Shown here: positions 1 through 64,000 of the stretch, piece after piece | Layout of the letters: each line of letters begins with the position of its first letter | How positions within the stretch are numbered: the stretch's first letter is position 1 | Source of the DNA: Candidatus Poribacteria bacterium | GTDB taxonomy: Bacteria; Poribacteria; WGA-4E; PCPOR2b | Direction of reading: 5' to 3' | DNA: 64,000 nt | NCBI GenBank assembly: GCA_965116925.1 | Contig: OZ220744.1 | Span: 320,001-384,000, forward strand | Program-made: the position numbers and the translations under genes | The notes under the pieces: model-generated | The model's database searches: none | Seen by the model: only the letters and a program-made list of their open reading frames with translations | What the model was told of the DNA's origin: nothing

Positions 1-35
1 GCAATCTGAGTTGTTTCAGCCAGAAAGACGAACAA

Positions 36-1844
36 ATGAAAGCGCAGCATACATACACAGAAAACGATGAGCGGCTATCTACAATTCTTAACAGTGTCAG
101 TGACGCTGTAATTGCCACGGATGGACAGGGATTGATAACATTTATGAATCCGGTTGCCGAAACGTTGACAGGTTGGGAAATGGAAGAAGCGTCTGGAAAG
201 CAGGTAACGGATATTTTCGATATTTCTGTTGGAAACGTCGGGAATCTTATAAAAGGCATGTCTTTGATAGAGGTATTTGAAAAAGGATCTGTTATCACCG
301 GGGGATCGTCTTCTGCTTCTGGGGACGACCATAATACCCACCTCATTGCGAAATCTGGTCGAGAAATCCCTATTGACTATAACATCACCCCCATCAAGGA
401 CGAGATGGGAAACCCTACCGGCATCGTTATAACGTTCCACGACATCAGTAAGTATAAAAGGATGGAGGGGCAATTAAACCAATCCATCAGCGAGTTACGT
501 CATCAAACCCAACTGTTGAAGACCGTCTTTGATAGTATGTATGATGGCATCGCGGTGCTCAGTAAAAGTGGTGAAATATTGTTCGCTAATCCAAGTCTGC
601 CACAGATTTTCGGTACGGAGCCCCCAAATACATTACCCAGTCAATGGTCTGAAACGTACGGTATTTTTTATCCTGACAAAGAAACACGCGTTCCGATGGA
701 TCAGATTCTCACACATATCTCCCACGGCGAGGAAATAAGAGATCAAGAGTTTTTTGTATGTAATAAGGAGCAGCCGGAGGGAATCCACATCAGGGCGAGT
801 GCTATCCCGTTATTTGATGAGAATCAGGAGGTTATAGCCTGTCTGTGCGTTATTCGTGACATCTTACGCGCCGAATTTGAGACGAACCGCTCTTTTGATG
901 AGATTGTGGGCAAAAGCCGAATCATGCAGCAGATGTTCACGTTGATGCAACGGGCAGCTGAAAGTGATATTACGGTGCTTATTTCAGGAGAAAGCGGTAC
1001 TGGTAAAGAATTGGTTGCACGCGCTATCCACGCGAATAGCCATCGAAAAGCGGGGCCCTTTATTACGGTAAATTGCGCTGCCATTCCTGAAACACTGCTT
1101 GAGAGCGAGCTGTTTGGGCATGAACGCGGGGCATTCACCGGTGCCACAACGAAACGGATCGGCAAATTTGAACAAGCGAATCGCGGGACTATCTTTTTTG
1201 ACGAAATTGGTGATATGCAATTGGCTCTACAAGCGAAATTGTTGCGTGTGCTTCAAGAGCGGCAGATCCAGCGCGTCGGCGGTACAGCGAATATCCGAAT
1301 TGACATCCGCGTGCTAACAGCGACAAATCAGGATTTAGAATCGGCGGTGGAAGCGGGCACTTTCCGAGAAGATTTGTTCTATCGGATTGAGGCTTTCCCA
1401 ATTGAGGTGCTCCCGCTTAAAGACCGGCGCGAAGATATTCCACTCTTGGTGGACCATTTTCTAAAAAAATACGCCGAAAAAATGAAGCAATCCGTTAAAG
1501 CGATTTCCGCCGATGCCTTACAATTATTGATGCAGTATGACTTTCCCGGCAACGTGCGCGAGCTGGAAAACGCCATTGAACGCGCCGTTCTGCTTGAGCC
1601 CACAGAACAGTTACAATCGAGTAACCTGCCTCCAAAGATTCTGTCAAGGATCTCTTCCAAACCTATCTTCTTTTTCCGCGACCCAACAGAAATCCCGCTG
1701 TTTCAAGAGGTTGAACGTGAAACGTTGGCTCACGCACTCAAGGTGATGGACAATAATATCACCAAGGCCGCTCAAGCCTTGAACATCGACCGATCCACCC
1801 TTTATCGAAAATTGAAGTTGTATCAACTCGTCGAGTCGGATTAA
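36..1844 (+). CDS. PAS-PAS sigma-54-dependent transcriptional activator (bEBP, Fis-type HTH); may extend 5' beyond the window
   Basis: Walker [18 protein letters not shown] loop, DEIGD Walker [10 protein letters not shown]-terminal [16 protein letters not shown]. The frame has no stop between position 3 and the ATG at 36. Confidence 0.95.
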
Positions 1845-1907
1845 AGTTCCCAAGAACTTGGCTTCAAACCGATTTGTCATTCCGTTCTTCGCAGCGCAAT
1901 GTACCAA

Positions 1908-2322
1908 TAAGCCTTCTCGACTGTCGTAAAATGCGAAAAGTAGTATAGTATTCTGCGACAACCCCGACTCTATCTAGCTTTATTACAGACTTTCCGCCGC
2001 TATCCTCCCACTTAATCGATTTTAATTGTCGCATTTTGCGACATCTTCACCCCATCCACTCTCACGCTATCCGCCCGCCTGTATCCTTCAAAGACAAGCT
2101 ATCAAGGGATTTCTCAGGCTGCGCTCTCGTTCGATTAAGCATTGGCACAGTTTATGCTCATAAATCCAGTTATCCTTCCCGCGGCAGGGGTCCACTTCAC
2201 CGTCCTCGGTGTTGCCTGCCGCTCCCCTTGGACGGGGATTGGGTCCGATAAATCGAGACCAAGGAAGGTTGGAAGGGTTTCCCATTTATCCAATATCAAA
2301 GATTATCTTCAGGCGGGGTGTC
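1908..2322 (+). promoter_or_regulatory. Sigma-54 enhancer/promoter cassette A, copy 1
   Basis: TGGCAC-AGTTT-ATGC with GG at 2144-2145 and GC at 2156-2157 (GG-N10-GC). Perfect palindrome TGTCGCA-TTT-TGCGACA at 2027-2043 and weaker sites at 1922 and 1944. Near-identical copy at 18368-18770. Confidence 0.85.
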
Positions 2323-2595
2323 ACGCTACAATCTTGGCTCAATCTACCCGGAATATCATAGATATTGTCGATTGATTTTGGCAAATCAACCGATAGCAGT
2401 CCGAAATAATTTTTGATGTATGAGCAAAGGGGTGGGAGCCCCACCCCCTACGAAGAATCATCCTTCTATGTACCCCCTTGATTGTCCGGTTGCGCTGAAA
2501 TGTCAGCTGAACCTAACTATGGTGGGCCTGAGAATTAATGGTGGATTCCACTAATTCTTTACATGAACGAAATTTAAAAAAGAAAGGTGCGATAG

Positions 2596-3927
2596 ATGAA
2601 GCAACCACTGATTATTCTTATTTTTTTACTGACGTCAATAATATCAGCATTCGGCGATCATGGGGGTGTTGCGCTTAGAGAGATACCATCGGATACCCCC
2701 CTCACTCCCGACTCCAATACTTTCAGGGTGGAGGGGAGTGAGGGCCATACCGTCGCCGAGATGGAGGCACATGGATATAAGATAACCTTCCCCATTGGAG
2801 AAGGCGATATTTCTGTTATAGCACATAGCTATGACTACTCACAGTGGTTCATTGGCAGAAGAAAGGGGGCATCAACGACAACTCCAACGACATCGACACC
2901 AACGACAACAACTCCAACGACAACAACTCCAACGACAACAACTCCAACGACAACAACTCCAACGACAACAACAACATCGACACCAACAACAACTCCAACG
3001 ACAACGACACCAACAACACAGACTCCACCGCTAGTAGCCACGAAACTGGTGAAGATCTCAGGCGGTAACCAGCAGGGTGCCCCCGGTGAAGAGTTAGCGA
3101 ATCCGTTTGTTGTGGCAGTCCAAGACCAGAATGGCAGACTCTTGGCAGGGGCGACAGTCACCTTTGCTGTCACCGCAGGCGGCGGTGCTCTCAGTGCCAC
3201 CACCCCAACCACCGACGCAAACGGACAAGCGCAGACGACACTCACCCTCGGTTCTATGATAGGGACAAATAGTGTCCAAGCGAGTGTTGAAGGAATTGAC
3301 CAGACACAACTCTTTAGCGCGGAGGCGACCCTTATCGAGGCGGTGCGGAGAACTGTGGCTGATACGACCAGAGGCGGACCGGGGGACCGTCAACTTTACC
3401 AATTCGAGTTGCAACTACAACAGGGGTGGAATCTGATTCATCTACCGTTGACGGTATACGCTGTCAATAATGAATTGCACAGGATTCAAACTGCCGCGGA
3501 GCTGTATGAACTTATCCAACCGATCCTCATGTTCATCTACAGTAGTGAGGAGGGGTTTATGGGTACGCGCGAGGAGACCGACGTTATACTCGGTCCCAAT
3601 CAGGGGATTGCCGTATTAACCGATGCACCGGCGACGTTCACCTTGGTAGGGACGCGGCTGCCGGATCCGTTTCGGTTTGAGCGTGGGTTGAATTTTGTTG
3701 GTCTGCCACGGCAGTCAGTCGCCTTGCAACAGGTGAGCGATTTGTTGCGTGTCTACGAGGAAGCCGTTATAGTCGTCACAACGGTAGACGGTAAGTTCGC
3801 GGCGGTGGGGCGCGCGGCGGATCCGGGGGATCACACGATTACCGGCGGTCAATCGTTTTTTATTATAATGACTGCGCCGCGCGAGACGCACTTCTACGGA
3901 CCGGCGTGGGGGACACCTATTGAATGA
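2596..3927 (+). CDS. Secreted protein with Thr/Pro-rich linker and bacterial Ig-like (Big_1/invasin-type) domain
   Basis: Signal peptide MKQPLIILIFLL..AFG, (PTTTT)n tract, KISGGNQQG..L.NPFVVAVQD..TDANGQAQTTLTLG Big_1-like motif. Confidence 0.8.
   Translation: MKQPLIILIFLLTSIISAFGDHGGVALREIPSDTPLTPDSNTFRVEGSEGHTVAEMEAHGYKITFPIGEGDISVIAHSYDYSQWFIGRRKGASTTTPTTSTPTTTTPTTTTPTTTTPTTTTPTTTTTSTPTTTPTTTTPTTQTPPLVATKLVKISGGNQQGAPGEELANPFVVAVQDQNGRLLAGATVTFAVTAGGGALSATTPTTDANGQAQTTLTLGSMIGTNSVQASVEGIDQTQLFSAEATLIEAVRRTVADTTRGGPGDRQLYQFELQLQQGWNLIHLPLTVYAVNNELHRIQTAAELYELIQPILMFIYSSEEGFMGTREETDVILGPNQGIAVLTDAPATFTLVGTRLPDPFRFERGLNFVGLPRQSVALQQVSDLLRVYEEAVIVVTTVDGKFAAVGRAADPGDHTITGGQSFFIIMTAPRETHFYGPAWGTPIE
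2873..3022 (+). repeat. Intragenic ~15-bp tandem repeat (ACAACTCCAACGACA) encoding PTTTT units
   Basis: Directly visible tandem repeat. Confidence 0.9.
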
Positions 3928-4057
3928 GCACATGATGGGTTAGAGGCATTTATGATAGATCTTAGAATTAACGACACGCGTCAAACGCATCTCAAACGGG
4001 AGGGTAGTGCCGGGCAAGCCTGATGCGACTGATGAACGAATGGGAAGGAAAAACAGA

Positions 4058-7000
4058 ATGGCAAATGCGAAGATCATGATTGTTGAAAGCAATCCCCTTA
4101 TTGCTGAAGACATCGAAGCACGCTTAAAAACGCTAGGATACACTGTTTGCGCTGTCGCTTCATCCGAGGCGGAAGCGGTTGCAAAAGCGGCGGAAATACG
4201 TCCCGACGTAGCCTTGATCAATACAGAACTTGAAGGGCAGCTGGGAGGTTTTGAAGTTGCTCAGGAGATATCTAACCGTTTCAACATTCCGGTGGTATAT
4301 CTGATTGATTCCATGAACGAGGATTTATTAGAGAAGGTAAAGGTAACTAGGGAATTTGGCTATGTCTTCAAACCGTATGAAACGAACCAGTTACGCCTGA
4401 TTATCGAAAGTCAACTTTACCGGTATGCGGAAGATCAGAAAGCCATGGACGAGGAGCAGCGGAGATCTGCGATTCTCAACAATATTGGGGATGCCGTGAT
4501 TACCACGGACGAAGGTGGATTCGTAACATTTATGAATTCGGTTGCTGAGCTCTTGACGGGCTGGCCGCTCGAAGAAGCCGGTGGGGTGTACATAACGAAC
4601 GTTTTCAGTGTGTCGGTTGGAGAATCGAATAGGTCTATTAGAACGAGTTTGATGAATGTACTCCACAAAGGAATCACTATCCAGTGGGGATTGTCAGAGG
4701 CCCGCGATAATGCCCACCTCAATGCTAAATCTGGTCTAAAAGTCGCCATTGACTATCATGCCGCGCCTCTCAGAGACAAACAGAGAAACATCACAGGGGT
4801 AGCTGTGACCTTCCGCGATATGAGGAAGCAGAGAGAAACGGAAAATCGGTTGGACCAGACCATCGCCGAATTGGAAAATCAGAACCAATTGATGGAAACC
4901 GTTTTTAACAGTATCAGTGATGGTATCATCGTTATCAATCCAGAGGGCAGCGCATTACTCACCAATCCAAGTGCCGAACGAATTTTCGGGATGCCGCCAC
5001 GGGAGGTAAAACCGAGCGAGTGGGCTGAAACATACGGTATTTTTTATCCGGATCAAGAAACATATATACCGGCCGATCAGATGCCGGTTACACAGGCTCT
5101 CCAGGGTAAGGTATTAGAAGCGGGCGAGTTCTTTATACGCAATAAGGAGCAACCGGATGGGGTTTATGCCAGGGGCAGTGCAGTCCCTCTATTTGGTAGC
5201 AATGGGGAGATTAGAGGCAGCGTCGCCATTATTAGCGACATCACAAAGGACAAAATAACAGCAGCAAAGCTGGAACAAACAATTACTGAACTACAAAATC
5301 AGAACCAACTGATGGAAACCGTTTTTAATAGTATCAGTGATGGTGTCGTTGTTACCGATGAAGAGGGGATTTTTTTACTTGTTAATCCAAGTGCCGAACG
5401 GATTGTCGGTCTGGGGGTAACGGAGACGATACCCGATGAATGGGCTGAAGAATATGGCACTTTTTATCCCGATCAAGTGACCCCTTTCCCTTCGGATCAG
5501 CTACCACTCGTTCACGCCATTCAGGGTAAGTCCACAGATGGAGTAGATCTGTTTATACGCAATCCGGAAAATCCGGATGGTAGTTTTATCAATGTCCATG
5601 GGAGACCGCTACAGGATCAGGAAAATGTTGTGAAGGGGGGCGTGATTGTTTTCCGCGATGTCACGCAGATCAAGCGCACGGAGGCCAGGTTAGAACAGAC
5701 CATTGATGAACTGGAAAAGCAGGCTCAACTGATAGATACTATTTTTGATAGTATGAGTGATGGGGTGGTCGTTGCTGACGACAAGGGGCAATACATAATG
5801 GCTAACCCAGCTGCGGAAAGGATGATCAGTCGCAATTTTGAGGAGTTAGATCTTCCCCAAGCATCTGAGCAATACGGTCTTTTTGATCCCACTACAGACG
5901 CATTGTTTCCCGCAGATCAGCTTCCACTCGCCCTGGCCATCGAAGGTAAGGCGACAAACAACGTCGAAATGCGTGTAGGCGGCGGGCAATCGTCACAGGC
6001 GGCTTATGTCAGTGTAAATGGGAGGCCTCTACTCGACAAAAACGGCACTTTGATAGGAGGGGTGGTGGTTGCTCGCGATGTCACGCAGCTTAAGGAGACA
6101 GAGATTGAGTTGGACCAGACCGTCGCCGAATTGGAAAATCAGAACCAACTGATGGAAACCGTTTTTAACAGTATCAGTGATGGGGTGGCCGTCACCGATG
6201 AGAAGGGGCGTTTTTTACTTGTGAATCCGGAGGCAGAACAAATTGTCGGTATGGAGGCAGCAGAGACGCCCCCTGATAAATGGGCTGAAACATACGGTAT
6301 TTTTCATCTTGATAAAACGACACCTTTTCCAGCAGCACCGCCGCTCATGCGTATCATATCCGGTGAAGCAATAGACGATCTCAATGTGTTTATACGCAAT
6401 TCTGGGAGACCGGAGGGTGTTTATGTCAACGTGAGTGGGAGAGCCTTGAAGTCTAACGACGGTAATGTGAGAGGTAGCGTTATCGCTTTCCGCGATGTCA
6501 CGCAGCTTAAGGAGACAGAGATTGAGTTAGAACAAACCGTCGCCGAATTGGAAAATCAGAACCAACTGATGGAAACCGTTTTGAACGGTATCAGCGATGG
6601 CGTACTCGCTACCGATACAAACGGGAGATACTTATTTTTTTCTGAAAAGATGAAACAATTAGTTGGTGTACCTTTGGTACGGGATTTAGAAATTGATCAG
6701 CGGCCTCGGGCATACGGTCTCTTTTACCCCGATAAAAAAACGCTTATCGCGGGAGAGGATCTTCCGCTCACCCGGGCGATGCGCGGTGAGATAACAGATG
6801 ACATTGAGTTGTTTGTCCGCAATTCGGCATTGTCGGAAGGTATTTTTATCAAGGCTAGCGGGAGGCCTCTACAAGGCCCAGATGGGAAGATGATGGGTGG
6901 GGTTGTCTTAGTCCGCGATGTTACCGAGCTTAAGGAAGCAGAGATTCAGTTGGAACAGACCGTCGCCGAATTGGAAAATCAGAACCAACTGATGGAAACC

Positions 7001-8641
7001 GTTTTGAATCAGATGAGTGATGGTGTGATTCTTGCTAATAAGGAAGGGCAATACATCATGGCTAACAGGACTGCGGAACAGATGACCGGTCGTAGCCTGC
7101 GGCACATAAGTGGACAGGAGGCCGTTGAACAATACGGCTTCTTTCTCCCCGATAAAAAAACGCCCTTCCCCGCTAATCAGCTTCCGATTGCACGTACCCT
7201 TCGCGGTGAGCCGGCAGACAACATTGGGATGTTTGTCTACAATCCGTCGATGATGCGGGAGGGGATTCATTTAAGTGTCAGTGCGAGACCCCTATATGAC
7301 GGGCAAGGTGCTATAACAGGAAGCGTATCCGTCTCGCGCGATGTCACCGAACTCAGACAGGCAGAAATCAATTTGAAAGACATGGTCCAACAACTTGAAG
7401 AGCAGGGTGCGCTGCTAGAATCCATTTTTAATAGTATCAGTGATGGGGTGGTCGTCGCTGATGTAGATGGCAACTTTAGAATTTTTAATCCAAGTGCCGA
7501 AAGAATTATCGGTATCGGGGCAACAGAGGCGGAGACCGATGAATGGAGCGACACTTATGGGCTCTTTTTCCCCGATAGAGTGACGCCCTTTCCAACAGAT
7601 GAACTCCCGTTAGTGCGTGCCATCCAAGGCGAAATCGTAGACGACCTAGAGATGTTTGTCCGCAATCCGAATGTACCAGAAGGTGTTTTTATCAGCGTCA
7701 GTGCGAGCCCCTTACAGGACGACGAAGGCAACGCGAAGGGGGGCGTGGCTGTATTTCGAGATGTGACTCAGCGAATGATTGCCGAAGAAGCGTTGACCCA
7801 AGCATTTGCACAAGGCCGGCTGGAGATTGTCGATACGATTCTCCACAACATCGGCAACGCAATCAACAGTGTAACGTCAGGCGCTGAAATACTCCAGAGA
7901 GAGTTACACGGCAATCCGTTAATCCCCCGTCTTACTGCCCTGGCTAGCGCGATAAAAGCGCGTGAAGATGATTGGATTGATTACATCAAAAACGACCCAC
8001 AAGGGCAGCAGGTGCTCCCGTTTATTTGTGCGATCGCCGCCGATTTTAAAAATCAAAACGATAGGTGGTTACAACGGGCTGAACGGATCAAACAGCGGGC
8101 GACACATATCGCTGATATTGTCATCACACAAAAGTCATTTGGCAATTCAAGTATAGTCCGCAAGGATGTCAATATTTATGAGGTCATTGATGATGCGCTA
8201 AAGTTACAGCAAGAGTCGATCGACAGAAGAGGGATCGAGATTGATATCGACTGCGAAAACGCGCCACAAGAGATTCGGATTCAGGAGAGTCAATTTCATC
8301 AAATGTTGGTCAATCTTATCAAAAATTCAATTGAAGCCATTGATGAATCGGTTCAATCGGGCGGTTTCAATGGGACCCCGCGCATCCGTGTCAGAACCTA
8401 TATTGATGGAGATTTTTACTGTCTTGAGGTGATTGATAACGGTATAGGCGTAGAACGGGAAAACAACAAGTTGATTTTTGCCGCTGGTTATACCACAAAG
8501 GAATCGGGGAGCGGGCTCGGTTTGCATTCAATCGCGAATTTTGTCATCGCAGCCGGCGGGAAAATTGAGCCGGTGAGTGAAGGTATCGGCAAAGGTATGA
8601 CGATGCGTGTCATGCTGCGGCTCTCCTCTGTTCTCCCATAG
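4058..8641 (+). CDS. Sensor histidine kinase: N-terminal degenerate receiver, 8 PAS domains, HisKA and HATPase_c
   Basis: Eight S(I/M)SDG/IGDA-type PAS starts, H-box ILHNIGNAINSV, N-box NLIKNSIEA, DNGIG, TTKESGSGLGL. ATG at 4058 preferred over the GTG at 4007. Confidence 0.93.
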   Translation: MANAKIMIVESNPLIAEDIEARLKTLGYTVCAVASSEAEAVAKAAEIRPDVALINTELEGQLGGFEVAQEISNRFNIPVVYLIDSMNEDLLEKVKVTREFGYVFKPYETNQLRLIIESQLYRYAEDQKAMDEEQRRSAILNNIGDAVITTDEGGFVTFMNSVAELLTGWPLEEAGGVYITNVFSVSVGESNRSIRTSLMNVLHKGITIQWGLSEARDNAHLNAKSGLKVAIDYHAAPLRDKQRNITGVAVTFRDMRKQRETENRLDQTIAELENQNQLMETVFNSISDGIIVINPEGSALLTNPSAERIFGMPPREVKPSEWAETYGIFYPDQETYIPADQMPVTQALQGKVLEAGEFFIRNKEQPDGVYARGSAVPLFGSNGEIRGSVAIISDITKDKITAAKLEQTITELQNQNQLMETVFNSISDGVVVTDEEGIFLLVNPSAERIVGLGVTETIPDEWAEEYGTFYPDQVTPFPSDQLPLVHAIQGKSTDGVDLFIRNPENPDGSFINVHGRPLQDQENVVKGGVIVFRDVTQIKRTEARLEQTIDELEKQAQLIDTIFDSMSDGVVVADDKGQYIMANPAAERMISRNFEELDLPQASEQYGLFDPTTDALFPADQLPLALAIEGKATNNVEMRVGGGQSSQAAYVSVNGRPLLDKNGTLIGGVVVARDVTQLKETEIELDQTVAELENQNQLMETVFNSISDGVAVTDEKGRFLLVNPEAEQIVGMEAAETPPDKWAETYGIFHLDKTTPFPAAPPLMRIISGEAIDDLNVFIRNSGRPEGVYVNVSGRALKSNDGNVRGSVIAFRDVTQLKETEIELEQTVAELENQNQLMETVLNGISDGVLATDTNGRYLFFSEKMKQLVGVPLVRDLEIDQRPRAYGLFYPDKKTLIAGEDLPLTRAMRGEITDDIELFVRNSALSEGIFIKASGRPLQGPDGKMMGGVVLVRDVTELKEAEIQLEQTVAELENQNQLMETVLNQMSDGVILANKEGQYIMANRTAEQMTGRSLRHISGQEAVEQYGFFLPDKKTPFPANQLPIARTLRGEPADNIGMFVYNPSMMREGIHLSVSARPLYDGQGAITGSVSVSRDVTELRQAEINLKDMVQQLEEQGALLESIFNSISDGVVVADVDGNFRIFNPSAERIIGIGATEAETDEWSDTYGLFFPDRVTPFPTDELPLVRAIQGEIVDDLEMFVRNPNVPEGVFISVSASPLQDDEGNAKGGVAVFRDVTQRMIAEEALTQAFAQGRLEIVDTILHNIGNAINSVTSGAEILQRELHGNPLIPRLTALASAIKAREDDWIDYIKNDPQGQQVLPFICAIAADFKNQNDRWLQRAERIKQRATHIADIVITQKSFGNSSIVRKDVNIYEVIDDALKLQQESIDRRGIEIDIDCENAPQEIRIQESQFHQMLVNLIKNSIEAIDESVQSGGFNGTPRIRVRTYIDGDFYCLEVIDNGIGVERENNKLIFAAGYTTKESGSGLGLHSIANFVIAAGGKIEPVSEGIGKGMTMRVMLRLSSVLP

Positions 8642-8660
8642 TGGGGCGATAAATTGTCAG

Positions 8661-8878
8661 GCCCGGTAGGTGCGGTTTTATGAAGTTTAAGTATTTAAAT
8701 CGGTAATCCCTATTTTCCTCGAAACATACGGTAGGCGCGGTTTTCAACCGCGCCGGCGTCGCTAGCAAATTACCGAACTGTTTTTTTAATTTTCATTTAA
8801 CCGCACCGAATTCAGCCCAATCCGGTAGATTTGGTTTTTAACCGCATCGCATTGGCGCAGTTATAAACAGCGCCTACC
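8661..8878. repeat. REP cluster upstream of the RAYT (GTAG-type REPs)
   Basis: GGTAGG(C/T)GCGGTTTT..AACCGC(G/A)CC hairpins; minus-strand REP at 8854-8878. Confidence 0.85.
8680..8796. mobile_element. 117-bp MITE-like element inserted in the loop of a REP; homologous to 15395-15510
   Basis: The uninterrupted REP at 9449-9500 shows the empty site. Ends ATGAAG...TTTCAT, inner CGGTAAT/ATTACCG inverted repeat, central REP. Confidence 0.75.
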
Positions 8879-8914
8879 AAATACGAGAATGGTAGATATG
8901 GAGGAAAACCAAAC

Positions 8915-9388
8915 GTGAACACCGGTCCCAAACATCGAAGCCACAATCTCCGCAAAGGCAGGACTTCAATACAAGGCACATATTACCATATCATCATCTG
9001 TACACACCAGCGACAGAAAATTCTAATGGAACCCACAATTGCATCAATTATCTTCAAAGCATTCGACTGGCTCGAAACAGAGAATCGCCAGGAATGGGTA
9101 TGTATCATGGTGATGCCGGATCATGTACACACGGTTATTAAACTTGGACAAGGGCAGACCTTGGGACAAGTTTTGCATTCGATGAAACGCTTTACAGCAC
9201 ACGAGATTAACAAACATTTATCCCGGACCGGATCTCTCTGGCAGAAAGGTTATACCGATTGGGGCATTCGGGACGAGATGGCCTTAAACAAAACAATCCG
9301 CTATTGTTATGCGAACCCTGTGAGAGCGGGTATAGTCGCGTTAGCTCGAGATTATCCATATTGGCGATGCAAATTCCAGATGGAATAG
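8915..9388 (+). CDS. REP-associated tyrosine transposase (RAYT, Y1_Tnp/HUH family)
   Basis: YYHIIICT, HUH motif VMPDHVH, LWQKGY, Y..ANPVRAG, DYPY; flanked by REPs on both sides. Confidence 0.92.
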   Translation: MNTGPKHRSHNLRKGRTSIQGTYYHIIICTHQRQKILMEPTIASIIFKAFDWLETENRQEWVCIMVMPDHVHTVIKLGQGQTLGQVLHSMKRFTAHEINKHLSRTGSLWQKGYTDWGIRDEMALNKTIRYCYANPVRAGIVALARDYPYWRCKFQME

Positions 9389-9410
9389 TGGGTGTAGTGT
9401 CGGTTGAAAC

Positions 9411-9984
9411 GGCGCAGTTGGAAACAGCGCCTACCAAGCTTTCCCCAGGCCCGGTAGGTGCGGTTTTTAACCGCACCGAATTCAGTCCAACCCGGTAGAT
9501 TTGGTTTGCAACCGTACCGCATCGGCGCAGTTATAAACAGTGCCTACCGAATGGGAGGCCGTGAGGGTGGAAACGGCGCAGTTGAAAACAGCGCCTACCA
9601 TACACAGGAAGCATCGGCGCAGTTATAAACAGTGCCTACCGAATGGGAGGCCGTGAGGGTGGAAACGGCGCAGTTGAAAACAGCGCCTACCATACACAGG
9701 AAGCATTGGCGCAGTTATAAACAGCGCCTACCGAATGGGAGGCCGTGAGGGTGGAAACGGCGCAGTTGAAAACAGCGCCTACCATACACAGGAAGCATTG
9801 GCGCAGTTATAAACAGCGCCTACCGAATGGGAGGCCGTGAGGGTGGAAACGGCGCAGTTGAAAACAGCGCCTACCAAATGGAAGAACGGTAACGACGGTT
9901 TCCTAACCGCATCGCATCGGCGCAGTTGAAAACAGCGCCTACCATACACAGGAAGCATCGGCGCAGTTAGAAACAGTGCCTACC
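9411..9984 (-). repeat. REP/BIME-like array: eleven 25-bp REPs, including about 4 tandem 92-bp units
   Basis: GGCGCAGTT(N3)AACAG(C/T)GCCTACC at 9411, 9524, 9575, 9616, 9667, 9708, 9759, 9800, 9851, 9919 and 9960; two linker sequences alternate. Confidence 0.92.
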
Positions 9985-10014
9985 AAACTTCTGTTAAATA
10001 TAAGAGGGGATTCA

Positions 10015-11952
10015 ATGGAATTAAAAACGGATTGGAACAATCGCATCTTGGTTGTTGATGACCAAGAAGAGATCCACGATGATCTTGAAGATATGTTGAC
10101 TTTCAACTCTATGCAGGCAGCAGAGAGTAGTAAGGCAGAAACGGATGCTTTCGCAGACCTATTTCTTGATGAAGCTGAAAAATCCTATCTGCCAGACTTT
10201 GAAATTTTGCATGCGATGGGCGGGGAGCAGGCGTGTGAAATCGTGAAAGCGAGTAAGGAATCGAACCGTCCCATTGCTGTAGGATTCATTGATGTCAGAA
10301 TGCCGCCGGGAATTGATGGGATTGAAGCAATCCATCAGATTAGACAGGTTGATAAAAACATGGAGATCGTCATCATGACCGCTTACACGGATAGGCCGCT
10401 GCCTGAGATGATCCATGATATGGAATTGCTTCATAAATTGCTCTATATCAGAAAGCCTTTCGTGCAGGAGGAGATTCAGCAGCTCGCCCTTTCCCTTGTC
10501 GAAAAGTGGAACATTGACGTGGAAAAAAGGCAGGCTGAACAGGAATTAATCAAAAACCAACAGCAACTGATAATCAGTCATAAAAGGCTTGAAACGGTAC
10601 TGGATTCTACGGGAGATGCCATCGGAATGTTTGACACCAACGGATCCTTGGTGTTTGCAAATCAATGGTATGAGGAGTTGTTCGAATTAACAGAAAGTGA
10701 ATTGAAGCAGATGGCACCCAACGACCATCAAGCACGGGTCAAAGCGCGTTTTCAAGAGTCAATCTCTCCTGAAGCGAAGATAAACGCACCCTTTGGAACC
10801 ACCGGAAGGGTGGAAGATATTATGGAAGTTAGCGAATCAAAACCCCGGTTGTTTCGTCGCCTGACCGCGCCGGTGCATGATGATAAGGGAAACATTGCCG
10901 GTAACATTATCACTTACCGCGACACCTCCAAAGAGATCGAATTCGAGCGGATGAAATCCGAAGTCGTTCGCTTACGTAACACGCTCCAAACAACCTCCTC
11001 CTTTAGTGGCATCATAGGTAAGAGCCAAGAGATGCAAGAGGTGTTCACGTTGATACAACGTGCGGCTGAAACCAACATCACCGTGCTGATTCAGGGGGAA
11101 AGCGGGACAGGTAAAGAGCTAGTCGCCCAATCCATCCATTTTAATAGTGATCGAAAAACGGAGCCATTTGTCGTCGTCAATTGTGCGGCGATTCCCGATA
11201 CACTTATTGAAAGCGAACTTTTTGGACATGAACGTGGGGCTTTCACAGGCGCGACAGCGCAAAAAATCGGACAATTTGAACAAGCCAATAGAGGAACAAT
11301 TTTTCTCGATGAAATTGGCGATATGCCATTTAACCTGCAAGCCAAGTTGTTGCGCGTCCTTCAAGAACGGGAGCTCCAGCGTGTCGGCGGAGCCAGAACG
11401 ATTCCGATTGACATCCGAGTCATCGCAGCGACAAATCAGGACTTAACTACCGCGGTAGAAGCAGGCGACTTCCGTCTGGATCTTTTCTATCGCCTCGCTG
11501 CCTATCCGATCGAGATTCCACCACTCAGAGCGCGGCGCGAAGATATCCCCCTATTGGCAAGACACTTTTTAGAAAAATATGTCGAAGATACTAACAAATC
11601 CATCAGTGAAATTTCCCCAAGTGCCTTACAACTGTTGATATGGCATGACTTCCCTGGCAATGTACGTGAGTTAGAGAACATCATTGAACGTGCTGTCCTG
11701 CTTGAGACAACGGATAGCCTACAAGCGTCCAATCTATCCTCGTCTATCCTTCCGATTTCCACCTCCCAAGCTGTTTCTCCGCACCTTTCCTCAACGACAA
11801 TCGTCCCGCTTGTGGAGGTCGAGAAGCAAGTACTTGCCCACGCCCTCGAAACTACGGACAATAATGTTAACAAGGCAGCCCAAGCCTTGGGTATCAATCG
11901 AGGGACCCTTTATCGGAAATTGAAGATGTATCAACTGTCCGTGTCAGAATAA
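10015..11952 (+). CDS. Sigma-54-dependent response regulator (REC-PAS-AAA+-HTH, NtrC family)
   Basis: [20 protein letters not shown] and RKPF receiver motifs; [15 protein letters not shown]; Fis HTH. ATG at 10015 follows the GAGGGG RBS. Confidence 0.95.
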
Positions 11953-11961
11953 TTTAGAGCG

Positions 11962-12290
11962 TAGTAGGCACCCTCCGTGCGCCGTAACCCCCCCATAGTA
12001 GTAGGCACACTCCGTGTGCCGTCCCCAAATCTCCTGCTGCATAATGCGACCAAGCTGCAGAATGCAGCACTTTCCCCACATCCCCCGTCATCACAGGCTC
12101 CCCACCGATTTTTCCCTCTACCTTTTCCTAATCTGCTGCATTTTGCGACATTCAAAAGCAACCTGTGCGCCCTGAAAAAAATCTAAAAAAAAACGACGTG
12201 CTCTCGTGAAAAGCCTGTCCTTAAGGGATTTGTCCGCCGTTAGTCCCCTTTCCCCACCCCTGAATTGGAGGTTGGCACGGTTCATGCGTT
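11962..12290 (+). promoter_or_regulatory. Sigma-54 enhancer/promoter cassette B, copy 1 (with two REPs at its 5' edge)
   Basis: TGGCAC-GGTTC-ATGC (GG 12274-5, GC 12286-7). Enhancer-like TGCTGCA-N3-TGCGAC sites at 12035, 12053 and 12134. Near-identical copy at 15347-15786. Confidence 0.85.
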
Positions 12291-12355
12291 TTGCGTTCCA
12301 TGTCCTTAGATCACAACAAGATGTACCATTACAATGAAAGGTAGAACACTGAAAA

Positions 12356-14560
12356 TTGAAAACAACAAGAATCATTTCATCTTCGCCCATGTTAAGAAAT
12401 CGTGCAACAGTAGAGACAGGTCTTATATCTGATCAAGCCCGCTTCCTTCGTTGCCTCTCTGCTATCGCGCTGCTCGGCGCGCTTTTCCTATTCGCTGCTC
12501 CTCCCGCGTCGGCGGGACCAAGGCAGCACCTGACCGGCCTGTCGATGTCGGCCAACGGGACCGCGGTCCCGATCACCCATACGTCCACGTCCGCCGACGG
12601 GCAAATATGGTTTTATACGGCGACCGTTTCGCCTGACACGACCAGCGTGAGCGTCACGCCCACATGGACCGCCACCGTCGTCGATGCTCAGATAAGTTCC
12701 GCGACGCCGGACCATGACAACGTAATCACCAACGCTATAACAGTCTCCACATCCGGCACCTCCGCATCCGTGAACTTGGCATCCAGCGGCGACACTTGGG
12801 TGTCGGTTGCCCTGTTTTATGAGAGGAACGCTGCCACTGATTACAGGATCATCGTCAGCAAGCCGCCCGCCGCGCCAACCGGTCTAACGGTCACGGCGGG
12901 TAATGGGGAGCTGCGCTTGGCGTGGACGCGGCCGGTGGACGCTATCGCCGGCTACGACGTGGCATACACCTCGGCGAGCAGCAGCGCAGTCGCCGACACC
13001 GCGGCGGCGTCGGGCAGCGACCCCAGCGTCGCCTGGGTGCTGACGCGCTACAATCCCTCGTCCAGCGCGACCTCCTGGACAATTTCGGGCTTGACCAACA
13101 ATACGGACTACCGGGTGCGCGTACGCGCGATAGCGCGCAATTTTCTTGAGAGCCCCTGGGTGTTCGCTACGGGCAAGCCGAAGGTGCCACCAAGGCAGCA
13201 CCTGACCGGCCTGTCGCTGTCGGTCGACGGGATAGCTGTCCCGATCACCGAGACGTTCACGTCCGCCGATGGTCAAACAAGGTCTTATACGGCGAGCGTC
13301 CCGCACGACACGACCAGCGTGAGCATCACGCCCACATGGACCGCCACCGGCGTCGTTGTTCAGGTAGGTTCCATAATACCGTACCAGTACGACGTAATCA
13401 CCGACACTATAATAGTCTCCGCATCCGGCACCTCCAACTCCGTGAACCTGGCATCCAGTGGCAACACGCTGGTGTGGATTGCTCTGTTTTATGCGGACGG
13501 TACTGCCAGCACTTATTACGATATCATCGTCAGTAGGTTGCAGCCGCCCGCCGCGCAGATCGCGGTCCCGGCGCAGACGCGCCCCACAATCCGGATGTCA
13601 GTGTCTCCGAACCCGGTGGACGAGGGCTCGTCGGTGACGGTGACACTGACGCTGTCGGAAACGGCGGCGAGCCAAGTGGTCATCCCGGTGACGCTGACGG
13701 CTATATGGGCAGAGTCCGGCGACTACGGACCGCTGTCGTCGATTACGATCCCCGCCGGCGAGACAATCGGCACGGGGACTATCACCACGGCGCAGGACGC
13801 CGACGCCGAGCACGAGACATTCAGACTGGTGCTTGGGGCACCGCCGGCCGGATACGCTATGCCGTTGAGCCAGATGCAGATCATGATCCGGGACGACGAG
13901 GCCGCGGGCGCAGCACCTATCGCGCGCGCTATACACGATAACCAGACACCTGGCCTGTCCGTCTTCGGTTCTATCGTTGACGAAGGTGCCGGCGTCGCGA
14001 AGGAAGGTTTCCGAGTCAAGGTCAAAAACCTGACAACGAAGGCTTCTGTTAGCGAGATCAGTTCTGTCGAAACAGCAGACGGATATAGCGTGACCTTGGT
14101 TGACCTAGCTAACGCTCGCGCAACACGGGTCGGTGATGTGTTAGAGATTTCTGCTGAGTCGCTGGATCCGCGGATTGGTGTCGAACCGGTGCGGCATCTC
14201 GTTACAGTGGACGATGTGAAGCGCGGCACTATCCAGCTGGAAGATCTGATCGCGTATGAGATTCCCGCTGGGACGGAGCTGCTTCGCAACTATCCGAACC
14301 CGTTCAACCCAGAGACGTGGATTCCGTATCGTCTATCAGAGGATGCCGACGTGTCGTTAACCATCTACGATGCAAATGGTGGCTTGGTACGCTCCATTGA
14401 TGTGGGACATCAATCCGCAGCAGTGTATGAGTCCAGAGCCAAAGCCATCTACTGGGATGGTCGGAACCAATTCGGTGAACAGGTTGCAAGTGGCGTCTAT
14501 TTCTATAGCTTGAGTGCAGGAGACTTCTCGGCGACCCGTAAAATGGTAATACTGAAATAG
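12356..14560 (+). CDS. Secreted adhesin-like protein: two cadherin-like beta-sandwich repeats, FN3, Calx-beta-like and FlgD-Ig/T9SS-type C-terminal domain; start codon uncertain
   Basis: Duplicated PRQHLTGLS..TPTWTAT unit, PAAPTGLTVTAGNGELRLAW..YRVRVRA (FN3), NYPNPFNPETWIPY C-terminal domain. Confidence 0.8.
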   Translation: MKTTRIISSSPMLRNRATVETGLISDQARFLRCLSAIALLGALFLFAAPPASAGPRQHLTGLSMSANGTAVPITHTSTSADGQIWFYTATVSPDTTSVSVTPTWTATVVDAQISSATPDHDNVITNAITVSTSGTSASVNLASSGDTWVSVALFYERNAATDYRIIVSKPPAAPTGLTVTAGNGELRLAWTRPVDAIAGYDVAYTSASSSAVADTAAASGSDPSVAWVLTRYNPSSSATSWTISGLTNNTDYRVRVRAIARNFLESPWVFATGKPKVPPRQHLTGLSLSVDGIAVPITETFTSADGQTRSYTASVPHDTTSVSITPTWTATGVVVQVGSIIPYQYDVITDTIIVSASGTSNSVNLASSGNTLVWIALFYADGTASTYYDIIVSRLQPPAAQIAVPAQTRPTIRMSVSPNPVDEGSSVTVTLTLSETAASQVVIPVTLTAIWAESGDYGPLSSITIPAGETIGTGTITTAQDADAEHETFRLVLGAPPAGYAMPLSQMQIMIRDDEAAGAAPIARAIHDNQTPGLSVFGSIVDEGAGVAKEGFRVKVKNLTTKASVSEISSVETADGYSVTLVDLANARATRVGDVLEISAESLDPRIGVEPVRHLVTVDDVKRGTIQLEDLIAYEIPAGTELLRNYPNPFNPETWIPYRLSEDADVSLTIYDANGGLVRSIDVGHQSAAVYESRAKAIYWDGRNQFGEQVASGVYFYSLSAGDFSATRKMVILK

Positions 14561-14582
14561 TATCACTATACACTCACCTGAT

Positions 14583-14633
14583 ATAGCCGTTGGAGGCCCC
14601 ACACAATCGGGGCATTCAACGGCTATTTTTTTT
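14583..14633 (+). terminator. Intrinsic terminator
   Basis: ATAGCCGTTG...CAACGGCTAT stem followed by a T-run. Confidence 0.7.
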
Positions 14634-14638
14634 GGTTT

Positions 14639-14823
14639 TAGGACTTACGCAGTTGCACGCTCCCCCGCCCTGTTTGGAGAGTCTTAGACTTGCAGTTGGG
14701 CGATTTATCGTTACAGCACGCTGTTACCAACGCCCGATAAATTGAGCAACTCCAGCAGAGACACCCTCAAGGAGTTCGTAGGGAACGCAGATCTGCGTTC
14801 CCTACTGAAGTGCGTAACTCCTA
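14639..14823. mobile_element. MITE with TAGGACTTACGCA...TGCGTAACTCCTA ends and an internal GTAG palindrome
   Basis: Homologous copy at 26128-26290 and a lone left end at 15178. Internal perfect palindrome GTAGGGAACGCAGATCTGCGTTCCCTAC. Confidence 0.8.
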
Positions 14824-14829
14824 GGTTTA

Positions 14830-15075
14830 ACCTAAGTTGCTAGTCGTTGAAAGTCCACCGTTTTTTGTCAGGGCAGAGCCTCCCCGACCATCTGGTAGGT
14901 CCTTTGTCTTTCGCTCCAGAGGAGCGATATGTCTATAGAAGGGTAACATGTTCAATCCCTGCGCTCCAGAGGAGCGCAATGTGTATAGCCAGAGCCAAGC
15001 TGACGATAAATTGAAGTCCTAAGAACGGATTGGCGAAGTCGGAGCCGAGCGGGTTTTATAACTAGCAACTTGCGT
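14830..15075. mobile_element. IS982-derived MITE with 8-bp target duplication TAGGTTTA
   Basis: Ends ACCTAAGTTGCTAGT / ACTAGCAACTTGCGT match the IS982 TIRs at 43384/44306. TAGGTTTA at 14822-14829 and 15076-15083. Confidence 0.88.
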
Positions 15076-15346
15076 TAGGTTTATGTAAAAAGAAAGTGCA
15101 AAGCACGAAGTGAAGTGCACCTCCAGCCCCCCCTTAATCCCCCCGCAAGCGGGGGGAGAGTCACGCAGCAAAAACATTAGGACTTACGCAGTTGAACGGT
15201 CAAAGCACTGTAGTCAACTACAAACCCTCGTGGGTGCAGATTTCCCAATCTCGATTCCATCGGGACACGGCAGGTTAGGCAACCTACCCCCACGGTTTGA
15301 GTAATTTTTCAATCACGCATCACGTTATCAACAGGTTATTACATTA

Positions 15347-15786
15347 CGTAGGCACCCTCCGTGTGCCGTAACCCCCATAGTAGTAGGCACACTCGTGGGT
15401 TTTAAGAAATTAAACGGGTAATTCTATATTTCCCCAGACCCGGTAGGTGCGGTTTCCCCCCGCACCGGACATCGCTCGGAAATTACCCAATTAATAAATT
15501 AATTCTTCATCCGTGTGCCGTAACCAAATCTCCTGCTGCATAATGCGACCAAGCTGCAGAATGCAGCACTTTCCCCGCATCCCGCGTCATCACAGGCTCC
15601 CCGCCGATTCTCCCCTCTACCTTTTCCTAATCTGCTGCATTTTGCGACATTCAAAAGTAACCTGTGCGCCCTGAAAAAAATCTAAAAAAAACGGCGTGCT
15701 CTCGTGAAAAGCCTGTCCTGAAGGGATTTGTCCGCCGTTAGTCCCCTTTCCCCACCCCTGAATTGGAGATTGGCACGGTTCATGCA
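15347..15786 (+). promoter_or_regulatory. Sigma-54 enhancer/promoter cassette B, copy 2
   Basis: Near-identical to 11962-12290 apart from a 116-bp insertion; GG 15772-3, GC 15784-5. Confidence 0.85.
15395..15510. mobile_element. 116-bp MITE-like element inserted in a REP loop
   Basis: Absent from the paralogous site at 12001-12022; aligns with 8680-8796. Confidence 0.75.
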
Positions 15787-15910
15787 CTCTGTGTGCTTAG
15801 ACCATCAAAGAAAGGAGATTATGATAAAAAAAACGATTTTTTTCTTTCACATTACTCTTGGTAATTCAACTCTTTATTAGTACTTACATCATTCATACAG
15901 GGAGCAAAAC

Positions 15911-17080
15911 ATGGGTAGTAAATTAAAAACATATTTGCAGGATCCGCTCTTGAATCAGATGTTTTCTGAGGTTAGGCAAGCCGGTCCTCTCAAATCTATA
16001 CTGGTAGACATTACACACTTGTGCAATCTTCGATGCCAAGGCTGTTACTTTTTTGCGGAGAACCTAGACGAGCATAAATCGCCTAGCGATGAAGCAGTGC
16101 TTGACACTTTTATTGAGGAGGAAAAAGTGAGGGGGACCAATTACATAACAGTCGTCGGTGGGGAACCCACTCTCCAGTTGGATCGCCTCAAAAAGCTTTA
16201 TGACAATTTCTGGCTGGTTGTTGTCACCAACGGGCTCCGCAAAATTCCTTACGATGGCTTTGAAAATATGCCAATCGGTATTTCTATCTGGGGCGACCAT
16301 GAGACGGATACAGTTCTGCGAGGGTATGGGAAAATTGATGTTTTTGATCGAGCCTTAAAAAATTTCAAAGATGACCCCCGTGCAATTTGGTACTACACGA
16401 CTTCCCCCGGCAATGCCCATGAAATTGAAAGTGTAGTCGATCAGTGTGTTGCCAACGGCAACTACGTTACCTTCAATTTTTATGGTGACGTATCGAGTTT
16501 AGGTGGAAAGTTCGATCATACCAGGGGCTTTGAAAAGGTCCGTCATGAGATTGATCGGGCGATTCAACGACATCCCGATAAGATTTTGATGTCGCCTTAT
16601 CTCGCTGAAGTTGTCTCAACAGGAGAGTTGTTCGGTCAAAAATGGGGTTATGACGTTTGCCCGAGCGTTACCTTTGACAACGAGATAAACAGAGAGCGTG
16701 TTAAAAATGGGAATCCATACAATACGCATTTTCGTGCTTACAACCCCGATCTTAAAACAACCCGCCGGTGTTCCGTTGGTAATGAGAGAGACTGCTCAAC
16801 CTGTTACGACGTGTATGTCCACTTCGCTTGGATTATGTTAAACATGAAGCGGCACCTGCATACCGAGAAGGATTTCACAAACTGGTTAACAACGATGTAT
16901 CTCTTTTATTTGGGCAATCGGATTGTTGATTTTGAAACTGGTATTAAACTGTTGCCCAGTATTCACGAGCGGTTGCAGACTTTGCGTGATGAAGATTGGG
17001 CGTTCCCATCACTCAATACAGGCATGATGGCAAGCGGTCAGGCTTTCAATGCCCCACGCAATATCTCTGGGTATGTGTAG
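15911..17080 (+). CDS. Radical SAM protein with C-terminal Cys cluster (twitch/SPASM-like)
   Basis: CNLRCQGCYF (CX3CX2C), GGEP, VTNG, C-terminal CPS...RRC...DCSTC. Confidence 0.92.
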   Translation: MGSKLKTYLQDPLLNQMFSEVRQAGPLKSILVDITHLCNLRCQGCYFFAENLDEHKSPSDEAVLDTFIEEEKVRGTNYITVVGGEPTLQLDRLKKLYDNFWLVVVTNGLRKIPYDGFENMPIGISIWGDHETDTVLRGYGKIDVFDRALKNFKDDPRAIWYYTTSPGNAHEIESVVDQCVANGNYVTFNFYGDVSSLGGKFDHTRGFEKVRHEIDRAIQRHPDKILMSPYLAEVVSTGELFGQKWGYDVCPSVTFDNEINRERVKNGNPYNTHFRAYNPDLKTTRRCSVGNERDCSTCYDVYVHFAWIMLNMKRHLHTEKDFTNWLTTMYLFYLGNRIVDFETGIKLLPSIHERLQTLRDEDWAFPSLNTGMMASGQAFNAPRNISGYV

Positions 17081-17139
17081 TAAGTAAACAGGTCCCGACA
17101 GGAAAATGTCGATTTTGGAAAATCGACCTACAAAAACTA

Positions 17140-17231
17140 GGCTCATGTTAAGCAATCGTGCAACAGAAACCGAGTTCTTTCTTCAAAACTCGGTTTCTCT
17201 TCATGCCTTGCACTCTCTTTTTATATCAGCC
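17140..17231. mobile_element. MITE of the GGCTCATGTTAAG family
   Basis: Same end sequence at 12385, 18192, 19030, 46753-46898 and 52611; internal AGAAACCGAGTT...AACTCGGTTTCT palindrome. Confidence 0.7.
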
Positions 17232-17251
17232 TCCAAACTTAAGGAATCACA

Positions 17252-18151
17252 ATGGAAACACAGAATATCGAACTTTGTATTGATGGCTTTCGTTATTTCT
17301 ATAAGGTTTACCCCAACGCTGAAAGCAATTTTGCCCCGTTTGTGCTTATCAGCGGAAGTTTTCAGTCAATAGATGGGTGGAAGAAGCACGCTGAATGGTT
17401 GAACCAATTCGCCCCGGTCATTGTGTTTGATCCACCAGGGGTTGGGCTCTCCGACCCGCTACCTGCCCATTACGGTCTCGATTTCTTGGCAAACTCCCTT
17501 TTGAAGGTACTCGAAATGGAGGAAATCCCCCTGGTAAATTTGTTGGGAATATCTTACGGCACGGCTGTCGCTTACGGTTTTGCCCAATTGTATCCTCATA
17601 AAGTGAATCGAATGATATTAGCTGGATCCATGAAACAGATCCCGGCTGAGCAGGTCAAAGATATTCAAAAATCACTCACACTGTTGCGAGAGGGGAAAAA
17701 AGCCGATTTTGTGGATAGTGTGCTTCAGTTTTTAATCTGCCAAGATAAGCAAAAGTTTGTTGCGAAACGCCGCTCAATGGAGCGAGTCCTGCGGTCAATA
17801 GTGTCCACAGCTTCCACGGACGATTTAAAGAAATATGAACAGAACATGCTGCGGGCCATAACTCTCTCACATCTGGACTTGACGAATTCTCCAGACGTGC
17901 CGACTTTGGTCTTCACCGGTGAGCATGACACCTGCACCAATCCCCGCCATTGTTTGAAATTTGCAGAGGCACTTTCTAAGGGCATTTATACCACGATTCA
18001 AAACGCAGATCATCTTTTCTATCTTGAACAGTTTCTGACGGTTGTTGGGCTGGCTGCGGATTTCTTTTTAGAACTGCCGTTGGAGGCGTTAGAGGGGTGT
18101 ACCCCGGTAGAATACTTCGACAAGCAGCTGCCAATGGCCCTTGCCGCCTGA
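17252..18151 (+). CDS. Alpha/beta-fold hydrolase/acyltransferase
   Basis: FDPPGVGLS, nucleophile elbow GISYG, GEHD, ADHL catalytic triad. Confidence 0.9.
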   Translation: METQNIELCIDGFRYFYKVYPNAESNFAPFVLISGSFQSIDGWKKHAEWLNQFAPVIVFDPPGVGLSDPLPAHYGLDFLANSLLKVLEMEEIPLVNLLGISYGTAVAYGFAQLYPHKVNRMILAGSMKQIPAEQVKDIQKSLTLLREGKKADFVDSVLQFLICQDKQKFVAKRRSMERVLRSIVSTASTDDLKKYEQNMLRAITLSHLDLTNSPDVPTLVFTGEHDTCTNPRHCLKFAEALSKGIYTTIQNADHLFYLEQFLTVVGLAADFFLELPLEALEGCTPVEYFDKQLPMALAA

Positions 18152-18191
18152 AGCCCCTATAGTGAATATAATACCAATTTTGACAAAGAAC

Positions 18192-19029
18192 GCTCATGTT
18201 AAGATTTAGTGCAAAGAAACCGAGTTTTGAAGAAAAAACTCGGTTTCTCCTCGTTGGTTCATTGGTTCATTGGGTAATTACTGAACGAATGAACCAGTAA
18301 ACTCATGAATAACTTCGCCCCTCGGTAGGTGCGGTTACAAACAGTACCTACCAAGCGGTAGATTTAATAACCCTTCTCAATTGTCGTAAAATGCGAAAAG
18401 TAGTATAGTATTCTGCGACAACCCCGCCTCTATATAGCTTTGTTACAGACTTTCCGCCGCTATCCTCCCACTTAATTGATTCCAACTGTCGCATTTTGCG
18501 ACATCTTCACCCCATCCACTCTCACGCCATCTAACCGCCTGTATCCTTCAAAGACAAGCTATCAAAGGATTCCTTAGGCTTTGCCCTCGTTTGATTAAGC
18601 ATTGGCACAGTTTATGCTAATTTATCCAGTTATCCTTCCCGCGGTAGGAGTCCACTTCACCGTCCTCGGTGTTGCCTGCCGCTCCCCTTGGACGGGGATT
18701 GGGAGGGTTGGAAGGGTTGGAAGGGTTTCCCATTATACAATATCGAAGTTTATCTTTAGGTGGAGTGTCTGCCTATCAGGGGGATCGTCTACCTGTATGA
18801 CCGAATCCAAACGCCGTGCAAGCATTGAAAAATCCAAGCACGTTAACATCGGTATAAGGCGATGGGCTGCTGCTGGTGTGGGCGAGAAGTGCGTCTTGGC
18901 TACAGACGTTGTGGCGGAGGCGAGCAATCTCCCTTTTGCAAATGAGCCTTTTGATGTTCGCTCATATAAAAAAAGGTGCAAAACGCGAAGCGAACATTCG
19001 GTTTCTTTGCACTAAATCTTAACATGAGC
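18192..19029. mobile_element. 838-bp segment bounded by perfect 32-bp inverted repeats, carrying sigma-54 cassette A copy 2
   Basis: GCTCATGTTAAGATTTAGTGCAAAGAAACCGA at 18192-18223 and its exact reverse complement at 18998-19029. Confidence 0.7.
18368..18770 (+). promoter_or_regulatory. Sigma-54 enhancer/promoter cassette A, copy 2
   Basis: Offset 16460 bp from copy 1; palindrome at 18487-18503; GG 18604-5. Confidence 0.85.
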
Positions 19030-19057
19030 CAAAAAAAATAACCTAACGGAGATTTTT

Positions 19058-20917
19058 ATGATAGCCGCTCAGATTAAACCCAACTTTTTGTTTTATACCT
19101 TTACGTTGTTTGTATGTCTCAATACCTTTTTTCTAGGAAACACCGCAGCACAAGTTAACAATCAACCCGCTGACTCCGGCTACACTTATGAGAGTATTGA
19201 TGTTCCCGGTGTAGAGTTTTTGGCGGTGACAGCGAGTTCTGACTTTGAGGATTATGCGGGCTACACACCGAGCCCCGACGGTGAAAAGATGGTCGCTTTT
19301 ACGCTGATAGATGGCGAGTTTGAGACCTACGATTATCCCGGCTCACTGAACACCTATTTCTACGCGCTCGACAACGATTGGGGTGCTGCTGGCTACTACG
19401 AAGATAACAACGGTCTACACCATGGGGTGATCTTGACAGATGGCGAGTTGCGACAATATGATTTCTCCGATGCTGTCGAAACGGAGATATACGGTATCAG
19501 TGATGCGACCGGTGCACTGACGGGGAATTTTATCGCGGTTGATGGGGGGCGCCGTGGCTTTTCAGACGAGATAATCGTTGAGTTTCCTGGGTCACCAGAA
19601 ACATATGCCGATTTTGTGAACGCGAGTGGGGGTATAGTGGGTAGCTACGTAGATGCTAACGGAGTATATCAGCCATACGTACGGACCCCGGATGGCAGGT
19701 TTACCTCTCTCGACCTTCCCGATGCAGCGGAGTACGAATACTTTTTTGTGCATGGTATCAACGATGTAGGGGCTATCGTTACCCGATTCAAAACGTTTGA
19801 TGGTGTCCCGCGCACCTCTGTCGGTCAACTTGGCGGGCTACAGGAATTGCATTTTCCGGGCAGCGTCAGCACGGAGGGCTGGAATATCAATCAGGACGGC
19901 TCCGTTGTCGGACACTATGACTCAGCAGATGGGCGCAGACACGGATTTATCGCTAGACTCGCTGACAAGGCGGAGAGTGATTATTTTGGTAACACGTACC
20001 ATGTCACATTGGCTAAAGGTCTAAACATGATTTCTGTGCCGTTGGCACCCCCAAAACCGATGAGTGCTAAGACGCTTGCCGCGCTGACAGGGGCGACAAC
20101 CGTCATCACCCTCGATACGGCAAACCAGCAGTTCGTCGGCTGGACACTAAGCGCACCGGACGACGGTTTTGCTATTGAAGGTGGAAAAGGCTATATCGTC
20201 AATGTTCCAGAAACCCGCCAATTTGCTTTTGTCGGTTCAGAGTGGACAAATCAGATGGATAAAGCTGCAGCAGCCCCCGCCATTACCCCCTTGATAAAGG
20301 GCGACAGGGGGGTTGCCCAAGAGACGTGGGCGTTTGTTGTTAGTGGTCATTTGGTGGGTAAACCAGCGTTTGATGGCTATCAGGTGGTTGTCCGTAACCT
20401 GAGAACAGACAGGACAATAACCGCATCGGTTCGAGGGGATTACTTCGCTGCGGCGACCGCCGACTTGTCCCGGCGGGGGGTTGTCGAGGTGGGAGATGTG
20501 ATCGAAGTCCGTGTTATCGGTCCGGGTGGCAATGTTGAATCACACACCTTCACTGCGGAAGTGACCCCTGAGCACTTGGCAGACGCGGTGTTGTCCCTCA
20601 GGCTTGAACGCATCGGTCAACCGAAGCGCAATCTCCTGTTGCAGAACTACCCGAATCCGTTTAATCCTGAAACATGGATTCCGTATCACCTCGCTTCAGT
20701 CGCCGATGTGAAAATCTCTATCTATGACATCAACGGGGTGTTGGTACGCCGGCTGGATGTGGGGTATCAGCAGGCAGGGTTCTATACGGGTAGGACGCAA
20801 GCTGCCTACTGGGACGGTCGTAACCAGTGGGGTGAATTTGTTGTCAGCGGTGTCTATTTCTACCAGTTATCCGCAGGCGATTATTCTGCGGTGCGGAAGA
20901 TGGTAATCCTTAAATGA
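19058..20917 (+). CDS. Secreted protein with HAF-like extracellular repeats and FlgD-Ig/T9SS-type C-terminal domain
   Basis: Signal peptide, GIND.G.IVG/HGFI repeats, LLQNYPNPFNPETWIPY. Confidence 0.8.
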   Translation: MIAAQIKPNFLFYTFTLFVCLNTFFLGNTAAQVNNQPADSGYTYESIDVPGVEFLAVTASSDFEDYAGYTPSPDGEKMVAFTLIDGEFETYDYPGSLNTYFYALDNDWGAAGYYEDNNGLHHGVILTDGELRQYDFSDAVETEIYGISDATGALTGNFIAVDGGRRGFSDEIIVEFPGSPETYADFVNASGGIVGSYVDANGVYQPYVRTPDGRFTSLDLPDAAEYEYFFVHGINDVGAIVTRFKTFDGVPRTSVGQLGGLQELHFPGSVSTEGWNINQDGSVVGHYDSADGRRHGFIARLADKAESDYFGNTYHVTLAKGLNMISVPLAPPKPMSAKTLAALTGATTVITLDTANQQFVGWTLSAPDDGFAIEGGKGYIVNVPETRQFAFVGSEWTNQMDKAAAAPAITPLIKGDRGVAQETWAFVVSGHLVGKPAFDGYQVVVRNLRTDRTITASVRGDYFAAATADLSRRGVVEVGDVIEVRVIGPGGNVESHTFTAEVTPEHLADAVLSLRLERIGQPKRNLLLQNYPNPFNPETWIPYHLASVADVKISIYDINGVLVRRLDVGYQQAGFYTGRTQAAYWDGRNQWGEFVVSGVYFYQLSAGDYSAVRKMVILK

Positions 20918-20927
20918 GAGGTAGTGT

Positions 20928-21413
20928 ATGAAAAACGTAAAGGTTCGATGGTTGGCAACGCCGTTGATAATCGGTGCAGGTATCTTTGTTGCGACGACGG
21001 GGTTGCTGATGTTCTTTGTTACGGCGGATCCGTTCAGATTCGCTCATGAAATCGTAGGTATTGGATTTGCTGTTGGCATTGTGCTCCATATTTTGAGTAA
21101 TTGGCGACCGTTTACCAGATATTTCTCGCAAAAAAGTGTAGGGATTATCGCGGTGGGGTGGGTAGTCGGTATCAGCTTGGTTACGATAACGGTGATGCGA
21201 GGTGGAGAAGATGCTGAAGATCGGGTTGTGGAGCAGATTGAGCAGACCTCGATTCAGCTGCTCGCGCCGGTTGTTGGTATAGAGGTGAGTGTGCTTGTGG
21301 ATCGGCTTAAAACAGACGGTTTGGTTGTCGATAATCCTGAGATGTCTATTGAGCAGCTCGCTGATAAACACGGGGCAGATACCGAGGAGATATTACTCTT
21401 GGTATTTCGATGA
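20928..21413 (+). CDS. Membrane protein, DUF4405-like (three TM helices with His residues)
   Basis: TGLLMFF, AHEIVG, LHILSNW pattern. Confidence 0.7.
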   Translation: MKNVKVRWLATPLIIGAGIFVATTGLLMFFVTADPFRFAHEIVGIGFAVGIVLHILSNWRPFTRYFSQKSVGIIAVGWVVGISLVTITVMRGGEDAEDRVVEQIEQTSIQLLAPVVGIEVSVLVDRLKTDGLVVDNPEMSIEQLADKHGADTEEILLLVFR

Positions 21414-21582
21414 CGACCGAAATTCATTGGTTCATTAATTATCAGGGATTAGGGGTGGTTTGAAACAGTCCTCCCTAATATAGAGGAACCCTACTGTGGC
21501 GGTCCCTATTTACGAGTTAGGTTCATGGGAAGGGGCACCTTCGGGTGCCCCGCCTATCCAAAGCAATAGCAAGGAGATATTG

Positions 21583-22788
21583 ATGAATATCACAATGTTT
21601 AAGCGATTCATAGTTGTCATAGCGATAATCGGGCTAATTGCGGGTTTTCCCGCCTGTGACCAGATTCAGCAACTGCTTGTCCCCGCACCGGTGCCGATGG
21701 AAGGGCTTGGTGGAGAAATCGCTATCGGTGTCGTTTTACCACAGACGGGAGTGTTAGGCCCCGGTGAATTTGGCCCGGGGGCGTTAGTAATGGAAAATGG
21801 GTTTAACATGGCGCTCGAAGAGATTAACAATTCACAACTCAGCGATGTGAGACTCAAGTTCATCGTCGAAGATGACCAAAGCACCGTTGAAGGTGCGGTT
21901 GCGGCTTTCAACAAACTGATCCATAAAGATCAGGTCCCCGTCATCATCGGTGTCTGGACATCACACGTCGCCCGATCGGTTTTTCCGATTGCACAAGAAA
22001 ATGGGGTTGTGGCTTTTAGCCCGGTCGTCATTGCCTCTGGCTTGACAGAAATTGGCGATTTTATCTTTAGGGCAAGTCACAGCACCGAGGCACTGATTCC
22101 TGATGGGGTCAAGGTGACTCAGGAGAAACTCGGCTACCAACAAGTAGCAACGATAGGGGATAGTGTCGATCTCTTTTCTCGGGATAGTGACGCACTATTC
22201 AAGAAGACATTTGCCGATAGCGGTATTGAGGTTGTGGCTTCAGAAACTTTCGAGACCGGTGATACCGATTTTTCTGCACAATTAACCCGTATCAAGGAAT
22301 CAAATCCGGACGTCATCTTTGTATCTGCCCAACAGATAGAGGTGATTGAGATTCTGACCCAAGGGCGTCAGCTTGGGATCCCTTCCGAGATTCCGTTTAT
22401 TAGTATTGTTTTATCTGTGGATGAGATACAAAAGGCGGGTGATGCCGCGGAAGGGGCGATTACTTTTACCAGTTGGGTCAGCACCGCTGACACACCGGGC
22501 AATGGTGCTTTCGTTCAGAATTATACCGCGAAATACGGTATGGAGCCGAGCGTCTGGGCGGCGCAGCCGTATGCTGCTGTCTATATCTTAGCGAAAGCGA
22601 TTTCGGATGTGCCTAGGACCCGTACCCAATCTACCGATACCGATTCAACGGCGATTCGGGATGCGCTGGCGAATATCACAGATTTCGATACGATTCTGGG
22701 CAAGTTTTCTTTTAACGCGGTCGGTGACGCGGTTTATGATCCGGTGGTGCTGATTGTTGAGGAGGGCGAACTTCAGGTCTTTGAATAA
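21583..22788 (+). CDS. Branched-chain amino-acid ABC substrate-binding lipoprotein (LivJ-like), no permease genes nearby
   Basis: IGVVLPQTG, MALEEIN, EDDQST, GDTDFSAQLTRIK, GKFSFN..GD; AAGGAG RBS. Confidence 0.9.
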   Translation: MNITMFKRFIVVIAIIGLIAGFPACDQIQQLLVPAPVPMEGLGGEIAIGVVLPQTGVLGPGEFGPGALVMENGFNMALEEINNSQLSDVRLKFIVEDDQSTVEGAVAAFNKLIHKDQVPVIIGVWTSHVARSVFPIAQENGVVAFSPVVIASGLTEIGDFIFRASHSTEALIPDGVKVTQEKLGYQQVATIGDSVDLFSRDSDALFKKTFADSGIEVVASETFETGDTDFSAQLTRIKESNPDVIFVSAQQIEVIEILTQGRQLGIPSEIPFISIVLSVDEIQKAGDAAEGAITFTSWVSTADTPGNGAFVQNYTAKYGMEPSVWAAQPYAAVYILAKAISDVPRTRTQSTDTDSTAIRDALANITDFDTILGKFSFNAVGDAVYDPVVLIVEEGELQVFE

Positions 22789-22830
22789 AGGAGGACTTTT
22801 ACCATCTTACGCGCCGTTCTGATAATCTGC

Positions 22831-23070
22831 TTGTTATTCACTGTTGGGGCAGGCTTTGTTTCTGCACAACCGGTATCTATCCCTGCCCCCAACCTCCACC
22901 TTGCGATCGCGGACTATACCAAAGTGGTCGCAAGGCGTCCCGATTTTGCAGAGGCGTATCTGTGGCGTGAATACACTTACACTCTCATTGGTAATTATGC
23001 AAAAGTGATCGCAGATACGGAAAGAGCGATGAAGCTGAAACCTAAATTTACCGTTACCCGTGGACACTGA
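22831..23070 (+). pseudogene. Short TPR-repeat fragment with signal-peptide-like N-terminus
   Basis: AIADYTKVVARRPDFAEAY..R and IADTERAMKLKP TPR-like motifs in only 79 aa. Confidence 0.55.
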
Positions 23071-23092
23071 TCCCAAAAGGGAGGATTAGCCG

Positions 23093-23647
23093 ATGAAAAC
23101 GATTGGAGTGCTGTTTTTGATAAGCATTACTACTATTTTGGTGAGTTGTGAGTTCGTAGAGGAGCTAGGGATTTTTTTAACATCAACAGAGGCGTTTGCT
23201 TTTGTTGATCCACTGATCGGTGGCGATTTCAGTGGTGTAGCAACCTTCACACAGGACGATGATACAATCACGCTCTATATTGAGATAGAAGGACTTCCAC
23301 CGGGGGATTACGCGGTTCATATCCACGAATATGGCGATTGCAGCTCGCTCGACGGCTCGTCAGCCGGCGGTCATTGGAATCCGACGAATACCGCACACGG
23401 CAAATGGGGCGAAGGTGAGTTCCATCTTGGCGACATCGGCAATATAACAATCGGTCAAGATGGCACGGGGGTGATTAAATTGACGACCGACCTGTGGGAG
23501 ATAGGCACCGGGTCTGACCGAGATGTTGTCGGTAAATCAATCATCCTCCATGCGGGTGCAGATGATTTTACCTCCCAACCGTCGGGGGCTGCCGGTGCTC
23601 GGATCGGGTGCGGTGTGATTCTGTTGCCGGATGAGGTGTTAGAGTGA
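23093..23647 (+). CDS. sodC: Cu/Zn superoxide dismutase, lipoprotein
   Basis: HIHEYGDC, AGGHWNP, HGKW..FHLGDIGN, LHAGADD, GARIGCG; lipobox LVSC. Confidence 0.95.
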   Translation: MKTIGVLFLISITTILVSCEFVEELGIFLTSTEAFAFVDPLIGGDFSGVATFTQDDDTITLYIEIEGLPPGDYAVHIHEYGDCSSLDGSSAGGHWNPTNTAHGKWGEGEFHLGDIGNITIGQDGTGVIKLTTDLWEIGTGSDRDVVGKSIILHAGADDFTSQPSGAAGARIGCGVILLPDEVLE

Positions 23648-23955
23648 AGCTAAAGCACAAAAGTTCCTCGCTCATTTGTGGGGCGTGTATGATAGCCGGG
23701 TGTTGGATCGGCAGTGCTTACGTGCTAGTCGCGTCTGGCAAGGGGGCTGCTGCCAAAAAGCCAGAACCGATTGCTACGGAGCCCTCGGCAGCCGAAACGC
23801 ATTCTCCCGCTGCCGAGGCGGTGAATCGTTGCGTTGACTGGGAACTGACAAAAGTTTTAGTAGAGATGGATATACGCAATCCATCGCTCGAACATGAAGC
23901 CTTTCTTATAGAGTATGACCGCACACAAAAACATTGCCAAAAGGGGGAGCAATGA
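23644..23955 (+). CDS. Small exported hypothetical protein
   Basis: Overlaps both neighbours by 4 bp (translational coupling); hydrophobic N-terminus. Confidence 0.55.
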   Translation: MKLKHKSSSLICGACMIAGCWIGSAYVLVASGKGAAAKKPEPIATEPSAAETHSPAAEAVNRCVDWELTKVLVEMDIRNPSLEHEAFLIEYDRTQKHCQKGEQ

Positions 23956-24305
23956 CTATTGATGTTAAAAATAGAGATGGTGTTATCGTCTTAAAGCCTC
24001 ATGGAAGACTGATCGGTCCGGCAGGCAATAAGCTCAAACAGGTGATTGAAACCCACCTGCAAGATACTTCTGAAGCCACCAATTTTCTGTTCGATTTCGC
24101 CGATTGCCTACGGATAGATAGTGTCGCTGTGGGCGTGCTAGTCGGTTTGCATGTGTCGATCGTACAACAGGGTGGGGTTATCGGGGTCACGAACCTCAGC
24201 ACCAGCCTCAAAAATTACTTTGTGATGGCGAAACTAATTACGGCGTTCAAACATTTCAACAGTGAGAACGAAGCGATCGTCAATCTCCGAGCGATAGGGA
24301 GTTAA
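23952..24305 (+). CDS. STAS-domain anti-sigma factor antagonist
   Basis: VLKPHGRL, FDFADCLRIDSVAVGVL, F.SENEAI. Confidence 0.9.
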   Translation: MTIDVKNRDGVIVLKPHGRLIGPAGNKLKQVIETHLQDTSEATNFLFDFADCLRIDSVAVGVLVGLHVSIVQQGGVIGVTNLSTSLKNYFVMAKLITAFKHFNSENEAIVNLRAIGS

Positions 24306-24507
24306 GGCTTAGGACAGGTAAAACTGCGCTAAGAAAGGGGGGATTTCATGGTGAGGATACCCCGCAGGGAAAGAAGTGTCCTTCGGCAAAGCAAAGAAAC
24401 TTCAGCGAATTAGGTCTGCCCGTTTTGCTAAAAGACATGGCGACTACAGTGGCGGGTAGGTCTAATAACGGGGACGCTTGTGGTGATCGGGCGTCCCCCG
24501 TTTTATC

Positions 24508-24966
24508 ATGGGAGGGGCTTTAATGATTCGAGTTATGCAGAAATATCCGGCATTTTGGGTTATCGGGGTGTTAATCCTAACTGTTGTATATTGCACCGGT
24601 TGTGACATTATCGTAAATGAGATACGTGCCGATTCGGACAAGGGGTCAACAGACGGTGATTCTACTCCTGTGATTGCAGAGATGTCTATCGTATATGTGG
24701 AGGTGCAGTTATCAGAGAGTGATCCTGTCGAAGTATTTGTCGAAGCGCATGGCGAGTTTGGTGGGTGTGCAGACCACCATGCAACCGATCAGACGTGGGA
24801 CGGAAACACAATCACGATTGAGATTACAACCATAACACAAGAAACAAACATAGGTTGTAAAGCACTCGCAGTTCTTTATCGAGAACGGATTGCCATTGGC
24901 ACGTTGGAGCCGGGGGATTATCAAGTCGTCGTCAACGGCGTGAAGCAAGAATTCCGCATTGACTAA
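24508..24966 (+). CDS. Hypothetical lipoprotein
   Basis: Lipobox CTGC; ESDPVEV..GGC..LEPGDYQVVVNG beta-rich domain. Confidence 0.75.
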   Translation: MGGALMIRVMQKYPAFWVIGVLILTVVYCTGCDIIVNEIRADSDKGSTDGDSTPVIAEMSIVYVEVQLSESDPVEVFVEAHGEFGGCADHHATDQTWDGNTITIEITTITQETNIGCKALAVLYRERIAIGTLEPGDYQVVVNGVKQEFRID

Positions 24967-25417
24967 TCTTGGGGCTTATGACAGTCAATCCGCTGCGCCT
25001 CTGACCCATCAGAGGAGCGTTCTTCCTCCTTCGTCGAGAAACGGGTTGACTGCCGCCAACTTCTGGCAGTTAGTCATCATTACAGTTCACTTGATTTTGA
25101 GTTAGGTGCATAGTATGAAATCGGGAGGCACATTCGAGATACCAGATCGTTAAATACGGACTCTACCTAATAGCTTATGGTGGAGGTTTTTGAAACCGTT
25201 CATTGTTTTTTTTGAGACTCCTTGTTTTTCAATGGACGATGACCAATCGGTCGGGACGGTCATCTCCACCACCAATATCGCATCGCAGATAACACGGCTT
25301 GTGGTAGAGATAAATACTGCATAACGAGGTTTACAAGGGGAGGCTATCCGTTGTGCAGGGGCATCGACGGGGGCGGGGGAGCCTCCACCGCCCTTTTCAT
25401 GAAACGAAAGGAGAACG

Positions 25418-25678
25418 ATGGATCGCGCAGCAATCGACAAGATCCGGCGAGTGATTGAGCAACTCTCACAACAGATAGAACACTTGGACAGTTCAATGTC
25501 TGTTGATGTGCTGAATAAGAGTGTCTTGAAGAAAGAGGAGATCTGCAATCTGCTTATCCAAATCGCGGAACATAAGCATCTGATAAATCGGCTCGAAATG
25601 GAGCTCAGCGACACACTAGCGGTCGATGTCAAACGGCTCACCGATTCCCTAAATGCCAATAGGAAGGGATTTTCATGA
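25418..25678 (+). CDS. Small coiled-coil hypothetical protein
   Basis: Strong AAAGGAGA RBS; helical heptad pattern. Confidence 0.6.
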   Translation: MDRAAIDKIRRVIEQLSQQIEHLDSSMSVDVLNKSVLKKEEICNLLIQIAEHKHLINRLEMELSDTLAVDVKRLTDSLNANRKGFS

Positions 25679-25783
25679 ACGCAAGGAAGGCGCGCACTCG
25701 GTCAATTCAAGTTAAGCTCCGTGACCATCGAGAAGGAACTCTCCGATTGGGACGCTGAAGGGCCTGAGCGCGAGGGGATACCT

Positions 25784-26026
25784 ATGGACTTTTCAGCATG
25801 GTCGCCGAGTCATGCCATCCTTGTTGCTATTTTTGTGATGGGATTTCTTGGGCAAATCGTCCTCAACTGCTATCGCACCGGGCAACTGAAGAAACGGCTG
25901 GATAAGAAATCTAGTCAAATGGACGAGCGTTTTGAGGTGCTACGACATGAAATCCGCGATCTCCGAGTTGAGGTGGGCAAGTTGAACCAGAACCACATTG
26001 ATAGCCTGAAACCGTCATGGTCGTAG
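25784..26026 (+). CDS. Small membrane-anchored coiled-coil protein (MDFSAW...)
   Basis: GAGGGG RBS; one TM helix followed by a coiled coil. Confidence 0.6.
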   Translation: MDFSAWSPSHAILVAIFVMGFLGQIVLNCYRTGQLKKRLDKKSSQMDERFEVLRHEIRDLRVEVGKLNQNHIDSLKPSWS

Positions 26027-26127
26027 ATATGAAAGCTACCATGAGGAGCGATAACTTCTGCAAGGTAAGCGCACTTCCCCATGCTAGCCTTGTGATTGAA
26101 CTTCAACAAATCGGGATTTAATTGAGA

Positions 26128-26290
26128 TAGGACTTACGCAGTTGAACACTCAGATACCTGTAGTTCGGCGATTTATCGCCGCAAGACACTATCTCCAACG
26201 ACCGATGAATCGGGCAACTACAGCAGAGGCTCCATAAGGAGTCCGTAGTGAACGCAGATCTGCGTTCCCTACTGAAGTGCGTAACTCCTA
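26128..26290. mobile_element. MITE (TAGGACTTACGCA family)
   Basis: Homologous to 14639-14823. Confidence 0.8.
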
Positions 26291-26316
26291 TATACCAGTT
26301 GAATGGAGTAAGAGCG

Positions 26317-26574
26317 GTGTTTTTAACATTGATTAGCGGTGCTCAGATAGACATAGATCCGCAAAACGTGAGATCGGTTGATATGAGGCAAACCAGACCC
26401 GGTAATACACACAGTGGTTGGTTGATTGGTGTAAGGGTATCTACTGGATTGAGGTCTAGCATCGAATACCCAGTATCTAGGCACGCCCACGAATCAACGG
26501 CTAAGGAACACCGTGACTCGCTTGAGAAACGGATTTCCGAATGGAGATGTCCGATAAGCGAAAAGAGGAGATAA
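26317..26574 (+). CDS. Small hypothetical protein
   Basis: GTG after a GGAG RBS; the longer tracked ORF starts inside a MITE. Confidence 0.45.
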   Translation: MFLTLISGAQIDIDPQNVRSVDMRQTRPGNTHSGWLIGVRVSTGLRSSIEYPVSRHAHESTAKEHRDSLEKRISEWRCPISEKRR

Positions 26575-26614
26575 ATCGTGGCGAAAACGGTATATATCTA
26601 AGGGAGGGGTTGAC

Positions 26615-26974
26615 ATGAAAATACAAACCGACACAAAAGATGGTGTCGTTGTCCTCAAACCAATCGGGAGAATCGTTGGTCATGCAAGCGATGAGTTCAG
26701 ACGCGCAATTTTTGACGAAATGAAAGGTAGCATGGAATCGCCTAACTTCCTGTTTGATTTTGCCGGTGTCTCACGGATAGATAGCGTTGGCATCGGTGTA
26801 TTGGCAGGATTGCATGTATCGATCGCACACAGAGGTGGGCGCATCGGTGTGATCAACATTAGTGACAATATCAGCAGCACCCTTGTCATGGCAAAACTGA
26901 TTACAATGTTCAAACACTTCAAAAACGAAGGTGAAGCGATCGTTAATCTGCGAGACGACGAGGCGGTTGAATAA
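26615..26974 (+). CDS. STAS-domain anti-sigma factor antagonist (paralog of 23952-24305)
   Basis: VVLKPIGRI, NFLFDFAGVSRIDSVGIGVL, HFKNEGEAIVNLR. Confidence 0.9.
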   Translation: MKIQTDTKDGVVVLKPIGRIVGHASDEFRRAIFDEMKGSMESPNFLFDFAGVSRIDSVGIGVLAGLHVSIAHRGGRIGVINISDNISSTLVMAKLITMFKHFKNEGEAIVNLRDDEAVE

Positions 26975-27122
26975 GGATCGGATTGAACTTATGGCAGTGA
27001 GCCCCGACTGGTAAAAATTGGGACCAGAGTCTGACCCATTCGTGGGGTTCGGGACGAACTGCCGCCAATTAGATCCCTTGTTTTCAGAGTGATAAAACGC
27101 TAACCATAGGAGTATACAACGA

Positions 27123-28304
27123 ATGAGGCATCATTTTACTTCCACGGCTTTTGCCGTAAAATTGTTGTGTATCAGTTTCATATCAATCATCCTTTGCGCT
27201 GCAGAGAAGACCGAACACAAAACGGTTACCGAACTGATTGCCCTTCTCGACGATAAAGATGAGCGCATTGTTGAGATAGCGGCTGACGCATTGATGAAGC
27301 CTGGCAATAGTGCTGCTGCGCCGGCATTGACCAAAACGATGAAACGGGTTCAGGATCATTATGTGCGGTGGTCCGTTGCCCGTGCATTATGGTATGTCGC
27401 GCCGAATGACCAATCTGCTAAAGCCATTCTAAACATCGCCAGAACATACGAAGGACAAGACAAGGACGCACTGTTGGCTATTGTAGATGATCCGATTGGG
27501 CGCAGACAGATGACCGAAGCAGAGCGGTTCAATTATCTGCTTAATCACAAATTGGCAATGAGGGTCGGGGTTCCTGAAGCACTGGACATTCGTCTGAACC
27601 CCCAAAAAGAATATGAACAATTATTGTATGACAAAGCGGATCGGTTGTTCCTGGAGAAACACCGGTCTAAGGTGATTGATATTATGCGTGTCCGACTGCG
27701 CGATGGGGGTTCAACAGTGGCAGCTTTGTTACTTGGCTACTTTAAGGAACCAAAGGCACTCCCAGACCTCAAAAAGTGGTTTATTGAATCCGACCACTCC
27801 TATGGGTGGGAAGGTGCTTGGAATCGATTGAACTACTATAACTTCCCCGTCCATCATTGCTATGAGGAAGCTATCAAGCACATCACCGGAAAACCGCTCA
27901 ACGAGGTCATCAAATTAACAGATGAACAGGTAACGCAACTAATTGAAGGATACCGTCAGCCAAAGGCTTACGATGATGAACCTAAACTGTATGTGTTGTT
28001 TCGGTTAAAACCGGATATCGCTCGCCAAGAAGCGGCTCGGAAATTCAGGGATTTAAGGGAAGAAACGACGAAGGAAACGTGGGAAATTAAGCTGGACCGT
28101 TTTCTGCTTTGTGTCTCGATACAAGATCTCCTGCCAAAGGGACTTTTGCTAACCGAAGTCCGTGAGCTATTGGGAGAGCCGGACAAAGTTCAGGAGTCAT
28201 CATGGTTTTACGATTGTGGAAATAGCCCGATTGACAATCCCTATGTTTTGACGATTACTTTTGACAATGGCAGGCTATCACAAGTATCGTCACAACGGTT
28301 CTAA
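27123..28304 (+). CDS. Exported HEAT-repeat protein with BamE/SmpA-like C-terminus
   Basis: Signal peptide, LIALLDDKD..AADAL HEAT motif, EVRELLGEPD..WFY..ITFDNGRL. Confidence 0.7.
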   Translation: MRHHFTSTAFAVKLLCISFISIILCAAEKTEHKTVTELIALLDDKDERIVEIAADALMKPGNSAAAPALTKTMKRVQDHYVRWSVARALWYVAPNDQSAKAILNIARTYEGQDKDALLAIVDDPIGRRQMTEAERFNYLLNHKLAMRVGVPEALDIRLNPQKEYEQLLYDKADRLFLEKHRSKVIDIMRVRLRDGGSTVAALLLGYFKEPKALPDLKKWFIESDHSYGWEGAWNRLNYYNFPVHHCYEEAIKHITGKPLNEVIKLTDEQVTQLIEGYRQPKAYDDEPKLYVLFRLKPDIARQEAARKFRDLREETTKETWEIKLDRFLLCVSIQDLLPKGLLLTEVRELLGEPDKVQESSWFYDCGNSPIDNPYVLTITFDNGRLSQVSSQRF

Positions 28305-28568
28305 GCGACTGTGGATGCTTATGAGGTATGGAAGACGCCGGCATGCGGAGAAACAATCTGCAACGGGTTAAGGCACGTCAAAGGCGGTACAAAGCGCGGC
28401 GCGGGGACTCTGTAACTGTGGTGGGACCCCCAGCCCCGCTACAGAGACTGCGCGGCGTGCCGTCAGACCCGCCTCCGGCGGTATCGTGAGGACGGATACT
28501 GCCAATATTGAGTCATGTAATCAACCTGAGTTAGATTCCAACCCCGAAAGGGTATCAAGGAGAAAATC

Positions 28569-29204
28569 ATGTACACCCATTTCTGCTACACTGTGTTTAT
28601 CTTAGCTTTATGTCTACTTTTGGTGAGTTGCGGACCACCCCCTCAAACCGGAAAGATGCCACCTATCCCTAGTGCAACTCGTTCACAATCTGCTTCAACT
28701 TCAGCACCGATGGCAACTCGAACCGCTCCCGCGACAGGGGCATTACCTGCTACTGCTGCGATTGATGTTACGAAGAAACCACTCCTGAAAGCGTTCTTCA
28801 AAAATGAACCTAGTGTCAACCGACTTGAAGACCTCTATGCGACGACAAAAGGGCAAGTCGAAAACCTCAGCGTTGTGTCCAACTGTGATTTAGATGCGTT
28901 AAAAGCGTTTGTCGCAACAGGCTGGGCTCCCATTATCCAATCAAAACGCTCTGGCAAGGGGCACCTTTCAGTGGTTATCAAATATGATGATGCTCAACAG
29001 CAGATTCAGATTGGCAATCCCATCAACACGAGAGCTTCGCGTATGCTTACTTATTCGGAGTTTGGAAGGGAGTGGTCAACCGGATCCGGGAATAAGTGTG
29101 TGTTAATCACCCCGAAAAAACTTAATACGCGGGACGTTCAGACCGCATTGAAAAAATACCTCCCTGAAGAACAGGTCGCCCGGATTCAGGTGAGGAGTCG
29201 ATGA
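28569..29204 (+). CDS. Lipoprotein with peptidase C39-like domain
   Basis: Lipobox LVSC; LKAFVATGWAPII..GHLSVVIKYDD..IGNP..YSEF..W. Confidence 0.65.
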   Translation: MYTHFCYTVFILALCLLLVSCGPPPQTGKMPPIPSATRSQSASTSAPMATRTAPATGALPATAAIDVTKKPLLKAFFKNEPSVNRLEDLYATTKGQVENLSVVSNCDLDALKAFVATGWAPIIQSKRSGKGHLSVVIKYDDAQQQIQIGNPINTRASRMLTYSEFGREWSTGSGNKCVLITPKKLNTRDVQTALKKYLPEEQVARIQVRSR

Positions 29205-29237
29205 TTAACAGACACTCTTGCAGAAAGGAACTGAAAC

Positions 29238-29717
29238 ATGAAATTGTCCCATGGAATCGGACTCACGTTGAGCCTCACGATCCTCTCACTGATAGGGTGT
29301 GAGCAGATACAGAATCGAGTTACAGACGGCTCTGATGTCCCCGATGGAATAGACCGGTCCGCTGTGATTATTAGCAATCGGGTTGAATCGTTTGGCGTTG
29401 ATGAATATGTCCTGAACACAGCGGGGATAACGGGTGATACGTTGTCGGTCAGTGTCTCGTTCAGCGGTGGGTGTAAGGAACACCACTTTACCCTTGTTAC
29501 CAACGGCATGTTTTTGGAGTCAGATCCGGTCCAACTGAAGTTATCGCTAGCGCACGATGCGAACAACGATCCATGTGAAGCATTCCCAACTGAGGAACAT
29601 CAATTTGACCTCAGCAGCATCAAAAGACTGTATCAATCCGCTTACCAGCAGGAATCGGGGGTCATAATTTTACTTCTCAAAGATGCGCCCCCTGGTGCGC
29701 TCATCTACGAGTTTTAG
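29238..29717 (+). CDS. Lipoprotein (NigD C-terminal-like)
   Basis: Lipobox LIGC; SGGCKEHHFTL..ESDPVQ..HDANNDPCEA..FDL. Confidence 0.7.
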   Translation: MKLSHGIGLTLSLTILSLIGCEQIQNRVTDGSDVPDGIDRSAVIISNRVESFGVDEYVLNTAGITGDTLSVSVSFSGGCKEHHFTLVTNGMFLESDPVQLKLSLAHDANNDPCEAFPTEEHQFDLSSIKRLYQSAYQQESGVIILLLKDAPPGALIYEF

Positions 29718-30473
29718 ATGATGTAAGGATTTGCGTCCCCAAGAGTGCACGGCTATGTCCGGTGTAAAACGGAAGTATACCAATCGGCTTTTTTTCAGAC
29801 TCAGTACGCGTTGATGTTTGCCAAGCTTCTTTTCGGATTTACGATAATGGCGGGGGTTGGGGATATGTTCGCCATCCGAATCGACAGCAAACGAGTTAAG
29901 TCCCACATCTACGCCAATCGTCGTGTGGACAGGGACTTCTATAGGAGCTGGCACTTCGACGCAGATAGTTACATACCAACCGCTGGCTCGCTTGATGACC
30001 GTCAGATTCTTGATGTTGCCGTCAGGTAAAGGACGGTGATAACGAATCTTGAGGTGTCCTATTTTCGGAACAACGACTTTGGCAAACTTACGATGTACAC
30101 TCCGGACCAGCTGCTTGGACAGGTGGCTAAAGGTCATTGACCGGTATCGCCCTTCGCCTTTGAAGCGTGGGAAGCCCGGTGCCGCCCCGTTCTTAGCACG
30201 GCGGAAGAATGCTTTGTACGCTTTATCCAAACGGCGCATCGCATCTTGGAGAACATCCGCGTGAAGTCCTGCATAAGCCTTGGAGGCTGCTTTCAAGTCA
30301 GGTAAGGCGTTGGCTTGGGTCGTCCATTTGACAGAATCGTTATTTTTCTTGTAAGCGTCTATCCGCCACGCTAACGCTTGATTGTAGAGATTTCTCAACA
30401 AGGCAAGCCAAAGCAAAAAAGTATGTCGCTGTTTCGTCGTAGGATAGGCACGATATTCATAACTCTTTTTCAT
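29670..30473 (-). pseudogene. tnpB: C-terminally truncated TnpB (IS200/IS605 RNA-guided nuclease)
   Basis: YEYRAYPT..Q, RNLYNQAL, GFPRFK, VPKIG, GWYV, RuvC-I IGVDVGL. Similarity ends at HQRVLSLKKS; no RuvC-II/III or Zn finger. Confidence 0.9.
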
Positions 30474-30606
30474 ATGGGTTAGCTTTCTGGCTTTCATTCC
30501 TTTTCTACGAGGTGTAGGGGACATCCCGAAGGGTTCGGGATGGTAGAAATCCCCTACGAAAGCCATAAGAACTGTACCATATTTCACACAACTTTTCAAC
30601 GAAAAA

Positions 30607-30660
30607 GGAGCGCAGTTTCCTCCCCGCTCTAAAGAACGGGGTCTTCACTGCGAAGAGTTG
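30607..30660 (-). mobile_element. IS200/IS605 left-end hairpin
   Basis: CGCAGT..CCCCGCTCTAAAGAACGGGG..ACTGCG upstream of tnpB. Confidence 0.7.
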
Positions 30661-33600
30661 ATGAATAAGTTGATTCGGGCGTTACCGGTTGTGTTGGGAC
30701 TTTGTGCAGTGTTGGTATCGATTCCATCATGGGTGTATGCCAAAATGGGAGCAAGACAGGCACTTCAATTGAAAGCGGCATCAACATTGCCACGGCTTAA
30801 ATCCGCTTCAGCCACCGGGGTCCGTGTTCGCTGGCATCGGGACAGAGGGACGGTGCGAAGCCTTTACAATCTGACCTTACCTGCGCCACCGGGGACACCT
30901 GAAACATCAGCACGTCAATGTCTGAGCGACTATTGCGACCTGTTTGCGATGACTGATCCGACGGTCGAGTTGCGGTTAAAGGGTATCCAAACTAGCTTAA
31001 CGGGCAAGCATATCCGATTCCATCAATACTACAAGGGTCTTGAAGTCTACGGTGCGTCAATCTCGGTCCACAGCAACCGTTCCGGTCAGATACGAGTTAT
31101 CCACAGCAACTACTTCCCACAGATTGACATCAGCACATCGGCATCGCTCTCAGCAGAACAGGCGATAGGCATCGCACTTGCGGAGTTCGGTGGGTTTGAT
31201 TTACGGAAGCCATCGGTTGCTGAGTTGGTAGTCTTCCCGGTTGAGGAGGCGGGACAACGAGACGACTATACCGATGCGTATCGCCTCGCTTACCGCGCAA
31301 TCGTGCACTTGCGTCATCCGTTGGTGAGCTGGGAGTATATTATAGACGCCCACACGGGCGAACCGTTACACCGACAAGATCTGCTCCGGTTCGCTGATGG
31401 GCGGGGGCGCGTGTTTAATCCGAGTCCGGTTGTCGCACTCAAAGATGACACGCTGATGGACCAAGACGATTCAGCAGACGCTATACCCGAAGCAGCCTAC
31501 ACCGATGTGATACTCCTTGAGTTGGACGGCAGCGGTTTTCTCGATGGTCGTTATGTGAGCACCCGATTGACCCCCGATCGTGCCAACGAGCCGAGTTTAG
31601 AGTTTAACTACCTCCGAGACGATCCCCGATTTGAAGAAGTGATGGTCTATTATCATGTCGATACGGTCGCCCGTTATCTGAAAGGGATCGGCTTCGATTT
31701 TGTCGATGATTGGCAGATCCCTACAAATGTCCATGTCAGTGAGGGACCCGATGCGTTCTACGATCATACTGATATGTCGATTAATTTCGGGGATGGTGGC
31801 GTGGATCTTGCCGAAGATGCAGAGGTGATTATCCACGAATATGGACACGCTATCTTGGATAGACAGGTCCCCGGCATCTTTGGCGGCGAAGGTAGCGCGA
31901 TCCATGAAGGGTTCAGCGATTTCATCGCAGCCAGTTTTTTTACCGCAGTCAGCGATGGTTATGGTGATACGATTGTTTTTGACTGGGTAGGCAGTCATGA
32001 TCCTGAATATGGAGGCACCCGTCCCGTCAACGGTTCTAAGCACTATCCCGAAGACATCGTGGGTCAACCACACGCTGATGGTGAGATGTGGTCGGCATCG
32101 CTATGGGAGCTGTTTGAAGCCCTCGGACGCGATGGTTCTATCCGTTTGGTGATTGAGAGCCATTTTTACCTGTCGTCCGATCCAGAATTTGTTGATGGTG
32201 CGTCGGCACTATTTGTAGCGGATCAAGGGTTAAATGGCGGTGTCAATCAGGATCTCATCTTGGGGGTTATGGAGGGGCGTGGTTTCCTTACACCACCTAA
32301 ATTGGTATCAGATGCCTTCGAGGAGAACGACACAGCGGACACCGCAGCTGTTGTTGAGCTTCCATTTGTCAATGAGGAGTTGTCGATCCACACAACGGAT
32401 AATGATGATTACTATACCTTCAATTTGGCAGAGCCGATGCAGATGGGGTTGGGGATTGACTTCCAACCGATCTACGGGGAGTTAATGCTCACATTGACCG
32501 GTGCTGATGGTGTTGTGCACGTGACGTTTGAGACGAAGGATGTCGCATCGCTTGAATTGGTGTCGGGCGATTATCTTGTGACCGTTTCTGGTGTCAACGG
32601 TGCGACCAACGATTATAAACTTGCACTGATTATAGACAGCCACGGCGATACATCTGACGCGGCGACCGCGGTAGCAATTGGGGACACGGTAGAGAGTTTC
32701 ATTGACTTCAGTAGTGATACCGATTTCTTCTCATTTGAAGGTAAGCAAGGTCAGCTGATCGACATCACGATTAAGAAGGACGACTCCGAGCTTGACTCTC
32801 TACTGGTTGTCTATGGACCCGATGGTGCACTTTTTGCCAAAAACGATGATGCTTTGACCGGCTTTTTTGATCCGTTTGCCGAACTCAATCCGAGTGGGAT
32901 TGATTCCCGTGTGAATGAAGAATTGCCCGCCGATGGGACGTATCTGCTCGCAGTGAGTAACATCGCTCCGCCGCAGCTGAACGCGCCGTTTGGGGGTATC
33001 AACTATTCCTATACGTTGTCGATAACAGAAAATGTTGACGACCATGCCTCCTGTGGTAGCGGCGAGGAGACGCCATTGGTCCGCAACGAACCGATAACAG
33101 GGGTGATCAGTCCTTTTAGCGATCCTGACAACCCCTTTGGCGATGACTCGGACGGCTTTCGGTTCGATGCAGCGGCGGGTGATGTGATTGCCTTGCACCT
33201 TGAAGTCGAAAGCGCGGGTCAATTTACATATGTGAGTCTCAGTCTTTTTGATGAAGCGGGTGAGGAGTTAGTATCGACTTTCGGTGACTCAGAATTGCGG
33301 ATTGATGGCTATGAAGTCCATACCGATGGCGTCTATTGTGTTGAAATCAGCGGCGGTTTCTCGACAGATGATGATACCCCCTATACGCTCACTTTATCTG
33401 AAGGCGAACTCCAAGATGATGATCATGACGCACGGTGGGGCGATCCGACCCCGATTCAAGATGATGTGCCGATTGCGGGTGTGATCAATTTTGAAGGCGA
33501 TACCGATGCGTTTCAGTTTACCGCGACCGAAGGCTCTATCATTCGGTTAAATGTCGAGTTGAATCCAACCCTCCTGTTCGCCGGCGTAGGCGTGAGTTTG

Positions 33601-34665
33601 TATGATGCCGACTTCGAGTGGTTGGCGGAGTCTATCTGGAGCGGGGTTGAAGATGATACTTTGTTAGAGTTTGATGAGCTACGAAACGGATTTACGATCC
33701 CTGTAAACGGCACCTACTATATCGAGGTCGAATCGTTTTTCGGAGAGCCTAGCGATGATTTCAGCTACACACTCACGCTCATATTTGACGAAGGCGGCGT
33801 TTTTGGGGTCTTTCCGCCCTATGATGTCAATCAAGATGGCAAGGTTGATGTCTTCGATCTGGTGCTTGTCGGTCAACATTTCGGAGAAAACTTCATTACC
33901 GCCACGCCCCCCGCTGATTTTGGGCAACTGCGATCAGTCTTGCCTGAAGGGGAGTTGCGTCTCTCGATGACGCCGAGTGCGACCGATATACGACAGTTGA
34001 CCGTCTCTATCGACACCACTGCGATCGAAGATCTTTACGGCTACCATTTCTCTATCCAGTATGATAAGGCGGTATTAGAACTCATGACGGCTTCACCCAG
34101 TCCCGTGTTAGCTAAGGCACAAAACGACAGCTACTGGCATCTCGCGCAAAAGGGGACACAACTCGAACTGATGCACACACGGCAGGGAGCGCAGCAGGGG
34201 GTAACCGCAGCAGGTGCGCTGGCAACGCTTGTCTTTGATGTCAAAGAAACAAAACTCCATTCGGCACAACCGCCGATCCAGATTGTTGAGATGCAACTGG
34301 CGGATTCCCGAACACGGGCGATACCTGTGGAGATGGTCCGTGAACGGGTTTCGATACGGGAGCTGTTTCCTGATAAGCCGATGCTGATGCAGAACTACCC
34401 TAACCCGTTTAACCCTGAAACATGGATTCCGTATCAACTCTCTGCCGATTCGGAAGTCGTTATCTCAATTTATGATACACAGGGGGAGATTATCCGTCGA
34501 TTTGATCTCGGTTATCAGCAGGTCGGGACATACAGCACTCGCGGTCGGGCAGCGTATTGGGACGGCAGAAATGAGTTTGGTGAGGCTGTAGCAAGCGGTG
34601 TTTATTTTTACCACCTTTCGACGGGGGATTATTCCGCCACGCGGAGAATGGTTATTCTGAAATAA
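30661..34665 (+). CDS. Secreted M36/M4-like metallopeptidase with FTP propeptide, PPC repeats, dockerin/cohesin-like and FlgD-Ig/T9SS-type C-terminal domain
   Basis: IHEYGH Zn motif, AIHEGFSD, HADGEMW, repeated D.D.F.F...G PPC motifs, DVNQDGKVDVFDL, NYPNPFNPETWIPY. Confidence 0.9.
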   Translation: MNKLIRALPVVLGLCAVLVSIPSWVYAKMGARQALQLKAASTLPRLKSASATGVRVRWHRDRGTVRSLYNLTLPAPPGTPETSARQCLSDYCDLFAMTDPTVELRLKGIQTSLTGKHIRFHQYYKGLEVYGASISVHSNRSGQIRVIHSNYFPQIDISTSASLSAEQAIGIALAEFGGFDLRKPSVAELVVFPVEEAGQRDDYTDAYRLAYRAIVHLRHPLVSWEYIIDAHTGEPLHRQDLLRFADGRGRVFNPSPVVALKDDTLMDQDDSADAIPEAAYTDVILLELDGSGFLDGRYVSTRLTPDRANEPSLEFNYLRDDPRFEEVMVYYHVDTVARYLKGIGFDFVDDWQIPTNVHVSEGPDAFYDHTDMSINFGDGGVDLAEDAEVIIHEYGHAILDRQVPGIFGGEGSAIHEGFSDFIAASFFTAVSDGYGDTIVFDWVGSHDPEYGGTRPVNGSKHYPEDIVGQPHADGEMWSASLWELFEALGRDGSIRLVIESHFYLSSDPEFVDGASALFVADQGLNGGVNQDLILGVMEGRGFLTPPKLVSDAFEENDTADTAAVVELPFVNEELSIHTTDNDDYYTFNLAEPMQMGLGIDFQPIYGELMLTLTGADGVVHVTFETKDVASLELVSGDYLVTVSGVNGATNDYKLALIIDSHGDTSDAATAVAIGDTVESFIDFSSDTDFFSFEGKQGQLIDITIKKDDSELDSLLVVYGPDGALFAKNDDALTGFFDPFAELNPSGIDSRVNEELPADGTYLLAVSNIAPPQLNAPFGGINYSYTLSITENVDDHASCGSGEETPLVRNEPITGVISPFSDPDNPFGDDSDGFRFDAAAGDVIALHLEVESAGQFTYVSLSLFDEAGEELVSTFGDSELRIDGYEVHTDGVYCVEISGGFSTDDDTPYTLTLSEGELQDDDHDARWGDPTPIQDDVPIAGVINFEGDTDAFQFTATEGSIIRLNVELNPTLLFAGVGVSLYDADFEWLAESIWSGVEDDTLLEFDELRNGFTIPVNGTYYIEVESFFGEPSDDFSYTLTLIFDEGGVFGVFPPYDVNQDGKVDVFDLVLVGQHFGENFITATPPADFGQLRSVLPEGELRLSMTPSATDIRQLTVSIDTTAIEDLYGYHFSIQYDKAVLELMTASPSPVLAKAQNDSYWHLAQKGTQLELMHTRQGAQQGVTAAGALATLVFDVKETKLHSAQPPIQIVEMQLADSRTRAIPVEMVRERVSIRELFPDKPMLMQNYPNPFNPETWIPYQLSADSEVVISIYDTQGEIIRRFDLGYQQVGTYSTRGRAAYWDGRNEFGEAVASGVYFYHLSTGDYSATRRMVILK

Positions 34666-35110
34666 CGTCTGATGTTGGACAATCATTCGGCTCTTGGAGC
34701 AAGGCAGATGAAAGACTTCTATTATGAAAAACTCATATAGGGGGCTAGTTGCGCCCGTGCTTGTCGATGTGTGTCATCGTGGGGTGATGGATCAGTATTG
34801 CTTACGCTTTGGTTCTACATGGAGAGCCGGTTGCCGAACCGGTCCCGACGCTCCGATCATGTCGGGATGAACGTAGTGATTCTCAGCCAATCGAAAACCC
34901 ACGTTTTTCGCCGAAAAGCGAGTTGAACTTAGGGTGCCGATGTAACGGTCTAAAATCTTTTGTATTATGTTTGGGTGCATTGATTCTTGCTCTGAGGTTC
35001 TGCACGCGTTAGTGCATACGTACTTGGGTTTTCTAAACGATTCTGGGCATTTGGCAGGTTCTAAGATTAATGGAAACAGCAAATTCAGTGGTCATCTCCG
35101 CAAATACCTG

Positions 35111-35127
35111 TTGGCATACAATTTGCC
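35111..35127 (+). promoter_or_regulatory. Putative sigma-54 promoter
   Basis: TTGGCAT-ACAAT-TTGC, GG 35113-4 and GC 35125-6. Confidence 0.6.
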
Positions 35128-35372
35128 TCTACTTCAGGCGTGAATACCTGTTGTTCGTTGACTCAAGATACTGCGATTCGCTAATAGGCAGTTCATCACG
35201 GTATTACAAATGCCAAATCGGGAGCAATAAAATGAATGCCAAGAGAATTTCAGGGGCGTTGATGGTATCACTAGTGATTCACGGTATCATCATGCTAATC
35301 GCGAGCATAAAAGTTCATCGGCGAGTTACCTACGCGGGTGGGGACTTTGACCATAATAGGAGGGAATAGTAA

Positions 35373-35852
35373 ATGGACTTTTCAGCGTGGAACGCCAACC
35401 GCCTCATCGCACCAATTCTAATCGTCTCCATATCCATAGTCCTATCTGGGTGTGCTGCAAAACCCTCAGCCAAGCCTGCTGTAACCAAGCCTGCTGTAAC
35501 AGCGGACTACAAACTAGGACACGTAGATGGCTACAACGCCGCAATCGACTATCCCAAAATCGACTATCCCCACAGAGTGAATGGTTTCGCTTACTACAGT
35601 TACCACACAGACTTAATAAACTTAACGCTCCCCGAAGCAGTGCAAAAGAAAATCCGCAACAAAACCGTTGAATATCAGCGCGGTTTCGCTAACGGTTGGA
35701 AAGTCAGCCATGACGCGGCTAAATACGTTTTATACGGCATCACAACTGGCAACCCACCCATAATAACTGAGAATGACAGCAGAGGCGGTATAATCGTGCC
35801 CACAATTAACCACAGAACCAAAATACGCCCATACAAGCGTAAACCGCAGTAA
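35373..35852 (+). CDS. Hypothetical lipoprotein
   Basis: AGGAGG RBS; lipobox LSGC. Confidence 0.7.
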   Translation: MDFSAWNANRLIAPILIVSISIVLSGCAAKPSAKPAVTKPAVTADYKLGHVDGYNAAIDYPKIDYPHRVNGFAYYSYHTDLINLTLPEAVQKKIRNKTVEYQRGFANGWKVSHDAAKYVLYGITTGNPPIITENDSRGGIIVPTINHRTKIRPYKRKPQ

Positions 35853-36014
35853 ATTCAATAATCCCAATCCCACTCATCGCCCCCATAAGTGTCAATTCGT
35901 TGCGCGATGAAAAGCGGACTGAACAAGCAGACCGAAGATTTGGATCAGCAAGGCGAGACGTTCCTCCACGCGCTGGAACGACTGGAGGATCGGTTAGATA
36001 AGCGGAGGTATCTT

Positions 36015-36590
36015 GTGACAAAACAATTCGGTCAGTGTAGAGATCTATTTATCAGTTCGCTGTTAGCGATGCTTATTGCCTTTCTATTGATGGGTTGTTC
36101 TATGTTCAATAGTGTCACCGTCCCACTTGATATAGACGCATTACTGGGGACTTCAGCTGAAGACTTCGATTCTCGGTTGAAAGAGATGGCGGACGCCCGG
36201 TTGATCAGTGAGGAGCAGGGGCAGCATCTTGTCAGAATCTATGAGATAGTGCTTGCCGACACGGATCAGCGTCCCCGTGTTGAGGGTTATTTCAAGGAGA
36301 GCGATGCGCGAGCGCGTCGTGTCGTTGTGTATTTCGATAGGTACGTCCGCAAGCCGGACGCGCTTGAGTGGTTGGGATTTGCTCCGTTAGATCTCATCGA
36401 GTCTTCCATTGAGCATTATACGTGGGAAGCTCGCACAGCGGGACGATGGTGGTACATCTATCAGGTAGAATACCCGTCGTCTGATATAACTCTCGGCTCC
36501 GTCGGTGAGACGAAACTCTGCTTTATTGACTGGGGGACACACAATTTTAGCAGGGAGACGTTTGTAAAAGCGTGGTGTCGTGGTCGATAA
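36015..36590 (+). CDS. Hypothetical lipoprotein (paralog of 37674-38207)
   Basis: GGAGG RBS before GTG; lipobox LMGC. Confidence 0.7.
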   Translation: MTKQFGQCRDLFISSLLAMLIAFLLMGCSMFNSVTVPLDIDALLGTSAEDFDSRLKEMADARLISEEQGQHLVRIYEIVLADTDQRPRVEGYFKESDARARRVVVYFDRYVRKPDALEWLGFAPLDLIESSIEHYTWEARTAGRWWYIYQVEYPSSDITLGSVGETKLCFIDWGTHNFSRETFVKAWCRGR

Positions 36591-36603
36591 GTGGAGGTAT
36601 CCT

Positions 36604-37320
36604 ATGAAAGCGATAATGACGATGTTAGGTCAGTTTCTGCGTAAGCCTGTAGTTATCAGCGCATTTATTTCGGTGGTGCTTATTATGGGTGGGGCGTGTG
36701 TATGGTGGTTAGGGTGGGGGTGGTCAGAGTGGGGTTCGCATGATCAACCGTGGCATCCTGGGCGGGCGGAGTGGAATACCCTGATAATCGACACGGACAG
36801 CGCGGCTTTGCCGCCACTTGAATCCCCGAATGGACTGGGTTTGTATCCCGATATTCCGTCGGATTATCCGCATCAAAATATATGGGCTGCTCTAGAGAGG
36901 GGACAGTTGATGCCTGATAAGTGGTTTGCACTGAGTATAGGGCTTGGCTATGGGGATAGGTGGAGAACGTTGGTGCCGGGTAAAACGAGTCTGTCCCTTT
37001 TGAATCACGAGTTAGTCCATCGTGTGCTTATCCAACTTTGGAAACAAGGGGTGCAGGTAGATAACGGACTTTTTGACCGGTATACCGGCAAGGTCTATCC
37101 GCTATATAGAGACACGGTGTATGTGTGGTGGTTACAGTTAGCAAATCCCGATGGCAGTATCGAGCGAGATTTGGTCGGGCTGCTCTGCGATCCTGACCTA
37201 AAAGACTATCACGCCGCGATTGAGGGAGGAACGCAGCCGAGTTGGTTGAAAGTCGTCCCTTACGATGAGGGGGGTATTAACCCGTATTCCTTTCTGGAAT
37301 TGGCAAAAGTTTCATTTTAG
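36604..37320 (+). CDS. Membrane-anchored hypothetical protein
   Basis: GGAGG RBS; N-terminal TM helix. Confidence 0.7.
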   Translation: MKAIMTMLGQFLRKPVVISAFISVVLIMGGACVWWLGWGWSEWGSHDQPWHPGRAEWNTLIIDTDSAALPPLESPNGLGLYPDIPSDYPHQNIWAALERGQLMPDKWFALSIGLGYGDRWRTLVPGKTSLSLLNHELVHRVLIQLWKQGVQVDNGLFDRYTGKVYPLYRDTVYVWWLQLANPDGSIERDLVGLLCDPDLKDYHAAIEGGTQPSWLKVVPYDEGGINPYSFLELAKVSF

Positions 37321-37356
37321 GGGATAGGGCTGATATTTCCTAACAGGCGTTGGGGT

Positions 37357-37506
37357 ATGAGCATGTTACGAAGTGTCAAACTTCATCTGAGTTTCAAGGG
37401 ACGGCTGAACCGTCTTAGCTACTTCATTGGAAGTGTCATACTTTATTTTATTTATTATCTTGTGTGCTCTCTTATTGAGGTTGTGGGAGGCGTTGTGAGT
37501 AAGTAA
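37357..37506 (+). pseudogene. DUF805-like membrane protein fragment
   Basis: Translates MSMLRSVKLHLSFKGRLNRLSYFIG..; SF.GR.NR..Y motif, stop after 49 aa. Confidence 0.5.
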
Positions 37507-37673
37507 TTAGAGACCTTCTTGGTGCACAACATGCGCCACATACGCCGCCGTGAGGGCGGGCATGTATCGGAGTATCAATGGGACGACGGGGCAATCAGCC
37601 TTATCTTATGGGGCAGACGGTTCAATCAACTCCGTATCATCTATATCGAAGAACAGAGGGGGATAAGTTGGTT

Positions 37674-38207
37674 ATGAGCACCAGAAATTTGACAACGCCG
37701 CTATATTTTATTATCGTGGGGGTTGTGATTATCGGTTGCGGGGCAGCACCACCCCTATATGTCATTGATGTGCAGAAACTCGCCGGCGAAACACCTGCCA
37801 CTGCTGAGAGCCTATTGCATGAGATGGTGCCGTGCCAGTTAAAACATGAGGAACGGTGGGAAGAAGGACAAACTGATGTCCAAGACATCATCGGCAAACT
37901 TAACACGAGGAGGTATCAGATACACAACGGTCAAGTGGATCAGTGGGAACGGAAGCCAACGGTCGATCTGACCTTCGATCCTGAATACGAAGAACGGGTG
38001 CATCGGATACGGGTGTCTTTCAGCGAATATGTCGATCCGGTAGACGTGTTCCGGCGGCTGGGGTATTCCCCAAAGGATCAGATAAAACATTACTACTCGC
38101 CCAATGCGTGGTATTTTATCACGCGGGTGTATCTACATCAGGTCCATTTCGAGGATACAGGACAATCCACCGCGGTCACTATCCATTTAGACGCTTTGAC
38201 CCATTGA
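37674..38207 (+). CDS. Hypothetical lipoprotein
   Basis: Lipobox IIGC; similar to 36015-36590. Confidence 0.7.
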   Translation: MSTRNLTTPLYFIIVGVVIIGCGAAPPLYVIDVQKLAGETPATAESLLHEMVPCQLKHEERWEEGQTDVQDIIGKLNTRRYQIHNGQVDQWERKPTVDLTFDPEYEERVHRIRVSFSEYVDPVDVFRRLGYSPKDQIKHYYSPNAWYFITRVYLHQVHFEDTGQSTAVTIHLDALTH

Positions 38208-38230
38208 AATACCAAAAAGGAGGGACATTT

Positions 38231-38995
38231 ATGAAATTAAAGATTGCAATTCTCGCTGTTCTTGCTCTTGTGGTCGTTGTCATTGCCGGATTGTATTCCT
38301 CTTTCACACAAAACTCTATAGAAAAAATCGCTGCCCAAGTGTTAGCGGGTAACTATCCCCGTGAAAAGAAGGCAGAATTAACCCCCGAATTGAAAGCGTT
38401 TGTGGATTGGTATGAACCGATGGTTAAGGATACACCTGAAGATGTCTTACAGGTAATGAAACGTTTTGATCCAAAATACAGAAGCAGCAGCGGGCAGCGG
38501 GATAAAAAGTTAGAGACGGTTGTCCCCACCGACGAATGGATTGAACGAATCTTGAAGATGAACATAAAGATTGAGGATTATGAGGATTATGCAGCGTATC
38601 TTGGCGGAAGATGGGACATTTACCGCGCAATAAAGGATCCGGCAGAACTCGCTGATTTGAAAGATTGGTATGAGTTGGCAGATTCAGCGTCTTGGGATGA
38701 AGTCCTCGAAGCGGACATCAGAATGAGCGAAAAACTGCACACGCTGATAAAACAAGCGCGGGCAAAGGATTGGCGAGTCTCTAGCGGGAGTTTGGGGAAA
38801 GATGGGGTCTTTATCCCGAACCGATTGGCAACCATTTATGTCCAACCCGGCACAATCAGCGCCGGAACAGGCGTGCCCGAAGGGTTGGTCCATGAAATTG
38901 GGAAGTGGAAAGCGGGAGTGGCTCCGAAACCAAAGATTCCATTCTACATTGACGTTATCTACCTCGATGAAAAAGGGCAACCTATTAAACATTAA
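38231..38995 (+). CDS. Membrane-anchored hypothetical protein
   Basis: AGGAGG RBS; MKLKIAILAVLALVVVV anchor. Confidence 0.75.
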   Translation: MKLKIAILAVLALVVVVIAGLYSSFTQNSIEKIAAQVLAGNYPREKKAELTPELKAFVDWYEPMVKDTPEDVLQVMKRFDPKYRSSSGQRDKKLETVVPTDEWIERILKMNIKIEDYEDYAAYLGGRWDIYRAIKDPAELADLKDWYELADSASWDEVLEADIRMSEKLHTLIKQARAKDWRVSSGSLGKDGVFIPNRLATIYVQPGTISAGTGVPEGLVHEIGKWKAGVAPKPKIPFYIDVIYLDEKGQPIKH

Positions 38996-39049
38996 CCCCA
39001 AAACGGGCGAAGGCTTGTATTGTGCCGCTATACCGAAGGAGTTAGAACA

Positions 39050-39271
39050 ATGACTACGCAAGAGTTTTTCAAACTGAGGATAAATAGAGTCGATACAATC
39101 GCCGCTAAACAATCCGGGCTACCTCCTCTATTCTACGCTATCAAGCGATGCTACGGCGATGATCAGGCATCAGACTATCTCCGTGATGCAAAACAAACGA
39201 CATTGTCTCTAAACGCCGTTTTCAACACAGGAAACAATCCCAACCGGTTGCAGGTAGAGGTGTTTGTCTGA
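39050..39271 (+). CDS. Small hypothetical protein
   Basis: AAGGAG RBS. Confidence 0.45.
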   Translation: MTTQEFFKLRINRVDTIAAKQSGLPPLFYAIKRCYGDDQASDYLRDAKQTTLSLNAVFNTGNNPNRLQVEVFV

Positions 39272-39591
39272 CGGGGCTAGCCAACCAAAGACAGACATCT
39301 CCTAAAAATCTCAGTAGAATGTCGGATTCGCAACCGGTTTCCATGTCAAGCACGACTTTCCACGTGAGCCGGGAACTGGTCGCTGATCGCTGCGACATTG
39401 CATCATTGTCGTTATCAAAGTGGATTTCGTCAAAACGATCTATTCCACTTGGGGTGCCAGCGCCGACCTATTTGTGTTCATTCAAGGACAGGCAATAAAA
39501 AAGGCGAATGGACAAAACCATTCGCCTAATGAAGCCCGCCGGCTATACATTTTAAGAATCAGCTTAAACACTGGCGATTTCCACTACCGCG

Positions 39592-40094
39592 TCATCTCTT
39601 CCACCCATATTCATAGATTCGCCACAGCCCATCTACTTTCTTCATTTTAACGAGGTAGTCTGGTACGGAGATCGGTGTTTCTGCCTCGATCTCCACATTC
39701 AAAGGCAGCTCCGGCAGCCCCATTGCAGGCATGCTTAATTGGAAATGGAACTCATCACCAACATACTTGCTGTTCGCAATGTCTGCTTGACTAAACGTTT
39801 TAAGCACGTGCTCGAATCCCGAATGCTCTCCTACCTCACTCCTCTCAATCGTAGTTGTATCGATCGTATATCCTTGCGACGCCGCTATCTCCTCAAACTT
39901 TTTGACATCCTCAGCCGTTATCGTTCTATCTGATCTCTCATAGAGATTACCACTTTCCTCATCTCTTTTTAAAGTCTCTGTCAATAACGGGAGCATTGCT
40001 TCAAAGTCAGCATTACGCCACGCCTCCATGAAAGTATACATCACATCTTCAGCGGACTGACCCATATCGTCTAATAAAGCAGAGGTATCGATAA
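39592..40094 (-). pseudogene. 5'-truncated hypothetical gene (NTF2/DUF4878-like C-terminus), cut by the IS3 element
   Basis: Frame open up to the IS end; AEDVM..FMEAW..ADF and VKMKKVDGLWRI motifs. Confidence 0.6.
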
Positions 40095-40213
40095 TGTAAT
40101 TACCCCCAAAACCTGGGCACCTGAATAAGATATATTTTGGACTATAAAACAGTCGTCATCTGTGCGAGAATATGGGTCAGAAACGCCTAACAAAGAAAGG
40201 AGTTTTCACCCCC

Positions 40214-40504
40214 ATGTCCCGTAGAAAGCAGTACACGAGTCAATTTAAAGCACAGGTGGCTATTGAAGCGATAAAAAATCAACAAACAGTCGCTCAGATA
40301 GCCAGTGCATATGGAGTGCACCCGACTCAAGTCAACCAATGGAAGAAACAGGTGCTTGAGCAATTACCTCAATTGTTTACCAACGGACGCTCAAAACAAA
40401 AGCGGAGGCTGACACCGACCAGTTAGTAGCAGAACTGTATCGTCAAATCGGTCAGTTGAAGGTGGAGTTGGACTGGCTTGAAAAAAAAACTCAACCTTTC
40501 CGTT
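40214..40504 (+). pseudogene. IS3 OrfA with a frameshift near 40398
   Basis: MSRRKQYTSQFKAQVA..; the conserved ELYRQIGQLKVELDWL continues in the -1 frame. Confidence 0.75.
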
Positions 40505-41323
40505 GAACAGAAACGACAGTTGATTGACAAGACGTGCCATGGTCTTTCGGTTGTCAGACAATGTGAGCTGTTAGGCTTGGCTAGAGCCTCGTTCTATTAC
40601 CAGCCTATAGGCGAATCGGCACAAAATCTACGCTACATGCGGTTGATAGATGAGCAGTACACAAAAACACCGTTTTACGGCGTGCCTCGATTGACCGCAT
40701 GGTTGCGTTCTGAAGGCTATAGTATCAACCCAAAACGGGTGGCACGGTTGATGCGGAAGATGGGATTAGCGGCTATCTATCCCAAACCCACAGCTTCAGC
40801 TACGGGCAACCCATCGAAAACGTATCCCTATTTACTCAAGGGACTAAGTATCATTAGACCCAATCAGGTTTGGGCAACGGATATCACCTATATTCGCCTG
40901 ACCAGTGGGTTTGTGTATCTGGTAGCGGTTATGGATTGGTTCTCCCGGTATGTGTTGTCGTGGGAACTGTCAAACTCACTCGACGTATACTTTTGTCTAT
41001 CGGCTCTCGAACGTGCCCTTAGCCAATCCAAACCCTTGATATTCAACAATGACCAAGGCAGTCAGTTCACTTCTGATGCCTTTACTAATCGACTCAAAGC
41101 CGCTGATATTGCCATCAGTTGGGACGGAAGAGGTAGCTATTTTGACAATATCTTCATTGAACGGCTTTGGCGCAGTGTCAAGTATGAGGAGGTTTATCTC
41201 AACGACTATGATTCGGTGACTACGGCTTGTTGTCGATTGAGAGATTATTTCAACTTTTACAATCAACACCGGTTTCATCAAGCACTTAACTATCGAACAC
41301 CTCACGAGGTGTATTTCCAGTAA
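40478..41323 (+). CDS. IS3 OrfB DDE transposase
   Basis: WATDITY, DQGSQF, DNIFIERLWRSVKYE; A9 slippery run at 40481-40489. Confidence 0.92.
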   Translation: MKKKLNLSVEQKRQLIDKTCHGLSVVRQCELLGLARASFYYQPIGESAQNLRYMRLIDEQYTKTPFYGVPRLTAWLRSEGYSINPKRVARLMRKMGLAAIYPKPTASATGNPSKTYPYLLKGLSIIRPNQVWATDITYIRLTSGFVYLVAVMDWFSRYVLSWELSNSLDVYFCLSALERALSQSKPLIFNNDQGSQFTSDAFTNRLKAADIAISWDGRGSYFDNIFIERLWRSVKYEEVYLNDYDSVTTACCRLRDYFNFYNQHRFHQALNYRTPHEVYFQ

Positions 41324-41409
41324 AATCAGGCGTTTACACTGGACCACGTTGCTCAGATTTTATATCTTAAATCCCATTCATCGCTGTCTAAAGGATGGGG
41401 GTAAGCTCA

Positions 41410-41507
41410 GCCTCAATGTCCGGTGTTACAACTTGCCCGATGATGATACCGACTGCCAGAATACCTGCACCTAATGGCATATATCCCAACTTCTGCTTGT
41501 GGTTCAT
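41410..41507 (-). pseudogene. N-terminal fragment of an exported protein cut by the IS3 element
   Basis: AGGAGG RBS then MNHKQKLGYMPLGAGILAVGIIIGQVVTPDIE up to the IS end. Confidence 0.65.
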
Positions 41508-41528
41508 CTGAAATCCTCCTGTAGCGTT

Positions 41529-42353
41529 TTATCTGCTTTTCAAAGCCTTATCCAAATGTTTAGGGAGCATGACGAATCCGCTTTTGAAGATGCTCTCATA
41601 TTTCCCTCCACTCGATTTCCGGGTCAAGATGATAAAGTTGTAGGTGCGGTATGACCCTCCGATCGCATAGACTGCTTCGTGAAACAGAATATCTTCAGTC
41701 CCGTCGCCATTAAAGTCCGCCCGGACCACTTCAGTTAAGTATTGCTTCAATCCATCGTCTTTACAAACAAACTTGTGTGGGGTATTCTCTATCACTTCGA
41801 GTTCCCCCTTTTCCGCTTGGTCATGATAAGTTTCATTCTCAATATCGCGCCCGTAGGTCTGCTCATAATCGCTCACGATAGGAAAAAGTTTAAGTGGCAA
41901 TAACTTGAGATCAAACAGTTCTTGGTTGTGGGGCGGCAAAAAACTCCGTTTATGGCGGGTTGCTCGCTGAAGTAATTGAAGCGTTCCACATGGATACTTG
42001 AACCATGATGCCATTGCTATGTCGTAGGTTGAGCCGGGAGCGTAGCCAGCCTCCAGTGCATCATCATATTCTCTACACGTACGCACATGGAGTTTTTCTT
42101 TTTGCCTGTGCCTTAGCGTTGCTCCATCAGTTTTGTTCCCTCCCATATCAACGGGCAAATCGCGAAGGGCTTCAATCTCGGCTTTGGTGAAGGATTTTCT
42201 TTCGATGCCGTCTGCGAACTTTAGAGGCTTGGCCAGTTCAAAGGTAATATCCTCTATTTTCTCTTGGTTAACCTTCTCTTCTTGTGCGAATGCGGTGATT
42301 GTCAATGCGAACAAGCAACTGAGCGCGATATAAAACGGACGATTCGATTTCAT
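41529..42353 (-). CDS. Secreted hypothetical protein with a Ca-binding DFNGDG motif
   Basis: Signal peptide ending AFA-Q; RADFNGDGTEDIL. Confidence 0.8.
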   Translation of the reverse strand: MKSNRPFYIALSCLFALTITAFAQEEKVNQEKIEDITFELAKPLKFADGIERKSFTKAEIEALRDLPVDMGGNKTDGATLRHRQKEKLHVRTCREYDDALEAGYAPGSTYDIAMASWFKYPCGTLQLLQRATRHKRSFLPPHNQELFDLKLLPLKLFPIVSDYEQTYGRDIENETYHDQAEKGELEVIENTPHKFVCKDDGLKQYLTEVVRADFNGDGTEDILFHEAVYAIGGSYRTYNFIILTRKSSGGKYESIFKSGFVMLPKHLDKALKSR

Positions 42354-42648
42354 GATAATCTCCTTTACGAATTTTTAGGATTACGCCTGACAAGGCTTGT
42401 GGTATAGCGGGGTAGTCCCCACCCCAAGACACTGACCGATCTACTGGGGCTGTAGTCAAATCGGTGTTAATGTTGTGTAAGGATTATTACAACACACTAT
42501 TATAACCGATGCGATGCCTATATTGCAATGGAAAATCTTGTTATACAGCGTGCTTTTTATCTTGTAATATATTGCATGGAGTATTATAATAAAAGGGACG
42601 CAGAATATTGTTCTGAATATCCCAAAACACAAGAAGGGAGGGAGGATT

Positions 42649-42846
42649 GTGAGGGAACGATACACCGAAAGGCTTACCATCAACCTGACAGAAACTTTGA
42701 AAGACAAAATTAAGAATGCCGCCGCTAAGTTGGATTGGAATGTTTCTGATGTTGTGCGCGAATGTGTCGAAGTTGAACTCTCACGGCTCATCGACCGTGA
42801 AACCAAACGGACAAAACGTAGGACACAGCAAAACGATAACTCGTAA
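42649..42846 (+). CDS. Ribbon-helix-helix (CopG-like) DNA-binding protein
   Basis: RLTINL..TLKDKIKNAA....NVSDVVRE; GGAGG RBS. Confidence 0.7.
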   Translation: MRERYTERLTINLTETLKDKIKNAAAKLDWNVSDVVRECVEVELSRLIDRETKRTKRRTQQNDNS

Positions 42847-43182
42847 AACCCACGCCAACACTGAACCGGGTAGTTTTTTAGCCCCCGGACAATTTATAGG
42901 ACAGGAGCAAATATGAGCATCAAGAACAACTTCAGGGATGGGAGACCACGCTTGAGCAGGAAGCAAAAGACGGAAACGAGGATGCACAGTATATCCTCGA
43001 CTAGATGAAACGCAACAGGCGGCTCCACTCTCAGCGACACCTAAAGCCCCGTCCCTTCTTGCAGGGCGTGAAGTCAAAGAAGATAATTGTCCAGTTACGC
43101 AGATGCTGTACGTTTCACATCCCTTGACTCGTTACACTCATACACTCTGTTTAGGTGTCATGGTGTAGCTCCGTTCCGGTTA

Positions 43183-43383
43183 TTAAGTTGTTCTGAGGGC
43201 GTAAACCCCTCGCTTGACTCTTACTATATCACCTGTGTCGATGAGCCCCTTGATTTCGTCCATGATGGCTGTGCGTGATCCGTTTAGGCGGTCAACGATT
43301 TCGGCGGTGGTTAGTTGTTCTTTGGCAAGCAGATTTATGATACTTTCGCTAATTGTCGGATGTGGTTGACTTGCTATAGTATA
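43183..43383 (-). pseudogene. C-terminal winged-helix fragment truncated by IS982
   Basis: IINLL...LTTAEIVDRL..GDIVRVKRGVY. Confidence 0.55.
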
Positions 43384-44306
43384 ACGCAAGTTGCTAGTGT
43401 ATTATTTGATGATGAGCGTAATCATAGTAGCAATGAGAAACAAAACGACTTTTATCTCGAATCCAGCGGCAGTCACGGCATGAATAGAGCGTGGTAGGCG
43501 TTGGGTGATGAGACTATTTGTTACCTCTATACGCTTCCTGCGGTGATTGTGGAGGAAAACTTCCCACGACTTATATTGCCGCTTGCTGTTCTTTTTTCGC
43601 AACGGCTTGAGCGTAATACCGGCTTCAGCTAATGCATCTTCAATGCCATAATTACAGTAGGCTCTATCTGCATAAACAGTTGCCCCTTGAGGGAGGTCAA
43701 ACGGATAGTATCGCAATCCCATCACATCGCTACAACTGCCCGGTGTTAAAAAGAACTCAACCGGTACGCCATCTTCAGTGACCATCAGATGCAGTTTGAG
43801 TCCATAGAAGTATCTCCGTTTACTGGCTATCACCCCGCGCCACACTTCCCCTTGATACAGTTTGGCATTAGAGATACGAATGGGGTCACACACTGGGACG
43901 GGATACGAGTCGATGACATAGAGTTGGTCTGGGTTTTGAGCTTTACAGTCTGTGGCTATAGATTCAAAAAGTCTTTGAAACATCGGTGCAATTTGGTGGA
44001 GGCGTCGGTTGAATCGTGTTTTACTGAGCATATTGGGAATATATCCCTGCTCTTTGAGTAGCTGACGTGCCTTCTGTTGATTGCCACCGAACAGTTCGGC
44101 TGCGACTCAGGCAGTGGTCATCACTTCTGCGGCAGACATTTTGGCTCTTGGGTCGTCTAAGTATCGGTGTTGAATTAAGAGATCGTCACAAATTGTATAA
44201 AATGCTACGATTACTAAGTCCATGGGATTCTCCTGTTTTATGAGTTTTGTTTAGAACACAAATACTCTAACGGAAATCCCATGGATATTCAACTAGCAAC
44301 TTGCGT
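43384..44306 (-). mobile_element. IS982-family insertion sequence
   Basis: TIR ACGCAAGTTGCTAGT / ACTAGCAACTTGCGT around a DDE transposase. Confidence 0.9.
43402..44223 (-). pseudogene. IS982 transposase with an in-frame TGA at 44107-44109
   Basis: MDLVIVAFYTICDD..EVMTTA*VAAELFGGN..RFNRRL, IDSYPV, FYGLKLHL, YADRAY, RKRIE. Confidence 0.88.
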
Positions 44307-44707
44307 TACATAAGGTAAATGCTAGAATTACTTTACAATACGACATACGCTTTTTTAGCCACAGGCTGTTAGTATAGCGCGCATAGGTGGACACGCCCAC
44401 GCAGATTCACCTGTTTCCTAATAACGAGGCTTACATCAGTTCAATTTTCATTTGGTCATATCACTCTAACCGGACGCAACGTCTTAGCGTGTCTGCATTC
44501 ACGCCGAGTTGTTCGCCTTTTCCCTTTGCTTCCCACTTTGCTGTTTCCAGCAACGCAGTTAAGGTGAGGTTTGCAGTGGTAAGTTCACTGAGTCGGAATC
44601 TAACCGACATTATACATCGTTACTTAGAATCGCAACTAGCAACTTAGGTTATCTTAACCCCAGTGATTGGAAGTTGGGGATTCGGAAGAAGCGAGCCGAA
44701 TCCAATA

Positions 44708-45784
44708 TTACATGTTAAGACCAAACAATTCCGCGGCATTGCCACCGAAGATTTGCACTTTCTCGCTGTCGGGGATATCCATTTCCTCAACAAGCGTCAC
44801 AAAAATTTGCGGATCAACCCAAGGGTGGTCGGTGCCAAACACCAGATACTCTGGTCCAGAAAAGTCGTAAGCGTATCGCAACGCTTGTGTAGACGGAGAA
44901 ACGGTGTCCAAATAAATGCGGCGCATGTAGGCACTTGGGGGGTGTTTAATGTGTTCCCGCCCGCGTCCCATCACTTCCGTTTGATGCTCAATGCGGCCCA
45001 TCATGTACGGCAAAACGCCGCCGACATGAGGCATGACAACCTTCAACCGAGGATACCGCTCAAGCACGCCGCCGAGTATTAACCGCAAGAGCGCGAAACT
45101 GGTGTCTACCTGAAGCCCCATCATGGGAATCATTGAGTGATCCTTAATCGCCTCTCCCCATGTTGGGACTGTGGGATGCAAGACAATCGGTAACTCCTTC
45201 GCTTGAGCGTGGCTGTAGATGGGGTCGAAAGCTGGGTCATCCACAGGGCGTCCGCCGATGTGTGAATACAGCATAACACCACAGAACCCTAGGTTATGTG
45301 CACGGTTCATCTCATCAATGGTGGCGTTCACATCCTGCCAAGGGAGGCTAGCAAGTCCCGCAAATCGGTCGGGGTGTTGCTGAATCATCTCCGCAATGGC
45401 ATCGTTGATTGTCTGCGCGCCTTTGATAGCCAAATCGGGAGCAAGCATACAGGGCCCCGGGATATTGGTGCTGATAAGTGCCATGTCAATACCTGCTCTA
45501 TCCATGTCTTGGAGTTTACGTTTGGGGAGATACATCTCCTCCTGTAGCCGAAACTGCTGGACATCACCGTAAGTGATGACAAACTCGTTACCCTGCTGTT
45601 CGCTTGAGATACTCGGGATTTCGCGCCCACTCCTACGCTCTCCAGTCAAGGCATCCGAACAAGCTGATCCATCAGAGCTATCCCGCTCTGTGCGTCGAAA
45701 TTCAATCTGCGGTGGATGGGGGTTTTGGGCAAGCACATCAATATACGCCCGAGGAAATATGTGGCTTTGACAGTCGATCCGCAT
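44708..45784 (-). CDS. Amidohydrolase_2 family protein (ACMSD/decarboxylase-like)
   Basis: IDCQSH, LHP, MPHVGG, FGTDHPW, GNAAELF. Confidence 0.9.
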   Translation of the reverse strand: MRIDCQSHIFPRAYIDVLAQNPHPPQIEFRRTERDSSDGSACSDALTGERRSGREIPSISSEQQGNEFVITYGDVQQFRLQEEMYLPKRKLQDMDRAGIDMALISTNIPGPCMLAPDLAIKGAQTINDAIAEMIQQHPDRFAGLASLPWQDVNATIDEMNRAHNLGFCGVMLYSHIGGRPVDDPAFDPIYSHAQAKELPIVLHPTVPTWGEAIKDHSMIPMMGLQVDTSFALLRLILGGVLERYPRLKVVMPHVGGVLPYMMGRIEHQTEVMGRGREHIKHPPSAYMRRIYLDTVSPSTQALRYAYDFSGPEYLVFGTDHPWVDPQIFVTLVEEMDIPDSEKVQIFGGNAAELFGLNM

Positions 45785-46090
45785 TAAAATCTCTCCTTCT
45801 CAGCAGCATCGTTTCTACGAAAATCTAATTCAATTGAATCATCGACGGAGGCATGAAACTTTTGAATGCAAGATTCCCCAAATAAACTCCATTATACAAA
45901 ATCAGATTGGGAAGTCAATAGGAAAATCTCACTCTCCCCTGTCGTAGTGTTAGGTGGCTGTCGCAGCCCAACTCACAGTGTAACTAAAGATCTGCTAAAT
46001 GCGTTTCAATATTTTATTTGAAGAAATTTGTGAAATCTTCTCACCAACTATAATAATGGTACTGACTCAAACGTTCAAGCGGGCAGACCT

Positions 46091-46651
46091 ATGATTCCCG
46101 ACGAAATCTACGTCCAAAAAACAGTTGAAGGAGATGCGGAAGCGTTCAATGAATTGGTGCAGCGCCACCATGCTAGGATTTATGGGCTTGCTTATCGGAT
46201 GCTTGGTAACCCTGATGATGCCTCGGACGCGACGCAAGAAGCGTTTCTTGAAGCTTACAAATCTATCCAATCCTTCCAATTCCAGTCGAAGTTTTTGACA
46301 TGGATGTACCGAGTGGGGATCAACGTTTGTCAGCAGTACAAACGTCGGTCAGATTCCCGTGAGCGTACATTAACCTTTTATGCGAGGGATGTTCAGGAAA
46401 GAGACGGGCAATATCCGAGCAATGCTCCAGATCGAATCCTTCTGAAAACAGAACGTGACCAGTTAGTACAACATGCGATTGATCAATTGCCATCGAAACA
46501 GCGGATCGTTGTTACTCTGTTCTATATGCAGCAGATGAAATATCGTGAAATTGCCGAATTACTTGATTGTTCGGAGGGTACAGTTGCCTCGCGCTTGAAT
46601 ACAGCGATGAGGAACCTCAAGTCAAAACTTGAAGGCTTAAACCTCCACTAA
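46091..46651 (+). CDS. ECF sigma-70 factor (RpoE/SigW-like)
   Basis: GDAEAFNELV, DATQEAF, TWMYRV, YREIAELL..SEGTVASRL. Confidence 0.95.
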   Translation: MIPDEIYVQKTVEGDAEAFNELVQRHHARIYGLAYRMLGNPDDASDATQEAFLEAYKSIQSFQFQSKFLTWMYRVGINVCQQYKRRSDSRERTLTFYARDVQERDGQYPSNAPDRILLKTERDQLVQHAIDQLPSKQRIVVTLFYMQQMKYREIAELLDCSEGTVASRLNTAMRNLKSKLEGLNLH

Positions 46652-46752
46652 GCTGACAATGCAAATAGCCCTATAGACCCGAATCCAGATTAGGTAAGGG
46701 CTTAGATTAAGCGGAAGTTATACGGACGATTATTCCGATTCAAAAATTTAGA

Positions 46753-46898
46753 GGCTCATATAAAGAATTGGTGTAACCGAAACCGATCGCGTTCATGAGT
46801 TCACTCGGTTGTTAATGAACCGATGGACTAATGTTTTTTACGTTTTACGCATCACGTTTTACGCATTTTGTATTTTGCACGTTCTTTTAACATGAGCC
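46753..46898. mobile_element. MITE (GGCTCATG family) between sigma and anti-sigma genes
   Basis: GGCTCATATAAAG...CTTTTAACATGAGCC; interior homologous to 52611-52750. Confidence 0.75.
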
Positions 46899-46918
46899 AA
46901 TACAGAAAAGGGACAAAT

Positions 46919-47455
46919 ATGAGTCTCGACTGTAAGCAAGTTATCGAATATTTTAGTCTACATCAACATCCGGACCTAACAGATCAAAAAAGGATTGAAT
47001 ACAGACGACATCTCCTCGAATGTGAAGTTTGCCAAAACGAATATGAGGAGATGTTACACACTGCCGCTGTGCTCGAAAGTATTCCAGATCCTGTTCCGCC
47101 ACCGGAACTTGTCGAGCGCATTCAGACCCAAATCCGTCAAACTCGTCGGCACTCCATTTTGGACTTTCTAGTGAATCCAATTGCGCGTATCCTTGTTGCC
47201 ATCAAATTAGGACCTCACCCTACCTTTGTCAACTACACTGCGATGCTCTTTTACTTAATGTTGACAATCTTTATGGTCAAGTTGACGTTTTTTAATTCGA
47301 CAGAACCTCCATCTAGTGAGTTGATGCGCCCGCTATCGCCCCAAGTTCGTATTGTCCGGTTGGGTGATGTGAAACATTCTTCGCTCAAAGCGGGCAGGAT
47401 AGAGAAAGAAAAGTCTAACGAAATTCCGATTCAGGCCACTCCAAGTAATTTTTAA
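46919..47455 (+). CDS. Zinc-finger (zf-HC2) anti-sigma factor
   Basis: HLLECEVC motif followed by a TM helix. Confidence 0.85.
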   Translation: MSLDCKQVIEYFSLHQHPDLTDQKRIEYRRHLLECEVCQNEYEEMLHTAAVLESIPDPVPPPELVERIQTQIRQTRRHSILDFLVNPIARILVAIKLGPHPTFVNYTAMLFYLMLTIFMVKLTFFNSTEPPSSELMRPLSPQVRIVRLGDVKHSSLKAGRIEKEKSNEIPIQATPSNF

Positions 47456-47821
47456 CAAAATTTTAACAAAAACCGTTTAGGTCTAAATCCCAATTCTTTA
47501 GATTTGGGAGTACGTCAATAGTATCACATAGCTTTCCAAACTTAGCACTTGATAAAACGCCGTGAGCCTCAAAGATTCAAACTTGGCAACACGGCGTTTT
47601 TTTATTAATCGAGGGAAAGGTATTGGCAATTTTCCATTTTTACTTGCATAATTCCGTCCCTTATGATACTATTTAATCTGCCGCGAGAAATCCTTCTCAA
47701 GAGGAAAGCCAATCGCGGTTTTTTTGTGTATCAGCCAGATAATTGGGATGCTGGAGATTCAACACTAAGATATTGCATCTAGTATCGTTGCTTGATTACA
47801 GTTTTACTCTTCGGTCTTTTT

Positions 47822-47850
47822 AAGAGTGGGGTGGGTTTTCCCGCTCTTTA
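47822..47850 (+). promoter_or_regulatory. rimP leader hairpin
   Basis: AAGAGTGGG..CCCGCTCTTT upstream of rimP, matching the known leader pattern. Confidence 0.65.
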
Positions 47851-47859
47851 TTATTTTTA

Positions 47860-48234
47860 ACCCAAATTGCTAGAGCGTATTGACATTTATCAGGAGATTT
47901 GGTCATAAATCAATGCTGATATGGCAGGTCAGCAAACCTTTCACAGGCAACCACTTTAGCGTAGCACGCTTATGTAAAATCGCTCAAATATAGAGACCAT
48001 CGGGATACTCGGCACACCTGTCAATTATGAATACCCGTCTAGGCCATTGAAAATATTTTTTTACCTGTCAGTGCCCTGCCAAACCGCGGAATCGTACCGG
48101 TGTGCAATGTAGATAGTCAGACCGCTTGGCTTCATTCGTGTTATGGGGCGTTTCACAATTACTATCTTGTAAATCCTTCAATCCGGAGAATCCTGATTCG
48201 GACAAGCAGCCACACTATAACTAGCAACTTGCGT
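47860..48234. mobile_element. IS982-derived MITE with 8-bp target duplication TATTTTTA
   Basis: ACCCAAATTGCTAG / CTAGCAACTTGCGT ends; TATTTTTA on both sides. Confidence 0.85.
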
Positions 48235-48309
48235 TATTTTTAATGAAAGACTGGGGTCAAGCGGAGTCAGAGAACATCAAACTGCTTTGCAACCAATCTT
48301 ATCGGGGGC

Positions 48310-48795
48310 ATGTTGGTGCCTTTTGGCACTGTGCACAATATGACATCTTCACTAGCATCTTCAGTTTCCGATCTCCTATCACTTGTTCTAGCTGATGAAG
48401 GAATTGAGTTAGTTGATGTCGAATATCAAGTTGATACCCAGACGTTAAAACTTTTGATTCATAAGCCCGGTGGTGTAAGCACCGAAGATTGCCAACAGGT
48501 CAGTCGCATTGCGAACCCGATTCTTGATGTGCATGACATGATACTAGGCGCATACAATCTTGAAGTCGCTTCGCCGGGACTGAATCGACCGATTATTACA
48601 GAAGCCGATTTCCGCAGGAATTTGGGACAAAAGGTGCAAGTCGAGGTGTCCACCACAACCGAAAATTGTTCACAATTGAACGGCACCCTAAACCAAGTCA
48701 GCGATGGGGAAATCTTGCTGACCCTGTGTTCTGGAAAGACGGTTCAAATTGCAATTTCCGATATTGTTCAAGCCCAAATCCAGTTGATGTGGTAA
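48310..48795 (+). CDS. rimP: Ribosome maturation factor RimP
   Basis: IELVDVE, DCQQVSR, YNLEVASPGLNRP; first gene of the nusA-infB operon. Confidence 0.95.
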   Translation: MLVPFGTVHNMTSSLASSVSDLLSLVLADEGIELVDVEYQVDTQTLKLLIHKPGGVSTEDCQQVSRIANPILDVHDMILGAYNLEVASPGLNRPIITEADFRRNLGQKVQVEVSTTTENCSQLNGTLNQVSDGEILLTLCSGKTVQIAISDIVQAQIQLMW

Positions 48796-48824
48796 AGGTT
48801 TGGATGGAGGGCGGAGTTCATACA

Positions 48825-50111
48825 ATGAATAATGATCTAGTCATGACCATTCGTCAGATTATGGATCAGACGGAGCTGCCGCAGACAATCTTTATTGAAG
48901 CAATTGAAGCAGCACTATACTCAGCAGCCAAGCGGCGCTACGGCTCGACACGAGGAGTGTCGATTAAAATTGATCCCGAGTTAGCGAATATTAGATGTTT
49001 TGTCCCGAAAAAAGTGGTTGAGATTATGCACCACTTTGCTACGGAAATTCCCATTGAGGAAGCAGTAAAGATTAAGCCCGATGCCCAGCTAGATGAGGTT
49101 ATTGAGGTTGAAATCGATCCAAGCGAATTTGGGAGGATTGAAGCCCAAACAGCGCGTCAAATCCTTGTCCAAAAAATAAAAGAAGCAGAACGAGAACAGA
49201 TCTATCAGGAGTATAAAGAACAGGAAGGCGAAGTCATCACAGGCTACTTCCAGCGAACCGAACGGGGGAACCTGATCCTCGACTTAGAGCGGACGGAAGG
49301 CCTCCTCCCTTATAGTGAAGTGCCTCGCCCACACAATTATCGACGGGGGGATGCACTGAAGTGCTTGATCGTCGAGGTCAACGTAGATCAGAAAGGACCA
49401 CAAATTATTCTTTCACGTACGCATAATGGTCTAATTGCCCGCTTGTTTGAAATAGAAGTTCCCGAAGTGTATGATGGCTTAGTTCAGATTAAGGCAATTG
49501 CCCGTGATCCCGGAGACCGCGCGAAGGTCGCGGTTATTGCAACAGATGAAAGTATCGATGCGGTTGGCACCTGTGTGGGTGTCAAAGGGTCACGTGTCCA
49601 AACAGTTGTAAGGGAGTTAGAGGGTGAGAAAATAGATCTCCTTCCATGGAATCAGGATCCCGCAGTCTTCATTGCGAATGCCTTGCAACCTGCTACCGTT
49701 GTGCGTGTGAACATTGAGGAAGAAAATACAAGTGCAGAAGTGATTGTGCCGGATGACCAACTATCTCTAGCAATTGGTCGGCGTGGACAAAATGCACGTC
49801 TCGCTGCGAAATTAACTGGCTGGAAAATCGATATAAAAAGCGAATCTGAAGCGGATGTACAATTTAAAGAAGAAATCGCAGAAGAATTGTTCAAACCCGT
49901 CGAGCCTGATTCGTCTACCCCAGCGGAACTCGATTTAACCGAGTTGGAGGGTATCGGTACTAAAACTGCTGAACTCCTTAAGGACTCCGGTTTCTCGACA
50001 GTTGAATCAATCGCTCAAGCAACATTGGAGGAACTCTCATTATTGCCGGGAATTGGCTCCAAGACTGCTGAGAAGATTCATCATGCTGCATCGAAGGTAC
50101 TTTCGGCTTAA
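48825..50111 (+). CDS. nusA: Transcription factor NusA with C-terminal HhH extension
   Basis: FGRIEAQTARQ, ARDPGDRAKVAV, LAIGRRGQNARLAAKLTGWKIDI. Confidence 0.98.
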   Translation: MNNDLVMTIRQIMDQTELPQTIFIEAIEAALYSAAKRRYGSTRGVSIKIDPELANIRCFVPKKVVEIMHHFATEIPIEEAVKIKPDAQLDEVIEVEIDPSEFGRIEAQTARQILVQKIKEAEREQIYQEYKEQEGEVITGYFQRTERGNLILDLERTEGLLPYSEVPRPHNYRRGDALKCLIVEVNVDQKGPQIILSRTHNGLIARLFEIEVPEVYDGLVQIKAIARDPGDRAKVAVIATDESIDAVGTCVGVKGSRVQTVVRELEGEKIDLLPWNQDPAVFIANALQPATVVRVNIEEENTSAEVIVPDDQLSLAIGRRGQNARLAAKLTGWKIDIKSESEADVQFKEEIAEELFKPVEPDSSTPAELDLTELEGIGTKTAELLKDSGFSTVESIAQATLEELSLLPGIGSKTAEKIHHAASKVLSA

Positions 50112-50157
50112 ATCTACCAAGAGGGTTGCTATTACTCATCGTTTTAAGGAGAGTCAC

Positions 50158-50445
50158 ATGGCTGCGATGCCTATCCGTACCTGTATCGGCTGCTGGGGTA
50201 AATTTCCCAAGAAAGATCTACTTCGATTTGTGCGGAATGCGGCTGGAAACCTTCAAACAGATTCAACGGGTAAGTTGCCAGGACGTGGTGCCTATGTATG
50301 CCAATCACAAGCATGCATTAATATCACTTTCAAGTCGCAGAAAATCAATACTCACTTGCGAAGCAATTTTTCAAGGCAAGTTATTGATTCTTTCAAACAA
50401 GAACTCCTTAATATGGTGAGTCATAGAAACGTAGAGGAGGTATAA
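50158..50445 (+). CDS. ylxR: YlxR/RnpM family RNA-binding protein
   Basis: PIRTCIGC..K.DLLRFV..GRGAYVC. Confidence 0.93.
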   Translation: MAAMPIRTCIGCWGKFPKKDLLRFVRNAAGNLQTDSTGKLPGRGAYVCQSQACINITFKSQKINTHLRSNFSRQVIDSFKQELLNMVSHRNVEEV

Positions 50446-52578
50446 ATGGTGAAAAGTAGTCAAACCAAGCAGAGCGAAAATACGCAAACTAAAACTAAAA
50501 AAATTAGAGTTTATGAACTCGCAAAACAGTATGGGGTAAGCAGCAAAGAATTTGTTGAAGAACTGCATGGGTATGGCATTCCTGTCAAAAACCACATGAG
50601 TACGCTGGATGCCGAAACCGTCCAGTTGATCGAGACCGAACGAAACGCTGCAAAGCCATCGCCCGCTGAACCTCCTGAAGCCAAAGTTGAACCACCTAGC
50701 ACAAAAAAGAAAACAAAAAAAACTAAAAAAGTTGCAGCTGTTTCCACTATTGACGAAGCAAAGGTTGTTGCGACAAAAACAGATCCCCCCAAAGAAGACG
50801 CAGCAATCAGTGAAGAAAAAGCAGTCACAACTGTTCCGCAGATCCAAGAAGGCATTACTGTTGGCCTCCTTGCCTCCGAACTAGGATTTAAGGGCACCGA
50901 AATGATTATGCGTCTCATGAAATTGGGGGTCATGGCGAGCATTAATCAACGCTTAGACTACCAGACACTACAAACCATAAGCAACCAGTTTGGGTTTGAA
51001 GCTGTTCGTAGATTGACGCTGGAAGAGCAAATCCTTCAGGATGAGCCAGATGATGCAGCAGATCTTCTCGCACGTTCACCTGTTATTACGATTATGGGGC
51101 ATGTCGACCACGGTAAAACATCCTTGCTGGATGCCATCCGACAATCAAATGTCATGGATACAGAGGCGGGACAGATTACCCAGCATATCGGTGCTTACCA
51201 TGTAGAATTAGAAAGTGGCAGCGTCGTCTTTCTCGACACACCCGGACACGCAGCATTTACTGCGATGCGTGCTCGCGGCGCGCAAGTAACTGACATTGTC
51301 GTCCTTGTTGTCGCAGCAGATGATGGCGTGATGCCGCAGACAGTTGAAGCACTCAACCACGCAAAAGCAGCGGGAGTTCCAATCCTTGTCGCACTCAACA
51401 AAATGGATGTCGAAAACGCTAGGCCAGATTATGTCAAGCAACAGTTGGCAGAATATGATCTCGTCCCCGAAGAATGGGGTGGACAGACAATTTTTGTTGA
51501 AATCTCTGCGAAGGAACGGATCGGTATTGAAGAGTTGTTAGAAATGCTGCTCCTTGAAGCAGAATTGCTTGAGCTCAGTGCCAATCCAAATAAACCCGCT
51601 CGTGGGACAGTTGCCGAGGCTAAATTGGATAAAGGACGCGGGCCCGTGGCGACTGTGCTTGTCCAAAGTGGGACTTTACATGTTGGTGATACCTTTGTTG
51701 CTGGTCGTTATTACGGAAAAGTTCGTGCCATGATAAATGACCGAGGGCAGCGTGTGAAAAATGCGCCACCCTCAACCCCGGTCGAGGTACTTGGTTTTAC
51801 AGGAGTGCCGGAAGCTGGAGATCAATTTTTTGCGGTTGCTTCTGAAAGAGATGCAAAAGCACTTAGCGAATCTCGACAAGAGCAACATCGGGCGACGCAA
51901 CTAGGACCGCAGAGCCGTGTCAGTTTAGATGATCTCTTCGACCAGATACGGGAAGGCGATATTAAAGAGCTAAATATCATTGTTAAAGGTGACGTACAAG
52001 GTTCCGTCGAAGCTGTCTTTGATTCCCTGCAACGATTAGGCACAGATGAAGTCAAGATTAATGTGATTCATCAAGCTGTTGGTGGAATTACCGAAACGGA
52101 TGTGTTACTGGCATCTGCCTCCAACGCGATTGTTGTGGGCTTTAATGTCCACCCCACGACTGGTGCCTTAATCGCGAAGGAGAACGAAGACATTGATGTC
52201 CGGACTTATAGCGTGATTTATAACCTGATTTCTGATGTTCAATCAGCGATGGAAGGGTTGCTTGAACCCGAAGTTCGAGAGGTGGTTGTCGGTAGAGGAA
52301 TTGTTCGAGAGTTATTCAGGACACCACGCATGGGTACGATTGCAGGCAGTTATGTGAATTGGGGGCGAATCATTCGTAACTACGCCCTCCGCGTCCTACG
52401 AGACAATCGTCTAATCTACGAAGGGCAGGTTGATTCGTTACGACATTTTAAGGAAGATGTTACTGAGGTCCAGGCAAACTACGAGTGTGGGATCGGTGTC
52501 AGTGCGTTTGATGATTTCAAAGTGGACGATGTGTTGGAGTGTTATACCCACGAGCGCATACCACGTTCATTGAGGTAG
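50446..52578 (+). CDS. infB: Translation initiation factor IF-2
   Basis: [32 protein letters not shown]. Confidence 0.99.
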
Positions 52579-52610
52579 AAACGAAGATTGCACCGGCGAG
52601 CCCTTCTGTT

Positions 52611-52750
52611 GGATCATGTAAAGAAATTGTGTAACCGAAACCGACTGAGTTCATGAGTTCACCCGTTTATTAATGAACCAATGTACGAATGAACCAGTGA
52701 ACAAATAGTTTTCACGTTTTACGCATCACGCTTTACGCTTTTTGCACTTA
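52611..52750. mobile_element. MITE remnant (GGCTCATG family)
   Basis: Homologous to 46753-46898. Confidence 0.65.
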
Positions 52751-53034
52751 TGCATATTGGTGTCTGTACAATTTGGCTAACCATTCCAGATAGCCATTCG
52801 CTCAAACAGAAGCGGCAGGTGGTTAAAAGCATCACCGACCGCCTGAAAAATCGCTTTAACATCGCTGTTGCCGAAGTTGATCGGCTTGACACGCATCAGC
52901 AAGCTGTGCTTGGGGTGGTATCTGTTTCAAATGATAAGAAGCATCTCAATCGTGTTTTATCTTATGTTGTTAACTTTGTCGAGGATGCCTTGTTGGCAGA
53001 ATTAACAGACTACGAAATTGAAATTCTGTCCTGA
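52750..53034 (+). CDS. ylxP: DUF503 (YlxP) protein
   Basis: SHSLKQKRQVVKS..RFNIAVAEV. Confidence 0.92.
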   Translation: MHIGVCTIWLTIPDSHSLKQKRQVVKSITDRLKNRFNIAVAEVDRLDTHQQAVLGVVSVSNDKKHLNRVLSYVVNFVEDALLAELTDYEIEILS

Positions 53035-53057
53035 TGAGAGAGAATCTGAGGGAGATA

Positions 53058-53447
53058 ATGCCAGGAAGACGTACAGACCGCGTGAGCGTGCTTATACAAA
53101 GAGAATTAAGTGACATCATTCAACGAGAGCTTAAAGATCCGCGAGTCGGCTTTTGCACTATTTCTCAAGTTCAAGTTTCCACAGATCTGCGGTATGCGGA
53201 TGTCAAGGTGAGTGTCGTTGGTGACAAGCGGCAGAAACGGAACTCAATAACAGGACTTAAAAATGCTGCCGGTTTCCTGCGGCGTGAGGTAGTGCAACGA
53301 ATTGGCTTACGCCACGCCCCTGAACTGCGTTTTGAATTAGACGATTCTGTAGATCAATTAATGCGAATAGATCGCCTGCTCAAACGAATTCATACCCAAG
53401 AAAAAGTTTCATCGCCTGCCGATGACGAGGCTATTGAGCCGAATTAG
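53058..53447 (+). CDS. rbfA: Ribosome-binding factor A
   Basis: LKDPRV, DLRYADV, LRHAPELRFELD. Confidence 0.97.
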   Translation: MPGRRTDRVSVLIQRELSDIIQRELKDPRVGFCTISQVQVSTDLRYADVKVSVVGDKRQKRNSITGLKNAAGFLRREVVQRIGLRHAPELRFELDDSVDQLMRIDRLLKRIHTQEKVSSPADDEAIEPN

Positions 53448-53457
53448 TTCAGCCGCT

Positions 53458-54432
53458 ATGGAAGATTATCAAGCAATTTTACGGGTCTTTGACCAACATC
53501 AGTCTTTTGCACTCTCAACACATGTCAATCCGGATGGCGATGCACTCGGATCCGAATTAGCTCTCTACTCCTTCCTCAAAGACCTCGGCAAACAGGTCAA
53601 AATTTTCAACACCGATCCCGCGCCACCGAATTACAGATTTCTTCCCTTCTGCGATGCCATCTTGTCTGTCAAAGCCTTTCAGAATGACTTTCCCGAAGTT
53701 TTGGTCGTTCTTGATGCAGGTGTGTTGAAACGCATCGGTGCTTACCTATCCCGCTCCCTAGTCCCGACCAAGGCAACCGTCAATATTGATCACCATACCG
53801 CTGCGGAGCCCTTTGGAGATTACAATCTCGTCGAAACTGATGCCTCATCAACATCGGAAATAATCTACCGATTGATCCAACATCATGGAACTCCAATAGG
53901 AAAGGAACGAGCGCTTTGCCTTTACACAGGGATTATGTTTGATACTGGTTGTTTTCGATATTCAAATTCGACGCCGATGGCGCACCATGTTGCAGCGGAA
54001 CTAATTCAGGAAGGGATCTCCGTTGATGAAGTATATCGGGCTGTCTACGAGAGTTTGCCTATTGGAACTATTCTGTTGCTTGGCGAAGTTTTCCAAACAC
54101 TCGGCACAACACCTGATGGTAAAATTGGCTGGTTGTATGCAACACAGGAGATGTTTCGTAAAACCAGAACAACCCGCGACGACGTGGATGGATTTATCAA
54201 TCATATCCGCTCGATTGACACCGTTGAGGTGGCAATCCTCGTGAGTGAAAAGAAAAATGGTGAATCGAAAGCGAGTCTGCGGAGCAAATCGGCTATTGAT
54301 GTTGGCGAGATTGCTTCCGTATTTGGCGGCGGTGGACATCAACGCGCTGCCGGCTGTGAAATCGACGCGCCTTGCGAAGAGGCGATCTCACAACTCGTGG
54401 CGATAACGCAGCAACGAATGAGGGATGAATAA
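53458..54432 (+). CDS. nrnA: DHH/DHHA1 oligoribonuclease / pAp phosphatase
   Basis: HVNPDGDALGS, IDHH, DTGCF, GGGGHQRAAG. Confidence 0.93.
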   Translation: MEDYQAILRVFDQHQSFALSTHVNPDGDALGSELALYSFLKDLGKQVKIFNTDPAPPNYRFLPFCDAILSVKAFQNDFPEVLVVLDAGVLKRIGAYLSRSLVPTKATVNIDHHTAAEPFGDYNLVETDASSTSEIIYRLIQHHGTPIGKERALCLYTGIMFDTGCFRYSNSTPMAHHVAAELIQEGISVDEVYRAVYESLPIGTILLLGEVFQTLGTTPDGKIGWLYATQEMFRKTRTTRDDVDGFINHIRSIDTVEVAILVSEKKNGESKASLRSKSAIDVGEIASVFGGGGHQRAAGCEIDAPCEEAISQLVAITQQRMRDE

Positions 54433-54587
54433 ATCTGAATTACAATAAGCGTTGAGACATGGAGATTTGTTAGGAGATTGGGGTAGGTTTCACCGTAAGT
54501 CATGGGGTTGATCGTTTCAATTAGGCATACAAAATGGTGTTTGTTTAAGTTGATCGGACTGTTTCGGTAAAACCCCCTTGATAGACA

Positions 54588-55304
54588 ATGGGCATTCACG
54601 GTGTTCTTAATCTGAATAAACCCACAAAGATTACCTCAAGGCAAGCGGTCGATTGCGTGAAACGCATACTAAATGTAAAAAAGGCAGGACATGGCGGTAC
54701 GCTCGATCCAGATGCTACCGGCGTTTTGCTCGTCTGTCTGGGAGATGGAACAAAACTATTTGAGGCGTTACAGGCTGGTACAAAAGAGTATGAAGGTACG
54801 CTTATATTGGGGATCACAACAGATACCCTTGACGCCAGCGGACAAATCATCAAGACTGCGGATACGGATCGGATAACCCCCGATCAAATTCGAGCTGTCT
54901 GTCAGCAATTTGTTGGGGAAATTGAGCAGATGCCGCCAATGTTTTCCGCTGTAAAACATAAAGGGAAACCCCTGTACAAGTTGGCACGCAGAGGGATTGA
55001 GGTCGAGCGCCGTTCGCGACAAGTCTTCATTGAGTCTATTGAGTTACTACTGTTTAATATACCTGAAGTCCATTTCCGAGTTGTTTGTTCTAAAGGAACG
55101 TATATTCGAGTCCTTGCTGCAGATATTGGAGCAGCCTTAGGTTGTGGTGCCCACCTTTCAGAACTGACCCGCACACGATCGGGCGTATTCAAAATCGAGG
55201 CGGCACACACATTCGATAGTCTTAAGCGTACCCCCGAATTGGCTTATCAGGCTGTGACCCCAATTGATGTAGTGGATGATATGCTGCATCGGCAGTTGCA
55301 TTGA
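54588..55304 (+). CDS. truB: tRNA pseudouridine(55) synthase
   Basis: KAGHGGTLDPDATGVL, CSKGTYIR. Confidence 0.97.
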   Translation: MGIHGVLNLNKPTKITSRQAVDCVKRILNVKKAGHGGTLDPDATGVLLVCLGDGTKLFEALQAGTKEYEGTLILGITTDTLDASGQIIKTADTDRITPDQIRAVCQQFVGEIEQMPPMFSAVKHKGKPLYKLARRGIEVERRSRQVFIESIELLLFNIPEVHFRVVCSKGTYIRVLAADIGAALGCGAHLSELTRTRSGVFKIEAAHTFDSLKRTPELAYQAVTPIDVVDDMLHRQLH

Positions 55305-55343
55305 CTTGATGATTTTTGATCGTCGGTCTCTGGAGATTGAATC

Positions 55344-56294
55344 GTGCAGATTTACTATGATCTAGAAGCCCTTTCTGAATCGTTTCAGGAGTCTATCGTT
55401 ACCGTTGGTGTATTTGATGGACTACACATTGGACATCAAGCGGTTATCCAACAGGTTTTGACCCAAGCAAAAAAAAACAAGCTAGCGAGTTTTGTGCTGA
55501 CCTTTGACCCTCCGCCCTTGGCTTTCCTGGCTCCTGAAAGATGTCCGCCAGCTCTGACACCCCTTCCAAAGAAGATTGAAATATTAAAACAGCTCGGTGT
55601 TGATGCTGTGGTTTTTGCACGCTTTGATGCGTACTTACAGCAGATGTCTCCTAATACCTTTGTTCAACAAGTTCTACTGCAGCGATTGCACGCCAAACAA
55701 GTTATTGTCGGTTATGATTGGCAGTTTGGCAAAGGACGGTCCGGCAACGCCGACGCCTTAAAGAAGCTTGGGGATCAGCATCAATTTGATGTAATGATTG
55801 TCGGGCCCGTACAACTTCACAACAAGCCCGTTCATAGTACACGAGTCCGTGAAGCAATTGCAGACAGTAACTTTAACCTCGCATCAGAACTCCTAGGACG
55901 CCGATACTCAATCGTGGGTGAGGTAGTAAAAGGCGAGGGACGTGGCCGGCAGATTGGGTTTCCTACTGCCAACGTTGATGCCGGAAATCAGATGTTGCCG
56001 CCAAGTGGAGTTTACGCCGTACAGGTTAAGTTGGAGGGCTGTATGTTCGCCGGCGTGCTAAATATGGGGACCAGACCTACATTTGACGGAGAAAAGTTTC
56101 AGATTGAAACCCACCTATTTGATTTTGAGAAAGTGATATACGGAAAAAAAATAGAAATCTCTTTCATCGAAAAGATTCGGGCTGAACAGAAATTTCCAAA
56201 CCCAGAGATGTTAGTTAAGCAGATTAAACGAGATGTTACTATGGCTAAAGCCATTTTGAAGCGAATGAAGGACAGAAATGTGCATTACTGCTAA
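55344..56294 (+). CDS. ribF: Riboflavin kinase / FAD synthetase
   Basis: GVFDGLHIGH, GFPTAN, GTRPTF. Confidence 0.97.
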   Translation: MQIYYDLEALSESFQESIVTVGVFDGLHIGHQAVIQQVLTQAKKNKLASFVLTFDPPPLAFLAPERCPPALTPLPKKIEILKQLGVDAVVFARFDAYLQQMSPNTFVQQVLLQRLHAKQVIVGYDWQFGKGRSGNADALKKLGDQHQFDVMIVGPVQLHNKPVHSTRVREAIADSNFNLASELLGRRYSIVGEVVKGEGRGRQIGFPTANVDAGNQMLPPSGVYAVQVKLEGCMFAGVLNMGTRPTFDGEKFQIETHLFDFEKVIYGKKIEISFIEKIRAEQKFPNPEMLVKQIKRDVTMAKAILKRMKDRNVHYC

Positions 56295-56420
56295 GTCTCA
56301 CTTAGATTGAAAGAGAATTTGATTTACAAAACGCTTGGGTTTATGGTATATTTACCCGTATGTATATGCAAAAAACGCATAGCGTATAAAAGGGAAAGAT
56401 GAAAAAGGAGGTGAATTTGT

Positions 56421-56711
56421 ATGGGGCTTGCAGTTGATCAAAAAAGAGAATTGGTCGAAGCATATAAAACCCATGATAGCGATACCGGGTCACCAGAAGT
56501 CCAGGTGGCAATTATCCAGACTCGCATCCGGGAGTTGACGGAACATTTTAGGACACATAGAAAAGACCATCATTCGAGGCAGGGACTATTTAGACTCGTA
56601 AGCAAACAACGTCGGTTGTTGCGTTATCTGCACAAACAAGATGTTCAACGGTATCGTAATCTGATTACTCAACTTGGAATTCGTGACACAATTTCAGGCA
56701 GGAGAGGCTAG
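56421..56711 (+). CDS. rpsO: 30S ribosomal protein S15
   Basis: DTGSPEVQVA, KDHHSR. Confidence 0.99.
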   Translation: MGLAVDQKRELVEAYKTHDSDTGSPEVQVAIIQTRIRELTEHFRTHRKDHHSRQGLFRLVSKQRRLLRYLHKQDVQRYRNLITQLGIRDTISGRRG

Positions 56712-56746
56712 TAAACCACCGTAGAACATTGTGAGGAGGAAAGATA

Positions 56747-58999
56747 TTGAAAGTTGAAATGCAGCTTGGGAGTGAAAACCTCTCAATTGAGACAGGAAAA
56801 GTTGCCAAACAAGCAGATGGGGCGGTTTGGGTACAATACGGTGGAACGGTTGTCTTGGTGGCAGTCGTCGCTGATAAAAGAGAGTCAAATCTAGATTTCT
56901 TCCCGTTAACCGTAGATTATCGTGAAAAATCTTATGCGGCAGGGCGCATCCCTGGCGTCTATGGTAGACGTGAACCACGTCCAGGCGGGGGTGAACTCTT
57001 GACGGCGCGTTTAATTGATCATTGCATTCGCCCGCTTTTCCCTAAGGATTTCCAAGTCGAAGTGCAAGTCATGTGCACAGTGCTTGCATCTGATCAGAGC
57101 CATCCCGCTGATGTGCCTGCTCTCATCGGAACATCGGCAGCACTCAGTATCTCTGATATACCGTTTAGCGGTCCTGTTGGTGCCGTTACCATTGGAAGAC
57201 TAGATGGAGAATTTTGTGTCAATCCGACTTATGAAGAATTGGAACGATGTGAATTAGAATTTTTCGTCAGTGGAACAACCGATGCGGTCATGTCCGTTGA
57301 AGGTGGGGCGCACGAGGTGCCAGAAGATGAAGTGATTGATGCAATTGTAGCAGCCCACCAAGAGATTAAAGAGATCACTAAACTTCAAGAAGGTTTAATT
57401 GCACTTTGCGGGAAGCCTGACCGCGAGTACAAAATGAAGGAAATTGATGAAGGGCTGAGTTCGCGCATCCGAAACCTCGCTACACAGCGAATTCGTGAAT
57501 CCATTGGCATGGATCAAAAGCAGGATCGTGAAGGTTATCTCGAGCAGGTCCAGGCAGATATCCTATCGGAAATTCTTGATGATGTTGATGAAGAAGAAGA
57601 TGGTCCCGATGTTACGAAGGATGCTATGTCGATATTAGGCGACATTGAAAAAGAAGAGATGCGCCAATCAATCTTGAATGAAGGAAAACGTGTGGATGGG
57701 CGGGGAGTCACAGATATTCGAGAAATTTCGGGTGAAGTTGGTGTCCTGCCTCGCGTACACGGTTCATCGCTCTTTACCCGCGGACAAACGCAGGCACTTT
57801 GTGTAACAACACTCGGAACCAAAGGTGACGAAGATGTGAACCGAACCCTGACGGGAGAGGTGAGAAAATACTTTTTCCTACACTACAATTTCCCACCATA
57901 CAGCACCGGCGAGGTCAAGAGAATTATGGGACCCGGGCGCAGAGAAATCGGTCACGGTGCGCTCGCTGAAAGGGCGATTCAACCAGTTATTCCCGGTCGG
58001 GAAGAGTTCCGATATACAATTCGCGCAGTGTCCGAGATTCTTGAATCGAACGCGTCTTCCTCCATGGCAAGCGTATGTGGCGTAACCCTTTCATTATTGG
58101 ATGCGGGGGTGCCCATCAAAAAACCAGTGGCGGGAGTTGGTGTTGGGTTGATTAAGGAAGGTGATCGCGAGGTTATCTTGACGGATATGCTGGGTACGGA
58201 GGATTTCCTCGGCGACATGGACTTTAAGATCGCCGGCACTCCGGATGGCATCACAGCTATCCAAATGGACATCAAAATTGATGGGGTAACACCGGATTTG
58301 ATGCGAAGAGCTATCCATCAAGCAAAAGACGCACGCATGGTTGTCCTAGATAAGATGGGTGAAGTTATAGATAAGCCACGCGATGAGATCTCTCCGCACG
58401 CGCCACGTATCTATGAAATCCAAATTTCGCCCTCTAAAATCAAAGATTTGATTGGTCCACGCGGTAAAACCGTTCAGGCTATTCAAGAGGAAACTGGTGT
58501 GACGATCGATATTGAGGACGATGGGAGGGTCGAACTTTCATCATTCAATGCTGAGGCTGCTAACAAAGCTGAAGAGATGATTCTCTCCATTACTGCGATT
58601 CCTGAGGTCGGCAAAGAATACGCCGGAAAAGTTACCCGGATAACAGGATTTGGTGCTTTTATTGAGATTATACCCGGCCAAGACGGATTACTTCATATCT
58701 CTCAAATGGGAGATGGGTACGTCCGACAGGTTGAAGATGTGATGAACATCGGCGATGAGGTCGCTGTACGTGTCATTGAGATCGATGACCAAGGACGGGT
58801 TGACCTGACGCTTGCAAGCAACCCGGTAAGCGAAGATTCCACTGCGTCAGAGCGAGGGGAGTCACGAGATCGGGGGAGTTCGCGTTCACGAGACAACCGT
58901 TCAAGCAGAGGACCCCGTGATGGTCGTAACTCGCGGCACAATCGCAACAGCGATTCACGAGATCGGCGTCCACCAAGAATCCCCAAAGGGAGATTTTAG
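56747..58999 (+). CDS. pnp: Polyribonucleotide nucleotidyltransferase
   Basis: FFPLTVDY, FTRGQTQ, RREIGHG, GDMDFK, KH and S1 domains, Arg/Ser-rich tail. Confidence 0.99.
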   Translation: MKVEMQLGSENLSIETGKVAKQADGAVWVQYGGTVVLVAVVADKRESNLDFFPLTVDYREKSYAAGRIPGVYGRREPRPGGGELLTARLIDHCIRPLFPKDFQVEVQVMCTVLASDQSHPADVPALIGTSAALSISDIPFSGPVGAVTIGRLDGEFCVNPTYEELERCELEFFVSGTTDAVMSVEGGAHEVPEDEVIDAIVAAHQEIKEITKLQEGLIALCGKPDREYKMKEIDEGLSSRIRNLATQRIRESIGMDQKQDREGYLEQVQADILSEILDDVDEEEDGPDVTKDAMSILGDIEKEEMRQSILNEGKRVDGRGVTDIREISGEVGVLPRVHGSSLFTRGQTQALCVTTLGTKGDEDVNRTLTGEVRKYFFLHYNFPPYSTGEVKRIMGPGRREIGHGALAERAIQPVIPGREEFRYTIRAVSEILESNASSSMASVCGVTLSLLDAGVPIKKPVAGVGVGLIKEGDREVILTDMLGTEDFLGDMDFKIAGTPDGITAIQMDIKIDGVTPDLMRRAIHQAKDARMVVLDKMGEVIDKPRDEISPHAPRIYEIQISPSKIKDLIGPRGKTVQAIQEETGVTIDIEDDGRVELSSFNAEAANKAEEMILSITAIPEVGKEYAGKVTRITGFGAFIEIIPGQDGLLHISQMGDGYVRQVEDVMNIGDEVAVRVIEIDDQGRVDLTLASNPVSEDSTASERGESRDRGSSRSRDNRSSRGPRDGRNSRHNRNSDSRDRRPPRIPKGRF

Positions 59000-59009
59000 T
59001 ACAGTGAAA

Positions 59010-59200
59010 GTAGTAGGCACACGCCGTGTGTCGTAACTCCGCGAGCTCTTTCGCTCCCTGGTAGGCGAGGTTTCTAACCTCACCGATTTGCAGCATCCAA
59101 TCAACGCTAAAATCTGCTATAAATAGGTGAGACGGTGCGTCCCATCGGACGAAATACCAGCCATAGTGTGAGATGTGAGCGATTGCTCACATCTCACGCA
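59010..59200. repeat. REP and hairpin cluster downstream of pnp
   Basis: GTAGGCACACGCCGTGTG, GGTAGGCGAGGTTTCTAACCTCACC, GTGAGATGTGAGC..GCTCACATCTCAC. Confidence 0.7.
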
Positions 59201-59497
59201 TCACTTGTAATGTTTGGGGGTGTCTCAAGTGCAAGCCAAGTACCCCAACCGGAGGACGAGAGGAATAATTAACAGAGAACGAGATCTCCTTGATAAGAAA
59301 TGGTTGACCTACCTCTTGACATTTATCCTGGTTCTGCTGGGAGTCGTCTTTGTTCTCGCTGTGACCCGTCGCGAATGGTTAATTCACCAAGCGAAGTGGA
59401 TTGTTAAATCCGTAATACTGGGATTCGGTTTAGAATAGTCCACCCCTTCCCTATCCAATCCAATAGATACGGCAAATATTCACTCCGGAGGTTTGGG

Positions 59498-60067
59498 ATG
59501 AAACTTCCTTTGGTTTTCTCAACCACTATGCGAGATTTTGTGCGATTCGCTGCTAAACTACATACTGCGCTTTCGCTAGGCGTCTTAATTCTGATCTGTG
59601 TCGTTTCGGGATGCGGTTACGTGTCAACTTCAGACTATCTCAGTCATATAAAGACAATTGCAATTTCTCCGATTGAGATTCAGGATCCAGATTTCACATT
59701 TGATTCCTCCAATAATCCACACGATGAAATAATTCGGGCAGCACTCATTAGCCGTTTTAATCAGAAGTGGCGTGATGGAAATGACGCACGGCTGGATATA
59801 ATTATCTTGGATTACGATCTCAGACCCTCCCGTTATGATGCGAATAATCGGCCTGAGCAATTTCGCATGAGTTTAGAGATTGAGTATGAATTTAGGGATC
59901 AGAAACAGAATAAAATTATCGATCGTAGAGATAATTATGTCCAAATTCACGAATTCTATGTTGTTCAAGGGCTAGGGGAGCCGCCAGAAACGCGGGAAGA
60001 GGCACAAAAACGACTTATTGAAGAATTAGTCGATGATTTCTATAGTACGCTTGCTGAACAATGGTAG
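59498..60067 (+). CDS. LptE-like LPS-assembly lipoprotein
   Basis: Lipobox VSGCGY; HIKTIAI; ends ..W. Confidence 0.7.
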   Translation: MKLPLVFSTTMRDFVRFAAKLHTALSLGVLILICVVSGCGYVSTSDYLSHIKTIAISPIEIQDPDFTFDSSNNPHDEIIRAALISRFNQKWRDGNDARLDIIILDYDLRPSRYDANNRPEQFRMSLEIEYEFRDQKQNKIIDRRDNYVQIHEFYVVQGLGEPPETREEAQKRLIEELVDDFYSTLAEQW

Positions 60068-60116
60068 GCTGATAGATGCTTGTTGCTCGGAACGGCACTT
60101 GTGAGACCATAGGACT

Positions 60117-61169
60117 GTGACTTATCACGAATCGCAAATCACGTTTGACACGCCACGTTTTCAGATTTCTCATCAATGGCGGCAGTATCTTTGGATCGTT
60201 TGTACATCCTGGATACTACTGTTTCTTTCGTGTCAGAATGAGCAAGGTAATTACACCGCTGTGAGCCAGAATGGTCAATATGTCTATGGCGTTTGGAAGG
60301 CTCGAACCGCTAAGGCAGCGAAAAACCTCTCGCGTCAAATTGACCAAGTGTCAACGGAGGGGCTTCTTGAGATTGATTCACTTTCCTTAATCACAACCGA
60401 AAAACCGATAGATTTATTGCCTGCAAATGAAGAAGCGTCCTACTGGGTTCGAGTCAGAAAACCGAGCGTTGATGTTGGGAAAGAGTTATACAAAAATGTG
60501 ATTGGTGGAAACCCTGAACTATATCACAGCTACGGCTTTATCGAAGGTGCTTCTGTCGAGTATCAAACCCCCCGACTCGGATCTCAGCCGCTGATTCTTT
60601 TAGAGGTCTTCGACATGGGGACTCCAGAGAACGCGTTCGGTGTCTATAGCCGCGATCGCTATCCACAGGATGAATTTGAGTGGGTCGGTAGTAGAGCAAT
60701 CATTTCTGGACGAGAACTTAACTTCTGGAAAGGTAGATACTTCATAAAAATTGAGGGTTACGAATTTGCTAGTCAAATTAAACAGGGCATGGTTGAACTT
60801 GCTAAAGCAACTGCTGACCACATCAAAGATCCACTGGTAACACCACATCTTTTGACGCTTCTCCCTTCAGAGAATAGGGTGCCTCACAGCGAAAAGTACT
60901 TCCCCTCCGGCGCGACCTTGAAGAAAATCCACCGTTTCCTGCCCGAACATTTGCTAGAATCCAACCCAAACGTAACCGGGTGCTCTGCTACATATCTACA
61001 TAAAAAATCCTCGACCGACTGGATCGACACAATGACCGCGTTTGTTTTACGCTATGAAACTGAGTCAGAGGCGAAAACCGCCTATGACATCTATCGGGAT
61101 CACTTAGAAGCGAACGCCCGTACAGTTGATTCAACCCAAGCCGGTGGAGTGATCGTTGAAGAACAGTGA
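60117..61169 (+). CDS. Conserved lipoprotein (DUF6599-like)
   Basis: LSC lipobox; EVFDMGTPENAFGVYS and FWKGRYFIKI. Confidence 0.7.
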   Translation: MTYHESQITFDTPRFQISHQWRQYLWIVCTSWILLFLSCQNEQGNYTAVSQNGQYVYGVWKARTAKAAKNLSRQIDQVSTEGLLEIDSLSLITTEKPIDLLPANEEASYWVRVRKPSVDVGKELYKNVIGGNPELYHSYGFIEGASVEYQTPRLGSQPLILLEVFDMGTPENAFGVYSRDRYPQDEFEWVGSRAIISGRELNFWKGRYFIKIEGYEFASQIKQGMVELAKATADHIKDPLVTPHLLTLLPSENRVPHSEKYFPSGATLKKIHRFLPEHLLESNPNVTGCSATYLHKKSSTDWIDTMTAFVLRYETESEAKTAYDIYRDHLEANARTVDSTQAGGVIVEEQ

Positions 61170-61215
61170 GGCGTGAGAGGGATGCATACGACCACACGGA
61201 AAATGGAGAACTACC

Positions 61216-61461
61216 ATGTCGCAGCTTATACCTGAAGCGAGAAAAGCCCGCTGTCCGAACTGTAATGGCAAACAATTCACTCGATCTATCAGATATGAAC
61301 TGTATCAATCAATAGATGAAGATGGAAACATCATTGATGAAGATCCTTATACTTGGGATAGGGAAATAACCGAAGGAATTCGATGTGTTGCCTGCGGAGA
61401 GAACTGCGACCATTTATTCGGAAAAGAGCAAGACCATAATTGGATGATAGAGGTTCTATAG
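61216..61461 (+). CDS. Small acidic zinc-ribbon protein
   Basis: CPNC...CVAC; GGAG RBS. Confidence 0.65.
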   Translation: MSQLIPEARKARCPNCNGKQFTRSIRYELYQSIDEDGNIIDEDPYTWDREITEGIRCVACGENCDHLFGKEQDHNWMIEVL

Positions 61462-61481
61462 TTTTGAGAGAAGGCAATACA

Positions 61482-62567
61482 ATGCGTCAATTAGAAGATT
61501 TGAGCACAGTAAAATTGACATTCTATCCAATGGCCGGTAGCGTGTCAGAGCAATTTGATAATTTGCTTCAGACGCTTAGATGGTTGAACGCACTTAAACC
61601 TACTCCTGAAGAAACTATTGAATGGCTTCAAACAACATTTGTGTTAAGCGGCTATTTTGCACGTAATGTATGTACTGTCCTCCTAATAAGCAGCGGTTTA
61701 GTAAGTGTTTGCAATGGACGATGTTATCTAACCCGTGATGGACAATCTGTTTTAGATTCTGCTTCTCCAGTAGTGCTGCTTGAGATTTTTGAGAAACGTT
61801 TTGTGGGTATGTTCGCGTGTCTGCAAGTTCTCGGTGTTCATAACAATATCGATTTTGAAACGTTGCGGACAATGTGGTTTGAAGTAATTAAAGAACAATT
61901 CCCACAAGTGCAGACTTGGAGTAAGAGTACTCAGGGCAATCAATGTCGTCATCGCATAAACTGGTTACGTGCGATGAACTTAATGGCATTTTTAGATGGA
62001 CGATATGCTTTATCAGAGAGTGGATGGGAATTTATACTAATAAATGTTCCTGAAGTAAGTACTGTTCAACATCAAGAAATTAACCGGCAAGAAACGCAAT
62101 TAAGCGAACTGGTTTCGGAGAAGTTTCAGTTATTTGACCGTTCAGTTCAAAAAGATAGCTCTTTGCGTAAGACGTTTGCGCGGAACATCGCTTTTCGTAA
62201 GATAGTAACTACCCAATATGAGCATTGCTGTGCTGTCTGTGGATTTCGCCTGAAAACACTGAGAGGCCGGTGTGAGGTAGAAGCCGCACACATTATTCCT
62301 AAGCACAAAAATGGGATTGACGATCCACGCAATGGAGTATCTTTGTGTAGAACGCATCATTGGGCATTTGATGAAGGTATAATTTCAGTTCACCCGGACG
62401 ATTTAACCGTGATGACGGCAGCCTATTTAGACGATCAAAAAAATGATATATCCGTACAGCAAATTTTACAACTACATGGAAAGCGTATCAGGTCTGTCAC
62501 CAATCAGACCTACTCGCCTGCTGCTGAAGCACTTACATGGCACAATCAGCACGTTTTTGGGAACTGA
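61482..62567 (+). CDS. HNH_2 endonuclease with N-terminal winged-helix-like domains
   Basis: CAVCG, EAAHIIP, NGVSLCRTHHWAFD; two Y.L(T/S)..G wing motifs. Confidence 0.9.
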   Translation: MRQLEDLSTVKLTFYPMAGSVSEQFDNLLQTLRWLNALKPTPEETIEWLQTTFVLSGYFARNVCTVLLISSGLVSVCNGRCYLTRDGQSVLDSASPVVLLEIFEKRFVGMFACLQVLGVHNNIDFETLRTMWFEVIKEQFPQVQTWSKSTQGNQCRHRINWLRAMNLMAFLDGRYALSESGWEFILINVPEVSTVQHQEINRQETQLSELVSEKFQLFDRSVQKDSSLRKTFARNIAFRKIVTTQYEHCCAVCGFRLKTLRGRCEVEAAHIIPKHKNGIDDPRNGVSLCRTHHWAFDEGIISVHPDDLTVMTAAYLDDQKNDISVQQILQLHGKRIRSVTNQTYSPAAEALTWHNQHVFGN

Positions 62568-62657
62568 ATTTGAAACTCAGCAAATCTTGAATGAATTAGA
62601 AGCAAAATTATAGTTGCCTTTCATGTTTCACACTTTACACTCAAAAGGAGATTAACC

Positions 62658-63413
62658 ATGCGAGGAGATTTTGAAGCCTATTTGAACGACTCGTTCCGCG
62701 ATGAGAACGGGAAATTGGATTTAGACAAGTTGTTAGTCCTTGAGGATGAGGCGGACATGGACGTTGCTGTCATCATGCCCAACACCCAGCCCGAACCGAA
62801 CAATCAGGAACTTGGTGACGCGATAAAGGACAACCCGCGTGCCCTCGGTTGCGCGCTCGTCCATCCCAACGAAGATGACCCCGTTGGACAGGTCCGGAAA
62901 GCCGCAACCGAATGGGGTATGAAAGGTATTAAGTTGATGCCGGCGGTTCACGGGTATGATGTTGATGATGAAATGGTCAAGCCGGTCGCCGAGGCAGCGC
63001 GAGACAATGGACTGATTGTTTCAATCCATTCAGGACCCGCAAATTGCCACCCCACACGCATAGGCAACGTGGCAAGTTGGATTCCTGAAACCCCCGTCAT
63101 CATGGATCACATGGGATTTCCCGATGACCTTGAGGCTGGGATCGAAGCCGCAAAAGCGAATCCAAACATCTCTTTAGGCACAACTATCCTCCGCTTTCAT
63201 CGCCGTTGGGGAACCGATCCGGACCAAGTCGTTCCCACCGAAGTTAAGAAAGCAGTGGATGAGTTAGGACCTGAACAGATTGTTTTCGGATCCAATACAC
63301 CCGAATATCGCCCGATCCAAGTTATCAACGCCCTCCGTCGCCTTGAATTGGGAGACGATGCCGAAGCACTGATTTTTGGAGATAATTTGGCTCGGATTTA
63401 TGGGTTAGTGTAA
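62658..63413 (+). CDS. Amidohydrolase family protein
   Basis: GIKLMP, IHSG, MDHMG, FGSNTP, GDNLARI. Confidence 0.88.
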   Translation: MRGDFEAYLNDSFRDENGKLDLDKLLVLEDEADMDVAVIMPNTQPEPNNQELGDAIKDNPRALGCALVHPNEDDPVGQVRKAATEWGMKGIKLMPAVHGYDVDDEMVKPVAEAARDNGLIVSIHSGPANCHPTRIGNVASWIPETPVIMDHMGFPDDLEAGIEAAKANPNISLGTTILRFHRRWGTDPDQVVPTEVKKAVDELGPEQIVFGSNTPEYRPIQVINALRRLELGDDAEALIFGDNLARIYGLV

Positions 63414-63421
63414 GATAAGCC

Positions 63422-64000
63422 GTGACAGAAAGACTCAATCGTACTCCCCTTTACGACGTTCATAAACAACTTGGCGGCAGACTGATCGAATTTGGCGGCT
63501 GGGAGATGCCGGTGCAGTATAGCAGCATCATTGACGAACACCTAGCCGTCAGGTCGAATGTAGGGATATTTGATGTTTCACACATGGGTGAACTCGAAAT
63601 ACGAGGTCCCGAATCCCTATCACTGATTCAAAAGCTGATTACTAATGATGCCGCCAAATTGGTCGATGGACAGGTACTCTATACGCCGATGTGTACAGAA
63701 ACAGGCGGAATTATAGATGACCTGCTCCTCTACCGTTTCGCAGCCGACCGGTATATGTTCGTCGTCAATGCCTCAAATATAGAAAAGGATTTGGAGTGGA
63801 TACACACGCACAGTGAAACGGGAGTAGAAATCGAAAACCGGAGCGACGAAACTGCTCTCGTTGCGCTGCAAGGACAAAATGCGCCTCAGTGCCTTCAAAC
63901 GCTTACTGATGTAGACATATCAACGGTGAATTATTACCGGTTTGCAGAGGGAGAGGTTGTTGGAATTCCAACCGTTATCTCACGGACGGGCTACACCGGA
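63422..64000 (+). CDS. gcvT: Glycine cleavage system aminomethyltransferase T (partial, runs off the window)
   Basis: Translates MTERLNRTPLYDVH..FGGWEMPVQY..FDVSHMGE..GGIIDD..SRTGYTG; missing from the ORF track because it has no stop. Confidence 0.97.
   Translation, partial: MTERLNRTPLYDVHKQLGGRLIEFGGWEMPVQYSSIIDEHLAVRSNVGIFDVSHMGELEIRGPESLSLIQKLITNDAAKLVDGQVLYTPMCTETGGIIDDLLLYRFAADRYMFVVNASNIEKDLEWIHTHSETGVEIENRSDETALVALQGQNAPQCLQTLTDVDISTVNYYRFAEGEVVGIPTVISRTGYTG

Follow-up and report, generated by a model that had tools for sequence, protein, structure and literature searches.

The window, a 64,000-nucleotide stretch of a Candidatus Poribacteria contig, carries two genes for sigma-54 activators (bEBPs), each followed by a non-coding module that recurs further downstream; all of the genes, modules and leader RNAs described here lie on the forward strand. 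bEBP1 (36..1844) has the order PAS-PAS-AAA (sigma-54 activator)-Fis-type HTH, with Asp at the position of Fis residue 84. bEBP2 (9976..11952) is REC-PAS-AAA-HTH, and its GINRGT segment, in a gap-free alignment to Fis, places Asn at Fis Asn84. Both proteins have GAFTGA and HTH_8. Module A1 (1922..2157; UAS1 1922-1938, UAS2 1944-1960, UAS3 2027-2043, -24/-12 box 2142-2157) starts 59 bp behind the bEBP1 gene, and module B1 (12035..12287; UAS at 12035, 12053 and 12134, box 12272-12287) 79 bp behind that for bEBP2, adjacencies that the first-pass annotation had described correctly. The second copies are B2 (15534..15785; UAS at 15534, 15552 and 15633, box 15770-15785) and A2 (18382..18617; UAS at 18382, 18404 and 18487, box 18602-18617), the latter preceded by REP-like repeats and no activator. 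A motif scan recovered the proposed common layout (a pair of sites, a third site and a box) in all four modules: the palindrome pattern gave 8 strand-matches in the window against 0.12 expected, and the box pattern 4, one in each module, against 0.00 (100 shuffles each).

A1 and A2 are 87.8% identical over 418 nt (1906-2322 and 18366-18769), and B1 and B2 96% identical over 262–277 nt, bearing out the claim that each is present twice. B homology proper begins at about 12010/15510; a REP-like repeat (11961-12028) lies immediately upstream of B1, and its equivalent at B2 is interrupted by a later insert. A and B had been treated as separate cassettes; they are homologous and belong to one family. 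The duplication is not an assembly artefact: relatives carry the same layouts, and short-read contigs from two runs, one of which is possibly the source of the assembly itself, fork at B and run on into one or the other of two genes, in pieces that begin at 12241 and 15739. The raw Hi-C run contributed one read.

The four modules precede unrelated genes, as the first-pass annotation had stated, although A2 and B2 are first met by broken reading frames. Behind A1 come a predicted pseudoknotted 5' leader RNA (2166..2272; three-way junction with a bulge-loop kiss) and a new gene (2596..3927) encoding a signal-peptide-like start, a Thr/Pro-rich linker and a Big_1 domain. A hybrid kinase gene (4007..8641; REC, many PAS, HATPase) then forms the left end of a block that is sited elsewhere in relatives, and is followed by a Y1 (IS200/RAYT-like) transposase gene with a REP-like repeat array (8915..9986). 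The B1 cargo, also new, is a 734-aa fn3/cadherin-like protein with a FlgD-Ig tail (12356..14560). B2 is followed by the decayed start of a small signal-peptide ORF (15821..15880), 84–101 aa long in relatives, and by radical SAM and alpha/beta hydrolase genes (15911..18151), the ancestral genes behind bEBP2-B. Behind A2 lie a second copy of the predicted leader (18626..18732), the broken remnant of a 97-aa Cys/Arg-rich ORF (18797..18912) and a gene for a secreted-type protein with a FlgD-Ig tail (19058..20917). An ESM Atlas search with the 97-aa ORF turned up nothing above threshold, the leads it gave being weak ones to phage-like proteins without a name.

Comparison with relatives separates old genes from new. 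The Cys/Arg-rich ORF directly follows bEBP1-A in genomes G018, G014, G005 and G008, and the gene at 19058..20917 and those behind it match the neighbourhood of bEBP1-A in G018; here 16.4 kb separates A1 from A2 and its broken ORF. Similarly, G006, G007 and G018 have the order bEBP2-B-radical SAM, with the small signal-peptide ORF coming after B in relatives, where the present genome has bEBP2-B1, the new gene, B2 and then radical SAM. The N-terminus of the A1 cargo, an Ig gene, was found in 0 of 19 congeners, and the B1 cargo in 2 of them, in each case behind B and between two B copies. The flanks that the kinase-to-hydrolase block has in G005, G007 and G018 are found elsewhere in the present genome, separated by 45 bp. 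Stacked insertions, with new genes behind the activator-adjacent copy and older ones behind the second, account for the A-B-B-A order. Because A2 and B2 retain the ancestral first genes, now decayed, it is the new genes that were inserted, together with a promoter duplication; a cassette pasted before resident genes, as first proposed, does not describe this window. The insertions could have come about through unequal exchange or a crossover, either inside the module or immediately downstream of it. For a single Campbell crossover within A, a mosaic test of A1 against A2 showed mixed sites within the module, so that no single crossover point was found.

The module, ∼250 bp in length, has a GG-N10-GC box after three palindromes of the TGTCGCA-N3-TGCGACA type and flanks the genes of one PAS-bEBP clade on their 3' side. 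Far from forming a ‘local’ regulon, it occurs in eight copies in this genome and has matches in 36 of the 61 genomes searched, in several poribacterial genera and with up to 17 matches per genome; near-identical copies have different genes behind them. The matches total 191. All 26 exact-pattern matches in GTDB fall in Ca. Poribacteria. Among 125 full copies, 65 are solo, that is, without an adjoining activator, and 18 follow a broken or partial one; many copies stand upstream of broken genes or activator fragments, and one precedes a tyrosine recombinase gene (L114). Copies are clustered, 47 of 108 having a neighbour within 30 kb against 7.6 expected, and 28 of 29 close pairs share a strand. 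Within genomes, 77 pairs of modules are at least 84% identical and have non-homologous cargo. Poribacteria are sponge symbionts, and modules copied before unrelated, often exported genes would let them plug genes into an existing switch.

Several features are signs that the modules function. The canonical GG-N10-GC box lies 97–164 bp after UAS3, with palindromic UAS 100–250 bp upstream of it; it reads ATGC rather than TTGC in 109 of the 125 modules, its invariance as such not being evidence, since a full module was defined to include the box. The genome has two PF04552 (rpoN) matches and intact bEBPs with GAFTGA, Walker motifs and HTH. UAS3-box distances cluster at 107, 116–117, 125–129, 136–140 and 147–152 bp (118 modules, R = 0.70 at 10.5 bp), and of 34 differences in length between nearest neighbours, 22 are no more than 2 bp away from a multiple of 10.5 (43% expected, p = 0.008). 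Along edges joining solo copies, UAS columns change at 8.2% and spacers at 13.0% (columns defined on all 125 modules). Neighbour edges, like module pairs, are non-independent. Such phasing and slow change of enhancer bases, solo copies included, would be expected of working promoters and argue against the view that only activator-adjacent copies work, the solo ones being neutral by-products of duplication homogenised by gene conversion in a repeat-rich genome. Decayed copies and pseudogenes do exist (A5 at C1:3119363; the broken ORFs behind A2 and B2), and the similarity of B1 to B2 exceeds what would be expected from their age across G005 and G011. Nevertheless, solo clades have conserved cargo common to G008, G009, G010 and G017, and phasing holds across copies, so we consider neutrality improbable. 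Sites for IHF-mediated looping are common, though not obligatory, at sigma-54 enhancer-dependent promoters. The spacers hold two conserved blocks; their assignment as IHF sites is unsupported, the sole PF00216 gene in the genome being HU-like by inspection.

The ends of the copies bear on how they spread. Measured from UAS1, the 5' ends lie anywhere between -1096 and +136 and often take in activator tails; the 3' ends extend as far as +417. These ragged ends, spread over >1 kb, are not those of a transposon-like cassette, and a fixed-end transposon was rejected. The idea that new genes were wired in by duplicated regulatory cassettes thus survives in part: lineage-specific genes do lie behind duplicated modules, but the duplicated unit has no fixed ends and often brings a 3' piece of the activator gene. 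A non-autonomous mobile element, moved by an IS200/IS605 or RAYT Y1 enzyme acting on flanking REPs or on a leader of tnpB type, or else a platform resembling an integron and having its own recombinase, would account for the REP-like repeats that abut A2, B1, B2 and A3 on their upstream side, for the same-strand stacks, for a leader that shares the fold of IS605 tnpB leaders and for the position of 33 of 77 within-genome pair ends, which fall between +15 and +29 counted from the box and thus close to the predicted start site. This last cluster may instead mark where selection ends. By inspection the module lacks the fixed termini, terminal inverted repeats and target-site duplications of an insertion sequence or MITE, and viral contigs gave no exact-pattern matches. 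In integron arrays, too, the newest genes adjoin a fixed platform gene and variable genes share a strand, as here; in contrast, each module unit has its own promoter and ragged ends, and neither IntI nor attC was found among the window's ORFs at 1–25 kb or its repeats. We regard a dedicated mobile system as unlikely.

Our preferred reading, to which we assign a probability of about 0.7, is that the repeats are copies of a single, probably functional sigma-54 enhancer-promoter module that flanks the genes of a poribacterial PAS-bEBP clade on the 3' side. Ragged segmental duplication, with recombination among the copies, probably spread the module and would have placed new genes under the activator. 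Dimers of the activator would sit on the three palindromes and, from one face of the helix, contact sigma-54 polymerase at the box through a DNA loop, opening the promoter on PAS or kinase input. The usual view is that point mutations enlarge bacterial regulons by creating short binding sites. A sigma-54 promoter is hard to gain by that route, since several sites have to be present at once with the right spacing and phase; the 125 copies may offer a natural series in which such a promoter is gained wholesale. They also present a testable case of how surface genes with rapid turnover (LRR, WD40, TPR and Ig) come under the control of signals in sponge symbionts. Reportedly, mobile promoters and promoter reuse were the subject of a study by Matus-Garcia in 2012, cited in commentary.

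Two papers supply near precedents. NifA/FhlA-like bEBPs have TGT-N10-12-ACA motifs (PMC6615313), and promoters served by Fis-type HTH bEBPs share with the modules TGT-N11-ACA palindromes, several sites 100–250 bp upstream of a -24/-12 box and an activator gene adjoining its target; here, unlike there, the whole ∼250 bp, spacers included, is homologous and recently copied rather than a set of separately evolved sites. Putative mobile promoters are closely similar regions upstream of unrelated genes in one genome, for which that account gives the mechanism as unknown (PMC3575422); A1/A2 and B1/B2 resemble them in exceeding 80% identity over at least 50 nt before non-paralogous genes. Those described are mostly pairs, with no enhancer-dependent family named in that commentary, whereas the modules have a cognate activator clade, phasing, a matching HTH-base change and stacks. 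A literature search at the level of listings and opening lines of abstracts returned nothing on duplicated sigma-54 modules in Poribacteria, on a pseudoknot 5' of tnpB or on the HTH-UAS switch described next.

The activators and their sites also agree at one base. Of 60 linked modules, 58 have the ±4 base that corresponds to the HTH residue at the Fis Asn84 position: with D, N or H at this position the base is G in 179 of 192 half-sites, and with A, S, G, P or T it is C or T in 153 of 168. A paralogue of the two activators, at C1:3233236, has Ala at this position. G033, G039 and G042, which have the core activator only, gave no module match. HTH and UAS are ∼100 bp apart and so travel together, and the match rests on 3–4 changes on the module tree, or 8 on the activator tree, which is poorly resolved. 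Tests of independent pairs were not significant (2–3 supported pairs, p 0.5), and independent-contrast proof of co-evolution was set aside for that reason. We infer that residue and base form a two-state specificity switch, in which case a genome that has both types of activator would have two regulons partly insulated from each other; such a predicted one-residue switch would be useful for orthogonal sigma-54 parts. In Fis, Asn84 itself reads the ±4 base (PMC4784862). Shared features are G at -7, C at +7 and a residue preceding the recognition-helix Arg that faces the ±4 base pair; in Fis, however, this contact gives little affinity and mainly excludes thymine (PMC4784862).

In 53 of the 125 modules a predicted pseudoknotted leader with covarying positions has a hairpin and an AU-rich stretch behind it; in A1 and A2 it begins a few nucleotides past the predicted start site. 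Rfam gave no leader match in window positions 1–24000 at E ≤ 1, and a second variant of the leader (3 loci) gave one sub-threshold chance match to a snoRNA, leaving a structured leader RNA without an Rfam family. A-type modules, opening on such an RNA, could chiefly make a small RNA, like the multicopy sigma-54 Qrr sRNAs, with downstream genes as bystanders. We give this least credence, because 72 of the 125 modules, including all B types seen, have no leader, many of these having a ribosome-binding site and gene 50–80 bp behind the box, and because the same fold leads tnpB mRNAs. A broader scheme, which we hold to be possible but doubtful, is that the enhancer-promoter after each PAS-bEBP gene is a master copy and landing pad for incoming surface and defence genes, each captured unit leaving with a copy of the promoter; a one-residue, one-base-pair code would then make the regulons orthogonal, and in many modules an undescribed pseudoknotted leader derived from IS605 tnpB would add a second layer of control. 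In this same genome, IS605 tnpB genes are preceded, at the predicted transcription start, by a leader with the three-way-junction and kissing fold of the modules; the modules differ in having neither tnpB nor IS ends, and the leader is distinct from the 3' omegaRNA region.

The repeated cassettes of the window belong to a family of modules, each a predicted sigma-54 enhancer-promoter of ~250 bp, that shows linkage to activator genes, helical phasing, conservation and synteny. As the first-pass annotation had described, two cassettes, A and B, are each present twice, with a pair of sites, a single site and a -24/-12 box; all four comprise three palindromes (UAS1–UAS3) and a box, the boxes lying on the forward strand at 2142–2157 (A1), 18602–18617 (A2), 12272–12287 (B1) and 15770–15785 (B2). 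A1 and A2 are 87.8% identical over 418 nt, B1 and B2 96% identical over 262–277 nt, and A and B are alignable end to end. The motif scan proposed for the enhancer gave 8 strand-matches to the palindrome pattern in the window against 0.12 expected, and the box pattern matched 4 times against 0.00 expected. The repeats are real rather than an assembly artefact, because at B the short-read contigs from two runs branch, leading into two different genes. The modules have ATGC in the box, whereas TTGC is found in most of the other intergenic boxes. The spacers contain two conserved blocks, one among the UAS sites and one ahead of the box (e.g. 1975–1995 and 2085–2115).

Just 5' of A1 and B1 lie the activator genes bEBP1 (36..1844; PAS-PAS-AAA-HTH) and bEBP2 (9976..11952; REC-PAS-AAA-HTH), both with GAFTGA. 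Two matches to the sigma-54 DNA-binding domain occur in the genome (L001 and L002; G000:C1:123832 and 5246670), and only one HU/IHF-family gene was found in it. The modules are predicted to work like a standard multi-UAS sigma-54 promoter; judged from sequence, activators would bind them and drive transcription there.

When the cassettes were searched for more widely, as had been proposed, a profile search found eight copies in the same genome, those beyond the window being A3 (C1:3117784), a partial A5 (3119363), A4 (3232969), which follows a third activator sharing 82% identity with bEBP1, and a distant copy (6372612). A sequence-only model matched 36 of 61 genomes, giving 191 matches, with up to 17 per genome and matching genomes distributed as 26/28 in group f1, 7/11 in f3, 2/14 in f2 and 0/7 in f4. 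The exact UAS3-to-box pattern matched 26 times among 185,579 GTDB genomes, all titled Ca. Poribacteria, and had no match in viral contigs. Sponge metagenomes were among the sequencing runs containing the window stretch. Searches of literature listings and the openings of abstracts turned up nothing on this family.

Of the 191 matches 150 were listed, and 138 of those from other genomes were retrieved; together with the own loci these gave 165 profile hits, of which 125 with a box and a score of at least 95 were kept, the 40 excluded being partial, weak or reverse-strand and including the distant single-copy type. Of the 125 retained modules, 42 follow an intact activator and 65 are solo; the other 18 follow an activator that is broken or incomplete, in some cases because the contig ends there. 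Activators linked to modules group in two supported clades, separate from a near-universal core activator, and no module was found in G033, G039 or G042, genomes that gave the core activator only. The distant version, single-copy at G000:C1:6372389–6372612 (L186), lies 5' of a conserved gene of 365–380 aa without a Pfam family, which follows it in most genus members. In G022 and G025 it stands behind the core activator; this version is possibly the ancestral target.

Among 109 well-scored modules, UAS1–UAS2 spacing was 18–19 bp in 96 and UAS2–UAS3 spacing 82–84 bp in 84. In 118 modules the UAS3–box distances cluster at 107, 116–117, 125–129, 136–140 and 147–152, with helical phasing at 10.5 bp of R=0.70, or 0.46 when each of the 26 distinct values counts once. 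A spanning tree joining 110 modules has 34 length changes, and 22 of them deviate by at most 2 bp from a whole number of 10.5-bp turns, as compared with an expected 43% (p=0.008). Across all 125 modules, UAS columns changed less than spacers on solo–solo (8.2% versus 13.0%), mixed (12.7% versus 16.0%) and linked (11.7% versus 17.4%) tree edges, which are not fully independent. Looping between enhancer and promoter is established for sigma-54 (PMC6615313), and the phased distances and slower-changing UAS columns fit selection on such a looping module, solo copies included.

The HTH of bEBP2 aligns gaplessly with Fis, placing an Asn on Fis Asn84, which faces the ±4 base pair (PMC4784862). Activators with D, N or H at this residue accompany G at -4 in 179/192 half-sites of the adjacent module, and C or T stands there in 153/168 next to activators with A, S, G, P or T; residue and base agree in 58/60 modules. 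The match falls on the structurally expected position, and one HTH residue may switch specificity. Co-evolution is nevertheless not supported statistically: with those bases masked, the module tree requires only 3 changes in UAS and 4 in HTH, the activator tree has 8 of each on weak branches, and independent-pair tests gave p 0.5. HTH and UAS lie ~100 bp from each other and are co-inherited.

The A-B-B-A order can be read against relatives. In G018, the order after a bEBP1 ortholog is A, a leader, a 97-aa Cys-rich ORF that is intact, and then homologs of the genes after window position 19058; in the window this ORF is broken and sited behind A2, whereas the leader of A1 has a different tail and is followed by an Ig gene, the N-terminus of which was found in 0/19 congeners. 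Basic 97-aa ORFs with Cys-rich repeats lie behind A-type modules (L188, G000:C1:3117200–3116930; L065, L077, L101, L119); they have no Pfam family, and Atlas leads were weak and phage-like. The kinase–bEBP2–radical SAM–hydrolase block has moved between A1 and A2, because it sits elsewhere in relatives: G005, G007 and G018 have it between genes that lie 45 bp from each other in the own genome (C1:6.413 Mb), and in G011 it occupies yet another, third location. Within the block, the genes after B in G006, G007 and G018 are a small ORF with a signal peptide and then the radical SAM gene; in the own genome, G005 and G011, a gene of 734–873 aa (2/19 congeners) and a second B are inserted between B and the radical SAM gene, and the second B of G011 is accompanied by 170 codons of activator tail. 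The A and B nests thus share the order activator, module, new gene, module, old gene. The 734-aa ORF has a predicted TTG start of unsure position, and part of a short repeat that recurs genome-wide is found inside its 5' end (12385–12415). In the hybrid kinase (4007–8641; compare L093, L120), the number of 140-aa PAS repeats varies among relatives (1394–1829 aa).

Stacking is a general feature: of 108 copies on large contigs, 47 had a module neighbour within 30 kb, where 7.6 would be expected, and in 28 of 29 close pairs both members were on the same strand. Among 77 within-genome pairs (≥84% identity, non-homologous cargo; the pairs overlap), homology began between -1096 and +136 relative to UAS1 and its 3' ends ran from -7 to +417, 33 of them at +15 to +29 from the box. 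These widely spread ends argue more for ragged duplication and recombination than for an element with fixed ends, such as an IS or MITE. The earlier proposal that new genes are wired in by duplicating whole cassettes is partly supported: new genes lie between duplicated modules, but the cassettes have ragged ends. Recombination is the route of spread that we infer; a single crossover inside A was looked for and not found. By sequence the modules qualify as putative mobile promoters (PMC3575422), and no integron parts were seen at the loci inspected around them. A Y1 (RAYT/IS200-like) transposase gene with GTAG-type REP-like repeats on its flanks and a 92-bp tandem array occupies 8652–9986; the genome is rich in several REP-like repeat families.

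By a crude hydropathy rule, 69/111 first genes behind modules have a signal-peptide-like start, compared with 1146/4409 long ORFs of the genome. A family scan of 62 proteins, 60 of them cargo, found LRR, WD40, TPR, Ig/cadherin/PKD, FlgD-Ig tails and PorV, as well as activators, a sigma-70 region-4 protein, STAS, TetR, Cas10, Csx1-like proteins, helicases and an integrase; many had no family. At L091, L122 and L125, modules lie directly 5' of CRISPR-associated or helicase genes (Cas10/Csm1, Csx1-like NE0113, DEAD-box), which suggests that defence genes may come under module control.

A leader of ~100 nt at the predicted start site follows 53/125 modules, and leader matches occur in 30/61 genomes; it is also found alone behind sigma-70-like promoters, e.g. 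5' of bEBP1. No Rfam family was found for it. Its predicted fold is a three-way junction with a bulge-loop kiss, 93.3% of cells being paired in 46 copies versus 88.0 in shuffles. Pairs changed on both sides numbered 10 (0/500 shuffles), 4/5 in the kiss, chiefly through a single switch between two variants; related sequences inflate this control. In the predicted fold the leader 3' end pairs near a purine-rich, ribosome-binding-like stretch, which suggests a possible role in translational or stability control. The leader model also matches two own-genome tnpB leaders (E ~1e-12; TnpB by Pfam), and a kiss of 6–7 bp, in five different sequences, was present in 6/10 folded tnpB leaders. Such a 5' leader, in which the bulge-loop kiss varies strongly, lies at the predicted start of at least 13 IS605-type tnpB copies (G000:C1:3085110, 2056858, 4799084, 1491122, 720378, 571327 and others; L175–L184); it is a candidate undescribed RNA motif.
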